64,000 bases of DNA, taken from the NCBI GenBank assembly GCA_964016885.1, contig OZ024745.1:80166001-80230000 (forward strand). Reading direction: 5' to 3'. Below the pieces are notes generated by a model. That model had not been told where the DNA came from, did not search any database, and saw nothing but the letters and a program-made list of their open reading frames with translations. This document shows, piece by piece, positions 1 through 64,000 of the stretch. Positions within the stretch are counted from its first letter, which is position 1; each line of letters starts with the position of its first letter. The DNA comes from Eledone cirrhosa (Eukaryota). The translations under genes were made by a program, and so were the position numbers.

Positions 1-1908
1 CCAGGTCATGAAGGTCACGGAAAAAGTAATAGCGCAACTAATCAGAGAGAGAATTGATCTAGATGAAATGCAGTTCGGATTTGTGTCAGGCAAAAGTACC
101 ACAGACGCTCTTTTCATTGTACGACAACTACAGGAGAAGTACCTAGCTAAAAGTAAACCCCTATACTTAGCTTTCGTCGACTTGGAGAAAGCCTTCGACA
201 GAGTCCCCCGTTCCATTATCTGGTGGTCTCTTAGAAAACTAGGTGTTGACGAATGGCTTGTGAGAGCTATACAAGCCATGTATAAAGAAACAGTCAGTAA
301 GGCTAGAATTAACAACGAATATAGTGAAGAGTTTAGCGTAAAAGTTGGTGTCCATCAGGGCTCTGTTCTTAGCCCCCTACTATTTATTATTGCCCTTCAG
401 GCTATAACAGAGGAGTTCAAGACCGGCTGCCCATGGGAACTCCTATACGCAGATGATCTAACGCTCATAGCTGAATCAATGACCGAACTAGAGAAGAAAT
501 TCCAAACATGGAAGCACGGCCTAGAATCAAAAGGCCTTAAAATTAACCTGGCTAAGACAAAAGTTCTAGTTTGGAGGAAAGAAAATATGGCGGCAGTCCC
601 ATCTGGGAAATGGCCATGCTCAGTGTGTAGGAAAGGCGTAGGTAGAAACTCCATTTTATGTCCCAAATGCAAAGTATGGGTACATAAAAGATGTAGTGGG
701 ATCACAGGTAAGCTAACTAAGAACATAGATTTTACATGTGGCCGGTGCTCTGGTGCAATAAGTAGCAGCAAGTGCCCACAAAATACTAGCTCCTTCAACT
801 GCGCAGAGGGTTCTATAGAAATAGTGGACAGCTTCCGTTACCTGGGTGACAAAATCAGCAGTGGGGGAGGGTGCTCTGAAAGTACAGTAGCTAGAGTCAG
901 AACTGGATGGAAAAAGTTCAGAGAGCTTATACCACTATTAGCCGCTAGAGGGTTCTCCCTAAAAATGAAAGGCAGGTTATACGATGCCTGCATACGAACA
1001 GCAATGCTGCATGGCAGTGAGACCTGGGCATTGTATGCAGAGGATATACGCAGACTAGAGAGGAACGAAGCTTGCATGCTCCGCTGGATGTGCAATAGTA
1101 ATATACGTGAACGGCAAAGCATAAACGAACTAAGGAAAAAATTAGAAATAAGAGGGATCAGATGTTGTTTACTCGAGAGAAGGCTACGTTGGTACGGTCA
1201 CATGATGCGCATGAAAGACGACAGCTGTATAACAAAGTGCAGGGCAATAAAGATAGACGGTAGCCACGGAGTAGGCAGACCCAGAAAAACATGGGACGAG
1301 CTGATAAATTCCGACCTCACACGCTTACACCTCTCCAAGACAATGTCACTGGACCGAGACCTTTGGCGGTACTCAGTAATAGAGAAGACCCGCCTTACCT
1401 AAATACAAAGTAAAAACCTACTACAGTCAGTAGGCATCTCTATCAAAACACCCCCCCGTTCCACCACCTCCACCCCATCCACACCGCCCCTTTCAATGTA
1501 CAGTTATGTTGGTCCCACAACATCCAGGCCGAAACAAATGAGATCGTGTAGGTGTCACGACAAAAAAAAACACACAGTTCACGCTGTAAATGTGGCCGTG
1601 TAGGCAACACGGTAAAAACCTCCCAGCCCCATACTGTAAATGTGGTTGGTGTTAGGAAGGGCATCCAGCTGTAGAAAACCCGCCAGACAGTCCACGCTGT
1701 AATGTGGCCGTGTAGGCAACACGGTAAAAACCTCCCAGCCCCACACTGTAAATGTGGTTTGTGTTAGGAAGGGCATCCAACTGTAGAAAACCCGCCAGAC
1801 AGTCCTATGCGAGCAAGACAACCACTCTTGCCTCAAGTGGGACTACCCCCGTCCAAACCCATGCAAGCGTGGAACACGGACGTTAAACGTTGATGATGAT
1901 GATGATGA
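1..1908 (+). mobile_element. RTE-clade LINE (family A), 3' part: RT, 3' UTR with internal duplication, (GAT)n tail
   Basis: ORF 8-1402 has RT motifs QFGF, FVDLEKAFD, GVHQGSVLSPLLF, YADD, FRYLG and RLRWYGH. The 3' UTR has a ~115-bp direct duplication and ends in (GAT)n. Cut by the window edge. Confidence 0.95.
8..1402 (+). CDS. RTE reverse transcriptase, C-terminal part, with inserted C4HC3 PHD-like finger
   Basis: Uninterrupted 464-aa ORF; CSVC..CPKC..HKRC..CGRC lies between the KTKV and FRYLG motifs. Confidence 0.9.
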   Translation: MKVTEKVIAQLIRERIDLDEMQFGFVSGKSTTDALFIVRQLQEKYLAKSKPLYLAFVDLEKAFDRVPRSIIWWSLRKLGVDEWLVRAIQAMYKETVSKARINNEYSEEFSVKVGVHQGSVLSPLLFIIALQAITEEFKTGCPWELLYADDLTLIAESMTELEKKFQTWKHGLESKGLKINLAKTKVLVWRKENMAAVPSGKWPCSVCRKGVGRNSILCPKCKVWVHKRCSGITGKLTKNIDFTCGRCSGAISSSKCPQNTSSFNCAEGSIEIVDSFRYLGDKISSGGGCSESTVARVRTGWKKFRELIPLLAARGFSLKMKGRLYDACIRTAMLHGSETWALYAEDIRRLERNEACMLRWMCNSNIRERQSINELRKKLEIRGIRCCLLERRLRWYGHMMRMKDDSCITKCRAIKIDGSHGVGRPRKTWDELINSDLTRLHLSKTMSLDRDLWRYSVIEKTRLT

Positions 1909-1924
1909 TATATATATATACATA

Positions 1925-2258
1925 TCATCATTTCATTTTACGTCCGCTTTTCCCTGCTTGTAAGGGTGGGACGGGAACTGATTCTGGCTTGATTTCTACA
2001 GCTGGATGCCCTTCCTAACACCAACCTCATTTACAGTGAGTGCTGGGTGCTTTTTTGCCGTGGCCCCTCCACGACCACTTTACAGTGGAATGATATGGAC
2101 CACAGTCCCTATCATCTCATTTTTACAGCTGAGTAAATTGGAGCAATGTGAAATAAAGTGTCTTGCTCAAGGAAACAACACATCACCCGGTCCGAGAATT
2201 GAACTCACAACCTTTCGATTGCAAGGCCAATGCTCTAACCACTAAGCCATGTGCCTCC
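1925..2258 (-). mobile_element. tRNA-derived SINE with CORE-like central domain and RTE-derived 3' tail
   Basis: Minus strand shows A box TGGCTTAGTGG, B box GAGTTCAATTC, then CCTTGAGCAAGACACTT, then a tail shared with the RTE 3' UTR. Partial copies at 7348-7580 and 31388-31598. Confidence 0.75.
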
Positions 2259-2375
2259 ATGTATGTATGTATGTAGGTATGTATGTAGGTAGGTAGGTAT
2301 GTAGGTAGGTAGGTAGGTAGGTAGGTAGGTAGGTAAGTAGGTATGTATGTATGTAGGTATGTATATATGTATATA

Positions 2376-2452
<77 letters not shown>
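2259..2452. repeat. Compound microsatellite (ATGT/AGGT)n followed by (TA)n
   Basis: Directly visible. Confidence 0.95.
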
Positions 2453-2454
<2 letters not shown>

Positions 2455-3124
2455 TGACACACCATTAATGGGCCTACACACATCCTCTGGTTTTCACTAT
2501 CCTGTGTTTTCTTACTTCATCTTCTATGCTGAATAACACACCTCCACCACTCAAACAACTATCTTAAAAGCTCATTGGCCCATGTGGCGGGAGATCGCAC
2601 TTGCGGACTCATTTACCCAATACCCAACCCTACTTAGAGCCCTTTGCCGGCCCACATTGCAGCTGCTTGCACGCACGGATTTGGTGACACGGATTCTCAA
2701 CTGGACAGCGGTACACAAGGAGTTCGACATGAGCTGATTGCTTGCTCTTCACATGGATGTGTATATACCCGGCCATCTCCCCCCCCCCCCCTTCGGTGTG
2801 TGTTGGGGGTGTGTGTGCCCACCCACGCTAATTCTGCGGTTTAATACTGTGTTTATGTGTGTATATATATGTATATACACCGATGTATGCGGGTGTGGAG
2901 TGTGTGTGTACCCACTCACTTCTAACTGTGACTGACTGCATCCCTACGGATTTGTTTGATGTCCAGCATTTTTTGCAGCGATAGAAGTCTGAAAACTTTT
3001 ATGACCTCAACTAAAGCTAATAGCAGACGCCTTATCTCTGACTGACTGGTGTGTCTTCATATGAGGGAATGAATTATGTGAGAGAACATCGTTCTTTTTC
3101 TCCCCCATATCAAGAATTTGAAGA

Positions 3125-3219
3125 CAATTCATTTTCACCTGATGAGATCAGTGATAATCGATCATGGCTTCACAATCGATCTATCTCTTATTGAAACATG
3201 TGTCGTGATTAAATGATTG
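3125..3219 (+). ncRNA. Type I hammerhead ribozyme in a Penelope-like remnant
   Basis: Stem I TCAC/GTGA extended by CATTT/AAATG; CTGATGA 3139-3145; long imperfect stem II 3146-3192; GAAAC 3193-3197; palindromic ACATGT stem III; GTC triplet ending at 3204. Confidence 0.7.
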
Positions 3220-3382
3220 GAATTTTACCTTGCCTTCGGATTTTCATTTTGATACTTATATTCCGTTTTACATCATATAGCTGTTCCCTCGAATGGAATT
3301 GGAGATATACAAAAGCGTGGAGAACTTAATATATATTACTAACAAAGTTATTGGACCATTTTACACAACCAATATTGCACCT

Positions 3383-3446
<64 letters not shown>

Positions 3447-3755
3447 GTACAGCAGAACACTGAACTGAACTTACTTGCGCGCACGCGCGCATGTGTGTGT
3501 ATATATATGTGTGTAGCGTTGGTTAACCCAATATTTCCGATTTACATCGTCAAATTGAGATTTGACTGACATAACTTCTGTTGCTTTGCGAACTAACTTT
3601 TCGGTGATTGCTGTGTTGGTACATTCTTATATGTGCTTTTTCTCGGATATCGCTTCGGTGTGTGTTGGGGTGTGTGTGTACCCACCCACGCTAATTCTGC
3701 GGGTTTAATACTGTGTTGATGTGTGTATATATATGTATTTATTTTTCTTTGATGA

Positions 3756-4046
3756 TTGGACACACGTTTTCGTTCGAAACGACACCATCTTCGACCTCCA
3801 TATTCTGGCCCTTATCGTGTTCTAAAAAAATATCCGAAATATTTTATTCTCGATCTAGATGGTAAACAGAATTCTGTCAGCGTGGACAGATTAAAAAAAG
3901 CCATCATGGATACTGTTACAGTCTCTACACCAGAAACTCCAACAGATTGCTGTCTCAGCGAGCCACTTGTTTCATCTCCAGTCACGAGAAGCGGACGACG
4001 CGTCCATTGGCCCGCAAAGTTGGCACAATATGTGAATTACCGTTAA
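3756..4046 (+). mobile_element. Ty3/Gypsy integrase C-terminal (GPY/F) fragment
   Basis: LRPPYSGPYRVL...VSVDRLKKA...TRSGRRVHWP motifs. Confidence 0.8.
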
Positions 4047-4212
4047 CCTCAAGTGAGTTTCTTAATCATTCTTCGTGCAAAGCATTTCCATTTTTCTTGT
4101 GTTTACTATTTCCAGTTTCAAATACAATGAACTTTCTGCTTGAACAATTGCAATTTTTAGTGACCATGTGCTCATGTCACGAAGAACATTATTTATTATG
4201 AACATTATTTAT

Positions 4213-4395
4213 AGTTGGCAGTATCGGTAGTGTGTCGGACATGCTTTCCAGCATAGTTACGTCCCTTTACGATCTGAGTTCAAATCCCGCCGAGGTTAAC
4301 TTTGCCTTTCATCCTTACGGGGTCGATAAAATAAAGTACCAGTAATATACTGAAATAATTGCTGGCCTTGTGCCAAAAGTAGAAACAATTATTTA
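4213..4395 (+). mobile_element. Abundant tRNA-derived SINE (GCCTTTCATCC..GGGGTCGATAAAATAAAGTACCAG family)
   Basis: B box GAGTTCAAATCC plus conserved body. Other copies near 7090-7330, 8163-8335, 9170-9812, 19890-20075, 22463-22638, 33404-33595, 34755-34945, 38060-38255, 45181-45368, 47391-47582, 54491-54700 and 57120-57320. Confidence 0.9.
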
Positions 4396-5151
4396 TTACA
4401 AACACTATTTAAGAACAAACATTGTGTATATCATTGTGTATAACATTTTTTTTTTTCTTCTCTCTCTTGTTTTGCAAAATTTGTATTTTTCTTGTTCTGT
4501 AACATTGATTGTGTAATTGCCATAATTTTTATATACATACAAGGCGTGTACATATTCTGTTTTTCATGCACACTACAAAACCACATTTGTTTCACCTTTT
4601 GGTTCATACACTGAGCAATAGATATTTGTGTCCCTCTAACTCTTACACTACAAAATGTTTTCTCTGTGATCACGCATTTCACAAATCACAACCTCAAAAC
4701 ACTGGCTTTCTGTTTTCACGTACACATTCACTCAATAGCTCGAGAATACCTCGCTATTTTTTTACCACATGCATTCGCTCAAGTCATATGCTGTGGAGCA
4801 AGCTGTTACCTTTAGGCAGCATGCTTACGGCCATTCAGTTCACACATTACGGTTATCTTCACTGCCCGTTTAGACTTTTTGTCACGCAATTCCCAGGCAG
4901 CTCAACCGAAATTGCAACAGGCTCATTCATCACGCCTGCATAAATCTGGTCAAAGTCATTTTATAGTTTATTTCTTTTTTCTCTTCCTGACACACACATC
5001 TCTACATCGACTCTGTCCTGTACTCGATGATCACAAAATTTCACAACGTGCTGGACAATCCTGGGGCTTTTGTCATGACAAATGCACCACTGGCCCATTC
5101 CTATACGATATTTCGCTCTTTTGTTGTACAAAAGAACTGGCAGGGAGCTAA

Positions 5152-5708
5152 TGTACAGCCACCGGAAATAACAGCTGTGAAATATACAGCGCCATCTACC
5201 TGTTAGCTAGCTACTCAACGTGAAACAAAAGAACCCTTAGAACCTACCCTACCAGAATTAGAACCTACTAGAATTAGCCTACACATCGACTAAACAACAA
5301 AGGGTTATTCCTGTATAAATAGAGTGGTTCCTAACACTTTCGCTAGTCGACTTTTGGCAGAGTCAGCTACCGCATCGTTGTTCCTTTACTCTGCCACGCT
5401 TTGTCACTCACACACGCATTGCCTTGTACCACGTATCGTTGTTCCTTTACTCTGCCACGCTTTGTCACTCACACACGCACTGCCTTGTACCACGTATCGT
5501 TGCTTCATGTGAAAATAAATAGCTGATCGAATTTACATCTCGCTTTGCTTCGTCCTTTCAACTTGTGCTTTCGTCTGTCCATCCTCAACAGTTCTTTTAA
5601 GGGCTATCTTCATATCTGATCAGACCGTATGCGATAATAGTCCTTCTAAGGACTATTCTCGGATCTGATCAGAAGTAGTGACTAGACTGACCAACCAGCG
5701 TCATTACA
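5152..5708 (+). mobile_element. Possible solo LTR with 61-bp internal tandem duplication
   Basis: TG...CA ends, TATAAATA near 5314, AATAAA near 5514, 61-bp repeat at 5374-5434 and 5435-5495. No clear target-site duplication (TSD). Confidence 0.45.
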
Positions 5709-5774
5709 AAAGTCATGTATGCCTGTTTGTTTGTTTTTTTGTTGTTTTCCTTTGTGTCATCTATTTTAAGCAAC

Positions 5775-5856
5775 GGGGATTTCCCGGCGTTAGTTATATA
5801 AATACCACAAACTTAACTTTAGTTTCTTTCTGTAGTCAGCGCTCTAAATCGTAAGT
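5775..5856 (+). promoter_or_regulatory. Candidate IAP promoter and short non-coding first exon
   Basis: GGGGATTTCCC (kB consensus) 5775-5785; TATATAAA 5795-5802; TTAGTT Inr-like 5819-5824; donor GTAAGT 5851-5856. Confidence 0.5.
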
Positions 5857-6403
5857 TTATTTATTACTTTCTTTTTTTAATGGTTTCTGCTTTAGGTACA
5901 ATGCCACAAATTTGGGGGAAGGGAAAAGACGATTAAATCGATCCCAGTATTTGACTGGTTTTTTTATTTTAGCGGCCCAGGAAGGATGAAAGGCCAAGCT
6001 AACCTCGACGAGAAGGAAACGACTTTTGATTTAAATCAGACATGAGCAATCTTTTTTCAGCAATGTGGTGCGAAGAATATGCTCTATCATATGCGTTCGA
6101 GACGTTTGGTGGAGTTGGGCCGCTGACAGCGAAGTTCTTGTTATCGTTGACGGCTCACCTGACAGGACCGGATTTAATGGGAGGCAAGGGGGCAATTGTC
6201 TGGGCGCCCTGCAGTGGAGGGCCCCACCAGCGACGGCCGTAGCAATTTATTTGTGCCCCCAGCTAGGGTTTTAGACGGGTTAGACTTTTTGAATTTAATA
6301 CTTGCATGTATAACTTTTCAATTCCAATTACTTGCGCCAAGCTAACTTTGATATGTAAAATTGGTGGAATTTGCTGTGTATTCTAATTTTTTGTATATGG
6401 TGT

Positions 6404-6474
<71 letters not shown>

Positions 6475-7809
6475 CTACGACACACACACACACATATATG
6501 TATGTATACACACATTTATAACGGAATACTTCCTATGTTTTACCGCCTCTGGGACCATCTATTGTGGAAGGTTCCCACCATTGCTTTGTCAAAAGACAAC
6601 GATGATTAACGTACATACTACTTGACCTGTGACCCCAGCTTCCTGGGAGACGATATCCACATGCCCATAAATCAACTCATATATACATACTTCTAGCTAT
6701 AAGGTTATTATAAATACAACGACTTAGGTGACCGTTGACGTAAAACGAACACAGTCTTCTCACTATCCACTACACATTTATATATATATACATACACACA
6801 CGTATATATATGAGCCTTCCAGTTTTATTTCAAATTATAAACATGTCTGTGTATATTTTAATTATTTAAAAATTACTTTTAAATGAAGTGAACGTGACCC
6901 AACGGGTCACTGGTGGTCCAGTTGTAAATAAAAATTTGATCTAAAATAAAGGTTCTCAAACTTGTTGGGCCACCCCGCCCCCCATACCGCCGCGTAATAC
7001 CCTCAGCACCGCCACCCATATTTCCAGAGAGACCTGCCTACACACAAATAATATATAATAAATAAAATCGTTAATTTATATATAATAAATAATTGTTTCT
7101 ACTTTTGGCACAAGGCCAGCAATTACGGTACTTTATTTTATCGACCTCGTAAGGATGAAAGGCAAAGTTAACCTCGACGGGATTATAATAAATAATTGTT
7201 TCTACTTTAGGCACAAGGCCAGCAATTACCCAGTGCATTACTGGTACTTTATTTTATCGACCCCGTAAGGATGAAAAGCAAAGTAAACCTCGGCGGGATT
7301 TGAACTCAGACCGTAAAGGGACGTAACTTATAATATAATATATACTATCATCATCATCATTTTACGTCCGCTTTTCCCTGCTTGCAAGGGTGGGACGGGA
7401 ACTGATTCTGGCTTGATTTCTATAGCTGGATGCCCTTCCTAACACCAACCTCATTTACAGTGAGTGCTGGGTGTTTTTTCCGTGGCGCCTACACGACCAC
7501 TTTACAGTGTGGGCTGGGTGCTTTTTTGCTGTGGCATCTCCACGACCACTTTGCAGTGGAATGATAGGGACCCCAGTCCTATACTATATACTATGTATAA
7601 ATAAATATTGTATATTTTTTTATACTCCAACTATAGATTTTTAAATAATTGAAACTATATTTTTTATACTCCAACTATAGATTTCATTTGTTGCCTTCAG
7701 TTGGTTATCTATAAGGAACTCCCACTGCTCCTCTATATCGTATGTCTCTATTTGCTCTTCCTTACTGTCAAGGTGGCAAGCAACATACCTCTAAATTTGT
7801 ATTTTTGTT

Positions 7810-8145
7810 AGAGGTGCCTACTGACTGTAGGCTTCGTCTTATACTTAGGCAAGGCGGGTCTTCTGTATTACTGTGTAGCGCCAAAGATCTCGGTCCAGTG
7901 ACATTGTCTTGGAGAGATGTAAGTGTGTGAAGTCGGAATTTATCAAGTCGTCCCAGGTTTTTCTGGGTCTGCCTACTCCGTGGCTACCGTCTATTTTTAT
8001 CGCCCTGCACTTTTTTATACTGCTGTCGTCTTTCATGTGCATCACGTGTCCATACCAACGTAGTCTTCTCTCGAGTAAACAACATCTGATCTCTCTTATT
8101 CCTAATTTCTCCCTTAGTTCATTTATGCTTTGCCGTTCACGCATA
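7810..8145 (-). mobile_element. RTE family A fragment (end of RT ORF)
   Basis: ORF 7845-8144 is nearly identical to the C-terminus of 8-1402. Confidence 0.9.
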
Positions 8146-9312
8146 TCAATAAAAGCTAGATATAATTGTTTCTACTTTTGGCACAAGGCCAGCAATTACT
8201 CAGTGCATTACTGGTACTTTATTTTATCGACCCCGTAAAGATGAAAGGCAAAGTTAACCTCGGCGGGATTTGAACTCAGAATGGCAAGGGCGTCAAAGCA
8301 TGGTGTCCGACCCTCTACCGATACTGCCAATCCACATAATGGCTTACACTTAGCAAGAAACTTCTCTTGCAGTTGTCTTACTAAGAAGAAGGCATCTGTA
8401 GTGCTCTTTTCTGACAAAACCAAACTGCATCTCATCTAATTTGACTCTAATTAGTTGTGCTAAAACTCTTTCTGTCACTTTCATTACCAGATCCACTAGT
8501 TTTATGCTTCTGTAATTCTGTTAGTACATCTTTAGCAGAGAAAATATTTTGTTGTACTAGCAAGAGAAAATGTAGGTTTAGTTATATGGCAATGTTAGTC
8601 GAAAGTAAATGTAACGTAGAAGAAGTTGTTGAAGTTTAAGTTGTTATTCGGTTGTAAGATTGTCACCATAAAAGAAGAGAATTTGCTGTTGTAGTGATAG
8701 AACCTTGGGAAAAGGATTTTCCCATATCATGTCCAAGGTTATTTTGCCAAATAAAGTGAACAAACAAAATTAAGTGTTATATGCAAAGAAGACGGTTCCT
8801 AGCCGACAGGGCCGATATTTCTTATTACTGTTTCATGTTGGCTAGTTGTTGACACAGTAGGAAAAAATGGAGGTTAACTTCTTGGTGTCAAAGCAGCAAC
8901 TAGTAAAGTGAAACAAAAGAAGCGCGAAAATAATTAATATTCATGCGCGACTTAGGATCTGTTCAAAGTAATCAAATCACGCATGAATAGTTGTTACGCG
9001 CCATGAAATAACTCTGTTACACATCACCTTTATCCTTGTAACAATTAATGACTATACTGATGGGTATGACACTTGATTGATTCTTTGGTAGCCAGTCCCT
9101 CCATCAAATTCTAATAATGTTTCTGAGTATCATTGAGGCTAAGTGCACTAATATTTAATTAATCCCAACGGCGGTAGATTGGCAGTATCGGTAGAGGGTC
9201 GGACGCCATGCTTTCCAGCATAGTTACGTCCCTTTACGATCTGAGTTCAAATCCCGCCGAGGTTGACTTTGCCTTTCATCCTTACGGGGTCGATAAAATA
9301 AAGTACCAGTAA

Positions 9313-9764
9313 TCATCATCATCATCATCATCATCACCGTTTTACGTCCGTTCTTCCACGCTAGCATGGGTTAGACGGGTTGTCCTGTTGTGGGCAGTGT
9401 CTGGTCGGCTGACCATGCCTTGCTCATACAGGAACTGATCTGGCTTGATTTCTACAGCTGGATGCCCTTCCTAACACCAACCTCATTTACAGTGAGTGCT
9501 GGGTGCTTTTTCGTGGCGCCTACACGTCCACTTTACAGTGTGGGCTGGGTGCTTTTTTGCCGTGGCACCTCCACGACCACCTTGCGGTGGGGGGGGGGGG
9601 GGGGCATATTGTTTATATGCTTCAGCATGTACCCATGGGAGGTCGGGTACCCTGTATTACTGCGTGACGCCAGAAGTCACGGTCGTGTGTCATTGACTTT
9701 GAGAGGTGTAGTTGGGTAAGGTCGGCTTTTATCACCTCATCCCAAGTCATCTTGGGTCTCCCCA
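9313..9764 (-). mobile_element. 5'-truncated RTE family B copy nested inside a SINE
   Basis: Reverse complement of about 27490-27926; the SINE resumes at about 9765. Confidence 0.9.
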
Positions 9765-9851
9765 TGAACTGGGTAATTGCTGGCCTTGTGCCTAAAGTAG
9801 AAACAAATATTTAATTAATCTCATATTTTTGCATTTTCTAGGATATAAGCA

Positions 9852-10929
9852 ATGGCCACTCTTACTGAAAGAAAATTTTTTAAAAATCTTAGCACACCTG
9901 CTGGGGATTTACGTTATGAAATTGAAAGATTATTGACGTTTTTTGAAAATATTCATCCAAAGTTAACATCTGTACAACTCTCTGGAAATGGTTATTATTA
10001 CGATACGACAGCAAAAAAAATAATGTGCTATTTCTGTAAAACTGTAGTTAAGTTTTCAGATTCCAGTTTCAAACATGATCATTCGTGTAGATATAAAGTT
10101 GAGAGTTTTCCAGTATATGTATATGATAAAGCAGATGATGAACACGGGGCAGACTTTGCTCAGAGCACTGAGATGCAAGATGAGTGTGTTATCCCAACTA
10201 AAACAGATGATGAAAATGCTGCAGCTTTTAATGCTCAGAGCACTGAGATCCAAACTGATTCTGTAATGCCAACTAATACTGAAAAAGTTAATTCAAATAA
10301 GAATGAAATGCTTGATATGCAAAAAAGACTGGATACCTATAACAATTGGAACAAAAATGTGCCAGTAACACCCACAGATCTTGCCAAGAATGGATTTTAT
10401 TACTTAGGTTATGGAGATACTGTTAAATGTGCATACTGCTCTGTCCAATTGCACAACTGGAAAGAAAATGATGATGTCCATAAAGAACATACACGTTTTA
10501 GTCCGAAATGTCCAAATTTAGAATCTTTTATGAAAATGGATTTGAAATACGAACTGAATCGGATAAAAAGTTTTGTCAAATGGACGACATCTTACCCATT
10601 AAAAGCTAAAGATTTGGCAGCTAATGGTTTCTACCACAAGGGGCCTGCAGATAATGTCTGTTGTATTTTTTGCAAATGTGAAATCAATAATTGGAAAGCA
10701 GGTGATAACATTAAAGAAAAACATAGGTCAGTTTCTCCGAACTGCCCTTTCTTGTGTGAGAAATTGGTAGGTAATGTACTAATACAAGCTCGGAGTAACA
10801 TTCTATTTGACCGCCCTACACATCCAAATCTTGCTTTGTTAAGTGAACGCCTTAAAACATTTTCTTTGTGGCCAAAGGATAAAAAGCAAAAACCAGAAGT
10901 TTTAGCAGAAGCTGGTTTTTTCCATAATG
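9852..10929 (+). CDS. IAP coding exon 1: degenerate BIR1, duplicated linker, BIR2, BIR3, first half of BIR4
   Basis: Acceptor ttttctAG at 9840-9841; ATG at 9852; BIR motifs RLDTY..W..LAKNGFYY..GDTVKCAYC..W..H..CP and RIKSF..W..LAANGFY..CIFC..H..CPF; phase-1 donor GT at 10930. Confidence 0.95.
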
Positions 10930-12020
10930 GTAGGTGAACACAATTTTTATGTTTTTGTCGTTGATTAATTTTTTTTATAATATTAATTCCAATTTGCTAA
11001 ATTGTATAACATGGTTTTGAATATTTTGTATATTGTTGGTAAATATGGAGCAGTCTTTTGAACTCTTGTGCTGATGTCAGCACTGCATGCTGACCTCTGG
11101 GCAACACATATGTTAATTTTCTTATGTTTCAAATTTTGGCATTGCCCAGTCAGGAGAAGGAAGTCATTTAGAGTTTATCAAAAATAACACTTTTTCCAAA
11201 CCATTCTGCTCTCGTCTCACAAACGAGACACATTACATAATTTTTGCTCCATCAAGCAGAGGGATGTAGCACTTGTAAAAATAACACCAGCCTCTTGACA
11301 TGGTTGGCACTTCTATTAAGATTAGTTCCATGCATCTTGCAAATCAACCACATAAACATAACACACAATTCACTCGATTCTTTGTTATTTTCTTGTGTTG
11401 TCAAAATAGTTTCAACTTCAGTTATTTCTTTTTAAAAAATTATTATAGTAGTGATGTTTGTTATTGTTCATCAGATATTTCTAATGGCTGCTTCACTTTC
11501 AACCTCCAACTTTCAACTACTGACTATGACAAGTACAGCCACACATCTCGATCACTGAGACACACACACTCAATTCATTTGCCATAAGTCACAAACATTC
11601 CCACAGCGCTTATATGGGAAAGAGCAATTCATAGAATCACTCATCAAGCCAACATTACTTTACATCTGCCACACAAAAGTTAACAACAAACTAATACAAC
11701 AATGCCAACCAAAACACCTCACGCTACATCTATAAAACTTTCATTTACTACAAATATACATTGACATAATAACTAAGAAAGATTTGAGGGGATCAAATTA
11801 TTAACCCTACCCTGATGTCTATGTGCAAAATAACACATTCAACATCAAACGTATAAAGTGCCTGTTGGAGATCTTCTGATAAGTTGACTAATACCATGTC
11901 ATCTACAAATTTCAACTGACTGATCCTACACCTGCCCGTCGTGGTACCACTTCCAACCCATCTGCGCATGTCAATCCAATTCATGAAAATTATGAACAGG
12001 AGAAGTGACAGTATGCACCC

Positions 12021-13920
12021 TTAGCAGAGTCTGGCTCCCATTGCAACCAGGCAGTTCTTCAATAACTGCCCACTGGAACCGGCATCCAAGGACTCCAGGC
12101 ACCTCATTGTCAAGCTTGACATGAGGAATGCCTTTAACTGCATACGCCGGGATCATCTGCTCGATGCCTGCCTCAGCCGAGACCCCTCCACCTACCCGCT
12201 GGCCTACTTGTCATATGGAGCCCTGAGCATGCTCCTTGCTGCTGATACGGTCATACCTTCGGCCACTGGGGCCAACAGGGCGACCCTTTTGGCCTCTCCT
12301 GTTTGCCCTCGGTATAGACCACATTGCCCAGAGTATCACGGCCCCTCTCAACGTTTGGTACCTGGATGATGCTACGCTGGGTGGACCCGTGGAGACTGTC
12401 TGCCATGACCTTCAATCGGTGGTTCCTGCCCTGGCGGGAATCAGCCTCCAGGTCAACTCATCCAAGTCCGAGGTGGTGAATGTCAGCCATGAGGCTGAGA
12501 GTTTTGCAGCCTCCGCCTCGGACGTGTGGTGCATTCTCCACCAGGTACAGGTGACCCCAAAGAGGATGTCCTTATCCTCGGGTCACCGATCCACTCGCCG
12601 GCCATCCGCTCCACCATCAGGTCTAGACTCCAACAACTCCAGACCCTCATGAGGTGATTGGGCTTGATCGACGGCCACCCAGCTCTCTTCCTGTTGAGGA
12701 ACTGCTTCGCCATGCCGAAGCTCCTCTACACCCTTCGTAGCGCTCCATGCTACAGCCACGCATCTCTCCTCGCTGATCTCAATACTTGTATCCAAGCGGC
12801 AGCTGAGGAGATATGCAACGTCAGGTTTGACGACATTGGATGGCAACAGGCCTGTCACATATGGTGGCCTTGGCCTCCAGTCCCCAATCTTGCTGGCTTT
12901 GCCGGCATTTCTTTCATCGGAAACCTCATGCCACATCCTCGTCAGCAGGGTTCTCCAAAACACAACAGAACCCTCTGTGCTCAGGGAACATGAGGTCACC
13001 TGTGAGACGTGGGACAGGCTGGGACTTAGCCCAGTAGACGTCCCTCCTCCTTCTCCCCTTGCTGACACCAAGTCCCCCCAAAGCGTATGGGATGCCATCA
13101 AGTGCAGCCTGGCCTCAGCTTGACCAGCACCGCCTTGCCTGTTTTTGCGTGTCCTCAGTGGTGTCCACAGTGGTGCCTGGCTCTGTGTCTTGCCCTCTAT
13201 CTCCACTGGCATGCAGCTGGATAACGATAGCCTGCACATTGGCGTTTCCTTGAGGCTTAGATTCCGGATCTGCAAGCCACATAAATGTCACTGTGGAACC
13301 ACTGTGGACACTTTCGGCCTCCACCTGCTTTCCTGTCGCCACAGTGCTAGCCACCTTCCACGCCATGCTGCCCTCAACGAGGTCATTAAGCATGGCTTGG
13401 ACACTGCAGGCTTCCCCTCCCAGCTCGAACTGGTGGGGCTGGACCGAGAGGATGGCAAAAGGCCAGACAGTATGACCATCTTCCCGTTCCGCGGTGGCAA
13501 ACCCCTCGTCTGGGATGCCACTTGCAGCAACATGTTCTCCAGCCGTAACCTGGTACAGTCTGTGACTAACCCAGGTACTGCTGCACGTTGGGCTGAGGAT
13601 GCCAAACTCTCCAAGTACCGGTCGCTCTCTGACAGGTTCGCGGTCGTGCCTTTGGCAGTGGAGATTTCTGGTGTCCTTGGCCCTAGGGCTACCTCCCTAT
13701 TCACCACCATAGGCGCTGAGCTGGCCAGCCGCTCGTGTGAGCCTCACGAGTTGGAGTGGCTCTTCCAGCACATCTCCCTTACCATCCTCCGGGGAAATGC
13801 CTTCTCCATCCTGTCTGCCGGAGCTGTGGGGATGCCAGCACGTGGGACTCCATTTGCTCACCATAGAGATTAATAGGCAAAGTTATAAACTATTGTAAAT
13901 AAACCTATTTACGTTTATTA
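12021..13920 (+). mobile_element. Degenerate CRE-clade non-LTR retrotransposon (RT plus RLE)
   Basis: KLDMRNAFN, YLDDATLGG, CHCG..H..C, RH, KRPD..LVWDATC; frameshifted; A-rich end. Confidence 0.85.
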
Positions 13921-13989
13921 AAAACAACAAAAAGAGAAGAAAAAAAATCATATAGTTTTCACTGGAACAATCTCTCTTGTCTCCCTTTT

Positions 13990-14175
13990 GACTGATTGTA
14001 CCTGTGGCACATCGAAAGTGCAACTCCAATAACTGATTGCACCAGTGACACATCTATAGTGGTACCCCAATGACTGGCTGCACCAGTGGCACATCTATAG
14101 TGCCACTCCAATGACAGGCTGCACTATTCACACATCTAGAGTGGGACTCCAATGACTGATTGCACCAGTGGCAGG
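13990..14175. repeat. Degenerate ~39-bp minisatellite
   Basis: TGATTGCACCAGTGGCACATCTATAGTG..CCAATGAC, about 4-5 copies. Confidence 0.75.
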
Positions 14176-15240
14176 AACTTGATTATTGGTTGATTTTGAG
14201 TTCAATGCAAATTAAAAATAAAGGAGTGAAAATAAAAGTAAAGTGAAACAAAAGAAAACAACTGTTCATATTTATTAGTTAAGAGTTTGATAATGATAGC
14301 GAGCCCAGCTTCCCATCTTTATCATGCTCCACTTTCTTTTTCTATTGAAAAAGGAATGTTAACCGTGAAATATATGGTAAAAATAATAAACTGTTGTATT
14401 GTTTCATCTTACTTTACTCATTTTTCACTACTTTATTTCTAACTGGCATTGTACTGACTTTAAAAAACAATTCCAAACCTCTTTTACATTCTTCCTTTTG
14501 TTTTCTCTTTTTATTAAACTCCAGTAATCTTGTTTTGTATGCCAAAATTGTATGTGGCAACAGCTTTGGGGCAAAGAACTGGCACTTTTCTGTGCTGCTT
14601 AGCATCAAAGCACAGTATCTTTGTGGGTGGAGAACTGATGAAGAAAGAGGTGACAATATAAGATTTCACTGTCCCTCTACATTAGACTGACAATGAATGC
14701 ATCTGTTGTTCACCACAATGGATTCCCCTTTACTCGTTTATTTATATTGTGTAATGAACACAATTATAATCAACACAATTATATGTAATAAGTATTTTAT
14801 TTATATTATGGAATGATATTAACTTGTGTTGACAGGTAAGTTGTCTGGCCTAAAGTGAGGAGATGTGTATCCCCAGCCAATGTTTTATTTACAGTACAGC
14901 CTCTGTCCCATCAGGCCAGTGAGAGGAAGACCACCAACATTACCTCAATGGCCAAAAGGACCTCTATAGAAAGATGAAGTGGGTGGACTAGAGCCTGAAA
15001 ACCATGACCAGATGAGGAAAATGATCATACATTAAGTGAGGGCTAGTCTAGACTGATGTTTTATACACAAAAATCAGATAGGATTTAGCCTACTCTTGTC
15101 TCAATAGTGAGTAAATGTCATTGATGAAGGAGAAAAATACAGAAGCAGCTATCTGGCATTCTCAGTGGCTAATGAGATAGAAGTGACATAACCACAATTT
15201 GAAAAATTCATAGCCAGACTTTTATGTTTATTATACATAA

Positions 15241-18200
15241 TCCGGACTGCCCGGCGCTATAAAAGACAGATTCTATGAGACACTGATGCCCACTACCTCC
15301 CAAATAACCGACAGTGACTATATAATTATTGCTGGCGACCTAAATGGCCACATTGGACAACATTGTGACGGCTATGACGGAATCCACGGAGGCTATGGGT
15401 TTGGTACTAGAAACGAGGAAGGCTCCAGAATCCTGGAATTCTGTGATGCAAATAACCTAACTATCTGTAACACTAACTTCAAAAAACGAGACAATCACTT
15501 GATCACCTACAGATCAGGGGAACATACCAGCCAGGTAGATTATATCCTTACCAGAAGACGTGACAGAGTGTCTGTTGTAAACACTAAATCCCTCCCCCAT
15601 GAAGAATGCACCTCCCAACATAGACTGATAATTAGCGACCTCATAGTCAGGACGAGACGTACTAGACAGAAGAAGAGGACTATCCTCAGGAGAAAAATAT
15701 GGAAGCTAAAGGACCCTACAGCCAGAAATAAATTTAAAAGCATATTACTTGATGCTTTCGACAGTAAGGAAGAGCAATTAGAGTCGTACAATATAGAAGA
15801 ACAGTGGGAATTCCTGAAAGCAAACCTGCTGATGGCGGCAGACGAAGTCTGTGGCTGGAGCAGGCCTGTAGGCAGGAGGAGAGTAACATGGTGGTGGAAC
15901 AGTAAGGTGGAGGAGTCAATTAAGGCCAAAAAGCAGGCTTGGAAAGTATGGCAGGATGGGGGAAGTAGAGAAGACTATCAAATTGCCAGGAGGGAAGCTA
16001 GGAAACAAGTGTACTTCGCAAGAAGGGAAGCAGAGGAAAGAAAGTTCAAGCATGTTCTACAATGCGAGGACCAAAAACGTGAGGTGTTCAGGATTGCTAG
16101 GCAATGTGTCAAGGAAAACCGTGATATTGTCGGGGAGAAGTGTGTACTTAATGATGATGGCATACTTGCCATCACTGACGTTGATAAGAAGGTAGCTTGG
16201 AAGTGCCACTATGAAAGGCTACTAAATGAGGAGAATAGATGGGCGAAAGACAGCCTCCCCCACATCGACCCAATAGAGGGACCAGCAGTGTTAGTCGAGG
16301 GTAGTATAATAAGTAAGGCAATCAAAGATATGAAGACGGGTAAGGCGGCTGGGCCTTCGGAAATAGTTGCTTAGATGCTGAAAGCCTCTGGAACGGTAGG
16401 ACACACCATGGTCACACGGATAGTAAACCAAGTCATACAGAATGGGGTTGTTCCGAAGGACTGGCGTAGCAGCATCATCATTAACTGCGACAAGGGTAAA
16501 GGAGACGCCCTAGATAGGAGTAACTATAGAGGCATTAAATTAATCGACCAGGTCATGAAGGTCACGGAAAAAGTAATAGTGCAACTAATCAGAGAGAGAA
16601 TTGATCTAGATGAAATGCAGTTCGGGTTTGTATCAGGCAAAAGTACCACAGACGCTCTTTTCATTGTACGACAACTACAGGAGAAGTACCTAGCTAAAAG
16701 TAAACCCCTATACTTAGCTTTTGTCAACTTGGAGAAAGCCTTCGACAGAGTTCCCCGTTCCATTATCTGGTGGGCTCTTAGAAAACTAGGTGTTGATGAA
16801 TGGCTTGTGAGAGCTATACAAGCCATGTATAAAGAAACTGTCAGCAAGGTTAGAATTAACAACGAATATAGTGAAGAGTTTAGCGTAAAAGTTGGTGTTC
16901 ATCAGGGCTCTGTTCTTAGCCCCTACTATTTATTATTGCCCTTCAGGCTATAACAGTGGAGTTCAAGACTGGCTGCCCATGGGAACTCCTATACGCAGAT
17001 GATCTAACGCTCATAGCTGAATCAATGGCCAAGCTAGAGAAGAAATTCCAAACATGGAAGCACGGCCTAGAATCAAAAGGCCTTAAAATTAACCTGGCTA
17101 AGACTAAAGTTCTAGTTTGTAGGAAAGAAAATAAGGCGCCGGTCCCTTCCGGGAAATGGCCATGCTCAGTGTGTAGGAAAGGCGTAGGTAGAAACTCCAT
17201 TTCATGTCCCAAATGCAAAATATGGGTGCATAAAAGATGTAGTGGGATCACAGGTAAGCTAACTAAGAACACAGATTTTACATGTGGCCGGTGCTCTGGT
17301 GCAATAAGTAGCAGCAAGTGCCCACAAAATACTAGCTCTTTCAATTGCGCAGAGGGTTCTATAGAAATAGTGGACAGCTTCCGTTACCTGGGTGACAAAA
17401 TCAGCAGTGGGGGAGGGTGCTCTGAAAGTACAGTAGCTAGAGTCAGAAATGGATGGAAAAAGTTCAGAGAGCTTATACCACTATTAGCCGCTAAAGGATT
17501 CTCCCTAGAAATGAAAGGTAGGCTGTATGATGCCTGCATACGAACAGCAATGTTGCATGGCAGTGAGACCTGGGCATTGTGTGCAGAGGATATACGCAGA
17601 CTAGAGAGAAACGAAGCTTGCATGCTCCGCTGGATGTGTAATAGTAATATACGCGAACGGCAAAGCATAAACGAACTAAAGGAAAAATTGGAAATAAGAG
17701 GGATCAGATGTTGTTTACTCGAGAGAAGGCTACGTTGGTATGGTCACGTGATGCGCATAAAAGACAACAGCTGTATAAAAAAAGTGCAGGGCAATAAAGA
17801 TAGACGGTAGGCAGACCCAGAAAAACCTGGGACGACCTGATAAATTCTGACCTCACACACTTACACCTCTCCAAGACAATGTCACTGGACCGAGATCTTT
17901 GGTGGTACTCAGTAATAGAGAAGACCCGCCTTACCTAAATACAAAGTAAAACCTACTACAGTCAGTAGGCATCTCTAACAAAATACACCCCCATCCCACC
18001 ACCCCAGTCCCATCCACACCACCCCTTTCAATGTAAAGTTATGTTGGTGCCACAACATCCAGGCCGAAACAAATGAGATCGTGTAGGTGTCACGACAAAA
18101 AAACACACAGTCCACACTGTAATGTGGCCGTGTAGGCAACACGGTAAAAACCTCCCAGCCCCACACTGTAAATGTGGTTGGTGTTAGGAAGAGCATCCAG

Positions 18201-18326
18201 CTGTAGAAAACCCGCCAGACAGTCCTATGCGAGCAAGACAATCACTCTTGCCTCATGTGGGAAAACTCCCGTCCAAACCCATGCAAGCGTGGAACATGGA
18301 CGTTAAACGATGATGATGATGATGAT
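15241..18326 (+). mobile_element. RTE family A, 5'-truncated and disrupted (partial APE endonuclease plus RT)
   Basis: GDLNGH, SQVDYIL and SQHRL motifs; stop at 16372-16374; frameshifts near 16925 and 17780; (GAT)n tail. Confidence 0.95.
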
Positions 18327-18354
18327 ATTGTATATGCTTTTATATACACCCCTA

Positions 18355-18495
18355 TGAGGGTTCAGTTTTATTCTGAGCACTAGACCCACCAGGACTTAGT
18401 TTCATTCTGAGCTCTAGTCCTACCAGAGCTTAGTTTTATTGAGCTCTAATTCCACAACGGCTTAATTTCATTCTAAGTTCTAGTCCCACCAGAGT
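18355..18495. repeat. ~36-bp minisatellite just upstream of IAP exon 2
   Basis: TTAGTTTCATTCTGAGCTCTAGTCCCACCAGAGC-like unit, about 4 copies. Confidence 0.7.
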
Positions 18496-18567
18496 TGTCT
18501 TTCTTGATTCTTAAGAAAAATCCTTCAATTTTAAACTGTTTACTTTTGTTTTTCTATTGGCCTACAG

Positions 18568-18749
18568 GAAAGTCTGATACAGTTATATGTTTTAGCTGTG
18601 ATGGTGGTTTATGTAATTGGGATGATGATGACCAACCATGGCACGAACATGCTCGGTGGTTTCCAAGGTGTACTTTTGTACAACAGATGAAAGATTCCCA
18701 GTACATCGCATCAGCAAGTATGAGAAATGAAACATCTTCATATAACCAA
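18568..18749 (+). CDS. IAP coding exon 2: second half of BIR4
   Basis: cctacAG|GA joins in phase 1 to give GKSDTVICFSCDGGLCNWDDDDQPWHEHARWFPRC; donor GTAAGT at 18750. Confidence 0.95.
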
Positions 18750-20263
18750 GTAAGTAAAAATTGTTAGGAATGTTTTTTACATTACTTTTACAAAAATTCA
18801 TTTTAGCTGTTGTCTCATTTTGTTTTGCTCTTTCTTACCTCATACTATTTTTCTCTCATATTTCAAGGCATTTGTGATAATAGTTTATTTTTTTACATAC
18901 AAGGTCAATTTATCAGTTCACTAATATAATTGCAAGGCAGCAATTCATTAAAGTCTCGGATAAAATGCTTTGCGATATTCATTCTGACCCTCTGCACTCA
19001 CTCTGAGTTCAAATCCTGCCAAGATCAACTTTGCTTTTCATCTTTTTGAGGTCAATAACTACCAACCCAGTACTGAAGTCGATTCTACCTCTATATCACT
19101 TTCTCACTTCCTCTCTATCACTCTCTCTCCTTCTCTGGGGAAGGGATGGGCTCTGTCAAGTTTAAACAAAATGCCCAAAAAATGCCATACGTCATTAAGG
19201 CACTTCTGCAATTCCAACAGGAATTATGGGCCCATACAATACAAGAAAGAACTGGCACTTCTCTATGCTGCTTAACATCATAGCACAGTACCTTTGTGGG
19301 TGGAGAACTGATGAAGAAAGAGGTGACAGAATATGAGGTTTCACTATCCCTCTACATCAGACTGACAATGAATGTGTCTGTTGTTCACTACAATGGATTC
19401 CCCTTTACTCACTCATTCAAAAGACACTTCGGAGGAACCCCGTTTTGGCCACTTGTAATCACAATCATATTCTCTTTAAATTAATATCTTCCAACAAACA
19501 TTTATATAAGAACTGTGTTAACTTACTGTCTTAGTAAATACACAATTAATAATTTTAGTAAATCTCTCAAAATTCTTCATTAATTAATTGAAATACGGTC
19601 CTAAAAAGGTTAATATAGGAAGCCCAAAAGAATGTTTAATCAATTGAGATTACACCTTTAAAGTTAAATTATTAGCATTCATGAGAATTCTTCTTACGTT
19701 GGACTCCAAAATTTAAATTGATTAAAATTTAAATGGGAGTGAATCTAACCTTTAGTAATTATGGTGACAATTCTCGTCACATTTTGATCTCCTTGGCCAA
19801 GCATAGTCTAACATGTAACTTAACTTTCAGGTCTTATAATGGTTTTTGAGAAGATATGTTAGTAAAACCTTAACTATAGATAATATAATTGTTTCTACAT
19901 TTGACACAAGGCCAGCAATTACCCAGTGTATTACTGGTACTTTATTTTATCGACCCCGTAAAGATGAAAGGCAAAGTTAACCTCGGCGGGATTTGAACTC
20001 AGAATGGAAAGGGCCGTAACTCTTTGCATCAAAGCAAGGCGTCCGACCCTCTACCGATACTGCCAATCCACCGCCTTAACTATAGATAATATAGATAATA
20101 TAATTGTTTCTACTTTAGGCACAAGGCCAGCAATTACCCAGTGTATTACTGGTACTTTATTTTATAGATAATATAATGAAAGTCTGTGTCATGTGTATGA
20201 CTATCATTACCACCTTACTAACAAATATATTTGTTGAAATTATAACATCTACTTCTTTTAAAG

Positions 20264-20363
20264 GTTGCAAACAATGGAATTTCAATTTCACATGATTTTG
20301 AATCAACTGAAGAATCAACTACTATTGAAGATGTTACAGCTTTCCCAAATACCCCAGCTTCAA
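20264..20363 (+). CDS. IAP coding exon 3 (Ser/Thr linker)
   Basis: AG/GTAAG bounded, 100 nt, phase 0 to 1; homologous exon at 52242-52362. Confidence 0.85.
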
Positions 20364-22196
20364 GTAAGAAAATACACAAATCTATGTCTGTAAACGTCTT
20401 ATTGGATTTTTTTTTTTCTCAATAAACCACATTCCATATTTAATATACACATTCATATACATATACATATATATATTTAATTAAATGGATACGAAAAAAT
20501 AGAAAAGAAAAAAAGAAATCAAGCAAAGAAAGAAAGGGAGAGGGAGTGACAGACTACAAACCCCTGTCTGAGTAGTATTTTTCAGCTGTGCCCTGCAAAC
20601 AAAATGGTGAAGGCATTTCCACAGAGAATGGACTGTGACACCTGCTGCAAGAGCCACTGTACCTCATGGGGCTCCTTCTTCAGGTCGGCTGCAGTCTTTC
20701 TAATTTTATGGAAGAAGATGGCAGTTTGGGGGCTGAGGTTACCAGTGCAAATAGGAAGCAGTCTGTCAAGCCCCATTATTTGTTTATCTTCCCTATTATT
20801 TTCATATTATTGCAATGTTTAAGAAAATGTTAGTACTCTTCTTAACAATTAACTACAGAATTCTTTTAATATCAAAATGAAGAGTTTGATGTGTATGTAA
20901 GCAATATGAATTTAGATTAAAGATTTTTTTAAATACCATTGGATGGTATTTACAGGAACAGATGAGTCTTTTGTTCTTCTGATAGGTCATAAAGTAATAT
21001 AATTAAGACTGCTAATGATAGCTGGGATTTGACAGTGTAGGATTGAAGGACAGAATAAAGACACTTTCTACAGATTAGAAATTGTAGTAATCAATAAATG
21101 GCCTACGAAAAAAATTAATAAGAACTTCTCTAAAATTCTCTTATAAGTTAATCAGAGAAGGATGGGAAGTATCTCCAATATGTATGCAATTGATGTCATC
21201 ATCATCTCTTAATGTCTATTTTCAATGCTTGCATAGGTTAGATGGGTTGTCACATCATGAGGCTAGACAGGTCAGGTGACCAAGTCTTGCTCATGTTTCT
21301 GGCTTGGTTTCTACAGCTAGATGTCCTTCCTAACGCCAAACACGTTACAGAGTGGACTAGGTGCTTTTTCATCATGTCACCAGCATGACCACCTTACAGG
21401 GTGGACTGGGTGCTTTTTCATTGTGATACCAACCAATATGACCACCTCACTGTGTAGAGTTGAGTACTTTTTCATCATGTCACCAGTATGACTACCTTGC
21501 AGGGTGGACTGGATGTTTGATGCCTGATGGGAAATGTGCACAGGGAATGAAATTCAAGAGGATAAGAGTACTGGGAAGGAAAGATTGCACAAAATATTTA
21601 ATGTAGAATCTAGAAAGTGCTGAAAGGAAAAAAATATGTCTCCAGTAGATTTAGTTCTACAGAAGTCATGTACGTGGAGGAGGAGGAAACTATTTTCTGC
21701 TGTTAAAAAAACATGAACCTCCATTTGCCATCCCTTAAAAATGCTTTATACATCCTTGAGACAACTTGTGATACACCAACCAATCTATGCCATAAAATGT
21801 TGACAACTCGTGATAGCTCATTCAATCCATGCCATAAAATTATCATCATCATTATTTTCTGCTTGCATGGGTTGGATAGGTCTTTTCCAACACAGCATCC
21901 CTCCATTTTTCATGGTTGGGCAACTATTTCCTACTGCCAACACATTTATAGAAAGCATAAACATCACAGCTTCAACTTATGATTTTCCATTTCTGCCTTG
22001 AGCAAGCAACAAAACACTTTTCCAGGGCACCACCCTTGGGAGACTGTTAAAGTTACAGAAACAGATAAAAACTACACAAAGAAACAGCTAAAAACTACAC
22101 AAAGAAACAGATAAAAACTACACGAAATGGTCAAATGCCATTTTTTTTTTTAAATATGATTTTCTAATAAAGTTTTAATTCTGTTTTAAATTTTAG

Positions 22197-22331
22197 ATAC
22201 TCTACCCAAACCCCAAAATTTTAAACATACACCTTCATCTATGGATACACCTCCAGTTCTGGCTGTTTTATCTATGGGTTATAAACCAAATATAGTCAAA
22301 AGAGTAGTGAAAAATAGAATCAAAGAAACAG
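22197..22331 (+). CDS. IAP coding exon 4 (UBA domain, MGY motif)
   Basis: MDTPPVLAVLSMGYKPNIVKRVV; AG/GT bounded, 135 nt, phase 1 to 1. Confidence 0.9.
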
Positions 22332-22661
22332 GTAAATTTACTTATAGTTTTGTTTTTTAATTATTTTCAATATACAAAATGAAGCTATCCAATATTTGTG
22401 TTTAATTTATTATCATAACCATCAATGTTATAATAATAATAATAATAATAATAATGATAATAATTGTTTCTACTTTAGGCACAAGGTCTGCAACTACCCA
22501 GTGCCTTACTGGTACTTTATTTTATCGACCCCGTAAGGATGAAAGGCAAAGTCAACCTCGGCGGGATTTGAACTCAGATCGTAAAGGGACGTAACTATGC
22601 TGGAAAGCATGGCGTCCGACCCTCTACCGATACTACCAATGATAATAATAATAATAATAAT

Positions 22662-23785
22662 AATGAGATGGAATGTTGCTGAACAAAAAGAAATGGATAG
22701 GAAGACTAGGAAGCTATTGACTATCTACAACATGTTCCACAAGAGGAGTGATGTCGATAGACTCTACCTAAGGAGATCTTATCAAAGAGGTCTTATCAGC
22801 ATAGAGGACTGTGTTCAGATGGAGAAAAACAACCTACACAAATACGTGACTGATAGTAAGGAGCCAATGCTCAGAATTGTACTGAAGGAGAGGACAATAG
22901 ACCAGGGGATGTCCAAGGAGGAAATAACAACAAGGAGAAAGAGCAGCCTTCATGAAAAATCCCTTCATAGTACCTTCTTTGAGAAAACTGAATTCAGAGA
23001 TCCACAGACATGGAACTGGTTGAAAAGAGGAGACCTTAAAAAGGCAACAGAAGGAATGCTAATGGCTGCGCAAGAGCAGGCTCTCAAAACGAAGTGGTTG
23101 AAACACCATATTTACAAGGAGGAGGCTAGCCCATCTGTGGGGAGAGAGAGGAGACTGTGGCTCACATTGTATCCGAGTGTAAACACCTAGCCCAGACTCA
23201 CTATAAGGGCTGGAGACATGATGTGATGGGCAGGGTGATCCACTGGCACCTATGCAAAGTAAACAATTTACCACATTCTGAGAAGTGGTATGAGCATAAG
23301 CCAGAGTCGGTGATAGAAAACGATCAGGTGAAGGTGCTGTGGGATTTTAGGATACAGACGGACAAGACACTAGAACACAATAGACCTGACCTGGTAGTTT
23401 TGGACAAGGAAAAAAGATCGTGCCTGATTGTGGATGTGGCCTGCCCATTCGACACGAGAGTGCAAGAGAAGGAGAAGGAGAAAATTAACCGATACCAGGA
23501 CTTAAAGTGGGAGGTAAAAAGGATTTGGAACTGCCATGAAGTCAAAGTGGTCCCGATTGTCATAGGCACACTAGGTACTATCTCAAAAAGTTTCCAGGGA
23601 TGGTTAAAGAAAATTGGCCCCTTCACGCTTTTTGGAACGCTTCAAAAGGCATGCTTGCTGGGAACAGCAAGAACCCTCCGATACGTCCTGAATATCTGAG
23701 GCTGCAGGTAGTGGCTTGATATTCATTTCAACAAACTTCCCAGTTAACTAACATCAATGACTGAGACTCAAAGAACAATAATAAT
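22662..23785 (+). mobile_element. R4/Dong-clade non-LTR retrotransposon 3' fragment in a (TAA)n context
   Basis: HIVSEC..Y..RHD, LWDF.IQTD..NRPDLVV..IVDVACP, VVPIVIGTLG; flanked by (ATA)n. Confidence 0.8.
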
Positions 23786-23789
23786 GAAA

Positions 23790-26700
23790 TTATTGTGTAC
23801 AGTACTCAGGTGCACTACAACTCATCAAAGGTGCATGTATAGTACATAGAATAATGTACAATTGTCAGGGAAGTGAATAGTGTATGAGTCATGATATACA
23901 TGTGCGCGTGTGTATGGAGGGGGAGTATTAGATGTAGTGTTGGCGAATCTCAGGAAGCATGGAGGTTTTAAAGGATGCAGTGTCTCGACAGCTAACAACT
24001 GATGCAGGGAGTTTGTTCCATGCTTCAGCAACTCTGAGCGTGAAAAAATGTTTCCGAAAGTCACAGAAGCTGTGCTGTTTTCTGACTTTGTTGGCATGCC
24101 CATGTGTGTTAGACACATAGAAATCAAAAAGGTACTCAGGGTTGTTGTTGCCAGACGTCGGAGCTTCAATGTATCCATGCCCAGGGAAGCAAGGCGTTCA
24201 GAGTATGGTAGATGACTGATGGAGGGTATTCGCTTGGTTGCACATCTCTGAACAGCTTCCAAGCGGTCGATGTTCTGAGCAAGATAGGGGTTCCAGACTG
24301 GTGATGCAAATTCTAAGTGTGGCCGCACCATAGCTATATACAGCTTTAAATAGATAGCTGGAGAGCGGCTGACGAAGGTCTTGCTGAGTGATGCTAAGAC
24401 ACCCTCGGCCTTCTTGACAATTTTAGAGACGGGGTTCGTCCAACGCAAATCGCTGCTGACTAATGCCCAGGTCATGTTCACAAGAAGACTTCTTGATATT
24501 AGTGTTGTGGAGGGAGTATGTGGACCCTGGGTTTTACTCCCAAAATGCATGGTGATACACTTGTCCACAGCCAGCTTGAGTTGCCTGTCCATGATCCATT
24601 GTTGCATCGTGCAGTCACCCTTTTTGAATAGAGGAATGACACTGGCAGTTTTTCACTGTTCTGGAGTAGCACCGTTGTTCAGACAGAATTGGAAGAAGCA
24701 TGATGGCTGGTGCAGAAGGAAGTACCCACCACGTTTGAGAGGCAGGTACGTAATACCATCAAGACCAAGAGAGGCATGGTTGCATTTTTTTTTAAGGTGA
24801 CGTCGCAGCATTGCAGGTGTAAATTCCATAGTTGTAATAGAATCTGATGTCAGAGATGGAGAGACGGTACATTCTGGTCTTCAATAATGAAAATGCCTGC
24901 ATAGCATTCGGCAATGAGTTCTGCGCATTTCTTGGGGTCGTCAGTAACCTGGCTTGTGTGGGGATTGTGAAGAGGACCAACTGGAGAGTGAGGCCTCTGC
25001 TTTGAGTGAACATACTTCCAGAACACCTTACTGTCAGGGCTGGCTGCTATGAGGTGCTCAAATTCAAGCACTGCCTTTTTTGTCACCTGCTTGAGATGGT
25101 TGGATGATTTATTTCGCTTTTTCCTATTGATATCTGATTTACGCAGTTTATACTCACATGCAGTACAACCCGACAACCACCTGATCACCTATAGATCAGG
25201 GGAGCACTCTAGTCAGTTAGATTTTATCCTCATCAGAGGACGTGACAGATGGACGGTCGTAAACACAAAAGCCTTCCCTAGTGAGGAATGTACATCCCAA
25301 CATAGCTTAGTTGTCAGCGACCTCACGGTCAGAACTAGACGAGCCCTGAAACAGAGGCCAACCTGGAGAAGAAAGATCTGGAAGCTGAAAGTCCCCTCAA
25401 CCAGTAACAGATTTAAAGATATTTTACTCAACCCCTACGACAGTAAAGAAGAACAGATAGAGACATTTAACGTAGAAGAGAACTGGGAGTTCCTAAAAAA
25501 TAACTTACTAGAGGCGACGGATGAGGTTTGTGGCTGGAGTAAGACCTCAAGCAGGAGGAGAGTGACTTGGTGGTGGAACAATAAGGTAGATGAAGCAGTC
25601 AAGGCCAAGAGACAGGCATGGAAAGAATGGAAGAACGGGGGGAGCAGGGTACATTACATAGAGACCAAGAGGGAAGCTAGGCGACAAGTATACTTAGCTA
25701 GGAGGGAAGCAGAGGATAGAAAATTCAAGCATGTTTTACAACGTGAGGACCAGAAACAGGAGGTATTCAAGATTGCGAGGCAGTGTGTCAGAGATAGTTG
25801 TGATGTCATTGGAGAGAAGTGTATCCGGAATGATAAAGGTGAGCTTGCCCTCACAAGTGCTGAGAAGAAAGATGCATGGAAGAGTCATTATGATAGATTA
25901 CTAAATGAGGAGAATGCATGGGAAGAAGAGACCCTACCCCACGTAGACCCTATAGAGGGACCAGCAGTACAAGTCAGCGGCAGCGTAGTAAGTAAGGCAA
26001 TCAGAGATATGAAGATAGGGAAGGCAACCGGTCCATCGGGTATAGCTGCCGAGATGCTGAAGGCATCTGGGTCTGTAGGTCACACTATAACCACACGTAT
26101 CGTTAACCAGGTAATACTAGAGGGGGCCATACCAAAAGATTGGTGCAGTAGCATCATTGTCAACTGCTACAAAGGTAAAGGCGATGCACTAGATAGAGGA
26201 AACTATAGAGGTATAAAGTTGATGGACCAGGTCATGAAAGTAACAGAAAGAGTTATAGCACAGCTGATTAGGGACCGGGTGAATATAGACGAGATGCAAT
26301 TTGGGTTTGTACCAGGGAAAGGCACCACTGATGCCCTCTTCCTTGTGAGGCAATTACAGGAAAAGTACCTAGCTAAAAGTAAGCCACTCTACTTGGCATT
26401 TGTCGACCTTGAGAAAGCCTTTGACAGAGTTCCACATGCAGTAATCTGGTGGGCTCTTAGAAAACTAGGAGTAGATGAATGGCTTGTGAAAGCGGTACAA
26501 GCCATGTATAGGGGAGCAGTCAGCAAAGTTAGGATTGGCAATGAGTATAGCGAGGAATTTAGCGTACAGGTTGGGGTCCACCAGGGCTCTGTTCTTAGCC
26601 CTCTCCTGTTCATTATAGTCCTGCAGGCAATAACGGAGGAGTTTAAGACCGGATGCCCATGGGAACTCCTGTATGCTGATGACCTCGCACTCATAGCTGA

Positions 26701-28830
26701 ATCTATGGTAGAACTAGAGAATAAATTCCAAACCTGGAAGCAGGGACTAGAGAGAAAGGGCCTCAAAGTCAACATGACAAAGACTAAGGTCCTTATAAGT
26801 AGACGAGAAAACAGAACCCAGATCCCCTCAGGGAAATGGCCTTGCTCAGTATGTAGGAAAGGTGTAGGTAGGAACTCCATTCTCTGCCCCAAATGCAAAC
26901 AATGGGTACACAAGAGATGTAGCGGGATCTCAGGAAGCTTAATTAAGAATGTAGGATTCACATGCAGCAGCTGTGCTGAAACAGCAAGCAAACAGCCACA
27001 GGAAACAAGTACCACCAATCTCTGGGAGGGCCCTGTAGAAACAGTAGACAGCTTCTGCTACCTAGGTGACCGAATTAGCAACGGAGGTGGGTGCTCAGAA
27101 AGTACAATAACTAGGGTAAGAACGGGATGGAAGAAGTTTAGGGAACTACTACCACTGCTAGCTGCAAAAGGCTTCTCCCTCAGAATGAAAGGCAGACTGT
27201 ATGATGCGTGTATCCGAACAGCGATGTTGCATGGTAGTGAGACCTGGGCGCTGAAGGTGGAAGACTTACGTAGATTAGAGAGAAACGAAGCCTGCATGCT
27301 CCGATGGATGTGTAACAGTAATATACGTGAACGACAAAGCATAAAGGAATTGAGAGAGAGACTGAGCATAAGAGGAATCAAATGCTGCGTGCAGGAGAGG
27401 CGGTTACGCTGGTATGGACATGTGATGCGTATGAAGGATGACAGCTGCATAAAAAGGTGCAGAGCACTAGAAGTTGATGGAAACCGCGGAGTGGGGAGAC
27501 CCAAGATGACTTGGGATGAGGTGATAAAAGCCGACCTTACCCAACTACACCTCTCAAAGTCAATGACACACGACCGTGACTTCTGGCGTCACGCAGTAAT
27601 ACAGGGTACCCGACCTCCCATGGGTACATGCTGAAGCATATAAACAATATGCCCCCCACCGCAAGGTGGTCGTGGAGGTGCCACGGCAAAAAAGCACCCA
27701 GCCCACACTGTAAAGTGGACGTGTAGGCGCCACGAAAAAGCACCCAGCACTCACTGTAAATGAGGTTGGTGTTAGGAAGGGCATCCAGCTGTAGAAATCA
27801 AGCCAGATCAGTTCCTGTATGAGCAAGGCATGGTCAGCCGACCAGACACTGCCCACAACAGGACAACCCGTCTAACCCATGCTAGCGTGGAAGAACGGAC
27901 GTAAAACGGTGATGATGATGATGATGATGCAGCATTACAACGTTATTTTCTGGCAAGACGGATGGCTGCAGTCTCCCAAATTGCACTTTTGGGATGTTTT
28001 TTCTGCTTACGTGGTACCGATGCTGCACATGCTGTCCATATTGAGTTCAGGATGTTCTGGAGTACAGTGTTGACATCTCCAGAGTCATAAAACTCAAGCC
28101 AGTTTGGATGTTGCAGTTTGATGCAGCAACAGTTCCAGTCTGCTTTATTCCAGTCAAAGTGAGCAGTTTGGAGATGGTTGTGGTTTTTGTTACTGCCCAT
28201 GAGGGATAGATTGCCAATGATCATAGCATGATCAGAGTCACCTAAAGGTTCCTCAGTAGTAATAACCGTTTCATGAGTAGTGGTGAAGAGCAGATCCAAA
28301 GTGTTGTCACCTCTTGTTGGGGAGGTGACTACTTGGGACCAGTTCGAGTCCAGCACTAGCTCAAGGAAATCATTTGCACTTTGCCGCCAATGAAAAGTTT
28401 CCCAGTCAATCTTAGGGTGATTGAAGTCCCCTGCAATAAAAACATAAGTGGCTGTTTTCCTGGCAGCAGCTCTGAGGATATCACAAAGTTAAGTGTCCTG
28501 TTAGTAATTTGGGGGACAGTAAATGACTCCAAGTAGCAGTGTTGACATGGTCATACGTATATCGCAGAAAAATACCTCTTGCTGGTTCAAATCAACACAA
28601 GAAATTGCTGAAAAATTTGACCGAACGTAGACCATTACACCACCACATGCAGTCTTTACGAAACAAGTTGTAGCCAGTTATGCTGAAAACCCCATCACAG
28701 AGTAAGGAATGTGTCCATGTTTCTGTGACTGTAATGAATTCAGGGTCGATACTTTTGATGTAGGAGTCAAGAAGATGTATCTTATTGCATAGACTACGTG
28801 CATTCAAGGACAACAATTTGTACCTTGATT
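23790..28830 (-). mobile_element. CR1-clade LINE, degenerate, split by the RTE insertion at 25164-27926
   Basis: Endonuclease LNARSL..VTETW and PTRGDNTLDL..SDH; C-terminal VRPHLEFASPVWNP and FFTLRVAEAWNKLP. Confidence 0.85.
25164..27926 (+). mobile_element. RTE family B, 5'-truncated, open RT frame, ATGCAG TSD
   Basis: Frame open to the stop at 27634; ATGCAG at 25158-25163 and 27927-27932; (GAT)n tail. Confidence 0.95.
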
Positions 28831-29739
28831 CCAGTCTATGATTATGTGCAGGAGATGGCAGGTTGTTCTGATTTAGTTTCCCAGAGTTTTTTCAGTTTTT
28901 TTATTGTCAGATGTTTTAACATATTTCATGACAACTTTTTTAATGAAATACATTGCCGAGCTGTTTACATTAATTTTGAAAATAAGTTTAAAAAATTGAA
29001 AGCTTTTAGTTTGCACTTTTATCAAATTTACTGTTTTAAATGTTTACACACACACACAAACATCCATCTCAACATCTCACACATTTCCTTGTTTTTGGTA
29101 CATCTCAAAATTCTTTTTCAGTTTCAGCTTCCTCTCTTCAATCTTTTAATAGCTCACTGTTCTATTTTTGCAGTTTTTACAGTTATTAAATTTATTGTTT
29201 TAAATGTTTACAAACACACGATATTCATCTCATCATCTTACTTACAAACACAGATTTCATTTCTCTGTTTTAGCTCACTCTCAACCGCCTATTCCCTTAT
29301 GGTCCATACATCCCTTTTACATGCCCATTAATTGGTAGATTTAACAGTTAAAAAAAAAGATTTCATCATTTAGACTTAAATCTAAATTATTTTAAGGTCA
29401 TGTGCCAAGTGACCAGGATACCTGCATGGTTAAATGATTTCGTAACATCCTATTAGCCTTCACCCTCCTGTTCCCCGCCACCCCCATCACATTCCAGGCA
29501 ATTAACTTGTGTCCCCTATCTCTTCCCTCCCTCCATTATCTTCAGATTCAGTCAAAATTAGCCCTGTTTATCCCCCTATTCAACCCACTACTCCCATAGC
29601 AGCTAGCTTGCCTCCAATGCCACCTAGCCCCAACTGAGTCCCACTGCCAGAGTTAATGCTGTTCACCCAGTTCTTCCCTCTACCTCTATCATTAACCTAC
29701 CCTCACTATCTTCTCCTCCCCATCTGAATCCTAATTCTA

Positions 29740-31070
29740 ATGCCAACCCCTCTGGTGCTGACAATTCACCACCAAACTGTGCTCTTTGCACCCATACAAG
29801 TCAATATTTGAAGACCATCAAATGTCACTCATCTAGCCTAAGCTATAACAGGAGCTGTGTTGGCATTACTCAGGGTCAAGCTGAAAGTTTCTCAAACTGG
29901 ACGTGTAACCAATGCCACTTCAGTTCCAACTTACTTCGCAGGTCAGAACCTAGCTTTGACATTTAGATCCCTGGAGAGGATTTTGCTGCTGCCCTCCGGG
30001 ACTTGTCTATGTTCAAACTCATGAACAGAATCTCAAAGGGAGCTTGGACCTGTTTCGTCCATGCTCTCTTCAAACTGCTGAAAATGTCTGCTTGTCCAAC
30101 ATCTCGGATTGGCAGAAACTATTCTTGTTCTCTCTAGTCTCTCCACATATCCAACGCAAAATCTGGATTCCTCACATTTTCCCTAAAACGGCAGGTTTAG
30201 CAGTTTGATTCCACCCCAACTACGGCTTATCTCAGTTCTGATCAATGGATGATCACCAAACTTAAAGAAGACCATCAATGCCAAATTCAACGAATTTGAT
30301 ATTAAAAGGGCTGTTCGCCTCCTTACCTCTCTGTCCTCCCTCACCCAGTGCACAACTGATTTACTCAATCGACTGAGGGAGAAACATCTTCATGCCTCTC
30401 CAGATGACCACCTATACTGGCTCAATCCACCAGGTTATTTACCGCCTATCTTCGCATCAGAAAGGCAATTATATCCTTTACTGCGGTTTCTGGTACAGGG
30501 ATTGATAGTCTACAGCCTCAGCACCATAAGGATGGTATCTTTTTGTCTACTGAAGATACTGGCCTTGAGCTCTTCGAGAACCTCACCCAGTTCATTAACT
30601 TGTTCTTGTCAGAGAGTATCCTCACTTATATTTGCCCCCTCTTCTTTGGGGTTAAACTGTTTGGCCTCACAAAACCCAATGGTGACCTTCACCCCATAGA
30701 GTTGGGTGCACACTGTGACAGCTCTCTGCAAAATTATGTCTATCCTTCATTTCAGACTGCCTGTCTGCTGAATGTTTCCTTATTCAGCTAGGAGTGAGTG
30801 CCAAGCTGGATTATGAGGCTGCCACCAGAGCATTTACCAACTTTCCTTCTAAGACCCCTAAGGTTATCCTCAAACTAGATCTTAGGAATATTTTCAATTC
30901 CATCAGTCAGGATGTCATCATTTGTTCAGTAAAAGAGAGAACCCCTCAGCTTTACCACTTTGCTTGGCAAGCCTATCGGGAGCCCTCCTACCTCTCTTTC
31001 AGAGACCATTTCATCCTATCTGCCTCAGGCGTCCAACAGAGGACCTGTTCTTCACATTGGGTATTGATGA
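29740..31070 (+). mobile_element. Highly degenerate CRE-like element
   Basis: FFGVKLFGLTKPNGDLHPI, ILKLDLRNIFNSI and SASGVQQ remnants. Confidence 0.65.
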
Positions 31071-31675
31071 TGTCACCACCAATGATGGCCTTGGGACCCC
31101 CTGCTGGTCATTTAACCTTGTTCTGGTGACGCAGCTTGATGGAGCATGCAACTACTGATATACTCATGTTTATAGGCTCTGAGGATTCCTGCCATGGTGC
31201 ATGGATGAAACACTGTTAGCTAATAAAATAATGTATTTCTAAGCACCCTTTGGTTATTCCTATAACTATAACGGCTCTGTAGTACTAGTTATCCTACATT
31301 GAGCTAAAACCACACTGTCACACCAAGGGCAATATATCTACATGTCTGGGCATATTGATATATTTGTCAACGAAATATATATATATAATCATCATTTCAT
31401 TTTACGTCCGCTTTTCCCTGCTTGCAAGGGTGGGACGGGAACTGATTCTGGCTTGATTTCTACAGCTGGATGCCCTTCCTAACACCAACCTCATTTACAG
31501 TGAGTGCTGGGTGCTTTTTTGCCGTGGCACCTCCACGACCACTTTCCAGTGGAATGATAGGGACCCCAGTCCCTATCATCTCATTTCTACAGCTGAGTAT
31601 ACAAGCGTATACAAGATTTTAATTATTCGAATATTTTACAAAGCCTGATGTATATTTTTTTTTGTTTTTTTTAAG

Positions 31676-31813
31676 GTGCTTCTTTTTCAAAAGCATCCCA
31701 GTTACTAGAAGCAATCCATGAATGCTCTGATTTTGATGATGATGTTGAAGATGTAAGCAATGAAGAGGAGCAAGCCCAAACAACAATAAAAGCTGGTGCT
31801 GGACAGATAGCTA
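31676..31813 (+). CDS. IAP coding exon 5 (end of UBA plus acidic linker)
   Basis: GASFSKASQLLEAI...; AG/GTAAGT bounded, 138 nt, phase 1 to 1. Confidence 0.9.
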
Positions 31814-32087
31814 GTAAGTAAATAAGTGATTATTCCTCTATTTCTTTATATATAGTAAGTAAATCAGTGATTATTATTATATTTTCATGGTAAAGGCCTT
31901 ACCTCACATAATTATCTTTCATAATATCAAATATATGAGATTTTGAAAGTATTTATTTTGAGAACAATACCTTAACATCAGTTTGAGTGACCGGTTTGAA
32001 GAGAAAGAGGTAGAGAATTCTGGTCAGTTTGAACATTAAAGGGTTAAACGTATATGGAAATGGAAGGAGCCCTCAGCCTGTAACAAA

Positions 32088-32613
32088 TTTCTTAGGTGTC
32101 GTCAGCAGTCAAGGTGATGTCATGCCACCTCACTTCTTCCCTGAGGACCTCAAGGTGAACACTGATAGCTACATCCGTGTTCTGAGCGAGGTAGTAAAGC
32201 CCTGGATCGACCAGGTAGCTGCAGGTAGGCTGTACGTGTGGCAGCAAGACTCAGCGCTCTGCCATACCAGCCGAAAGACCCACTTTCCCTGACATCTGGC
32301 CTCCCAGCTCGCCTGACTGCAACCCTCTCGACTTCTTTGTGTGGGGCGCAGTGGAACGAGACACCAACAGATCTAGCTGCAATACGAAAGATGATCTGAA
32401 GGCCAGGATCACAAGTGCCTTTAGGGGTCTAAGTCGGGGGACAGTGACGAAGGCCTTGTAGCCGGTTCCGAGGCCGCCTTGAAGCCATCATCAAAGCCAA
32501 TGGCGGGTATATCGAGTGAGATCGAAAGAACAAGTCATGAAGACAAACTGACCCAAGTTTGATAAATAAATCTTAAAAAATAAGTAATCTTGCGAACAGA
32601 TATCGTCCGCACC

Positions 32614-32616
<3 letters not shown>
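32088..32616 (+). mobile_element. Tc1/mariner (maT-like) transposase 3' fragment with right TIR
   Basis: VWQQDSA..H and WPPSSPDCNPLDFFVWG; ends CACCCTG|TA. Confidence 0.85.
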
Positions 32617-32649
<33 letters not shown>

Positions 32650-33123
32650 AATTTCGTTTTTAAAATATAAAAACTGGAAAGAAGTAGGTGGAGGAGTTAA
32701 AACAGCTCAAAATACGGTAATTTATTATAATAAACAGTACATAAGCCTATGTATCATACTTCAAGCATGTGTACAAAATCCTACTGTGTTAAAAAAAATT
32801 ACGTGTGGAGCAAATTATTCATTAAAGTATTACCAAATACAGTTTCACATTAAATATTAATTTACAATTTTTTCATCATTTTATGAACAAATACCTAAAC
32901 ATATTGATCTCAGCACACACACTAAGAGGCCACAAAGCTTTGTTTACATTAATTAAGCAGTAATACTAGCTAACTGCAGTCATGATGTACTATCAGACCA
33001 AATCTAATTATCTACGATGAACTAAAAGATAGTTATCAAATAAATAACAAAAGAAAATATAAAAACTTATATATATAGAGAGAGAAAAATATAAATATAT
33101 ATATGTGCGTGTGTACATATATC

Positions 33124-36032
33124 TCCTTATAATATATAACCAGCAATTTCTCTGTCTGTCTGTCCGACAGTGGAAACACGTGCGCGCGTGGTTGCTATCT
33201 CTCTCTCTCTCCAGCTATCCCTCTCTTTTAGTCTGTCTGTTTCTCTCACTCTCACTCTTTCTCTTTGTAACACACTAACATTCCTCCCGTCTATCGCTGT
33301 GACGAATGGGGAGATGGAGGAGGAGGAGGAGAGAGGCACTTCGTCACTTCACCTCTGCCTTTCTTTCTCTCCCCTCTCACTCCCTCATTACGTACAGACA
33401 TTAGGGCGGTGGATTGGCAGAATCTGTAGAGAGTCGGACACCATGCTTCATAGCATGGAGTTACGTCCCTTTACGGTCTGAGTTCAAATACCGCCGAGGT
33501 TAACTTTGCCTTTCATCCTCACGGGGTCGATAAAATAAAGTACCAGTAATGTACTGGATAATTGCTGGCCTTGTGCCAAAAGTAGAAACAATTATTAGAA
33601 ACATTGCTTCATTTTTACATATCTAAGCATTAGTAAAATAACTAATAATTTCAAAAGTAATTTTTCAATTCCAATTGTTATGAACAGCAAAACATTAATA
33701 ATAATTTTGTTCTAAGAAATATATATACATTTCTGTGTGTGTAATATATATATATATACACACACAGAAATATATATACATTTCTGTGTGTGTAATATAT
33801 ATATATACACAGAAATATATATACATTTCTGTGTGTGTAGTATATATATATACACACACAGAAATATATATACATTTCTGTGTGTGTAATATATATATAT
33901 ATATACTAGCAGAAAACCACCCGGTGGGCGGTTTTCTGCTAGCAAATCTAGTGTATATACTGATATTGTTGAGATTTGGATGAGAAATGTTTTTGGCACC
34001 ACATGTTCACCGTCTCTCGGTGTGTCTTTTATGCATGTATAAATATATATGTTATCTATGCGGTGAAATCTTTGAAATAAATATATGTTAAAACGAAAAA
34101 GGAGAAAAAGAGATTAGTGACGGAAATATAAACGTTATGATACATAAACGTTATGATATAACGATGGAAATATATCTTCAAATGGTCCTTGGCATGGTGT
34201 CAAGTCAGAACCGCCTCAAACTGGTTACTTCTGGCTTGTGCAAGGTGTCTCTATAGCAACCAGCGATTCCCTCGGCCTCAGTGACCAAAGTCAGTGGAGA
34301 GGGGAAGGTAATGTTTCGATAGCGACAGTGTTTCTCTTGGTAGTACCAAAGTGGAGAAAGGAAGGGGAAGGTAATATTTCTGTAGCACCTACATTTGAGT
34401 TTTAGGGAAGGACAGACAGACAGACAAACAGAGAAATGCCTATATATTTCTGTGTGTGTATATATATATATATATTACACACACAGAAATGTATATATAT
34501 TTCTGTGTGTATATATATATATATATATATTACACACACAGAAATGTATATATATTTCTGTATGTATATATATATATTTCTGTGTGTGTATATATATATA
34601 TATATTACATACACAGAAATGTATATATATTTCTTAGAACAAAATTATTATTAATGTTTTGCTGTTCATAACAATTGGAATTGAAAAATTACTTTTGAAA
34701 TTATTAGTTATTTTACTAATGCTTAGATATGTAAAAATGAAGCAATGTTTCTAATAATTGTTTCTACTTTTGGCACAAGGCCAGCAATTATCCAGTACAT
34801 TACTGGTACTTTATTTTATCGACCCCGTGAGGATGAAAGGCAAAGTTAACCTCGGCGGTATTTGAACTCAGACCGTAAAGGGACGGAACTCCATGCTATG
34901 AAGCATGGTGTCCGACTCTCTACAGATTCTGCCAATCCACCGCCCTAATGTCTGTACGTAATGAGGGAGTGAGAGGGGAGAGAAAGAAAGGCAGAGGGGA
35001 AGTGACGAAGTGACTCTCTCCTCCTCCTCCATCTCCCCATTCGTCACAGCGATAGAGGGGAGGAATGTTAGTGTTTTACAAAGAGAAAGAGTGAGAGAAA
35101 CAGACAGATTAAAAGAGAGGGATAGCTGGAGAGAGAGAGAGAGATAGCAACCACGCGCGCACGTGTTTCCACTGTCGGACAGACAGACAGAGAAATTGCT
35201 GGTTATATATTATAAGGATATATATATACACACACAGAAATATATATACATTTCTGTGTGTGTAATATATATATACACACACAGAAATATATGGGCATTT
35301 CTCTGTTTGTCTGTCTGTCTGTCTGTCCTTCCCTAAAACTCAAATGTAGGTGCTACAGAAATATTACCTTCCCCTTCCTTTCTCCACTTTGGTACTACCA
35401 AGAGAAACACTGTCGCTATAGAAACATTACCTTCCCCTCTCCACTGACTTTGGTCACTAAGGCCGAGGGAATCGCTGGTTGCTATAGAGACACCTTGCAC
35501 AAGTCAGAAGTAACCAGTTCGAGGCGCTTCTCACTTGACACCATGCCAAGTCTACTTATAATATATAATGGGCATTTCTCTGTTTGTTTGTCTGTCTCTC
35601 TGTCTGTAAAAAATGCCAAGGAAACAAATAGACCCGGTTTCAAATCTCTATGCTTTTCAAATTCATTACATTAATCTTTATTTATATGTTTCGCTTTACG
35701 AGTGTTTCGGCTTATCATTATATATAAACGTTTCTATTTCCATCGTTTTATCATAAACGTTTATATATTTCCATCGTTATATCATACCGTTTATGTATCA
35801 TAACGTTTATATTTCCGTCACTAATCTCTTTTTCTCCTTTTTCGTTTTAACATATATTTATTTCAAAGATTTCACCGTATAGATAACATATATATTTATA
35901 CATGCATAAAAGACACACCGAGAGACGGTGAACATGTGGTGCCGAAAACATTTCTCATCCAAATCTCAACAATATCAGTATATACACTAGATTTACTAGC
36001 AGAAAACCGCCCACCGGGTGGTTTTCTGCTAG
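33124..36032 (+). mobile_element. Non-autonomous Helitron containing an inverted copy of itself (33906-35218)
   Basis: 5' TC ends; 3' hairpin CTAGCAGAAAACC..GGTTTTCTGCTAG at 33906 (-) and 36032 (+); 34441-35218 is the reverse complement of 33124-33905. Confidence 0.75.
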
Positions 36033-37811
36033 TCTATATATATAAAACTGAGGATGTCTGTCTGTGTGTGTGTGTGTGTGAGTTTGAATCCCTAAAACTC
36101 GAGAAGCACCCAACCGACTGTTTTCAAACTTTTCACATGCAATACTTATGTTTCAGGGAGTGTTCTGAGCAAAATAAATTTCAAATTTTCAATGCCCTAG
36201 GGACCGCATTAGGCGATTTAGCGATCTCTCTCTATAATTCTTAGTCTTTCTCTTTTTAGATAGATACATATATATATAACGTCGCGCCCTTATAATATCT
36301 GTCTGCATTACATCACTTCCCACAATTCTATCTGCATCCAGAACGCGCCCTTATAATATCTGTCTGTATGTATGGCTGTCTGCTGCCACCCATGCTCAAG
36401 ATAAATCTCACACTCATTCCCCAAACAGTTGGTAAGTGCACACAATTTCTTCCTCGCGTTTTAAGCCACAGTGTTGCTTACTTATGTACCACCAGACCCT
36501 TACTTCTTTGCCAGCCATGGTTGTGGCAATACTAAGCTTAGCTAAGGCGGTTATATATTTCGCACAACACTAAATACGATTTCCCTCGGCTTCAGGTGAC
36601 TACCTTCAGAGATGGACCTTCCGCTTCGCACTCAGCCTGTCAATGTATGGCTGTTAAACGGACTGCGAATGCATTCTGATTCATTCTAAAAGCTACCAGT
36701 GGAAGCAACCATAACACCCTCCTTCAAATATCAGAGATTGCAGTCAAAGTCACTATTAAGGGCTGCAAGTGAACGCTCACATGGCCCTTTTTAGGACCAT
36801 CACTTGAAATTGTTGATGATTACCCTCCTTACTGAGGTGTCAGTGAATGGCTTACACAACCCTTTTAAGGGCCCTTGAAATAGCTGATGGCGACCCTTTC
36901 GTTTAGGGCTGCCAGTGAACGCGCACACACCTCAGGGCCCATTTTATTGCACCATTCCTCTTTAAATTTGTTAAATTATACCCAGTTTGGTAAACGTTTG
37001 TCCAGTTGCGTTTACTTACTAAGGTGCGGTAGACTCCTTCGAGAAGGCTCCACATGCTGTCCGATTGCACGTCATGCCTTGCTCAAGCATTGCAGACTTC
37101 CCTCTGACATAAGTGGTGACATCTGTTCTGCTGACTCATGCCACTTTATTAAAGTACAAAAGCACCAAGCCGATTTTCTCCATGTCGAAGGAGAAGCATG
37201 CCTAATACTAATTGCATCAGAATATTCGGTTTATTTTCTTTACATATTGTCCAGACATGCAGTTTTCCCACAATTAGGTCTGTTGGCGGCCCGTGTTATG
37301 CACATAAAAAATTCAACTTTTTGATCCCCTAGGGCCCGCATTAGGTGAAAAACTGCTTTTTTTTCAGCTTTTTATGGGTATTTTGAGCCGTTACGTCAGA
37401 CCGATTTCCTTGAAATTGTAACTATGTATTAGTCAGTCTATTCTTCATACCATGAGCAAAGAAAATCCAACTTTTTTATGGCCTAGGGCCTGCATTAGGT
37501 GAAAAACTTCATTTTTTCAGCTTTTTAGGGCTTTTTTTAGGCTTTACGTCTAGCCGATTTTCCTGAAATTTCAAGGCATATTATGCACATAAAAAAAATT
37601 TATTTTCTTGATGGCCTAGGGCCCGCATTAGGTGAAATCCTGCATTTTTCCTGCTTCATCGAGGAAAATCTTAAAGATTATCCAGCCATCAGAGTATTCG
37701 GTTTATTTTCTTTACATATTGTCGAGGCATGAAATTTTTCCACGATTAGGTCTGTTGGCGGCCCGCGTTCCAAAATACCTTATCCCGTGCAACGCCGGGT
37801 ACCACTGCTAG
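36033..37811 (+). mobile_element. Second Helitron family joined head-to-tail to the first
   Basis: Starts TCTATATATATAAAA; ends CCCGTGCAACGCCGGG..CTAG|T; internal CCTAGGGCCCGCATTAGG repeats. Confidence 0.75.
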
Positions 37812-38369
37812 TATATATATAAAGTCCAAATAAGGACGAAACAATTGTAAATCAATATTTAGTGTGAAACTGTATTTGGTAATACTTTAATGAATAATTT
37901 GTGTGTATATATATATATATATATATCATTTGTGACGCACGTTTCACTATTGATCAGTTCAAGGTTCGACCTATATTGATCTGGCCCAACTCTGTAATCA
38001 AAAGCTCATCAGATATTTAGAATATATTTCTCTGTATGTTACATTTTATATTTCAACAATGGGTTGGCAGTATCAGTAGAGTGTCAGGCAACATGTTTTG
38101 CAGCATTTAGTTATGGCCCTTTATGTTCTGAGTTCAAATGTTGCCTTTTATCTTTATGGGGTCGATAAAATAAAGTACCAGTAATGCACTGGGGTCGATT
38201 TAATCAACTTTCCCTTCCCCCAAATTGCTGGTCTTGTGGCTATAGTAGAAATCATTGTATTTCACCAATACATTAATTCTTGATCATATTCATTCTTGAT
38301 TTTCTTCTCATTACTTTACATTCTATTATTCAAACCATAAACGTCTTTCTTTTATTTTGTTTTTTTCAG

Positions 38370-38566
38370 AATTTGATATTGCACTCACTAAAGAAAATAA
38401 TATGCTGAAAGAACTAAAGCTTTGTAAAATCTGTTTAGATGAAGAATTGAGTGTGGTGTTTTTACCATGTGGCCATTTGGTCACATGTGCATCATGTGCG
38501 TCTGCTCTCACAAACTGTCCTTTGTGTCGAAAAAAAATTCAAGGACTGGTTAAGGTGTATTTCTGA
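38370..38566 (+). CDS. IAP coding exon 6 (C3HC4 RING, stop). Spliced CDS 1830 nt, 609 aa, BIRC2/3/7-like
   Basis: CKIC..VFLPCGHLVTCASC..CPLCR..VKVYF*. The six exons join in frame. Confidence 0.95.
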
Positions 38567-38699
38567 GGGAATGATTTTTTGTAACCTCTGACAGAAATTA
38601 AGCCAGAATCAGTTCCAGTATGAGCAATGCCCTAAGGACAGACACTAGTCTATTGAAGACGCAGGACATGGCAGTGATGATGAGGGACAGAGACCGCTG

Positions 38700-38880
38700 G
38701 AGAGAACTCGTCCATGGATCTCGGGAATTTTACCCGCCTTAGATAGATAGATGTCTCTAGACAAAAACATGGACTTGGAAGTTAACAATGAAGACGTGGA
38801 GAAGTTACTTGAGGACCACAAAATTGAGCTTGGCATGGAAGAATTTAAACAACTTCAGGAGTAGCAGCAACAGACTGTAG
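38700..38880 (+). mobile_element. pogo/Tigger-like transposase C-terminal remnant downstream of the IAP stop
   Basis: MDLEVNNEDVEKLLEDHKIELGMEEFKQLQE. Confidence 0.55.
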
Positions 38881-39869
38881 GTTTCGCTTTGTATATAGGC
38901 AAGGCGGGTCTTCTGAATTACTCCATAGCACCAAAGATCTCAGTCCAGTGACATTGTCTTAGAGAGATGTAAGTGTGCAAGGTTGGAATTTATCAAATCA
39001 TCCCAGGTTTTTCTGGGTCTGCCTACTCCAGAATATATTTTTTTAACTCGCTTGAAAAATAAGTTGAATTACTTTGAATAAATAATGAATGAATATTACA
39101 TAATTTATCTACTAAATTTCATTATTCTTGATTAAATATAAATAATTTTGTTGCTTATTTTCAAATGTCAACACTTCCGGTTAGCGATCGCTTAAATAGA
39201 CATTCATATATTTCCGTCACTAATTTTCTCCTAATGTAGATTATATATAATATCGTCTTTTTTTTAATGTATCACGGATTACGTTACTGATTATGTAAGA
39301 CAGTGTAACACAGTCTTCATTCAATTTCTGTGTATATTGTCAATTATGATTTTATTTGATGTATCATATCTACATGCATATATACTTACGTATAATATCA
39401 ATATGCACACTACACATGCTAGCAGAAAACCACCCTAAGGATGGTTTTTCTGCTAGTATAACTAATTGTACAAACACAGACACACTTACAAAAATATACT
39501 CATATACATACATTCACACAAACATACATACGCACACAGCATGATAGCATTCGATAAATGGGGAAATGGGAGGGTAAAATGAAGTATAACTTTTTATTTA
39601 CTTATTCTTAACAACAAAGTTTAACTCATTTGTTGTTACAGGTTTAACTCAGTCATATAAAGATATAATAATATAATGCTTACAGAACAAAAACACAAAC
39701 AAATATAATATATACAAAGGAAAGGGAAAGGAAAAAAAGAAAGAAAAAAAAACACAAGCAGGTGATACACACATCTTAGACCACATACAACAAAAGGCAG
39801 ATGAAAGGGGTGGACAAACGAACAACTACCAGAGCAGAAGATAACAATATAGCGAGGAGCACTGAAAAA

Positions 39870-40305
39870 CCTCTAATAATTTTTGAGGCAAGCCAGCACG
39901 CTCGCAGCATTACGTCGAGTGATGGCGAGGCTGAGGTGCTGGAACAACCAAGCAACCTCACAAGCTTCATCAGTTACCTCTGTTTGGCAAGCTGCCAGTG
40001 AAGATAAGAACCTCGCTGTCAGTAGCCCGACTCCCTCAAACGTTTCAAACATCACAGGCTTGAAAATGTAGTTAACCAACAAATCACAGTATTTTAGGAT
40101 TTTGTTCCGTTCAGCTACATATGCTGTAGCTCTCCCCTTTACTTGCATCCAGGGTGTGGGAAGAAGCAAAGGAGTCACTAACTGTGACATCCCAGATAAG
40201 GCACCTGCCTCTTAACCAGGGGCACAGGATAAGACCATCAGGTCCATCAATTCTGGACAACCCAGAGAGTTCTAAAATCGAGGGGATGTTTGCCCAGGCC
40301 AACAC
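39870..40305 (-). mobile_element. CRE-like RLE fragment; related fragments at 6040-6165, 20582-20730, 46098-46880 and 55066-56070
   Basis: PDGLILCPW.RGRCLIWDVTVSD, FETFEGVG, WLFQHLSLAI. Confidence 0.8.
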
Positions 40306-41133
40306 TCATAAGTGGTAATAGGACTGTGTGTATGTGCGCGTGCTTAAGTTTGTCAGTGTTCTTGAATTAGAGACGTGTGTGCGTCACCATTTTTAGGTTA
40401 GAGACATATAGATGTGTGTGTATCCTTCCCTTTACATACATTTTGTGATGGACAGAAGTCGCTCAAATTTATATACATGTGAATGGAGTTCCACTGATGC
40501 AGGCAGAGAAGTTCAAGTATCTCAGAGCTATGTTCATGAATGAAGGAAGGCAGGAGGCTGAATTAAGTGCAAAAATTGCAAAAGCTGATGCAGTAATGTG
40601 CCAGCCTCAGCAACCAGAAGGGGGTAGGTGTAAAAGCCAAACTCGCTGTCTTCCTGGTATTCCTGTCAACTCTTACCGAGGATCATGAATCTTGAGTAAT
40701 GACCAAAAGAATACAATTGCAAATAAAAGTGACGGAAATGAGGTTCCTCTTAATGACCTTTGGAGTAACGTTACTTAGTAGAGTGTGTCACTCGGAGATC
40801 AGAGTCACTACTTCTCCAGATTGAGAGATTACAGTTCCTATATGGGCATGTGGTTAGAATGTCTCAGGAAAGAATCGCTGGACAGATTTTACAACTGGGA
40901 AAAGACCCAGAGGTAGATCCTGAACAAGATAGTTGGATAACATCCATGAGCTAGGCTGGTCACACTTTGGGATCCAGCTGAATCAGTTAGAGACTCGCTG
41001 GAAGGAATGTTTGAGAAGGACTCTGCATATCATATCTATATGCATATATATATATATATATATATAGTGGTGGAACACTGGAATGTAATATCCGTAGTGG
41101 TAGAGCACTCAGTCCAAGAGACGAGTTAGGTAG

Positions 41134-41544
41134 AAGTGGTTACACAACTGTTAGTTCACCATACCGAGAACAATTGTGGCTTATGTATCGACGGACGAAT
41201 AACTATCCTAAAGAGATTACGCAATAGTGATTGCCTAAACACGAGAAGTGAATTTTTCACACGTTGTCCACATGTCACCAAACATCTATTGCATAACTAC
41301 AAGGCTCCGGACTGATTCTTTGTAATTTTATTTTCAACCTAAAAACTTTCCGGACTTTCGCAGTTATCTCCCTTACACCTCCCGCACACAGTCTAGTATT
41401 GCCCGTGTGAAGTGACCGAGTTTCTGCGCATGCGCGTTCGTACAGTTGTCCTTCCTGTTCCTATAACCATACACATCCCGAGCTGAAGATCCGCGAAGGT
41501 GAAACAATTGTTCTCGGTATGGTGAACTAACTGCTGTGTAACCA

Positions 41545-41547
<3 letters not shown>
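41134..41547 (+). mobile_element. Penelope-like element 3' remnant with inverted 44-bp pLTR piece
   Basis: 41175-41315 encodes CGLC..I..LNTRSEFFTRCPHVTKHLL..PD*, resembling a Penelope GIY-YIG C-terminus; 41134-41177 is a near-exact reverse complement of 41504-41547. Confidence 0.8.
41466..41523 (+). ncRNA. Minimal type I hammerhead ribozyme
   Basis: CCGAG/CTCGG stem I extended by ACCATA/TATGGT; CTGAAGA 41483-41489; GAAAC 41501-41505; palindromic ACAATTGT stem III; GTT triplet; stem II closing pair is a U-U mismatch. Confidence 0.7.
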
Positions 41548-41589
<42 letters not shown>

Positions 41590-41732
41590 GTATAATTACA
41601 ATATGCACACTACATATGCCATCAGAAAACCGCCCAAAGGGCAGTTCTTCTGATAGTAACTATAATAAATATAATTATTATTTATTGCAAAATAACTAGT
41701 ATTCATTACAGTATAAACATCATTTATTACAA

Positions 41733-42402
41733 TCATCATCATCATCATCATCATCAACGTTTAACGTCCGTGTTCCACGCTTGCATGGGTTTGGACGGGG
41801 GTAGTCCCACTTGAGGCAAGAGTGATTGTCTTGCTCGCATAGGACTGTCTGGCAGGTTTTCTACAGTTGGATGCCCTTCCTAACACCAACCACATTTACA
41901 GTGTGGGTCTGGGAGGTTTTTACCGTGTTGCCTACACGGCCACATTTACAGCGTGGACTGTGTGTTTTTTGTCGTGACACCTACACGATCTCGTTTGTTT
42001 CGGCCTGGATGGCGCGGCACCAACATAACTTTACATGGAACGGGGTGGTGTGGATGGGGTGGGGGTGGTGGCGGGACGGGGTGTAGTTTGTTAGAGATGC
42101 CTACTGGCAAGGCGGGTCTTCTCTGTTACTGAGTACCGCCAAAGGTCACGGTCCAGTGACATTGTCTTGGAGAGGTGTAAGTGTGTGAGGTCGGAGTTTA
42201 TCAGCTCATCCCATGTTTTTCTAGGTCTGCCTATTCCGTGGCTACCGTCTATCTTTATTGCCCTGCACTTTGTAATACAGCTATCGACTTTCATGCGCAT
42301 CACGTGTCCATACCAACGCAGCCTTCTCTCGAGTAAACAACATCTGATCCCTCTTATCTCTAATTTTTTCCTTAGTTCGTTTATGCTTTGCCGTTCACGT
42401 AT
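41733..42402 (-). mobile_element. RTE family A 3' fragment
   Basis: ORF 42091-42420 matches the RT C-terminus; (CAT)n tail. Confidence 0.9.
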
Positions 42403-44864
42403 ATAAATATTATTTAACAAAAGGTCGAGAGGACATTTCAGTCATGTCAAGGACATGACAACCTCCCTAGAATTTGGTGATCTACACAACAAACGCACCC
42501 AGTACACTCTGTAAAGTGGTTGGTGATAAGAAGGGCATCCAGCTGTAGAAAGCTTGCCAGACAAAGGGTCACGAGGATCTTCAGCTGTGTCAAGAACATG
42601 ACAGCCTCCCAAGTGTTTGGTGATCTATAGGATAAATGCACACTGTAAAGTGGTTGGTGATAGGAAGGGTATCCAGTGATAGAAATCTTGCCAAACAAAA
42701 GGGTCAAGAGGACACTCAGTTGTGTCAAAGACATAACAACCTCTCCTGTGCATATGCTGGTGTGTCAACCGTACATAAAGTAAGACACAATCCCTGGCCG
42801 ACCTGGAAGATCAAAGGCTCTGCTTCAGTACTGAGTTGGCCTATGTAGACCTGGCCAACCCTTGCTAGCAGGGAAAGCAGATGTTAAAATGATGATGATG
42901 ATGATGATGAATGACTATTTATTACATTATAACTATTATTTATTACAATATAAATGTTATTTATTACAATTCTAGCAGTTTTCGCTCCAGTTTGTACTGT
43001 GCTCAAATCTCCCTCTTCCATACACCCCTCATGTCCTAACACCCCACACTTCACCCACGTACCTTCACCCCTACACTTCCCCAGATAAGTGCCCCACCCT
43101 AGATCTACCTCACCAATCCTCCCACACCCCAGCCCCCAGTCCACACTGTAAAGAGGTCGTTTTGGTGCCACGACAAAAAACGCCCAGTCCAAACTGTAAA
43201 GTGGTTGTGTAGGTGTCAACAAAAAGCACCCAATCCACACTGTAAAGTGGTTGTGTAGGTGACACGACAAAAAACACCCAGTCCACACTATAAATGTGTT
43301 TAACATTAGAAAGGACATCCAGGCATAGAAGCTAAGCCAGAAACAGTTCTGTATGAGCAAGTCATGGTCATCTGATCTAGTTTGTCTCACAGTGAAACAA
43401 GTGGTCTACCTCATGTTAGTGTGGAAAAATAGACGTTAAATAGTGATGATAACGATGATGATGATACTTTATAGTCGCCCACCTCTATTCTGTTTTCAAA
43501 AAAAAACAGGCAACAACAACAAAAAAAACTAGGAAAACAAATTCCTTTGCAGCCGTCACCAGGAGCTTTTCTATAAATTTAAATGGCTGAGGGGTGCTTA
43601 TCTGTAACTCCAAGGGTACCCCTCCATCCCTGCCTCTATTTTCAGAAAAAGGAGTCATTGGCAAGTGAGTTGGATGTCAGAAATAAACAAAACAAAACTA
43701 AAAAAGAAAAAAAAAATTTCCTCAGAAAAATCTCTGAGGTTGGAAAAAGTCAAAGGTCCTCCACCTTGCGCCTCTCATTCCATTTTCAGAGAAAAAGTCA
43801 AAGGTCCTCCACCTTGCGCCTCTCATTCCATTTTCAGAGAAAAAGTCAATGGCGAGCATGTCGGTAGTCAGATTAGTTGAAAACATGAAAAACCTTAATT
43901 ATTACCAATTTTATTTAGTGTTGAGAAAGTGATGAGAGACATCAAGAGGGATAGATAGAGAGACAAAGGGAGATAGATAGAGACATTAAATGAGATAGAG
44001 AGAAATTATATGAATGCATAAACCAGCAAGAGTGCCTGTCTCAGAGTCACTGTGCTAGAAACAGCAGCAAAATTTCTCCACCTTACCCGTCATTCCGTTT
44101 TCAGAGAAAAAGTTGATGACGATCATGTCAGATTAGTTGAAAACACACAGAAAAACCTTAATTATTACTAATTTTATTTAGTGTTATTAGTGGACAACAT
44201 ACAAACAAACTTCCTTTTTATAATTATTATAGATAAATATTATTTATTACAATATAACTACTAAGATTTGCAATATAACTATTATTTATTACAACAAGCC
44301 CATACATTTATTTAACGCTCTTTTTGACAACTTAATACAAATAACGGAACAACAAAGTATACATTTCCTAGCAATGAATATTTTATTCCAATAGGGAGGA
44401 TGAACAAACTTGTACTCTATCAATCCCGAAAGGATAAAAGGTAAAGCAAACCTCAATAGGTTTTGAACTTAGAAAATAAAGGGCTGTAACTATATGCTAC
44501 AAAGCATGTTGTCCAACACACAAATAACAGAACAAAGTATAATTTTACCAATCAGTTGGCCATGGCAAAACAGACAGGCAATGTGTATTTTATTATGATA
44601 GAAATGGTGTACAAATAATTGTTTCTACTTTAGGCACAAGGCCAGCAATTACCCAGTGCATTACTAGTACTTTATTTTATCGACCCCGTAAGGATGAAAG
44701 GCAAAGTCAACCTGGTGTACAAATAATAATTAGTAAATAGTCTTATGAACTAATACAGCACACATATATATAATTTACATATATATATGTGTAGCAGTAA
44801 TATTCAATTATGGGTCTCAAAAGAGTTGTACTAGATGCATGTATGTTGAATATCAAACCATACC

Positions 44865-45061
44865 TCAGAAATATGCCTTAACACGATTAAGAACCTTTTT
44901 CTGACACACAGGACAGTTACTGAAATCAGGAGAACATAATGCACAACTGACAAAATGGCCACATGGTAAAAACACATCACCCAATTCTTCTTCTAAACAG
45001 ATTTTACAAAGTTTGTATTGTTTCAGCTTATTATTTTCTTTAACTAGATCAGCATATGATA
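44865..45061 (-). CDS. IAP paralog RING exon (197 nt)
   Basis: SYADLVKENNKLKQYKLCKICLEEELGDVFLPCGHFVSCALCSPDFSNCPVCQKKVLNRVKAYF*; intact acceptor; same length as 38370-38566. Confidence 0.9.
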
Positions 45062-47039
45062 CTGAAAAAATAAAAATAAAACAAAGACATTTACAGTTTG
45101 AATATCAGAAACATGATAATAGAATGTAAAGTAATGAGAAGAAAATCAATGAATATGATCAAGAATTAAAGTAATATAATAATTGTTTCTACATTTGGCA
45201 CAAGACCAGCAATTACCCAGTGCATTACTGGTACTTTATTTTATCGACCCCGTAAGGATGAAAGGCAAAGTTAACCTCAGCGGGATTTGAACTTAGACCG
45301 TAAAGGGACGTAATTATGCTGGAAAGCATGGCGTCCGACCCTCTACTGATACTGCCAATCCACCGCCCTAAAGTGATATAATAATAATGATAATAATGAA
45401 TTTATTGTGTAAAGTGGTTAGGTGCACTACAAAAATATATAAAGAAACATTTTTTTAATTAACACTTTAGTTTAAATTAACCCATTATTATTATTAAATG
45501 TGGGTTAAAAACAACATCAACAATTATGTAAGAAAAAATAGTATTCTCAATACTGAAAAGGGAAATATGGAGTACATCTAATATAGTTATAACTACTCTA
45601 ACCCTTTAACATTTAAACCGGCTGTATCCAGCCAGAATTCTCTCACCTCTTTCTTTTCAAACTGGTCATAACCAGTTGCTTATACTGATGTTAAGGTATT
45701 GTTCTCAAAATAAATAATATCAAAATCTTATAGATTTGATATGATGTGGGATAATTATATGAGGTAAAACCTTTACCATGAAAATACAATAGTAAATATA
45801 AAGTAATGTAAATGCTAAAGCCATTTTCTTTCTTAGTTTCTGGCTAGTGAATTTAGTGAAAAGTACAGCAGATATTTATTTTTAAACTAAAGATCATATT
45901 AGAAATTAATTTTATTCATATAAATTAAATAACATTACAAATTGTTTATAATTCTTACAGAATGAAAATATAAACACATAATAAATACAATTAATTATTG
46001 CTGGGAACCTTACAAATATAATACACAAAAATATATGATCAAAGTGAGATAAAAAAACAAACAAAAACAACCATCACTTCACCACCAAGTGCAACAATCA
46101 GCCACAGACCACAAAGGTAAGCCAACACATTCGCAGCTTCACTGCAGCTGATGGTGAGGCTAAGATGCTGAAACAACCAGGCACCCCACAGACATCACCT
46201 GACACCTTGGTAAGGCAAGTTGCTAACAATGACAAGAACTTTGCTGTCACTGGCCCAGCTCTACCAAACGTATCTAATCGTTTTTTTATAGTTCCCAGTA
46301 ATTTAGGATTATTCCATTCGGCAATGGAAGCAGTGACCCTCATATTTACAGCAACATCCATGATGTGGGAGGGAGCAAAAGACTCACTGACTGTGGCATC
46401 CCAGATGAGACATCTGCCTCATACCCAGGGACAAAGGGTAGACCATCTTATCTATTCCAATCAATTCTGGATAATCCACATAGCTCCAGAACTGAGGGGA
46501 TATTTACTTGAGCTAGGGCCCACTTAATGATCAGGTTTAGCTTTGTGAGGCAGGTGAAGCAACCAGCATTCGGGCAGCAACACAACCATAGAGGCCTGCG
46601 GTACCGAGGGGCCCTACCACAGTGACATCTCAGACAACAGCTCCCGCTCAGAAGCAATGGAGATGCGGTGTATGCACAGATTAAGAAGTTCACCAATGTT
46701 GGTCTCAGGCAGGGCATCAATCCAGTCGCCCAAGAAGAGATAGTGACAAGTATTTACACAGACCGAGACCTCCCAACTGTTTGGGAGAAGGTAGCCCAGT
46801 CGCGGGACTCTGGAGGGTATCTGACATTGACCATGGTATAGACAGTGGAAGTTTTCATGGATGCTTCCTTGCCTTGGAATCAATAACTATCTAATATCCG
46901 TGTAAAACAAGAGAAGGATCATTTTGTAGCAGCTACTTCACTGTCAGTACTTTTATAGATAGTAAAGGAATCATTTAATATTTACTAACAATCATTTCAA
47001 TATATAAAGAAATAGAGGAATAATCACTTATTTACTTAC

Positions 47040-47177
47040 TAGCTGTCATTTCAGAGCCAACTTTTATTGTTGTTTGGGCAGGCTCCTCTTCATCGCTTAC
47101 ATCTTCAATATCATCATCAAAATCAGGGCATTTATGGATTGCTTCTAGTAACTGGGATGCTTTTGAAAAAGATTTAC
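47040..47177 (-). CDS. IAP paralog exon homologous to 31676-31813
   Basis: GKSFSKASQLLEAIHKCPDFDDDIEDVSDEEEPAQTTIKVGSEMTA; AG/GTAAGT bounded; 138 nt. Confidence 0.9.
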
Positions 47178-47584
47178 CTGAAAAAAAACAAAAAAAAATA
47201 TACATCAGGCTTTGTAAAATATTTGAATAATTAAAATCTTGTATACGCTTAAATCCTATTTACCCACTGTTTTCATAATTCTATATTGCTTTGTTAGGTT
47301 TCTATCTGTACTTCAAATATAGAAATTTGATGGCTTATAACTAATAAAATTTTGTTGGAGGAAAGCACAAGTCCTGTTCATTATTTACAGGGCGGTGGAT
47401 TGGCAGTATCGGTAGAGGGCCGGACGCCATGCTTTGACGCATAGAGTTACGTCCCTTGCCATTCTGAGTTCAAATCCCGCCAAGGTTAACTTTGCCTTTC
47501 ATCCTTACGGGGATCGATAAAATAAAGTACCAGTAATGCACTGGGTAATTGCTGGCCTTGTGCCTAAAGTAGAAACAATTATTT

Positions 47585-48430
47585 ACATGAACAGTATCGA
47601 CATGCACAGCCAGGTTGGAAGTGGTATCATGACTGGCGGGTGTAAAATCAGACAATTGGAATTTGCAGACGACATGATGTTACTTAACTCGGCAGAAGGT
47701 GATCTCCAACTTGCACACGACAGATTTGATGCCGAGTGCTGCATGGCTGGAATGAAAATCAGTGCTGCAAAACCTGAGATGCTCATCCTCTCAAGGAAGC
47801 CTGCACAGTGAACTCTACATTTAAATGGAGTTCCACTGAAACAGGTAGAGAAGTTCAAGTATCTTGGGGCTGTGTTCATGAGTGATGGAAGGCAAGAGGC
47901 TGAATTAAGTGCAAGAATTGCAGGAGCTGGTGCAGTAATGTGCAGCTTCAGCATTCAGTTATCAGAAAAAAGGAGGTGGGTGTAAAAGCCAAACTCACTA
48001 TCTTCAATTCAGTATTCGTGCTAACCCTTACCTATGGTCATGAATCTTGAGTAATGACCGAAAGAATACAAGTGACCGAAATGAGGTTCCTCCAAAGGGT
48101 CTTTGGAGGAACGTTACTTAATAGAGTGTGTAGCTTGGAGATCAGAGAGTCACTCCTGGTAGAGCCACTACTTCTCCAAATTGAGAGATCACAGCTCCAA
48201 TACTATGGGCATGTGGTTGGAATGTCTCAGGAAAGAATTGCTGGACAGATTTTACAAGCAAAACCAACCGGCATGGAGACCCAGAGCAAGATAGTTAGAT
48301 AACATCCATGAGCTTGGCTGGTCTCACTTGGAGATCCAGTCGGATCTGTTGGAGATGGTTGCTTCTGGACCAGCTGGAAGGAGTATTTGAGGACTCTGCC
48401 CCTACAACCCTCTCAGGAATAAGTGGGCCA
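47585..48430 (+). mobile_element. Old RTE-like LINE fragment (second lineage, no PHD insert); related pieces at 11793-11975, 40480-41020 and 48860-50760
   Basis: LEFADDMMLL, GMKISAAK, VEKFKYLG, LTYGHES. Confidence 0.8.
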
Positions 48431-50926
48431 AGAAGAAGAAAGTATTTATTAAAGCATAAAGTATTTATTAAAGCTTATCAGCCTCATTTTATAATTTCAG
48501 TTTGAATCAGAAATATTAATGTATAAACCAAATAATAAAAAACCCTAGTGGTAGCAGTGCATTTTGTTTTTGACAATATCATTGCCTTCTAATCTATTTG
48601 ACCCTACAGTTGGTATATTTTTACAGATTAGTTCTGAAAATTTGACCCTACAGTTGGTACATTTTTACATAATAGTTCTGAAACTTCATTAACAAAGGAG
48701 TTACTAAACAGTTATATTCACTCTTCCTTGAAAAACTTGCTAAAAGAAGACCAATTAATCAGAAATTCATGTTTAACTTAATGGATATGATGATGAATTA
48801 CTCAAGCTTTTGTAGAAAGACTTCATAAATACATTAGTGCAACAAAAAGCTCTCCATTAATCCCATGTTCCTACAGAACCTTCCCCAACAAGTCTCATGG
48901 GATGTGATTGGATGCATTTTTGAGGTTAACAAAACAAGCATACACCTCTTGGCAATACTCCCACGGTTCTTTCAAAGACTTGCCAAAGTGTGAATATTTG
49001 GTTGGCTGTACTTCGTCAGGGGCAAAATCAATGCTTGGACTCAACAATATCCCTATATATCTCTTTGCTAGACACTTAGCATACACTTTACCAGGGATGC
49101 TTCCAAGGAGATCCCCTTATAATTGGAGTAATTTCTTCTGTCTCCTTTTTTGAAAATTGGGATTATCATTCCTGATTGCCATTGCTTAAGTGCTTTTCCA
49201 GAGATCCAGGCCACCCAACACACATGATTCAGCCAGAGAATATCTTCTCTATTTAAGGTTTTTAACATCTCGGACCAAACTTGATTCTCCCCAGAGGCCT
49301 TGCCACATCTGAGCTCTTTAATTGTTTTAGTGACTTCAGCCTCCGTGAGGTCAGTCATCGCTCGAAGATGCACCTCAAGTACATCAGATGTGACTGGATT
49401 TAGGAAATCAGTAAAGTAGTCTCTCCACCTCATGAGGATACACCTCTGTAAAGAGAAGAGAACTCCAGATGAGTTCCTGATAATAGGTTTGGAGGGGAAC
49501 TTCTTATTAAGAAGTTGGCAGATGGTCTGCCAGAACACTTTATTTGCCGATCTGAAAAGTCAATTCCAGCTTAACCCCAAAGTCTTCCCATATCTTAAAT
49601 GTGGACACCTTTAGTATCTCTGCTAGGACTTTTTGTGCCTGCTTGTACTGCAAGTGCAAAAAGGAAAACATTTTTCCAAGCTAAGCTTTGTAAGCTCCCT
49701 TCTTGACTTGGATGGCATCTTTAACCACCTCATTGAACCAATGGGTCTTCCTGCCACCTGGCACCACACCAAGCCACTTCTGCCCACAGCATTTAACAAC
49801 TAAAGCAGAAACTGCTGAGCTGAACAGTTTCCACTCCATTTCAACATCCTCAGTTTGTTCAGGGTGTTCTCTGAATTTGGATGCTATAGTATCTATATAC
49901 ATGTTCCTAACTTCCTTATCAGCCAGTGCTTGCCAGTTTTTTGTGTTTTCTTAGCTTTATGTAATCTTAGGTTGCAGATAACTAGGTGATCAGTTGACAG
50001 CTCAGCCTCTCTCTTAACACGAACAGCCAACATAATCAAAGAGATGAGAGACAATAAGAAAATCAATTATTGATCTCTGATTTCTGTTCAGACAAATGGT
50101 GCTAAGTAGCACTACTACTTCTCCTATTCATAAACTTCATGGACTAGATAATGCACAGCCATGTTAGAAGTGAGATCAAGACTGATGGATGTAGGATCAT
50201 TCTGCTGGAATTTGTAGCTGATATAGTACTACTTAACTCATCAGAAGGTTATCTCCAACATGCACTTGATAGGTTTGCTGCTGAGTGCTGTATGACAGGA
50301 ATGAAAATCAGTGCTGTGAAGACTGAGACACTTGTCTTCTCAAGGAAGACTGCATATTACACTCTACGTGTGAGTGAAGTTTCACTGAAGCAAAGGAGTA
50401 GTAAAAGTATTTCGGGGTCATTTTCACGGGTGATGGAAAGCTGGAGGCTGAATTATGTGCAAGACTTGCAGAAGCTGGTGCAGTAATGTGCCAGGTTCAG
50501 CATTCAATCATCAAAAGAAAGGAGCCAAACTCACTATCTTTAATCAGGTATTCGTGCCAACACTTACCTATGGTCATGAATCTTGGGTAATGGGGTTCCT
50601 CCAATGGGTCTTTGGAGTAAAATTACTTGATAGAGTGGGTAGCTCAGAGATCAGAGAGTTGCATATTTAACAGCTATTTCTCCAAATTGAGAGATCACAG
50701 CTCTGATACTATGGACGTGTGGTCGAAATATCTGAGGAGAGAATCATTGGACAGATTCATAAAATGTGATGGTGGTGATGATAGTGGTGGTGGTGGTGAT
50801 GATAGTGGTGGTGGTGGTGATGATGGTAGTGATTGTGCTGATGATGATGAATTAAACACAAATATCGGATAGCTTCATTTTGTATATTGAAAATAATTAA
50901 GAAAACAAAACAATAAGTAGGTTTAC

Positions 50927-51061
50927 CTGTTTCTTTGATTTTATTTTTCACTACTCTTTTGACTACATTTCGTTTATAACCCATAGATAAAACAGCCAGA
51001 ACTGGAGGTGTATCCATACAGGAATATTTATTTTTAAGATTTTGAGATTTGGGAAGAATAC
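50927..51061 (-). CDS. IAP paralog UBA exon
   Basis: MDTPPVLAVLSMGYKRNVVKRVVKNKIKET; AG/GT bounded; 135 nt. Confidence 0.9.
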
Positions 51062-52241
51062 CTAAAATTAAAAAAAATCATAGGTTGAAGCTGTAATGTT
51101 TACGCTTTCTGTAAATGTCTTAGCAGTAGGAAATAGTTACCCAACCATGACAAATGGAAGGATGCTGTGTTGGAAAAGACCTGTTCAACTGTTACAAGCA
51201 TAAAATAATGATGATGATGATGATGATAATCTTATGGCATGGATTGGGCGAGAGGTCATGGGCTGTCATAATTTTATGGCATGTATTGGAGGGGTTGTCA
51301 CAGGCTGTCATAATTTTATAGCATGGATTGGACAGGTTGTCATGGACTGAATCTTGATGGTTTGCAGGTCAATAAAGAATTATACTGATAAAATTTTGAG
51401 CTCAATGTAAACCACCAAAATAAAACACATCTTAACACTAGTATAACGCCATGCAGTATTGCAACTCATACGCAAACATCATACAGCATCATCTTCACTC
51501 CAAGAGAAAAACCGCGTGTTGCCAACAGGGGTAACAGCTTCCAGAACATTATTCATTATTTTTTTTGTCAGATTACTATACTTTTGGTAAACCCACCTCC
51601 ACTACTAATTGGTTCACCTAGGTAAAGGAAGCTATCAACTAATTCTAGTGCACCATCTGAGCATTTGAGGGAATTTACTTCACATATGTTCTTACTGCTA
51701 ACTACTCATGTGCATCTGTCATATACAAGGTCTACCTTTTCTGTCAATCAGCCTGCCTATAATCCGTCTTGTGTTACATTGGGTACACCCATTTAGGAAG
51801 GCTGCAATGTTTATAGACATCATTCCTTCTCCAATGACAATTTATTAAAATGTATCTACTGAGTTTGGGCTATTTCTAAACTTTCTATATTCTATCCTTC
51901 ACTAATAAATCTAAATTGTCAACAGCACACTTCATAAACTATTGGCAGAATTCAAGACTCGTCTTCATTTTGATATGTAAAGAATTCTGTAGAATATTAC
52001 AGCAATAATATGAACATATTGATGAACAATATGAGTTATAAATAGTAAATAACCTGCACCCTGAGACTACCTCAAGTCAAGAAACTCCACAAAACTGTCA
52101 TGTACAAGTCAACCTACATGATAAAGTGATCTCTCTTGAGGATCCAGCAAAGGAGATGGTTGCTTCTGATAGGACCCTCAGGAAGGCAAGGAAGAGAAGG
52201 AAAAGATGATGATGTTAACAGAATTTTATGTGTTTTCTTAC

Positions 52242-52362
52242 CTGATGTTGAAGAATTTGGTAAAGTTGTAACATCTTCAGGGGTAATTAATTCTGCCATA
52301 GTAGTTGATCCTTCAGTTGACTCAGCAGAACCATCTAGAACTGAACTAGCATTATCTAATAC
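52242..52362 (-). CDS. IAP paralog linker exon (121 nt, in-frame ATG at 52299)
   Basis: VLDNASSVLDGSAESTEGSTTMAELITPEDVTTLPNSSTS; AG/GTAAG bounded; homologous to 20264-20363. Confidence 0.8.
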
Positions 52363-52975
52363 CTTTAAGATAAAAAATGTTATAATTTCAACAAATATAC
52401 TTGTCAGTAATGCTTCAATGGTAGACACAGGTACACACTTTCTTCTGTCAATTTATAGAAATTACAGGAAAAGTATGCAAAAGTCAAGCTATTAGATAAC
52501 TAGCTAATTAAAATCTTGCAATTAGACTTGTGTGGTATTTGTAATTAGTATTTTATCTTTCAGGTTCTCCACCTTTTGCAGATGAACCTCTGTCCTAACA
52601 ACTGCCATGTGTTGATAACCAAGATAGGTACAATTTGAAAGTATTTTGTATTCTACCAATGGAGACAAAGATAATTGAACCTGAGATCAAAGAATGATCT
52701 GCTGTTATGAACTGCAACCCTAGATTCAGTTACCCACCACCTCCAAAAATCCATGCCTTGAGCACGGAAGGCTGTAGCTTTCCAGAGTAATGTACCTGAA
52801 TATCAAACACATCAGTTGTTGAATACTTCCACACAGTAGAGATTCTCAATCCATAGGAACAAATGTTATATCCATAGAGAAGACATGAGCAATGAAATGT
52901 CTGGAAGAAATATCTTGATCTACAGAAGCCAAGTTCCTGACTATGGAGCCTATCTATTATCATTATTATTATCAT

Positions 52976-54330
52976 GTCCTCCCTCAGGATCTTAATTCCT
53001 GGTTTAGTCAAGATAACGAACCACATCCAGTGGTCTTATGTATCATTACATAGTTTCCTTCTTTTTAGATTGTATCTAATATCATTTGTATTATCCTAAT
53101 TGTTACAAACAACCAGGGTTTCTGTAACATTTCCACTGTGAGATTTAGGTTTAGTTGTTTTATCAATCTATCAAAGTTCTTTGTGATTGTCCCTAAGGCA
53201 CCAACGACCACTAGTATCACATCCATCTTTTACATTTTCCACATTCTTGAAATTTCATACTTCAGGGGTCCGTAATTTGTGCACTTTTCTTCCTCTTTTC
53301 CTTCTATATGAGTATCAAATGGACAAGCTAGATCTATCAACTGTCATGTTTTGTTTTTCTTTTCGATTACAGTGATGTCTGGTCTATAATGCTCTAGCCC
53401 TTTAATGGTTTGTATGGGCTAATCCCATAAGATCTTGCAGTCTTCTGACTAATATTTTCTCCAGTTGGTGCATGTACTCCTTGTCTGCCTTTTCAAATCT
53501 CCACTTCTCACTGTTTTCAGTGGATTATTTTGGCCACACTATCATGACTCACCTTCTTACATTCATTTTAAGCAGGTTCCAGACACTCTGAGACAATGTG
53601 TGCCACTGTTTCAATTGAACCACCACACAATCGACACAGAGGAGATACATCTCTATATACTGCTTTTCTGGTATTATTCATGCAAATTACCTGATTTTGT
53701 GCTGCAATTATTGTGCTCTTTTTCCTTTTTCAAATGCCCCTTCTTTAGCCAATCTCACAATTTCATTAATTTCACATCATCTGTTGCTTTTTTGAATTGC
53801 CTGTGTAGTGCCTTGCCCTCATATGCAGTTTCATGTTCACTCGGTACCTTTTCTTTACTTTTGCCACCAGTATTAGTTCCTAACAAACCTGCTCTATTCA
53901 TTGCCCCCAGTAACTCCTCACTGGACACACATAAATATTGCTCTCACCCTTCCATTTCTATTCTAACACAATCTTCTATCCCAATCAAACCTCAGCCTCC
54001 ATTTGCTCTTTTATAATTGGTCCACATCTGCCTTGGGGGGATGTGCTCTATATATCATCAGCAGCTTCCTCATTTTGCAATCCAAAGCCTCCTACTCTGC
54101 CTTTGTCCAATCTATTCTCTGTTCACTAGCCAGAAATATTCCCCTTTCATCCCATATTTGGTTCATTTTCTTACACTACCCTCTAATTGTGGGGTCACTT
54201 TTTATCCAACATTCTATTACAAGCTTGTTTACTGCTTTCTCCCCATTCTTTGGTCCATTGCGGGAGGACGACCGACTCAGACCAGACCAACTGCACTGAG
54301 ACTGACGGACTAGACACCTTCATCATCTAG
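52976..54330 (-). mobile_element. Degenerate R4/Dong-like element
   Basis: Minus strand SPLCRLCGGSIETVAHIVSEC; TAA-type repeats near both ends. Confidence 0.7.
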
Positions 54331-54442
54331 GGTTCCAGTCCCATTTTTGCCTTTATTTTATATACTTTCTTTTGACATTTCACTCAGAGGTTTTGCATTT
54401 GTGAGGTTACGCAACTCAGTATTTTTATCATGACACCATCAC

Positions 54443-54490
<48 letters not shown>

Positions 54491-56510
54491 AGGTGGTGAA
54501 TTGGCAGTATCATTAGAGCATTGGACATTATGCTTTGCAGCATATAGTTACGGCCCTTTACATTCTGAGTTCAAATGCAGGCAAAGTTAGCTTTGCCTTT
54601 CATCCTTACAGGGTCGATAAAATAAAGTACCAGTCACGCACTGGAATCAATTTAATCGACTTCCCCCTCCCCCCAAATTGCTGGCCTTGTGCCTATATAA
54701 ACCATTATTATTATTAGATAAAATCCCGCCATGTTTAGCTTTGCTTTTTATTTTCATCCTTACAGGGTCAATACCATGTCACATATCAAGCAATACCTGT
54801 GCTTGAAGCTTTTTTAAGCGAGGAAAGGTTTTGCACGGAGCCAATCCCACTCTCTGAACATCGAATGCATTTACCCAAAAAGAGCTGGTCTACATCACTG
54901 GATGCAAACGAAGTTGCAGGTTTTATATCAGAGTAACTTTCTCCTAGAGAGGTTTTTTCATTCTCCGGAATCATCTGTCAATCCCTAAGTTGTTGTATTT
55001 CCTTAGAGTTAGTCCCTCTTACAAATTCTCGTCGCCTCTCTAACACTTCGACGATCTTATATTCAGTGAGCTCGAGGGCTTGGTCAATGTCCAACTCTCT
55101 CCAGAGTCCCGCAACCAAGCTGCCTTACCCAAACGGTTTGCATAAGTGTACTTCATTGTCCCGACCTTGCCTTCTTTCCTCCATCCACGCCTGCTCCTCT
55201 TTAGTAGGTGACATCCTCTCTTTCCCAGCTTGGACTAGTTCCACCAGGGAGTTGGATGAAGCTTTCCTACAGTGGAGAGAGCTGGGTTTGTCAGTCCCAG
55301 TTATTGATGAGAATAGACGGAAGCAGAAAGTTTAGGACAATCTGCATTCGAGGGAAACTGCCAACTCTCTCTTTGATCTCTCCAATTAATTTTCTAGGTG
55401 CTGCTTACTTTCTGCTAGCACAAAGTTCTTGGGGGACTGGACTGATGCCCTGCCTGTGGCCAATATTGGTGGCCTTCTCAGTCAGGACGAACTCCGCATC
55501 TCCATTGCACTTCGTGTGGGAGCCGACATCTGTTGGCGTCTGAGATGCCGCTGTGGTAGGTCCCTCGACTCCACAGGTTTACATGGTTTGTCCTGCCGCC
55601 TGAATGCTGGTCATTTTGCCCGTCACACCGTGCTAAATTTGATCATCAAACGGGCCCTGGCTCGGGTTAATGTCCCCGCAGTTCTGGAACTGGCTGGTTT
55701 AGCCAGAAGTAATGGAAAGAGATCAGACGGTCTTACCCTTTGTCCCTGGGTGAGAGATAGGTGTCTCATCTGGGACATCACAATCAGTGACTCTTTTGCC
55801 CCCTCCCACATCATGGACGCCGCAGTGAATGCGGGGATCACAGCTTCTGCTGCCGAATGGAATAAAATTCGGAAATACCAGGACTTATCAAACAATTATT
55901 TTTTTCAACCTGTGGCGTTCCAGACGTTCGGTCGAGTTGGGTCGCTGACAGCGAAGTTCTTGTCTTCACTGATGGCTCGCCTTACTGAGGCGTCAGGTGA
56001 TGCCCGTGTGGGTGCTTGGTTATTTCAGCGCCTTAGCCTAGCCATCACGTGTTGGCTTGCCTGAAAGTTAACCCCCAAGGTGTGAGGTGTTGCAGATTGT
56101 TACACTTTGGTGGTGAATTACCCCCCCTCCCCCCTTTCCTTTATCATTTTTGTTCATGAATTTATATTATTGTGTTATTATACACGGTTTAAACATATTT
56201 GTCCTTCTGAACGAATTGCGAGCAATTTTTGGTGTTCTTTACGCATTTTTTATGTTATTTATGTATATATTTAAACCATATTTGCAACGTTATCCTACTG
56301 TAAATTTATACAACTGTAATAAAATTACCATATATTACAAAATATGCTGCGTTAGTTAATTAAAGAATTTTAATATCCACGATTATAAATTACACAATAC
56401 AAAACACATCTTAATTATCGTTTTTATATTTTATAATAAAATATGCAGACACAGACACTATTATAAAAATTAAAGTAACGAGCTTTTACAACTTGATAAG
56501 GACGTAGGGA

Positions 56511-56520
56511 CGCCATCTTG
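56511..56520 (-). promoter_or_regulatory. YY1-type CAAGATGGCG motif, possible 5' end of the minus-strand gene
   Basis: Exact motif in a small CpG-containing patch upstream of the paralog exons. Confidence 0.3.
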
Positions 56521-57699
56521 ACACACGTCGTGTTTTGGATATTTAAATGCAGAAAAACGAAGAGTCGTGTTGTCATGAACCTTTCCTATGTTGTCACGCA
56601 CTTATGTGTGGGTGTGTTTATGATACATATATAAATTATGATACATATATAAATGTGTTTATGATACATATACCTTCATATACATCCCTGTGATGTACAG
56701 CAGTTTGAAATAAGAAAAAGAATTACCTAGAAATATCCTGAAATCCTTTATATCAAGTCATTTCTCGTGTCTTTCAGTAAAATAAGTAAACAAGTTGTTA
56801 ATTGTTTGGTTTTGGCTCTTTACATTGCGAGTTTAAATCCCGCCTTGGTCAACTTCACCTTTCATACTTCCTGGAACGATAAAATGAAGTAGTGAGTGAA
56901 TTTGTAAAAGTTTATTCGCGTGTATAGCTCGTTTTTCTCTGCCACATATCACTCACTGCCTTTACGTTATTTTAATGTAAAGATCGTTTGTTACTCCCCG
57001 TCTGGCATTCTTCACACTGCTTATTTTATCTCCCTTCCCACTACTTGTAGTGGTGGTGGTGGTAATGGCGTTATGATGTCCTGGTAGTCCGGGTGTAATG
57101 TTTTTTTTATCTACAATGGTTTCAGATTTAGGCACAAGGCCAGCAATTTGGGGGAGGGGAAAATCGACTCCAGTGCGTGACGTACTTTATTTTATCGACC
57201 CCTTAACGATTAAAGGCATAGCTAACCTCGACAGGATTTGAACTCAGAACGCAAAGGGCTGTAACTCTATGTCGCGAAGTAGAGTATCCGACGCTCTACC
57301 GATACTGCAAATCTACCGCCCTGCGGTGTGTGTCTGTAGGTCTCACGACAAAGGGCACCCAGTCCACACTATAAAGTGGTCGTGTTGGAGTCACGACAAA
57401 AAGCACACACTGTAAATGTGGTTGGCATTAGGAAGAACATGCAACCGTAGAAACCTGACTTAAAATTGTCCTATATGAGCAAGTCACGGTCACCTAACCC
57501 AACTTGCTTTTGATGGGACAACCTGTCTAACCCATGCTAGCGTGGAAAATGGACGTCAAACGGTGATGATACATAATTCAAATTAAAAAGTATAAGTATA
57601 TAGTATTATATCATAAGAGAAACAGTATTTTGTACGTATATATAAAGCATATATATATAACTTTTTCGCATTGAAGTATATACTGTTTCCCAAATATTA

Positions 57700-57867
57700 C
57701 CGTATTTCCCGGCGTCGAAGACACTACTTTTTTCCTAAAATAAGTCTCAAAAATCTACCATGCGTCCTGGAGGCCGAAGGTTGTTTATTTTTTTTTTTTC
57801 AAATTTTTGGTTGCCAAAATTAGGGTGCGTCCTCGAGGACGAAGCGTCTCGGCGCCGGGAAATACGG
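57700..57867. mobile_element. MITE (pogo/Tigger type) with TA TSD
   Basis: TIR CCGTATTTCCCGGCG / CGCCGGGAAATACGG flanked by TA. Confidence 0.9.
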
Positions 57868-58189
57868 TATATGCTATATACATATATTTTTTAATTTGAA
57901 TTATTGATGCTCTGGACAAACATCCATTGAGCTTTTCTGCTGAGAAGCATATTCATCATACATATTATATATGTTATGATACTTTGTATTAGTATATATA
58001 GAGAGAGAGATGTATTATGTGTGCGTATAGCGAGTATGATGCTAGGGTGGATAGTGGTGTTACGGTGTTTATTCAGTTGTTGTTGTGTGTACTCACTTAT
58101 GGATTGCTCAGTGATGTGGTCATCTGTCACTGTTGTATGGAGTGTAGGCGAAGGAATTTTGTGCCTGATGCAGTGTGACCAGAGATTGT

Positions 58190-60950
58190 AGATAAAGCAA
58201 TTAAAAACATGAAGGTAGGGAAGGCAGCTGGACCATCTGGTATAGTTGGTGAGCTGCCAAAAGCGCCTGGCATGGTAAGATATGTGCTAATCAGATGCAT
58301 AGTTAATCAAGTAGGACCTAAAGAGCTTATACCCAATGGCTGGTGCAGCTGTATCACAGTAAATTGCTACAATGGCAAGGGAGATACATTAAAGAGAAGT
58401 AATTACAGAGGTATCAAGTTAATGGACCAGATCATGAAAGTTGATGAAAGTGTTATAGCACAATTAATCATGGATAGAATCCAGTTAGATGAGATGCAGT
58501 CTGGATTTATGCTAAATGGGGGCACTACCAATGCCTTCTTTCTGGTGAGGTACTTAGCTAAGAGTTAAGCCAATGTATCTAGCTTTTGCAGATCTGGAGA
58601 ATGCTTTGACAGGGTTCCACGCTCTATATTCTGGTGGGCACTCAAAAAACTAGGTATAGACAAATGGCTTGTGAGGTTCATGCATGCCAGGTATAAAGAC
58701 GTGACCAGCAGAGTGAGAGTTGGCAATGAGTACAGTGATGAATTTGAAGTGCAGGTGCAGGTCCACCTGGGCTCAGTCTTCAGTCCACTCCTCTTTATCA
58801 TTGTCCTTCAGGGCCATCCCTGAGGAGTTTAAAACTGGCACTCTATGAGAGCTCTTATATGCTGATGACCTAGTCCTCATAGCTGAATCCATAGGAGAGT
58901 TAAAGACAAAATTTCAAGCATGTAATTTATGGAGTGGGATTGCAGGCTGGTTAACGGAAAAGATAGACTTTATATGTGACAGATTCCTTCAGTTGCCTGG
59001 GAGGTTCCCTAGACGTAGTTGACAACTTTTGTTACACAGGCAATCAAATTAGGAGTAGGAGCCAGTCCAGCTCTTTTTCCTAGCTTCTTGAAAGCCTCCT
59101 TTGATGATGGGTGAAGGTTTTTCTTTTCTGCCAGTTATTTTATTGATTAAAGCCCATGTAGCTGTGTGCTATTTGTTCATATGAAGGGTCTTAAGTTTGT
59201 TTATTTTTCCTTCTACATACTCTGCAAGAGCAGTTGTGTAGCCTCATCAAGATCTTTTTTGCATTGGGTCATTTCACTTTTCAGTAAGCTAGTTGGATTT
59301 GAGTTGTACTGAGAAAAAAGACTTTGCAGTTTTTTGCGCGCTGGGGATACTAAGGTATGTGAGCTTAATTTCGTGAGCTTCCTTTTGGTCTTTGTACATA
59401 AAAGGAGAGTAAAATTTGCTAGCCACTGCCATCATGCCACCTATGAAACCACAAGCAGTCACTAATAACAGGGGGCACAACTTCTCCTACCTTGATGTAA
59501 TCTCCAGAGATTCTGGTATTGAAATCCAGGACTTGGCATCGGCAATGAACGACAGACCCACGTAGAGATCAATTGTTGAGTCCATTTTGGCTGAGGCAGC
59601 TGGATGATGAGGAGTTGGGGAGGATGCACCAAACGTGTGATAGCTAGGATAAGAACAGGCTGGAAGAAGTTTAGAGGGCAGTTACCGCTGCTGACAAGGG
59701 CTTTTCTCTCAGAATGAAGAGTAGACTATATGATGCCTGTGTGTGAACTGCAATGCTACATGAATCTCGACTGCATAATGCCTACAGAGGCTAGAAAGAA
59801 ATGAATAGAGCATTCTCCAATGGATGTGCATGAGCAGCATAGCATAAGCAAATTGAGAAGAAAACTTGGCATAAGAGGAATTAGATGTACTGTGTGAGAG
59901 AGAAGACTGCATTGGTATGTACATGTTATACATATGGAAGAAAGCAGCTGCATAAAGATATGCAAAAAAAACCCAGTGGCTGGGATCCATGGAAGAGGCA
60001 ACCCCAAGAAGACATAAGATGAAGTTGTGAAAACCGACCTTTAAAAACAGATATGACAAAGGACCACCTCTATGCTATGGTGGTGAAGACCCGACCAACA
60101 GCAGTCAATGTGACCTAACATATTCCCATGTCCTCCCTCCCTCTCCCTCCTCCTTCCCCTTCCACTAGCACTCCCTAACAGCTATTTCTCACCATCACTA
60201 CACCACCCCCTCAAACACTCACTCATTAGCTGCTGCCTCCTCCAAAGCCTCTAGACACCCTCAATATTCGCACTCTAGTAACCAGTCTCCTCACTCTTAT
60301 GCATCCCACCCATTCCCTCTCCACTAGCACTCTTAGCAGCTATCCTCATCAACACTACATAACCCACTCCTACTATACTCCCTCCCAAACTCATCCCTTA
60401 GCTGCTATCTCCTCCACCACCACCACCACCAAATAAAAAGAAAATGCTTTAGATGCCCCCACTATCGCATCCTAGTAGCTACTCTCTGCACCCCACCTAT
60501 TCGCCCTCCACTATCATTCCTTAGCTATCCCCTCCATCAATACATCTCCCTTTCCCATCACTGGTGAGTGCCAACCCCACCACTTCGATGTTCTCATTTC
60601 CATGGGAAAAAACAAAGGGTCAAGAGGACTCTTCATTTGTGCCACCGTATGCCAACCTCTCTAGTGTTGTGATATACCTGATAAATACACTCAGTACATG
60701 TGGTAGGAAGAACATCCAGCCATAGAAAGCTTGCCAAACAAAGGGTTGGGAGGACTCTTCAGTTGTGTCAAAGACATTACAACCTATCCTGTTCACTTGG
60801 TAGAATGTAAGACTATACATAAGAGAGATGTATACCCTTGGCCTGTCTGGGAGGTCAGTAACTTCGCTTCAGTACTGACTTGGTCTATGTAGACTCGTCC
60901 AACCCTTGCTAGCAGGGAAAGCGTTCAATAAAACAACAATGATGATGATA
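58190..60950 (+). mobile_element. Old fragmented RTE copy
   Basis: MKVGKAAGPSGI..NYRGIKLMDQ and LYADDL remnants, degenerate tail; interrupted at about 58930-59610. Confidence 0.75.
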
Positions 60951-61104
60951 TATATATAACAAAGAGGGTGTGGTAAGATACCAGGTGGACCCATAACGCA
61001 CCAGAGTACTCATTACTTGGAGTAGTAGAGTGGGTAATATGATCTAGCTGTCAAAACAGCCGGAGCTCAGTCGTCGGAGTCCTGAATCTTTTCATATATT
61101 TATA

Positions 61105-61136
<32 letters not shown>

Positions 61137-61422
61137 ATAAATATAATCTGAGTTTTTCAAATATTAATAACATTCGATTCGTTTGCAATTATGCAAACAA
61201 GCCTCATTTTTAAAGCCATGTTAGTAGAATGAACAACTTCATTCTTGCTCTTGTGTTGGCATGTTAACAGAACTGCAGACACTAAAGTTTCTGGGTATCA
61301 CCCTTCGTCAGTACACCTGAAATGCCCATGTGCCATGTAAAGAAAGGCTCACGAGCTGCCCAAGTATTGCAAAGATGTGTGGCAATTTTGGGGGATGAAT
61401 GCACAATGGTGTACAAACACAC

Positions 61423-61622
61423 NNNNNNNNNNNNNNNNNNNNNNNNNNNNNNNNNNNNNNNNNNNNNNNNNNNNNNNNNNNNNNNNNNNNNNNNNNNNNN
61501 NNNNNNNNNNNNNNNNNNNNNNNNNNNNNNNNNNNNNNNNNNNNNNNNNNNNNNNNNNNNNNNNNNNNNNNNNNNNNNNNNNNNNNNNNNNNNNNNNNNN
61601 NNNNNNNNNNNNNNNNNNNNNN
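61423..61622. other. Assembly gap (200 N)
   Basis: Run of N. Confidence 1.
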
Positions 61623-64000
61623 ATGACATGTTTCGCTTTTGTTGAAGCTTATCAAGGCCAACTACCCCGCCCGTCTGCTGAGATTAATGATGTTATATTC
61701 TTATAGAAATCTAGTAAATAATCAGGAGCTGATTATGCAGAGCGGTTGTTGGTCAGGCAGAAATTAAAAATTAGAATTGTAGCTCTGAAATAGCAATATA
61801 TATATGGATGTAAATATAATGTATTTTGCAATACACTTTATGCTTAATTAAAAGCATTTTGAAGACCGTAAGCTATTGTTTTAAAGTAGTGACAAATTCA
61901 CTCACTTCGATCTCAGCAAACAGGAGGAGATAAGCCGACATGACATGTTTCGCTTTTGTTGAAGCTTATCAAGGCCAACTACCCCGCCCGTCTGCTGAGA
62001 TTAATGATGTTATATTCTTATAGAAATCTAGTAAATAATCAGGAGCTGATTATGCAGAGCGGTTGTTGGTCAGGCAGAAATTAAAAATTAGAATTGTAGC
62101 TCTGAAATAGCAATATATATATGGATGTAAATATAATGTATTTTGCAATACACTTTATGCTTAATTAAAAGCATTTTGAAGACCGTAAGCTATTGTTTTA
62201 AAGTAGTGACAAATTCACTCACTTCGATCTCAGCAAACAGGAGGAGATAAGCCGACATGACATGTTTCGCTTTTGTTGAAGCTTATCAAGGCCAACTACC
62301 CCGCCCGTCTGCTGAGATTAATGATGTTATATTCTTATAGAAATCTAGTAAATAATCAGGAGCTGATTATGCAGAGCGGTTGTTGGTCAGGCAGAAATTA
62401 AAAATTAGAATTGTAGCTCTGAAATAGCAATATATATATGGATGTAAATATAATGTATTTTGCAATACACTTTATGCTTAATTAAAAGCATTTTGAAGAC
62501 CGTAAGCTATTGTTTTAAAGTAGTGACAAATTCACTCACTTCGATCTCAGCAAACAGGAGGAGATAAGCCGACATGACATGTTTCGCTTTTGTTGAAGCT
62601 TATCAAGGCCAACTACCCCGCCCGTCTGCTGAGATTAATGATGTTATATTCTTATAGAAATCTAGTAAATAATCAGGAGCTGATTATGCAGAGCGGTTGT
62701 TGGTCAGGCAGAAATTAAAATTAGAATTGTAGCTCTGAAATAGCAATATATATATGGATGTAAATATAATGTATTTTGCAATACACTTTATGCTTAATTA
62801 AAAGCATTTTGAAGACCGTAAGCTAAAACAATAGCTTACGGTCTTCAAAATGCTTTTAATTAAGCATAAAGTGTATTGCAAAATACATTATATTTACATC
62901 CATATATATATTGCTATTTCAGAGCTACAATTCTAATTTTTAATTTCTGCCTGACCAACAACCGCTCTGCATAATCAGCTCCTGATTATTTACTAGATTT
63001 CTATAAGAATATAACATCATTAATCTCAGCAGACGGGCGGGGTAGTTGGCCTTGATAAGCTTCAACAAAAGCGAAACATGTCATGTCGGCTTATCTCCTC
63101 CTGTTTGCTGAGATCGAAGTGAGTGAATTTGTCACTACTTTAAAACAATAGCTTACGGTCTTCAAAATGCTTTTAATTAAGCATAAAGTGTATTGCAAAA
63201 TACATTATATTTACATCCATATATATATTGCTATTTCAGAGCTACAATTCTAATTTTTAATTTCTGCCTGACCAACAACCGCTCTGCATAATCAGCTCCT
63301 GATTATTTACTAGATTTCTATAAGAATATAACATCATTAATCTCAGCAGACGGGCGGGGTAGTTGGCCTTGATAAGCTTCAACAAAAGCGAAACATGTCA
63401 TGTCGGCTTATCTCCTCCTGTTTGCTGAGATCGAAGTGAGTGAATTTGTCACTACTTTAAAACAATAGCTTACGGTCTTCAAAATGCTTTTAATTAAGCA
63501 TAAAGTGTATTGCAAAATACATTATATTTACATCCATATATATATTGCTATTTCAGAGCTACAATTCTAATTTTTAATTTCTGCCTGACCAACAACCGCT
63601 CTGCATAATCAGCTCCTGATTATTTACTAGATTTCTATAAGAATATAACATCATTAATCTCAGCAGACGGGCGGGGTAGTTGGCCTTGATAAGCTTCAAC
63701 AAAAGCGAAACATGTCATGTCGGCTTATCTCCTCCTGTTTGCTGAGATCGAAGTGAGTGAATTTGTCACTACTTTAAAACAATAGCTTACGGTCTTCAAA
63801 ATGCTTTTAATTAAGCATAAAGTGTATTGCAAAATACATTATATTTACATCCATATATATATTGCTATTTCAGAGCTACAATTCTAATTTTTAATTTCTG
63901 CCTGACCAACAACCGCTCTGCATAATCAGCTCCTGATTATTTACTAGATTTCTATAAGAATATAACATCATTAATCTCAGCAGACGGGCGGGGTAGTTGG
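61623..64000. repeat. 317-bp tandem array, near-identical units, orientation inverted at about 62825
   Basis: Unit starts at 61623, 61940, 62257 and 62574; reverse-complement units follow 62824. Confidence 0.97.
63023..63114 (+). ncRNA. Type I hammerhead ribozyme, U3-A8 core variant; also 63340-63431 and 63657-63748 (+), and 61910-62001, 62227-62318, 62544-62635 (-)
   Basis: GGCC/GGCT stem I; TTGATAA core 63052-63058; GCTT-caacaa-AAGC stem II; GAAA; ACAT-gtc-ATGT stem III; GTC triplet ending at 63087; long G-U-rich stem I extension. Confidence 0.82.

Follow-up and report, generated by a model that had tools for sequence, protein, structure and literature searches.

Can a set of IAP exons that lacks every BIR exon be a gene in its own right? 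The question is raised by a window of 64,000 nucleotides from Eledone cirrhosa (contig OZ024745.1), in which a full-length IAP gene (A) is accompanied, on the opposite strand, by a second set of linker, UBA and RING exons (B). Two further loci of the 3.0-Gb assembly that we searched enter the argument: C, a conserved paralog on the unplaced contig C1714, and B_U, a hybrid copy upstream. Our best explanation, put forward tentatively and on sequence evidence, is that B is a young 5′-truncated IAP duplicate that has acquired a new first exon, likely encodes a 175-residue UBA-RING protein, and would act as a weak-ligase, MDMX-like dimer partner that tunes full-length IAPs. We rank below it, in order of decreasing probability, a decaying transcribed copy, an independent UBA-RING protein and an artefact.

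Table 1. Features of B and of its neighbour A, numbered from the first nucleotide of the window.
Feature	Position	Strand	Length (nt)	Counterpart exon in A (plus strand)	Remarks
B, new non-coding first exon	56938-56727	minus	212		Length as covered by contig; GT-AG joint to 52362
B, truncation point	52913-52363	minus			Homology to intron 2 of C, inverted piece, then repeats
B, linker exon	52362-52242	minus	121	20264-20363	
B, UBA exon	51061-50927	minus	135	22197-22331	MGY loop; Pfam PF21290
B, exon for the third UBA helix (LL motif) and an acidic spacer (helical exon)	47177-47040	minus	138	31676-31813	
B, RING exon	45061-44865	minus	197	38370-38566	C3HC4; Pfam PF13920
B, 3′ UTR, part reached by contig	44864-44684	minus	181		X4 contig
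A, full-length IAP	9852..38566	plus			609 aa, six coding exons; convergent neighbour of B, candidate partner; Pfam BIR

The preliminary description of this DNA had reported four open exons of 121, 135, 138 and 197 nt in B, against 100, 135, 138 and 197 nt in A, and their sizes, phases, splice sites and frame are as described (Table 1). AG acceptors are present on all four exons and GT donors on the three internal ones, and the joined exons form a single open frame of 196 codons. None of the usual marks of a pseudogene (stop, frameshift or loss of a splice site) is seen in B, whose frame is open and whose splice sites are in use. The flanking introns are likewise homologous, with 70 of 72 aligned columns identical between 31604-31675 and 47178-47250, and 88 of 111 between 38270-38369 and 45062-45170. 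Thus, B arose by genomic duplication, and a retrocopy is ruled out. Proteins of Octopus and Argonauta are the best matches, with 86% to O. bimaculoides XP_014774540.1 (P0001).

B had also been regarded as a duplicate of the window's own IAP. An IAP-derived duplication it is, but A is not its closest relative. By sequence comparison this is C, from which B differs by 48 nt over 186 codons, compared to 104 over 189 codons for A. Introns of B and C are collinear and have diverged by 6.6% (87 of 1319 sites), and the helical exon differs from that of C at 4 of 138 nt. Protein trees resolve only the wider clade that holds the pre-RING region of B (support 100/99), not the branching within A, B and C, so that the closeness of B and C rests on pairwise identity and shared introns. 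The lineage is probably not very recent, since a run from a second organism contains a gapless 208-nt piece that extends across B's own intron deletion point with 12 differences (94%), and B's lineage then probably predates the split of the two organisms; the same piece, aligned without gaps, matches A at 130 and C at 97 of the 208 positions.

The 5′ limit of the duplicate can be located. Homology to intron 2 of C ends at 52660, ~300 nt above the linker exon of B; an inverted 160-nt piece of the same intron follows at 52913-52752, and farther upstream only repeats match. The homology break, the inverted piece and the repeat-rich DNA together fit either a 5′-truncated duplication or a later rearrangement that deleted the BIR exons.

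No BIR-coding sequence had been noticed between 52363 and the gap at 61423, and our search for BIR exons from 52363 to 70 kb past the end of the window was also empty. Across the assembly, the UBA exon is present in five copies compared to four BIR sets (BIR exon 2 in four copies, BIR exon 1 in four close ones). These are minimum counts, with only the best candidates scored and a gap of unspecified size at 61423. A genome-wide BIR family search gave 25 matches among 50 candidates, 16 of them in A, its upstream twin, B_U and C. Apart from these, the closest match scored on B's strand lies at a distance of 1.74 Mb and represents a different exon. The search beyond 64 kb that had been proposed as a check thus bears out the absence of BIR exons.

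Much of the locus is itself repeated. Positions 2451-51074 of the window recur ~96 kb upstream, with 46 mismatches in 35 kb and 4 in 7 kb. In B_U, the 5′ half of a C-like gene runs into the helical and RING exons of B, with the fusion point inside the UBA exon; the C-like part is 99.5% identical to C1714 over 14.4 kb. B_U carries BIR exons, but has a TAA at codon 10 in the assembly. Short junction homologies at B_U argue for a real rearrangement; it is also possible that B_U and the 48-kb repeat are a haplotype or an assembly product. Contig depth is about twice as high on the duplicated part, which, without a baseline, fits a true duplication and two haplotypes alike.

Could B then be the 3′ half of an ordinary IAP, with its BIR exons in the gap or on another contig? 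The gap offers room of unspecified size, the upstream near-copy of B's 3′ exons does have BIR exons, and a conserved paralog sits on an unplaced contig. Set against these points are the count of UBA exons relative to BIR sets, a linker exon only 87% like that of B_U, and C1714 itself, which has no unique overlap to the gap flanks. Contigs of sample S1 span B's own intron and first exon with 0-1 differences. A contig of run X4 leads unbroken from a non-BIR exon to the linker exon, with an in-frame stop before the latter. We consider an artefact of this kind largely refuted and very improbable.

Expression had been named as a test of B, and spliced contigs matching B are indeed found in one run, X4. 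Its library type is not on record, and none of the runs listed with matches is registered as RNA, which counts neither for nor against transcription; we judge X4 to be RNA because its joints are GT-AG joints at exon edges. Three joints were found, all of them at predicted edges (56727 to 52362, 52242 to 51061 and 47040 to 45061); the UBA-to-helical joint (50927 to 47177) is absent from the joints listed for this run. A contig of 406 nt runs from 56938-56727 through the linker exon into the UBA exon, and a second, of 502 nt, consists of 47163-47040 and 45061-44684, i.e. helical exon, RING exon and 181 nt of 3′ UTR. Neither has a mismatch in its listed pieces, and the assembly yielded no second DNA copy of these exons in joined form. 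The two contigs presumably derive from one mRNA. The 3′ exons of B_U are the same as those of B, so that B_U may feed the 3′ contig. The two contig ends that are visible, at transcript base 406 and at window position 47163, sit exactly where B and A share 31-mers, and differ from the cut points expected from sharing with C (408 and 47090). The coincidence with A-shared 31-mers suggests transcription of A in this sample too, and the transcript of C would be absent or minor there.

The exon spliced onto the linker exon in X4 is not a BIR exon, as befits the BIR-less gene that had been proposed, and BIR exons are not joined at 52362 in these contigs. It closes with a TAG in frame with the linker exon; no upstream coding sequence is therefore joined in frame through this splice path, and the mRNA is BIR-less. 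A decayed SINE piece lies inside it at about 56891-56818 (identical to a young SINE copy in 56 of 74 columns). The exon is otherwise unique, and only the SINE core was found elsewhere (40 best of 800 candidates in the genome search). An ancestral IAP 5′ UTR exon was considered as its source and rejected, with no homology in 264 kb around the window or in the first 80 kb of C1714. CAG precedes position 56938, where the contig starts, and this edge may be an acceptor rather than a transcription start. What we take to be a YY1-like motif at 56511 lies in intron 1 of B, and an Rfam scan of 56300-57700 gave a single chance-level match. The IAP/BIRC family is defined by at least one BIR domain (PMC3972657). 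Lacking any, B is by definition not an IAP; its exon structure, introns and sequence are those of an IAP descendant, and B is an IAP-derived UBA-RING gene.

The first in-frame ATG past the TAG is at 52299-52297, in the context ACTATGG, and gives a predicted product of 175 aa. An 18-nt insertion in the linker exon (52297-52280) converts an ATT to this start codon; it is not found in A, in C, or in the proteins of O. bimaculoides, O. vulgaris, O. sinensis and Argonauta. Initiation at the next in-frame ATG (51017, in the UBA exon) would still yield 141 aa with complete UBA and RING. From the frame and the transcript contigs, B likely encodes the 175-aa UBA-RING protein, and we infer that it is translated. 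Five short upstream ATGs precede the main ATG, three within the first exon and one overlapping the start; among the first six ATGs, the main ATG alone combines a purine at -3 with G at +4. The upstream ATGs may suppress translation. They would suit a transcribed non-functional duplicate behind a cryptic repeat-associated promoter, under relaxed constraint and with no stop yet, to which exact splicing and a new start in good context are less suited.

The UBA of B is recognized by PF21290 (E 2.6e-6; 27.8 bits, cut-off 27.2) and retains the motifs MGY and LL, as in conserved orthologs and in agreement with the MGF/Y loop and LL/V motif described for IAP UBA domains (PMC3240630). The RING matches PF13920 (E 3.5e-12) and keeps all eight C3HC4 zinc ligands. 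Its predicted model (pLDDT 93.9; one of five models above 70) has a TM of 0.88 to the cIAP1 RING (6hpr), and the fold matches the RINGs of cIAP1, cIAP2, XIAP and BIRC7. Two substitutions are unusual. The linchpin arginine (cIAP1 Arg606), present in 16 of 16 other aligned RINGs, is replaced by Gln (CGA to CAG, 44903-44901), and a RING-strand Val is replaced by Asp (44978-44976), a residue found there in 0 of 16 aligned relatives; this second change could be damage. The tail K-A-Y-F is kept, with the same end as in A and C and a Tyr at the position of cIAP1 Phe616. Equivalents of cIAP1 Val573, His588 and Ile604 are also kept in the alignment, and a Lys occupies the position of Arg614. In cIAP1, whose numbering we use, Arg606 is reported to work in cis, and Arg614 and Phe616 in trans from the other protomer (PMC6349121). 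The change of Arg to Gln in RNF38 is reported to weaken E2-Ub binding 11.6-fold, and XIAP, with a non-Arg linchpin (Tyr485), is described as a working ligase nonetheless (PMC12326332).

The preliminary description had further placed B under selection, a claim that stands in part. The proposed check, dN/dS between paralogous exons, gave 1.1 overall for B and C by counting (1.0-1.5 across regions) and 0.69-0.75 by maximum likelihood (p 0.5-0.7), with no region different from 1. However, frame and zinc ligands have outlasted 19 changes in the 63 residues of the RING: in neutral simulations with 20-30 substitutions, an open frame with eight zinc ligands survived in 1.3-6% of runs. Additionally, of 16 sites that are invariant in an alignment from which B was left out, B keeps 15, and 0.6-4.6% of neutral runs did as well or better. 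The whole ORF would survive by chance with a probability of ~0.25 x 0.6, or about 15%.

The changes are unevenly distributed. Of 267 sites in the UBA and helical exons, 9 differ from C, a lower share than the 87 of 1319 in introns (Fisher p 0.048), and the UBA is nearly unchanged, whereas the RING exon differs at 26 of 195 sites, twice the intron rate (p 0.002). Six codons are changed at 2-3 positions, and the RING branch of B is the longest of 12 tree rows (0.63). Over 61 RING residues there are no differences among C, three Octopus species and Argonauta, compared to 18 for B and 12 for A. Synonymous divergence of the RING exon is raised as well (~6 of 40 sites by path-averaging, only 2 of them clean single synonymous changes), so that a local mutation-rate effect is possible. 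The conservation of the UBA may reflect gene conversion, given a recombination point inside the UBA exon. These figures are most simply read as those of a constrained fold whose surface changes fast.

A decaying copy would explain a dN/dS indistinguishable from 1, the loss of the linchpin and the gain of an unusual Asp, and it would be at home in an unstable locus with a 48-kb repeat and a stop-bearing hybrid; survival of the frame by chance is no great obstacle to it. It accounts less well for zinc ligands and invariant sites retained despite ~30 substitutions, for changes clustered in the RING, and for the match over B's deletion point in a second organism. On balance we regard decay as unlikely, but as the most serious competitor to a functional dimer partner.

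As such a partner, B would be a weak ligase, since its RING has lost the linchpin; lower intrinsic E3 activity is expected from this residue. Through its RING, B would dimerize with the RINGs of full-length IAPs and adjust how these proteins are ubiquitinated and turned over, much as MDMX acts on MDM2; most likely it would offer its tail in trans to the E2~Ub of the partner. BIR domains help keep the cIAP1 RING monomeric, as the title of structure entry 3t6p also indicates. B has no BIR to hold its RING shut, which we propose would favour auto-ubiquitination of the full-length IAP; by analogy, B would raise auto-ubiquitination and lower full-length IAP levels. Homo- and heterodimers of IAP RINGs that set stability have been described (PMC3972657), and a tail supplied in trans is reported for MDMX and MDM2 (PMC7190642). 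Conserved interface residues suggest that the RING of B could pair with that of a full-length IAP, and regulation through such a heterodimer is plausible.

B could also function apart from IAPs, as a homodimeric UBA-RING ligase or a ubiquitin-chain reader whose RING surface has been reshaped for another E2 or partner. The unchanged MGY and LL motifs would serve such a protein, a linchpin other than Arg is compatible with activity in XIAP (PMC12326332), and changes in the helix before the RING and in the C-terminal strand could weaken pairing with A and C. The UBA would then be its sole substrate-binding domain, however, and B retains a Val that corresponds to cIAP1 V582, together with the core Phe and the aromatic residue of the tail, as expected under the ancestral dimer mode; RING-mediated heterodimers are, moreover, known among IAPs (PMC3972657). 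We rate an independent role as rather improbable, somewhat below decay.

The dimer-partner reading has a stronger form, in which B is a dedicated octopod IAP regulator made from an IAP: a separate gene would have shed its BIRs, acquired a repeat-bearing first exon and a start, and evolved, driven by selection, a pseudo-ligase RING that sets how abundant its full-length paralogs are, as an MDMX-like partner arisen de novo in the apoptosis pathway. We consider this full scenario doubtful. If the protein is not made, B illustrates ordinary birth and decay in a tandem cluster. In either case, steps in the birth of a gene can be seen in sequence at this locus: a truncation point, a first exon, a start codon and a RING with an altered linchpin. 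B and the full-length IAP also form a small, testable pair for asking whether a separate gene can encode RING-RING cross-regulation of IAPs. IAP inventories rest on the BIR domain, so transcribed BIR-less derivatives go uncounted; one oyster and mollusc survey is described as discarding proteins without BIR (PMC8917759). If the dedicated-regulator reading is true, B-like genes may form a hidden class in molluscs. In the mainly open-access main texts covered (parts of PMC8917759 and PMC13159474 among them), we found no paper that describes a BIR-less UBA-RING paralog of an IAP as a gene of its own in a mollusc. The 65 short homologs obtained (141 candidates) included no named cephalopod ortholog of B, the sole named cephalopod match being a UBA-only model.

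That model, O. bimaculoides LOC106872101, is short and without a BIR match like B, and differs in having no RING and in belonging to another paralog lineage. Short bivalve and snail models (P0072, P0074 and P0101) also have no BIR match; they are automatic models and may be partial. Together these suggest that IAP truncations of this sort recur in molluscs. By descent, B compares most directly with the cIAP/XIAP/DIAP2-type IAPs (the octopod group of XP_014774540.1), with which it shares the linker, UBA, spacer and RING exons, the well-supported clade and the RING fold. Unlike them, it has no BIR, a new first exon and start, a long RING branch and Gln as linchpin. The BIR-less isoform of human NAIP, which is reported to arise from Alu promoters in partly deleted copies (PMC2685007), resembles B as an IAP-family product of a copy-variable region with deleted copies and a SINE-associated start. 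It is an NBD-LRR rather than a UBA-RING protein, its protein and promoter are described as shown (PMC2685007), and the SINE of B lies inside the first exon. MDMX resembles B in its paralogous RING, weakened E2 side and retained aromatic tail, usable in trans (PMC7190642). In contrast to B, MDMX retains a substrate-binding domain and has a proven partnership; for B there is a likeness at the level of residues and a putative co-expression with A, and homology extends only to the RING class. The nearest precedent for the origin of B is thus BIR-less NAIP, and that for its proposed mechanism is MDMX.

The RING of C, the paralog of the full-length IAP A and of the BIR-less duplicate B, is identical to that of Octopus and Argonauta proteins. 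C resides on C1714, an unplaced contig of 199 kb. On sequence comparison, the two IAP types of the window are diverged derivatives, and C is the conserved ortholog. Because the BIR exons of IAP A with their flanks (window 9852-10929 and 18568-18749) are ~98% identical to C, whereas the linker is only 81% and the RING about 83% identical, the BIR part suggests gene conversion; IAP A is, by this pattern of identities, a mosaic gene.

Coordinates of IAP-related and reverse-transcriptase features
Feature	Position	Strand	Loci	Remark
C, conserved ortholog of octopod IAP	C1714:53288-68101		L026-L027	
Hybrid IAP (B_U)	C5:80114332-80130553	minus	L008-L010	
Processed-looking fragment	C3:206009184-206009486		L031	Source includes window 32636-32716
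Reverse-transcriptase frames, presumably LINE-type	Window 25010-27634, 15241-17810, 12025-13873, 27943-28891			

IAP A is also present a second time. Window 2451-51074 is near-identical (99.6–99.9%) to C5:80072614-80120535 (loci L004-L009), a 48-kb repeat that includes a second intact IAP A differing from the window copy by 2 amino acids. Near window 2451, a (TA)n run marks one junction of the repeat. The upstream hybrid B_U combines a 5′ portion (BIR, linker and 5′ half of the UBA) originating from a C-like gene with the helical and fast-evolved RING exons of B, which form its 3′ portion. Codon 10 of B_U is TAA and, since it lies at the border of a T-run and an A-run, may represent either a real stop or an assembly error.

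The fragment on C3 joins 81 nt of IAP A intron 5 to a damaged copy of the RING exon, and the intron piece ends exactly at a GT donor (32717). The event that it records is the splicing of a cryptic exon to the RING exon of IAP A, apparently out of frame.

The reverse-transcriptase frames of the window are classed as LINE-type by their motifs. One of them encodes 874 residues and has 99% copies elsewhere on C5 and on C1714, which suggests recent activity of this element.

Directly after the gap at 61423, a tandem repeat of near-identical 317-bp units (window 61623-64869, extending into locus L014) contains a perfect inversion point near window 62824; C1714 lacks this repeat. A YY1-like motif (window 56511-56520) lies inside the first intron of B, at a distance of 200 nt from the donor of the first exon, with a second such motif at window-equivalent 67634.

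In O. bimaculoides, an annotated gene (proteins P0064, P0129 and P0130) has a duplicated UBA start and lacks both BIR and RING; the sequence bearing it equals in length the one with the IAP cluster. The occurrence of truncated IAP derivatives in octopods seems to be recurrent.

Follow-up and report, generated by a model that had tools for sequence, protein, structure and literature searches.

A dispersed 317-bp hammerhead repeat in Eledone cirrhosa: a probable non-LTR retrozyme mobilised by Penelope-like elements

Two inverted arms of a ribozyme-bearing unit

The right-hand end of the window, the 64,000-nucleotide stretch of Eledone cirrhosa DNA analysed here (contig OZ024745.1, positions 80,166,001 to 80,230,000), is occupied by repeated DNA. 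Tandem-repeat analysis of the window gave a period of 317 bp in two arrays, each 99-100% homogeneous, which bears out the unit length given in an earlier note on this DNA. That note had described one tandem array, but the locus consists of two inverted arms, at 61623-62825 (minus strand) and from 62824 to 64000 and beyond (plus strand). The left arm contains 3.79 tandem units that read away from the junction, and its outer end is lost in a 200-N gap (61423-61622). The right arm has 3.7 units inside the window and extends 1156 bases past it, for a total of 7.36 units. The arms meet head to head at 62824..62825, where two shared bases join unit position 62 of the left arm to position 54 of the right arm. 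Because the arms are inverted relative to each other, each strand carries three hammerheads. Rfam matches to a microRNA and to HAV at 62780-62881 were rejected, since they arise from the palindromic junction and lie far below the gathering scores. Elsewhere in the window, decayed reverse transcriptase (RT) fragments lie near the locus at 58130-60100, and an isolated hammerhead-like pattern match at 31175 (plus strand) may be due to chance.

Unit numbering starts after the predicted cut, so that 63088 is position 1 and C17 of the ribozyme is position 317. One monomer, from cut site to cut site, thus spans 63088..63404 on the plus strand and has 34.7% GC. Its plus strand has no frame of at least 40 aa, and the only such frame in the unit is a 46-aa stop-to-stop frame on the antisense strand. 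We found no tRNA in the 317-bp unit, nor the open frame with RT plus GIY-YIG that marks an autonomous Penelope-like element (PLE). The repeat has the features by which non-LTR retrozymes are recognised: a unit length within 150-450 bp, a type I hammerhead in every unit, two or more units in tandem, low GC and no coding capacity.

The six complete hammerheads claimed earlier were recovered as matches to the Rfam HH9 model, at 31.1 bits each (E 1e-4), below the 52-bit gathering score, with a seventh partial copy cut by the N gap. The first plus-strand copy, with its extended stem I, covers 63023..63114, and the next two lie at 63350..63427 and 63667..63744. The minus-strand copies lie, from the junction outwards, at 62548..62625, 62231..62308 and 61914..61991. 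Cuts are predicted after C63087, C63404 and C63721 on the plus strand and after C62571, C62254 and C61937 on the minus strand. The type I topology proposed in the note is confirmed as a three-helix junction with a conserved core, open at helix I. In stem I, 63048-63051 pairs with 63088-63091 and 63023-63037 with 63100-63114; this 15-bp extension is present in the computed folds, as are the three extra small hairpins reported for the unit, and the folds are more stable than those of shuffled sequences (z = -6.5 and -4.7). The 5' part of the catalytic core, UUGAUAA (63052..63058), is followed by stem-loop II (63059..63072; 4 bp, 6-nt loop) and by GAAA, helix III and C17 (63073..63087; helix of 4 bp, 3-nt loop). 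The unit core, UUGAUAA ... GAAA ... GUC, is thus not the canonical CUGANGA form but a variant in which a U3-A8 pair replaces C3-G8. Covariation to U3-A8 has been reported in PLE hammerheads (PMC4209133, cited from part of its text).

Conservation of the core and stems was assessed on 10 hand-picked copies from the 317-bp family (family A) and three related families (B to D, described below). In this alignment 94.3% of cells were paired, against 43-53% in slid controls, with covariation in all helices. Two-sided changes were present at 18 of the 30 pairs, including all 4 of stem-loop II, and the 3-8 pair was C-G in six relatives and U-A in four. The covariation score was reached by 0 of 500 shuffles, a count that is not a probability because the aligned rows are related. 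Covariation of this strength shows selection on the ribozyme fold, and from these sequence comparisons we take the unit and its type I hammerhead to be real. Helix III reads as a palindrome in all four families, either perfect or interrupted by a single base at its centre, as in family A. Computed between two family A units, it forms a 10-bp duplex of -10.5 kcal/mol, and such predicted inter-unit pairing fits what is expected of dimer-type ribozymes. In the folding prediction for a circular monomer, the catalytic fold is less stable than the minimum by 5.3 kcal/mol, and stems I and III have pairing probabilities near 0.

A dispersed family with two fixed ends

The dispersed copies anticipated by the earlier note were found by BLAST and pattern search. 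A 30-nt pattern of the ribozyme core had 547 exact matches on many contigs of the genome (0 for the reversed control), mostly within short dispersed insertions, and the best BLAST-matched copies were 98-100% identical. Two sets of loci were analysed. The first comprised 71 loci (the top BLAST hits, all listed matches on contig C1 and part of those on C2), of which 70 remained once a long array (L171-L172) was left out of the counts. The second comprised 39 new loci picked by one of the two end types, B, from matches to two B-end patterns (63 and 9 genome-wide). The long array, at G000:C2:207686300 onward, has more than 45 units of 95-96% identity belonging to an older subfamily, with alternating 304/316-bp spacing and 184-bp interruptions; it may represent a retrozyme turning into a higher-order satellite. 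Such a long array was present at only 1 of 110 loci, the others having at most 13 units per arm. The label of satellite therefore does not hold: the locus is head-to-head, and the family is dispersed and mobile with no single satellite block. Sequencing runs X3 and X6 (organisms C and D) contain relatives of 90-99% identity with letters of the older subfamily, which speaks to presence only.

The related families were found adjoining fetched family A copies. Family B (14 candidates; L035:5480-6190, L072, L074 and L079) has a unit of about 310 bp whose core is canonical and whose palindromic helix III is minimal, shares the start-site region of family A and forms arrays of at least 10 units. Family C (2558 candidates; L039) is about 90% alike, and family D was found at L033, L132 and L177. 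Several further elements were observed. At L111:6900-8000 lies a tandem unit without sequence relationship to these families; it measures about 511 bp, carries a type I hammerhead and contains a TA run. Hammerhead-like motifs of other families are present at L036:9061-9160, L170:1170-1269, L028:3026-3124 and L108:7482, one of them with a U3-A8 core. At L030:3278 a retrozyme arm is truncated at unit position 15 and fused to coding sequence of another RT-like kind, and this entire block is duplicated across an N gap. The left flank of L138, L126 and L066 carry tandem and inverted copies of another non-coding repeat, perhaps a further PLE passenger.

The head-to-head arrangement is common. An inverted 5'-truncated copy joined at the 5' end was present at 57 of the 70 loci of the first set, the other 13 being single arms, and at 31 of the 39 loci of the second. 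Outer ends cluster at two internal sites of the unit. In the first set, 51 of 114 were at unit 141 (site A), and site B covers units 166-175, with 39 of 114 at 167. The two arms of an insertion almost always use one site each: the 57 pairs of the first set comprised 50 A-B, one A-A, one B-B (L026) and five with one end lost or elsewhere, and the second set gave 28 A-B, 0 B-B, 2 other, 1 cut by the fetch and 8 classed as single-armed by threshold. Two of these 8 have a very short, A-B-compatible second arm that was left uncounted. In total, 78 of the 80 two-armed insertions with both ends classifiable are A-B (50/52 and 28/28; P about 5e-21 against free choice, with L139 and L149 looking like one duplicated insertion). 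Families B, C and D end at the two equivalent sites.

In the window, site A lies at 63220..63228 on the plus strand (unit ~133-141), its exact base hidden by TA shared with the target. The ends of family C place it near unit 133, the remainder being target TA, which would put A and B about 34-41 nt apart. Site B lies at 63253..63262 (unit 166-175, mainly 167, then 172 and 174). The outcome is a tail on one arm only, with an A-B spacing of 26-41 nt. Between the two sites, a 13-nt block (63230..63242) is identical in all four families, and we infer that it is a candidate RT-binding signal. The right arm of the locus ends at site B (unit 167) against (TA)n (G000:C5:80231156), so by the pairing rule the lost end of the left arm is predicted to be site A (unit ~141) within a TA run. 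Outer ends abut TA-rich DNA in 104 of 114 cases, and a target-site duplication, which exceeds 4 bp in non-LTR retrozymes when present, is unreadable because the ends lie inside (TA)n. Inner junctions are spread anywhere along the unit (KS test; P = 0.40). Clean junctions share at least 2 nt by exact match in 13 of 24 cases, against 18% expected; overlap of BLAST matches gives 31 of 57, an inflated measure. Inserts or mismatches occur at 32 of 56 inner junctions, and 8 inserts longer than 5 nt repeat nearby sequence.

Palindromes of this kind could in principle be made at the DNA level, by extrachromosomal circles or replication template switching giving satellites or fold-backs, or could be assembly artefacts at a gap. 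The locus does adjoin the 200-N gap, the long array at L171-L172 has over 45 units spaced in a higher-order pattern, and one insertion (L026:3413-6347) has two B ends within a perfectly inverted flank of 529 bp on both sides and may itself be a fold-back event or an assembly artefact. However, many loci share the architecture while differing in their junctions, with arms as short as 59 and 77 nt (L236), the older families have the same two end types, and a fold-back would not produce the regular difference between the two ends. We consider an origin by fold-back or misassembly very unlikely for the family.

Penelope-like elements and the mobilising enzyme

The genome contains 10595 GIY-YIG candidates, and the 50 loci examined among 150 listed fall into about six PLE families. 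RT is encoded in three open frames, of 938, 1096 and 636 aa, two of which also match the Pfam GIY-YIG domain. They show a CxxxxCxxC motif ahead of the nuclease, a mark of Neptune/Nematis elements (PMC8557442, cited throughout from part of its text). Long RT/GIY-YIG frames of Neptune/Nematis-type PLEs lie at L101:3809-6622 and L103:1275-4562, and two near-identical repeats 4979 bp apart make the L101 element look recently active. The repeats of these PLEs hold minimal hammerheads, several with U3-A8. Four autonomous families have two discrete ends in TA runs, so a PLE with the (TA)n target of the retrozyme exists in this genome. All 8 distinct head-to-head pairs of these elements join a short end with a long end, so that the footprint of the 317-bp family matches that of the PLEs residing beside it.

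Published work on PLEs describes the same features. The protein of a Poseidon PLE cleaves AT-rich DNA on both strands and extends each of them; it begins reverse transcription at either of two internal sites, whose separation accounts for a tail of 30-40 bp (PMC11167929, likewise cited from part of its text). PLE insertions carry an inverted 5'-truncated copy and a tail, often at one end only, in (TA)n targets (PMC8557442). The A and B ends correspond to this tail plus inverted 5' copy, which points to a non-LTR retrozyme that depends for its movement on the reverse transcriptase/endonuclease of a PLE, a reading of the genomic footprint in which we are fairly confident. The identity as a retrozyme put forward in the earlier note agrees with the unit size, the GC content, the hammerhead in each unit and its covariation, and the Penelope-like mobilisation that the note raised is supported by the A-B pattern together with the 8/8 pairing of the PLEs. 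The best explanation of the family is a young non-autonomous Penelope-like element of the retrozyme kind.

The principal alternative for the enzyme is a LINE, of RTE or similar type, acting through ordinary 3'-end priming combined with L1-type twin priming. Twin priming by LINEs yields inversions, and the inverted arms could come from it; moreover, the RT fragments near the locus are presumably RTE-like, judging by eye. On the other side, each of the two outer ends lies at a fixed position inside the unit, where an RNA 3' end and a variable site would be expected of a LINE, and the PLEs of the same genome obey the same end rule. We found no support for the RTE mobilisation also raised by the note, as the ends have no RTE-type 3' tail and follow the PLE rule. 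Mobilisation by a LINE is largely refuted and retains a minimal probability.

The autonomous partner was sought by homology. In six families from the 50 GIY-YIG loci (of 150 listed and 10595 candidates), we found no homology between the unit and a PLE. BLAST of the four retrozyme families against these loci returned only a neighbouring retrozyme insertion (L042) and TA matches, which were rejected. The pLTR sequence that a non-autonomous element might share with its partner amounted to a 7-nt end match with the L101 family, which is our best guess for the partner, if a little short of an even chance. At one locus (L121:2014-2815, G000:C4), a retrozyme B arm lies head to head with an A-ended 110-nt piece of an L101-family repeat, through a 48-nt TA-like insert. 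The piece is 3 substitutions from its nearest L101-family copy, and the retrozyme arm is 100% identical. Since pLTR pieces of the L101-family type are common in TA tracts near L121, this single ambiguous case may be a hybrid insertion from two RNAs or two neighbouring insertions. No hybrid retrozyme/PLE insertions were found among the 8 single-armed loci of the second set.

The RNA template and relation to known elements

Variation among units bears on the template. In the first 70 loci, 107 unit variants were fixed in all covering units, 191 were singletons and 9 were mixed, and the second set gave 19, 27 and 1, respectively. Variants seen at one locus within the sample were fixed in both arms at six loci (L038, L134, L141, L166, L203 and L231) and in all 6-7 units at L140. 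Fixation across units and arms implies a bottleneck of a single unit at some step. A circle would provide such a bottleneck, unlike a multimer that stays uncut. Subfamily markers agreed between arms in 279 of 285 comparisons, agreement also expected if one source locus dominates or is active at a time. The other 6 involve two markers at L128, L129 and L148, whose differing arms indicate that both arms need not be copied from one molecule; a second template or subsequent conversion may account for them. None of the 256 passes through the cut site had an indel within 5 nt, which argues against end-to-end jumping on cut linear RNA, with a background expectation of only about one indel per 5-nt-flank window. 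On this sequence evidence, which bears on a circle indirectly, we slightly favour a circular or recircularised monomer as the usual template. Circles are abundant for the retrozymes of coral, mussel and axolotl, and their copying into tandem cDNA by a PLE or LINE, as a route of reintegration, has been proposed (PMC7229834, cited from part of its text).

The same PLE machinery might instead copy a linear multimer that is transcribed off a homogeneous array and left uncut, with a hammerhead that is slow or only frees the 5' end. Several observations accommodate this. For the Poseidon PLE, hammerhead cleavage was dispensable for insertion and uncut RNA was the main substrate in vitro (PMC11167929), and only 1 of 9 predicted Xenopus retrozyme dimers was cleaved in vitro (10.64898/2026.07.22.740005, cited from part of its text). 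The catalytic fold is not favoured in our predictions, and scar-free passage through the cut site fits an uncut transcript equally well. Arms are also short: in the second, unbiased set the median is 188 nt, 17 exceed one unit and 32 of 56 pass the cut site, a fairer figure than the 105 of 114 of the first set, which is biased by the choice of loci. Against an uncut multimer, new variants would remain confined to a single unit of the daughter and give mixed arrays, whereas mixed variants are rare relative to fixed ones, subfamily markers are nearly always all-or-none, and the covariation indicates selection on the fold. In addition, two arms (L150 and L203) end exactly at unit position 1, suggesting that cut RNA exists. 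Arm ends did not pile up significantly next to the cut site at positions 1-10 (4 against 1.9; P = 0.12), and those at positions 1-40 numbered 16 against 8.3 (P = 0.011, uncorrected, in one of seven windows, with no such excess in the first set). We regard an uncut multimer as possible but somewhat doubtful.

Some further observations concern long arms and circles. At L025 and L028, some long arms show later duplication, and a trimeric circle as the source of L025 was rejected, ranks 2-3 being without the variants. Contigs from runs X1 and X2 continue beyond a full turn of the unit, reaching 347 nt (317+30) in X1; a tandem repeat would give the same, and we do not count them towards a circle.

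With a circular monomer as the favoured template, the following course of events is proposed. A multi-unit locus would be transcribed, and the hammerheads would cut out the 317-nt monomer, probably as dimers through the palindromic helix III. The monomer would then be ligated into a circle. The RT/GIY-YIG protein of an autonomous PLE, presumably as a dimer, would bind the RNA near the 13-nt block and, by extension from published in vitro work, cut both strands of a (TA)n tract. One cDNA would be primed from each side of the break, one at A and the other at B, and each could continue past the cut site for more than one turn of the unit. Joining of the two cDNAs by their 3' ends, helped by brief microhomology or by small inserts copied from a template, and fill-in would follow. 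The resulting insertion would be head-to-head, with only one arm bearing the 26-41-nt tail, and some arrays would grow later by DNA duplication. That a PLE protein dimer, with one subunit beginning at A and its fellow at B, copies the ribozyme-made 317-nt circle by rolling circle and can pair two different RNAs in a single insertion is a more specific version that we advance tentatively.

The family shares several traits with the animal non-LTR retrozymes of coral, mussel and axolotl, and newt satellite 2 cited with them (PMC7229834), namely, a tandem unit of 150-450 bp, one type I hammerhead, GC below 50% and no ORF. Its palindromic helix III resembles that of amphibian dimer-type ribozymes. 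In contrast to these retrozymes, its insertions are short and head-to-head with two fixed starts in (TA)n (the words "inverted" and "microsatellite" are absent from the main text of PMC7229834), and its core is U3-A8. Cleavage, expression and circles were demonstrated for those elements and are putative for the 317-bp family. The autonomous EN+ PLEs compared (Poseidon PAc, PMC11167929; Neptune, Nematis and Naiad, PMC8557442) likewise have two internal RT starts, a one-end tail, an inverted 5'-truncated copy, a (TA)n or AT-rich target and a hammerhead in the repeat, for which the U3-A8 core is also known (PMC4209133). They differ from this unit, which is 317 nt in all and encodes neither RT nor endonuclease, and minimal PLE hammerheads lack its long stem I and 4-bp helix III. 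The non-autonomous Chlamys elements, such as MRC1 (PMC8557442), are also non-coding PLE passengers with multicopy head-to-tail insertions; they share 3' sequence with an autonomous partner, and no such sharing was found for the 317-bp unit in the six PLE families sampled.

Non-LTR retrozymes are therefore already known, and their mobilisation by PLEs was proposed earlier (PMC7229834; 10.64898/2026.07.22.740005). The latter source concludes, with the same mobilising class, that retrozymes are non-autonomous PLEs, on the basis of co-occurrence and Xenopus pLTR homology; here the basis is the insertion footprint, and pLTR homology was not found in the six families sampled. An analysis of ends was not found in the part of that source available. 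The open literature gave no description of the 317-bp family, nor of any retrozyme with inverted arms and two start sites, and the word ribozyme was not found in the available part of an octopus repeat annotation (PMC13282606).

The family gives a footprint-level answer to how animal retrozymes re-enter the genome. It also provides a simple rule, one start site per arm, for the inverted and tail structures of PLEs, the origin of which has been called undefined (PMC8557442). The presence in one genome of a 317-nt template, two mapped starts, the 13-nt block and long PLE frames makes the choice between circular and linear templates testable in vitro. The recurrence of such palindromic arrays is a warning that they are real and not assembly errors. 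If the PLE protein does copy circles by rolling circle and can pair two RNAs, the hybrid-like insertion at L121 would name the L101 family as the partner, the inverted-plus-tail structure of PLEs in general would be explained, and these insertions would record in the genome the retrotransposition of circular RNA.

Follow-up and report, generated by a model that had tools for sequence, protein, structure and literature searches.

Non-LTR retrozymes of animals consist of tandemly repeated, non-coding units of 150–450 bp with one type I hammerhead ribozyme each, and have been described as having a low GC content, thousands of copies, a self-paired monomer and co-occurring Penelope-like elements (PMC7229834; bioRxiv 10.64898/2026.07.22.740005), all of which are shared by the family analysed here. 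Their monomers are reported to circularise in coral, mussel and axolotl (PMC7229834). Hammerheads with U3-A8 have been published as natural variants with the same core covariation as the one described below, found only by a relaxed descriptor (PMC3088659; PMC4209133); ∼1,300 minimal motifs of this type were counted in Schistosoma mansoni (PMC4209133). Penelope-like insertions are described as having a partial tandem and an inverted 5'-truncated arm, a tail of ∼30 nt and a (TA)n or AT-rich target (PMC8557442; PMC11167929).

The window analysed here, a 64,000-nt stretch of the Eledone cirrhosa genome (∼3 Gb), ends in a non-coding array of two back-to-back arms that carries a hammerhead once per 317-bp unit. 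The units are 99.7–100% identical to each other, the array has a GC content of 0.34 and contains no stop-free frame of ≥130 aa, and the monomer is self-paired (z −3.77, reached by 0/100 shuffles). Thus, the array has the features by which non-LTR retrozymes are recognized: tandem units of 150–450 bp with a type I hammerhead, no coding capacity, GC below 50% and a self-paired monomer. Its parts are as follows.

61623–62825 (− strand), left arm, with 3.8 units of 317 bp; an N gap (61423–61622) conceals the outer end
62567–62610 (−), left-arm hammerhead copy; more copies end at 62293, 61976 and 61659, the last one cut by the gap
62824–62825, inversion point between the arms
62824–64000 (+), right arm, which runs ∼1.15 kb beyond the window and ends in (TA)n, 167 nt past a cleavage site
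63023–63114 (+), whole type I hammerhead domain with an interrupted stem I of ∼25 bp (Rfam match, fold, covariation)
63042–63045 (+), stem I internal loop, 5' side, GUAG (GUAC in Schistosoma)
63052–63058 (+), core strand U3-U4-G5-A6-U7-A8-A9; UUGAUAA in 235/252 copies of an anchored parse, C3-G8 in a sister clade
63059–63072 (+), stem II (4 bp) with loop 2, CAACAA (63063–63068); double changes at two stem pairs
63073–63087 (+), G12-A13-A14, near-palindromic stem III (63076–63086) and U16.1-C17; predicted cleavage after 63087
63094–63097 (+), stem I internal loop, 3' side; U63094 is U1.7, the predicted partner of A63068
63228–63254 (+), two 3' end points that recur in the family, 141 and 167 nt downstream of C17 in each unit
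63365–63408 (+), right-arm hammerhead copy 2
63682–63725 (+), right-arm hammerhead copy 3

The reading that we consider probable builds on the observed fold, covariation, joint change of positions 3 and 8, copy number and two-armed insertion pattern. It holds that each 317-bp unit is a non-LTR retrozyme monomer with a type I U3-A8 hammerhead, which would process itself, would be copied by a borrowed Penelope-like enzyme and would rely on a Schistosoma-type contact between its loops.

Elsewhere in the window there is a 362-aa stop-free frame with BIR repeats (9849–10937, +), which resembles an exon of an inhibitor of apoptosis, an 874-aa stop-free frame labelled by eye as the endonuclease and reverse transcriptase of a non-LTR element (25010–27634, +), a broken copy related to the latter and likewise labelled by eye (15241–17810, +), and dispersed short arrays of a related ∼49-bp unit (1574–1805, 7454–7558, 21341–21510, 41890–41987 and 43135–43294).

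The hammerhead, its family and the U3-A8 core

Read on the + strand, 63048–63091 contains, in this order, the 5' strand of stem I, UUGAUAA, stem II, GAAA, stem III, UC and the 3' strand of stem I, which places U3 at 63052, A8 at 63057 and C17 at 63087. The numbering of the hammerhead core is well established, and following it we take the cleavage site to lie after C17 (63087). UUGAUAA stands in place of the canonical CUGAUGA, as a sequence-only reading of this DNA had claimed, and U3-A8 retains the Watson–Crick 3-8 pair of a type I core. Stems I, II and III come in type I order with support from covariation; stem III has 4 bp and a 3-nt loop. The best Rfam model was Hammerhead_HH9 (RF02275) with 31.1 bits (E 5e-06), below its gathering score of 52; no match in the scan of the 64-kb window reached gathering level, and the top score among 46 HH9 matches across the genome was 35.8 bits. 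Positions 63020–63117 fold with −43.9 kcal/mol on the + strand (z −6.27, 0/200 shuffles as stable) and more weakly, with −31.2 kcal/mol (z −3.78), on the − strand. On these sequence grounds we regard 63023–63114 as a real type I hammerhead with a U3-A8 pair and a predicted cleavage activity.

The sequence-only reading had also pointed to several G-U pairs in distal stem I. There are four in stem I as a whole (63032-63105, 63035-63102, 63041-63096 and 63048-63091), two of them distal, in a register that is backed by relatives. The bulge register proposed in that reading was replaced by one that pairs 63041 with 63096, because this pair remains A-U or G-U (53 and 59 loci). Just 3' of stem I, at 63119–63124 (+), lies a GTRAGT motif, mostly GTAAGT or GTGAGT, that is found in every subfamily seen and in the C3-G8 clade and which we take to be splice-donor-like.

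An exact 19-nt pattern found at least 2,894 U3-A8 copies of the family in the genome. Freeing positions 3 and 8 of that pattern added 19 further matches, all with a single change; C3-G8 within the same 19-nt flanks had no match in the genome, nor had the reversed controls. From 108 loci (50 around the first 100 matches listed, plus 58 others) 252 ribozyme copies were parsed, representing 107 of the 108; counts of core and loop conservation in this set are inflated, because the parser was anchored on those letters. When 181 whole units from 91 loci were placed in a tree, they formed a ladder of subfamilies, of which the one in the window is the least diverged, and near-identical copies with an intact core are present on five scaffolds. 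Contigs from eight sequencing runs, compared with the unit, showed the same subfamily variants and no change listed at 63052 or 63057, which does not amount to independent support because five of the runs are of low depth or partial and all perhaps come from one organism. In one subfamily, seen in nine copies at six loci (L131, L137, L138, L147, L153 and L166), C11.1 and G12 of the core are separated by an additional A.

U3-A8 is not rare in this genome. Mirror patterns for this architecture matched 3,042 U3-A8 and 9,601 C3-G8 motifs genome-wide, and a separate minimal hammerhead, which sits in the terminal repeats of an element with reverse transcriptase (RT) and GIY-YIG domains, gave 6,805 matches to a pattern allowing both 3-8 states, the first 100 listed being all U3-A8. 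There are thus ∼10,000 U3-A8 motifs in several families, one of them Penelope-like, and counts based on CUGANGA can miss a large share of hammerheads (∼10,000 U3-A8 vs. 9,601 C3-G8 with the present patterns). The description of U3-A8 as an uncommon natural variant therefore holds for the published record, where it is natural and generally uncommon, but not for this genome, where it is abundant. Other hammerheads were seen as well. A tandem family of 466–470 bp has C3-G8 hammerheads with a palindromic CUAG stem III in two-armed arrays (L098–L127; L034:7700–8700), and more U3-A8 hammerheads have either a palindromic CAAUUG stem III or a short motif beside (TA)n (L230, L233, L237; L032:1992); neither the 466–470-bp family nor L230, L233 and L237 had a BLAST match to the window unit.

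A distant relative of the family with a canonical core was found near a Penelope-like element, and a search with it led to 29 distinct loci. In this sister clade, whose copies are the best matches to a C3-G8 query, CUGAUGA is present in 33 of the 35 copies (27 parsed directly and six from the alignment); the remaining two are U3-G8 and C3-U8, and U3-A8 is found in none of the 35. The longest matches are 73–75% identical to the window unit over its whole length. Among the 62 units of a further tree (from 74 loci supplied), a single branch with a support of 100/100 and a length of 0.18 sets 21 C3-G8 and two single-change copies apart from every one of the 37 U3-A8 copies, and no lineage with an intermediate 3-8 pair was seen. 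Since the two states are divided by one well-supported branch, positions 3 and 8 switched together, in a single event of an unrooted tree, which agrees with the earlier proposal that both partners had changed jointly. C3-G8 is probably the older state because it is generally prevalent. The account of pairwise mutagenesis in another hammerhead names only the G3-C8 swap as rescued (PMC9901934), so that the activity of U3-A8 would depend on context. In the sister clade (L248–L277, e.g. L249:1501–1611, +), moreover, two U residues are opposed at the base of stem II, loop 2 is 5 nt long and the cleavage site is in most cases GUU instead of GUC.

Predicted folding and a possible gating of cleavage

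In the processing scheme that we favour, the ribozymes of a multimeric transcript would cleave it after each C17 and so release 317-nt monomers, which may circularise. Since the completed monomer is predicted to fold into an inactive rod, cleavage is probably slow, or else conditional on ongoing transcription or on the double hammerhead. For the window copy, the hammerhead fold lies 5–7 kcal/mol above the predicted minimum (5.3 kcal/mol relative to the rod), and its stem III and proximal stem I are predicted with near-zero probability; among 113 sequences, only four have the active monomer as their predicted minimum. As a dimer, the double hammerhead is the predicted minimum in 43 of the 54 sequences with a 12/13-nt stem III palindrome; with the 11-nt stem III found in the window, it is the dimer minimum in 4/59 and the active monomer is favoured in 0/59. 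Dimerisation into a double hammerhead is thus predicted for the older subfamilies, and weakly for the youngest one, to which the window belongs. For retrozyme dimers of Xenopus, eight of nine are reported as uncleaved in vitro (bioRxiv 10.64898/2026.07.22.740005).

The rod of the older subfamilies contains a 6–7-bp helix of the core and stem I with the 5' half of stem III. Position 3 faces stem III position 15.4 in this helix, as C-G in the sister clade, as U-G in old and as U-A in middle subfamilies, and does not pair with it in the subfamily of the window, while the predicted duplex energy of the stem III palindrome goes from about −20 to about −10 kcal/mol. These predictions would fit a dimer-gated switch, which we consider possible but somewhat doubtful. 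The palindromic 5' half of stem III would lock the monomer by invading core positions 3–5 and proximal stem I, and two units would pair their palindromes and so free a double hammerhead. Because position 3 takes part in both the catalytic pair and the lock, the change from C3-G8 to U3-A8 would have been tuned together with the lock, and the youngest subfamily would have an eroded lock and palindrome. If so, the natural series of variants would record a shift in the gating of cleavage. Against this, swapping the core pair in the model had no consistent effect over the 113 sequences, formation of a double hammerhead requires the exchange of a long stem I, and the lock could arise incidentally from a 4-nt motif that is repeated. 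The idea that U3-A8 itself stabilises the inactive fold is not supported: the computed gap was larger with U3-A8 in 61 and smaller in 45 of the 113 sequences, and the unrelated C3-G8 family adopts a similar rod.

The weakened palindrome duplex (about −10 kcal/mol) and the drop of double-hammerhead minima between the 12/13-nt and 11-nt forms, with no active monomer among the 59 latter sequences, would also be expected if the ribozyme were functional in the older subfamilies and weak or dispensable in that of the window. The family would then spread through a Penelope-like enzyme that recognises its 3' region, and U3-A8 would be inherited baggage; for a Penelope-like element of a lizard, transposition in vitro is reported without a need for hammerhead cleavage (PMC11167929). 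We find this unlikely. The stem III change by which the window clade is recognised, A-U to U-A, is compensatory. Near-identical copies from five scaffolds retain an intact core, and forming the double hammerhead still gains 1.9 kcal/mol over two monomers, in nearest-neighbour energies that leave out tertiary contacts and co-transcriptional folding.

Selection on the stems and the proposed contact between loops

Covariation was analysed in 30 sequences chosen to span the U3-A8 subfamilies. Of the 840 cells, 98.5% pair, and double changes are found at seven of 28 pairs, which are spread over all three stems, with both the distal and the proximal part of stem I represented. There are 59 double-change cells compared with 21.4 in shuffled data (0/500 shuffles as high), a count inflated by relatedness; the number of double-change pairs was matched by 144/500 shuffles. 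The common G-U states occur at 64, 61, 59, 44, 26, 16 and seven of the 107 loci, whereas A-C states reach a maximum of six loci each. With the threshold set first, at four loci, G-U and A-C states did not differ (9:6 common, 18:13 rare); with a threshold of seven loci, chosen after seeing the data, they did (7:0 vs. 20:19, Fisher p 0.03). The excess of G-U over A-C thus gives moderate support for selection on the ribozyme strand. Together with the compensatory changes in the stems, and subject to the post hoc threshold and to A-to-I editing as a rival cause, it bears out the earlier suggestion that selection has acted on the structure of the + strand RNA. Such selection may act on the few master RNAs from which a subfamily springs, and would let only those changes spread that keep the pairing of the ribozyme strand, G-U included.

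A-to-I editing could produce the same strand-specific G-U pairs if edits of the long stem I duplex were reverse-transcribed into DNA and fixed. Six of the seven common G-U states are indeed in A/G columns and one in a C/U column, and common columns in the stems number nine A/G vs. four C/T. Outside the ribozyme, however, there is no such skew (10 A/G vs. 14 C/T columns), and no genome-wide A-to-G skew was seen outside the stems. A change from A-U to G-U costs less stability than one from G-C to G-U, so that selection alone predicts the same A/G bias, in columns that are unpolarised. Both causes fit these counts; of the two we hold editing to be improbable as the source of these pairs, and selection on the RNA structure is retained.

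The sequence-only reading had further noted that CAAC in loop 2 (63063–63066) is complementary to GTTG at the stem I internal loop (63045–63048) and had offered the match as a possible tertiary contact. The complementarity is there, and all four pairs, G-U counted, are possible in 180 of the 252 copies (63/107 loci); pseudoknot-type contacts are reported in ∼40% of natural hammerheads (PMC3088659). A 4-bp Watson–Crick kiss between CAAC and GUUG that stabilises the active fold is nevertheless very unlikely. A 4-nt match is expected by chance in 27% of 20,000 shuffles of both strands, and the last G of GTTG (63048) is already paired in stem I, where it varies between G and A while its partner U63091 is retained. 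The proposed pairs show no double change and are 81.7% paired (48/500 shuffles equally high), the outer ones are broken in 14/30 and 7/30 sequences, and both the most common older subfamily and the C3-G8 clade have only two of the four. The ribozyme was accordingly not placed in the pseudoknot-stabilised class, which has a conserved or covarying Watson–Crick loop contact.

Likely instead is the known non-canonical contact between U1.7 and the final A of loop 2. In the loops of Schistosoma (UCCA:GUAC and CAAAUA), the first U of the internal loop forms a reverse Hoogsteen pair with the last A of loop 2 (PMC2632901; PMC11875169). Here the loops are UCUC:GUAG and CAACAA, and both nucleotides are present as U63094 and A63068. 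In the anchored parse, the last A of loop 2 is found in 251/252 copies and the internal-loop U in 248/251; positions 4 and 5 of loop 2 vary, position 4 being C, A or U. In 46 loci an extra U moves the internal-loop U one place outward (1.8). The extrahelical pyrimidine at internal-loop position 8 of the Dufour motif is replaced by G63045 in the window; this position is C in 6/107 loci and also in the older and sister clades.

Insertion pattern and comparison with described systems

Copies of the family have fixed end points, 141, 167 or ∼172 nt after the cut, and TA-rich sequence adjoins 116 of 151 ends. Both orientations are present at 50 of the 107 loci, with a short and a long end paired in 40 of the 43 loci where both ends could be mapped. 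The inverted 5'-truncated arm, the tail at one end and the (TA)n target of Penelope-like insertions are all found in the family. That the back-to-back array is an assembly artefact next to the gap, with the hairpins being mere palindromes of DNA, is hardly credible, even with a gap of 200 N adjoining the left arm and an identity of 99.7–100% between the units, since copies on both strands recur at 50/107 independent loci with differing inversion points and alike pairs of end types, and the compensatory and G-U changes require an explanation on the RNA strand.

It is likely that the family borrows a Penelope-like enzyme to be copied into (TA)n sites. Among 50 GIY-YIG loci, drawn from 150 matches listed, there was no autonomous partner with shared sequence, and three family matches beside such loci are separate insertions (two of them inspected). 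The element mentioned above, which has the separate minimal hammerhead in its terminal repeats, is Penelope-like (L208:2750–8800, −; also L209, L213, L217 and L219). It has a 938-aa stop-free frame with RT and GIY-YIG domains and ends in (TA)n; its terminal repeats are ∼1.07 kb long, and the loop of their U3-A8 hammerhead is a palindromic CCGG. This U3-A8 element was rejected as the source of the retrozyme, its similarity being limited to AT-rich flanks.

As U3-A8 hammerheads and retrozymes are both already known, the family is not a new kind of system; its new aspects are a sister clade with C3-G8, a rejected Watson–Crick contact and the predicted gating by dimerisation. A literature search on cephalopod retrozymes gave no specific report among the 15 papers listed. 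Compared with the non-LTR retrozymes of animals described so far (PMC7229834; bioRxiv 10.64898/2026.07.22.740005), the family has a U3-A8 core, a 4-bp stem III with an 11–13-nt palindrome and two-armed (TA)n insertions with unequal ends, and it is described here from DNA alone, whereas RNA circles are reported there. Penelope-like elements with comparable insertions (PMC8557442; PMC11167929) differ in that the retrozyme has no ORF, and an autonomous element sharing its terminal sequence was absent from the 50 GIY-YIG loci.

The ribozyme resembles HH9 and the Schistosoma mansoni hammerhead (RF02275; PMC2632901) in its 6-bp proximal stem I, 4-bp stem II, C-A-A-N-N-A hexaloop and an internal loop with G-U-A on the 5' and U1.7 on the 3' side, but has G instead of a pyrimidine at internal-loop position 8 and a U-U pair in proximal stem I, and scores 31 bits against the cut-off of 52. 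With the double hammerheads of newt and axolotl, as reported (PMC7229834; PMC4209133), it shares a palindromic stem III, a monomer predicted to be poor and a better dimer. It differs in that the block is predicted to come from a competing helix as well as from a weak stem III, and in that its 4-bp stem III makes a monomer fold possible. Finally, in comparison with the natural U3-A8 hammerheads published to date (PMC3088659; PMC4209133), this is a full type I ribozyme with tertiary loops, part of a retrozyme and accompanied by a homologous C3-G8 clade in the same genome. Homologous C3-G8 and U3-A8 clades with a stepwise ladder of subfamilies thus form a natural experiment within one genome, in which the surroundings that let a U-A core pair work and the gating of cleavage by dimerisation become testable.
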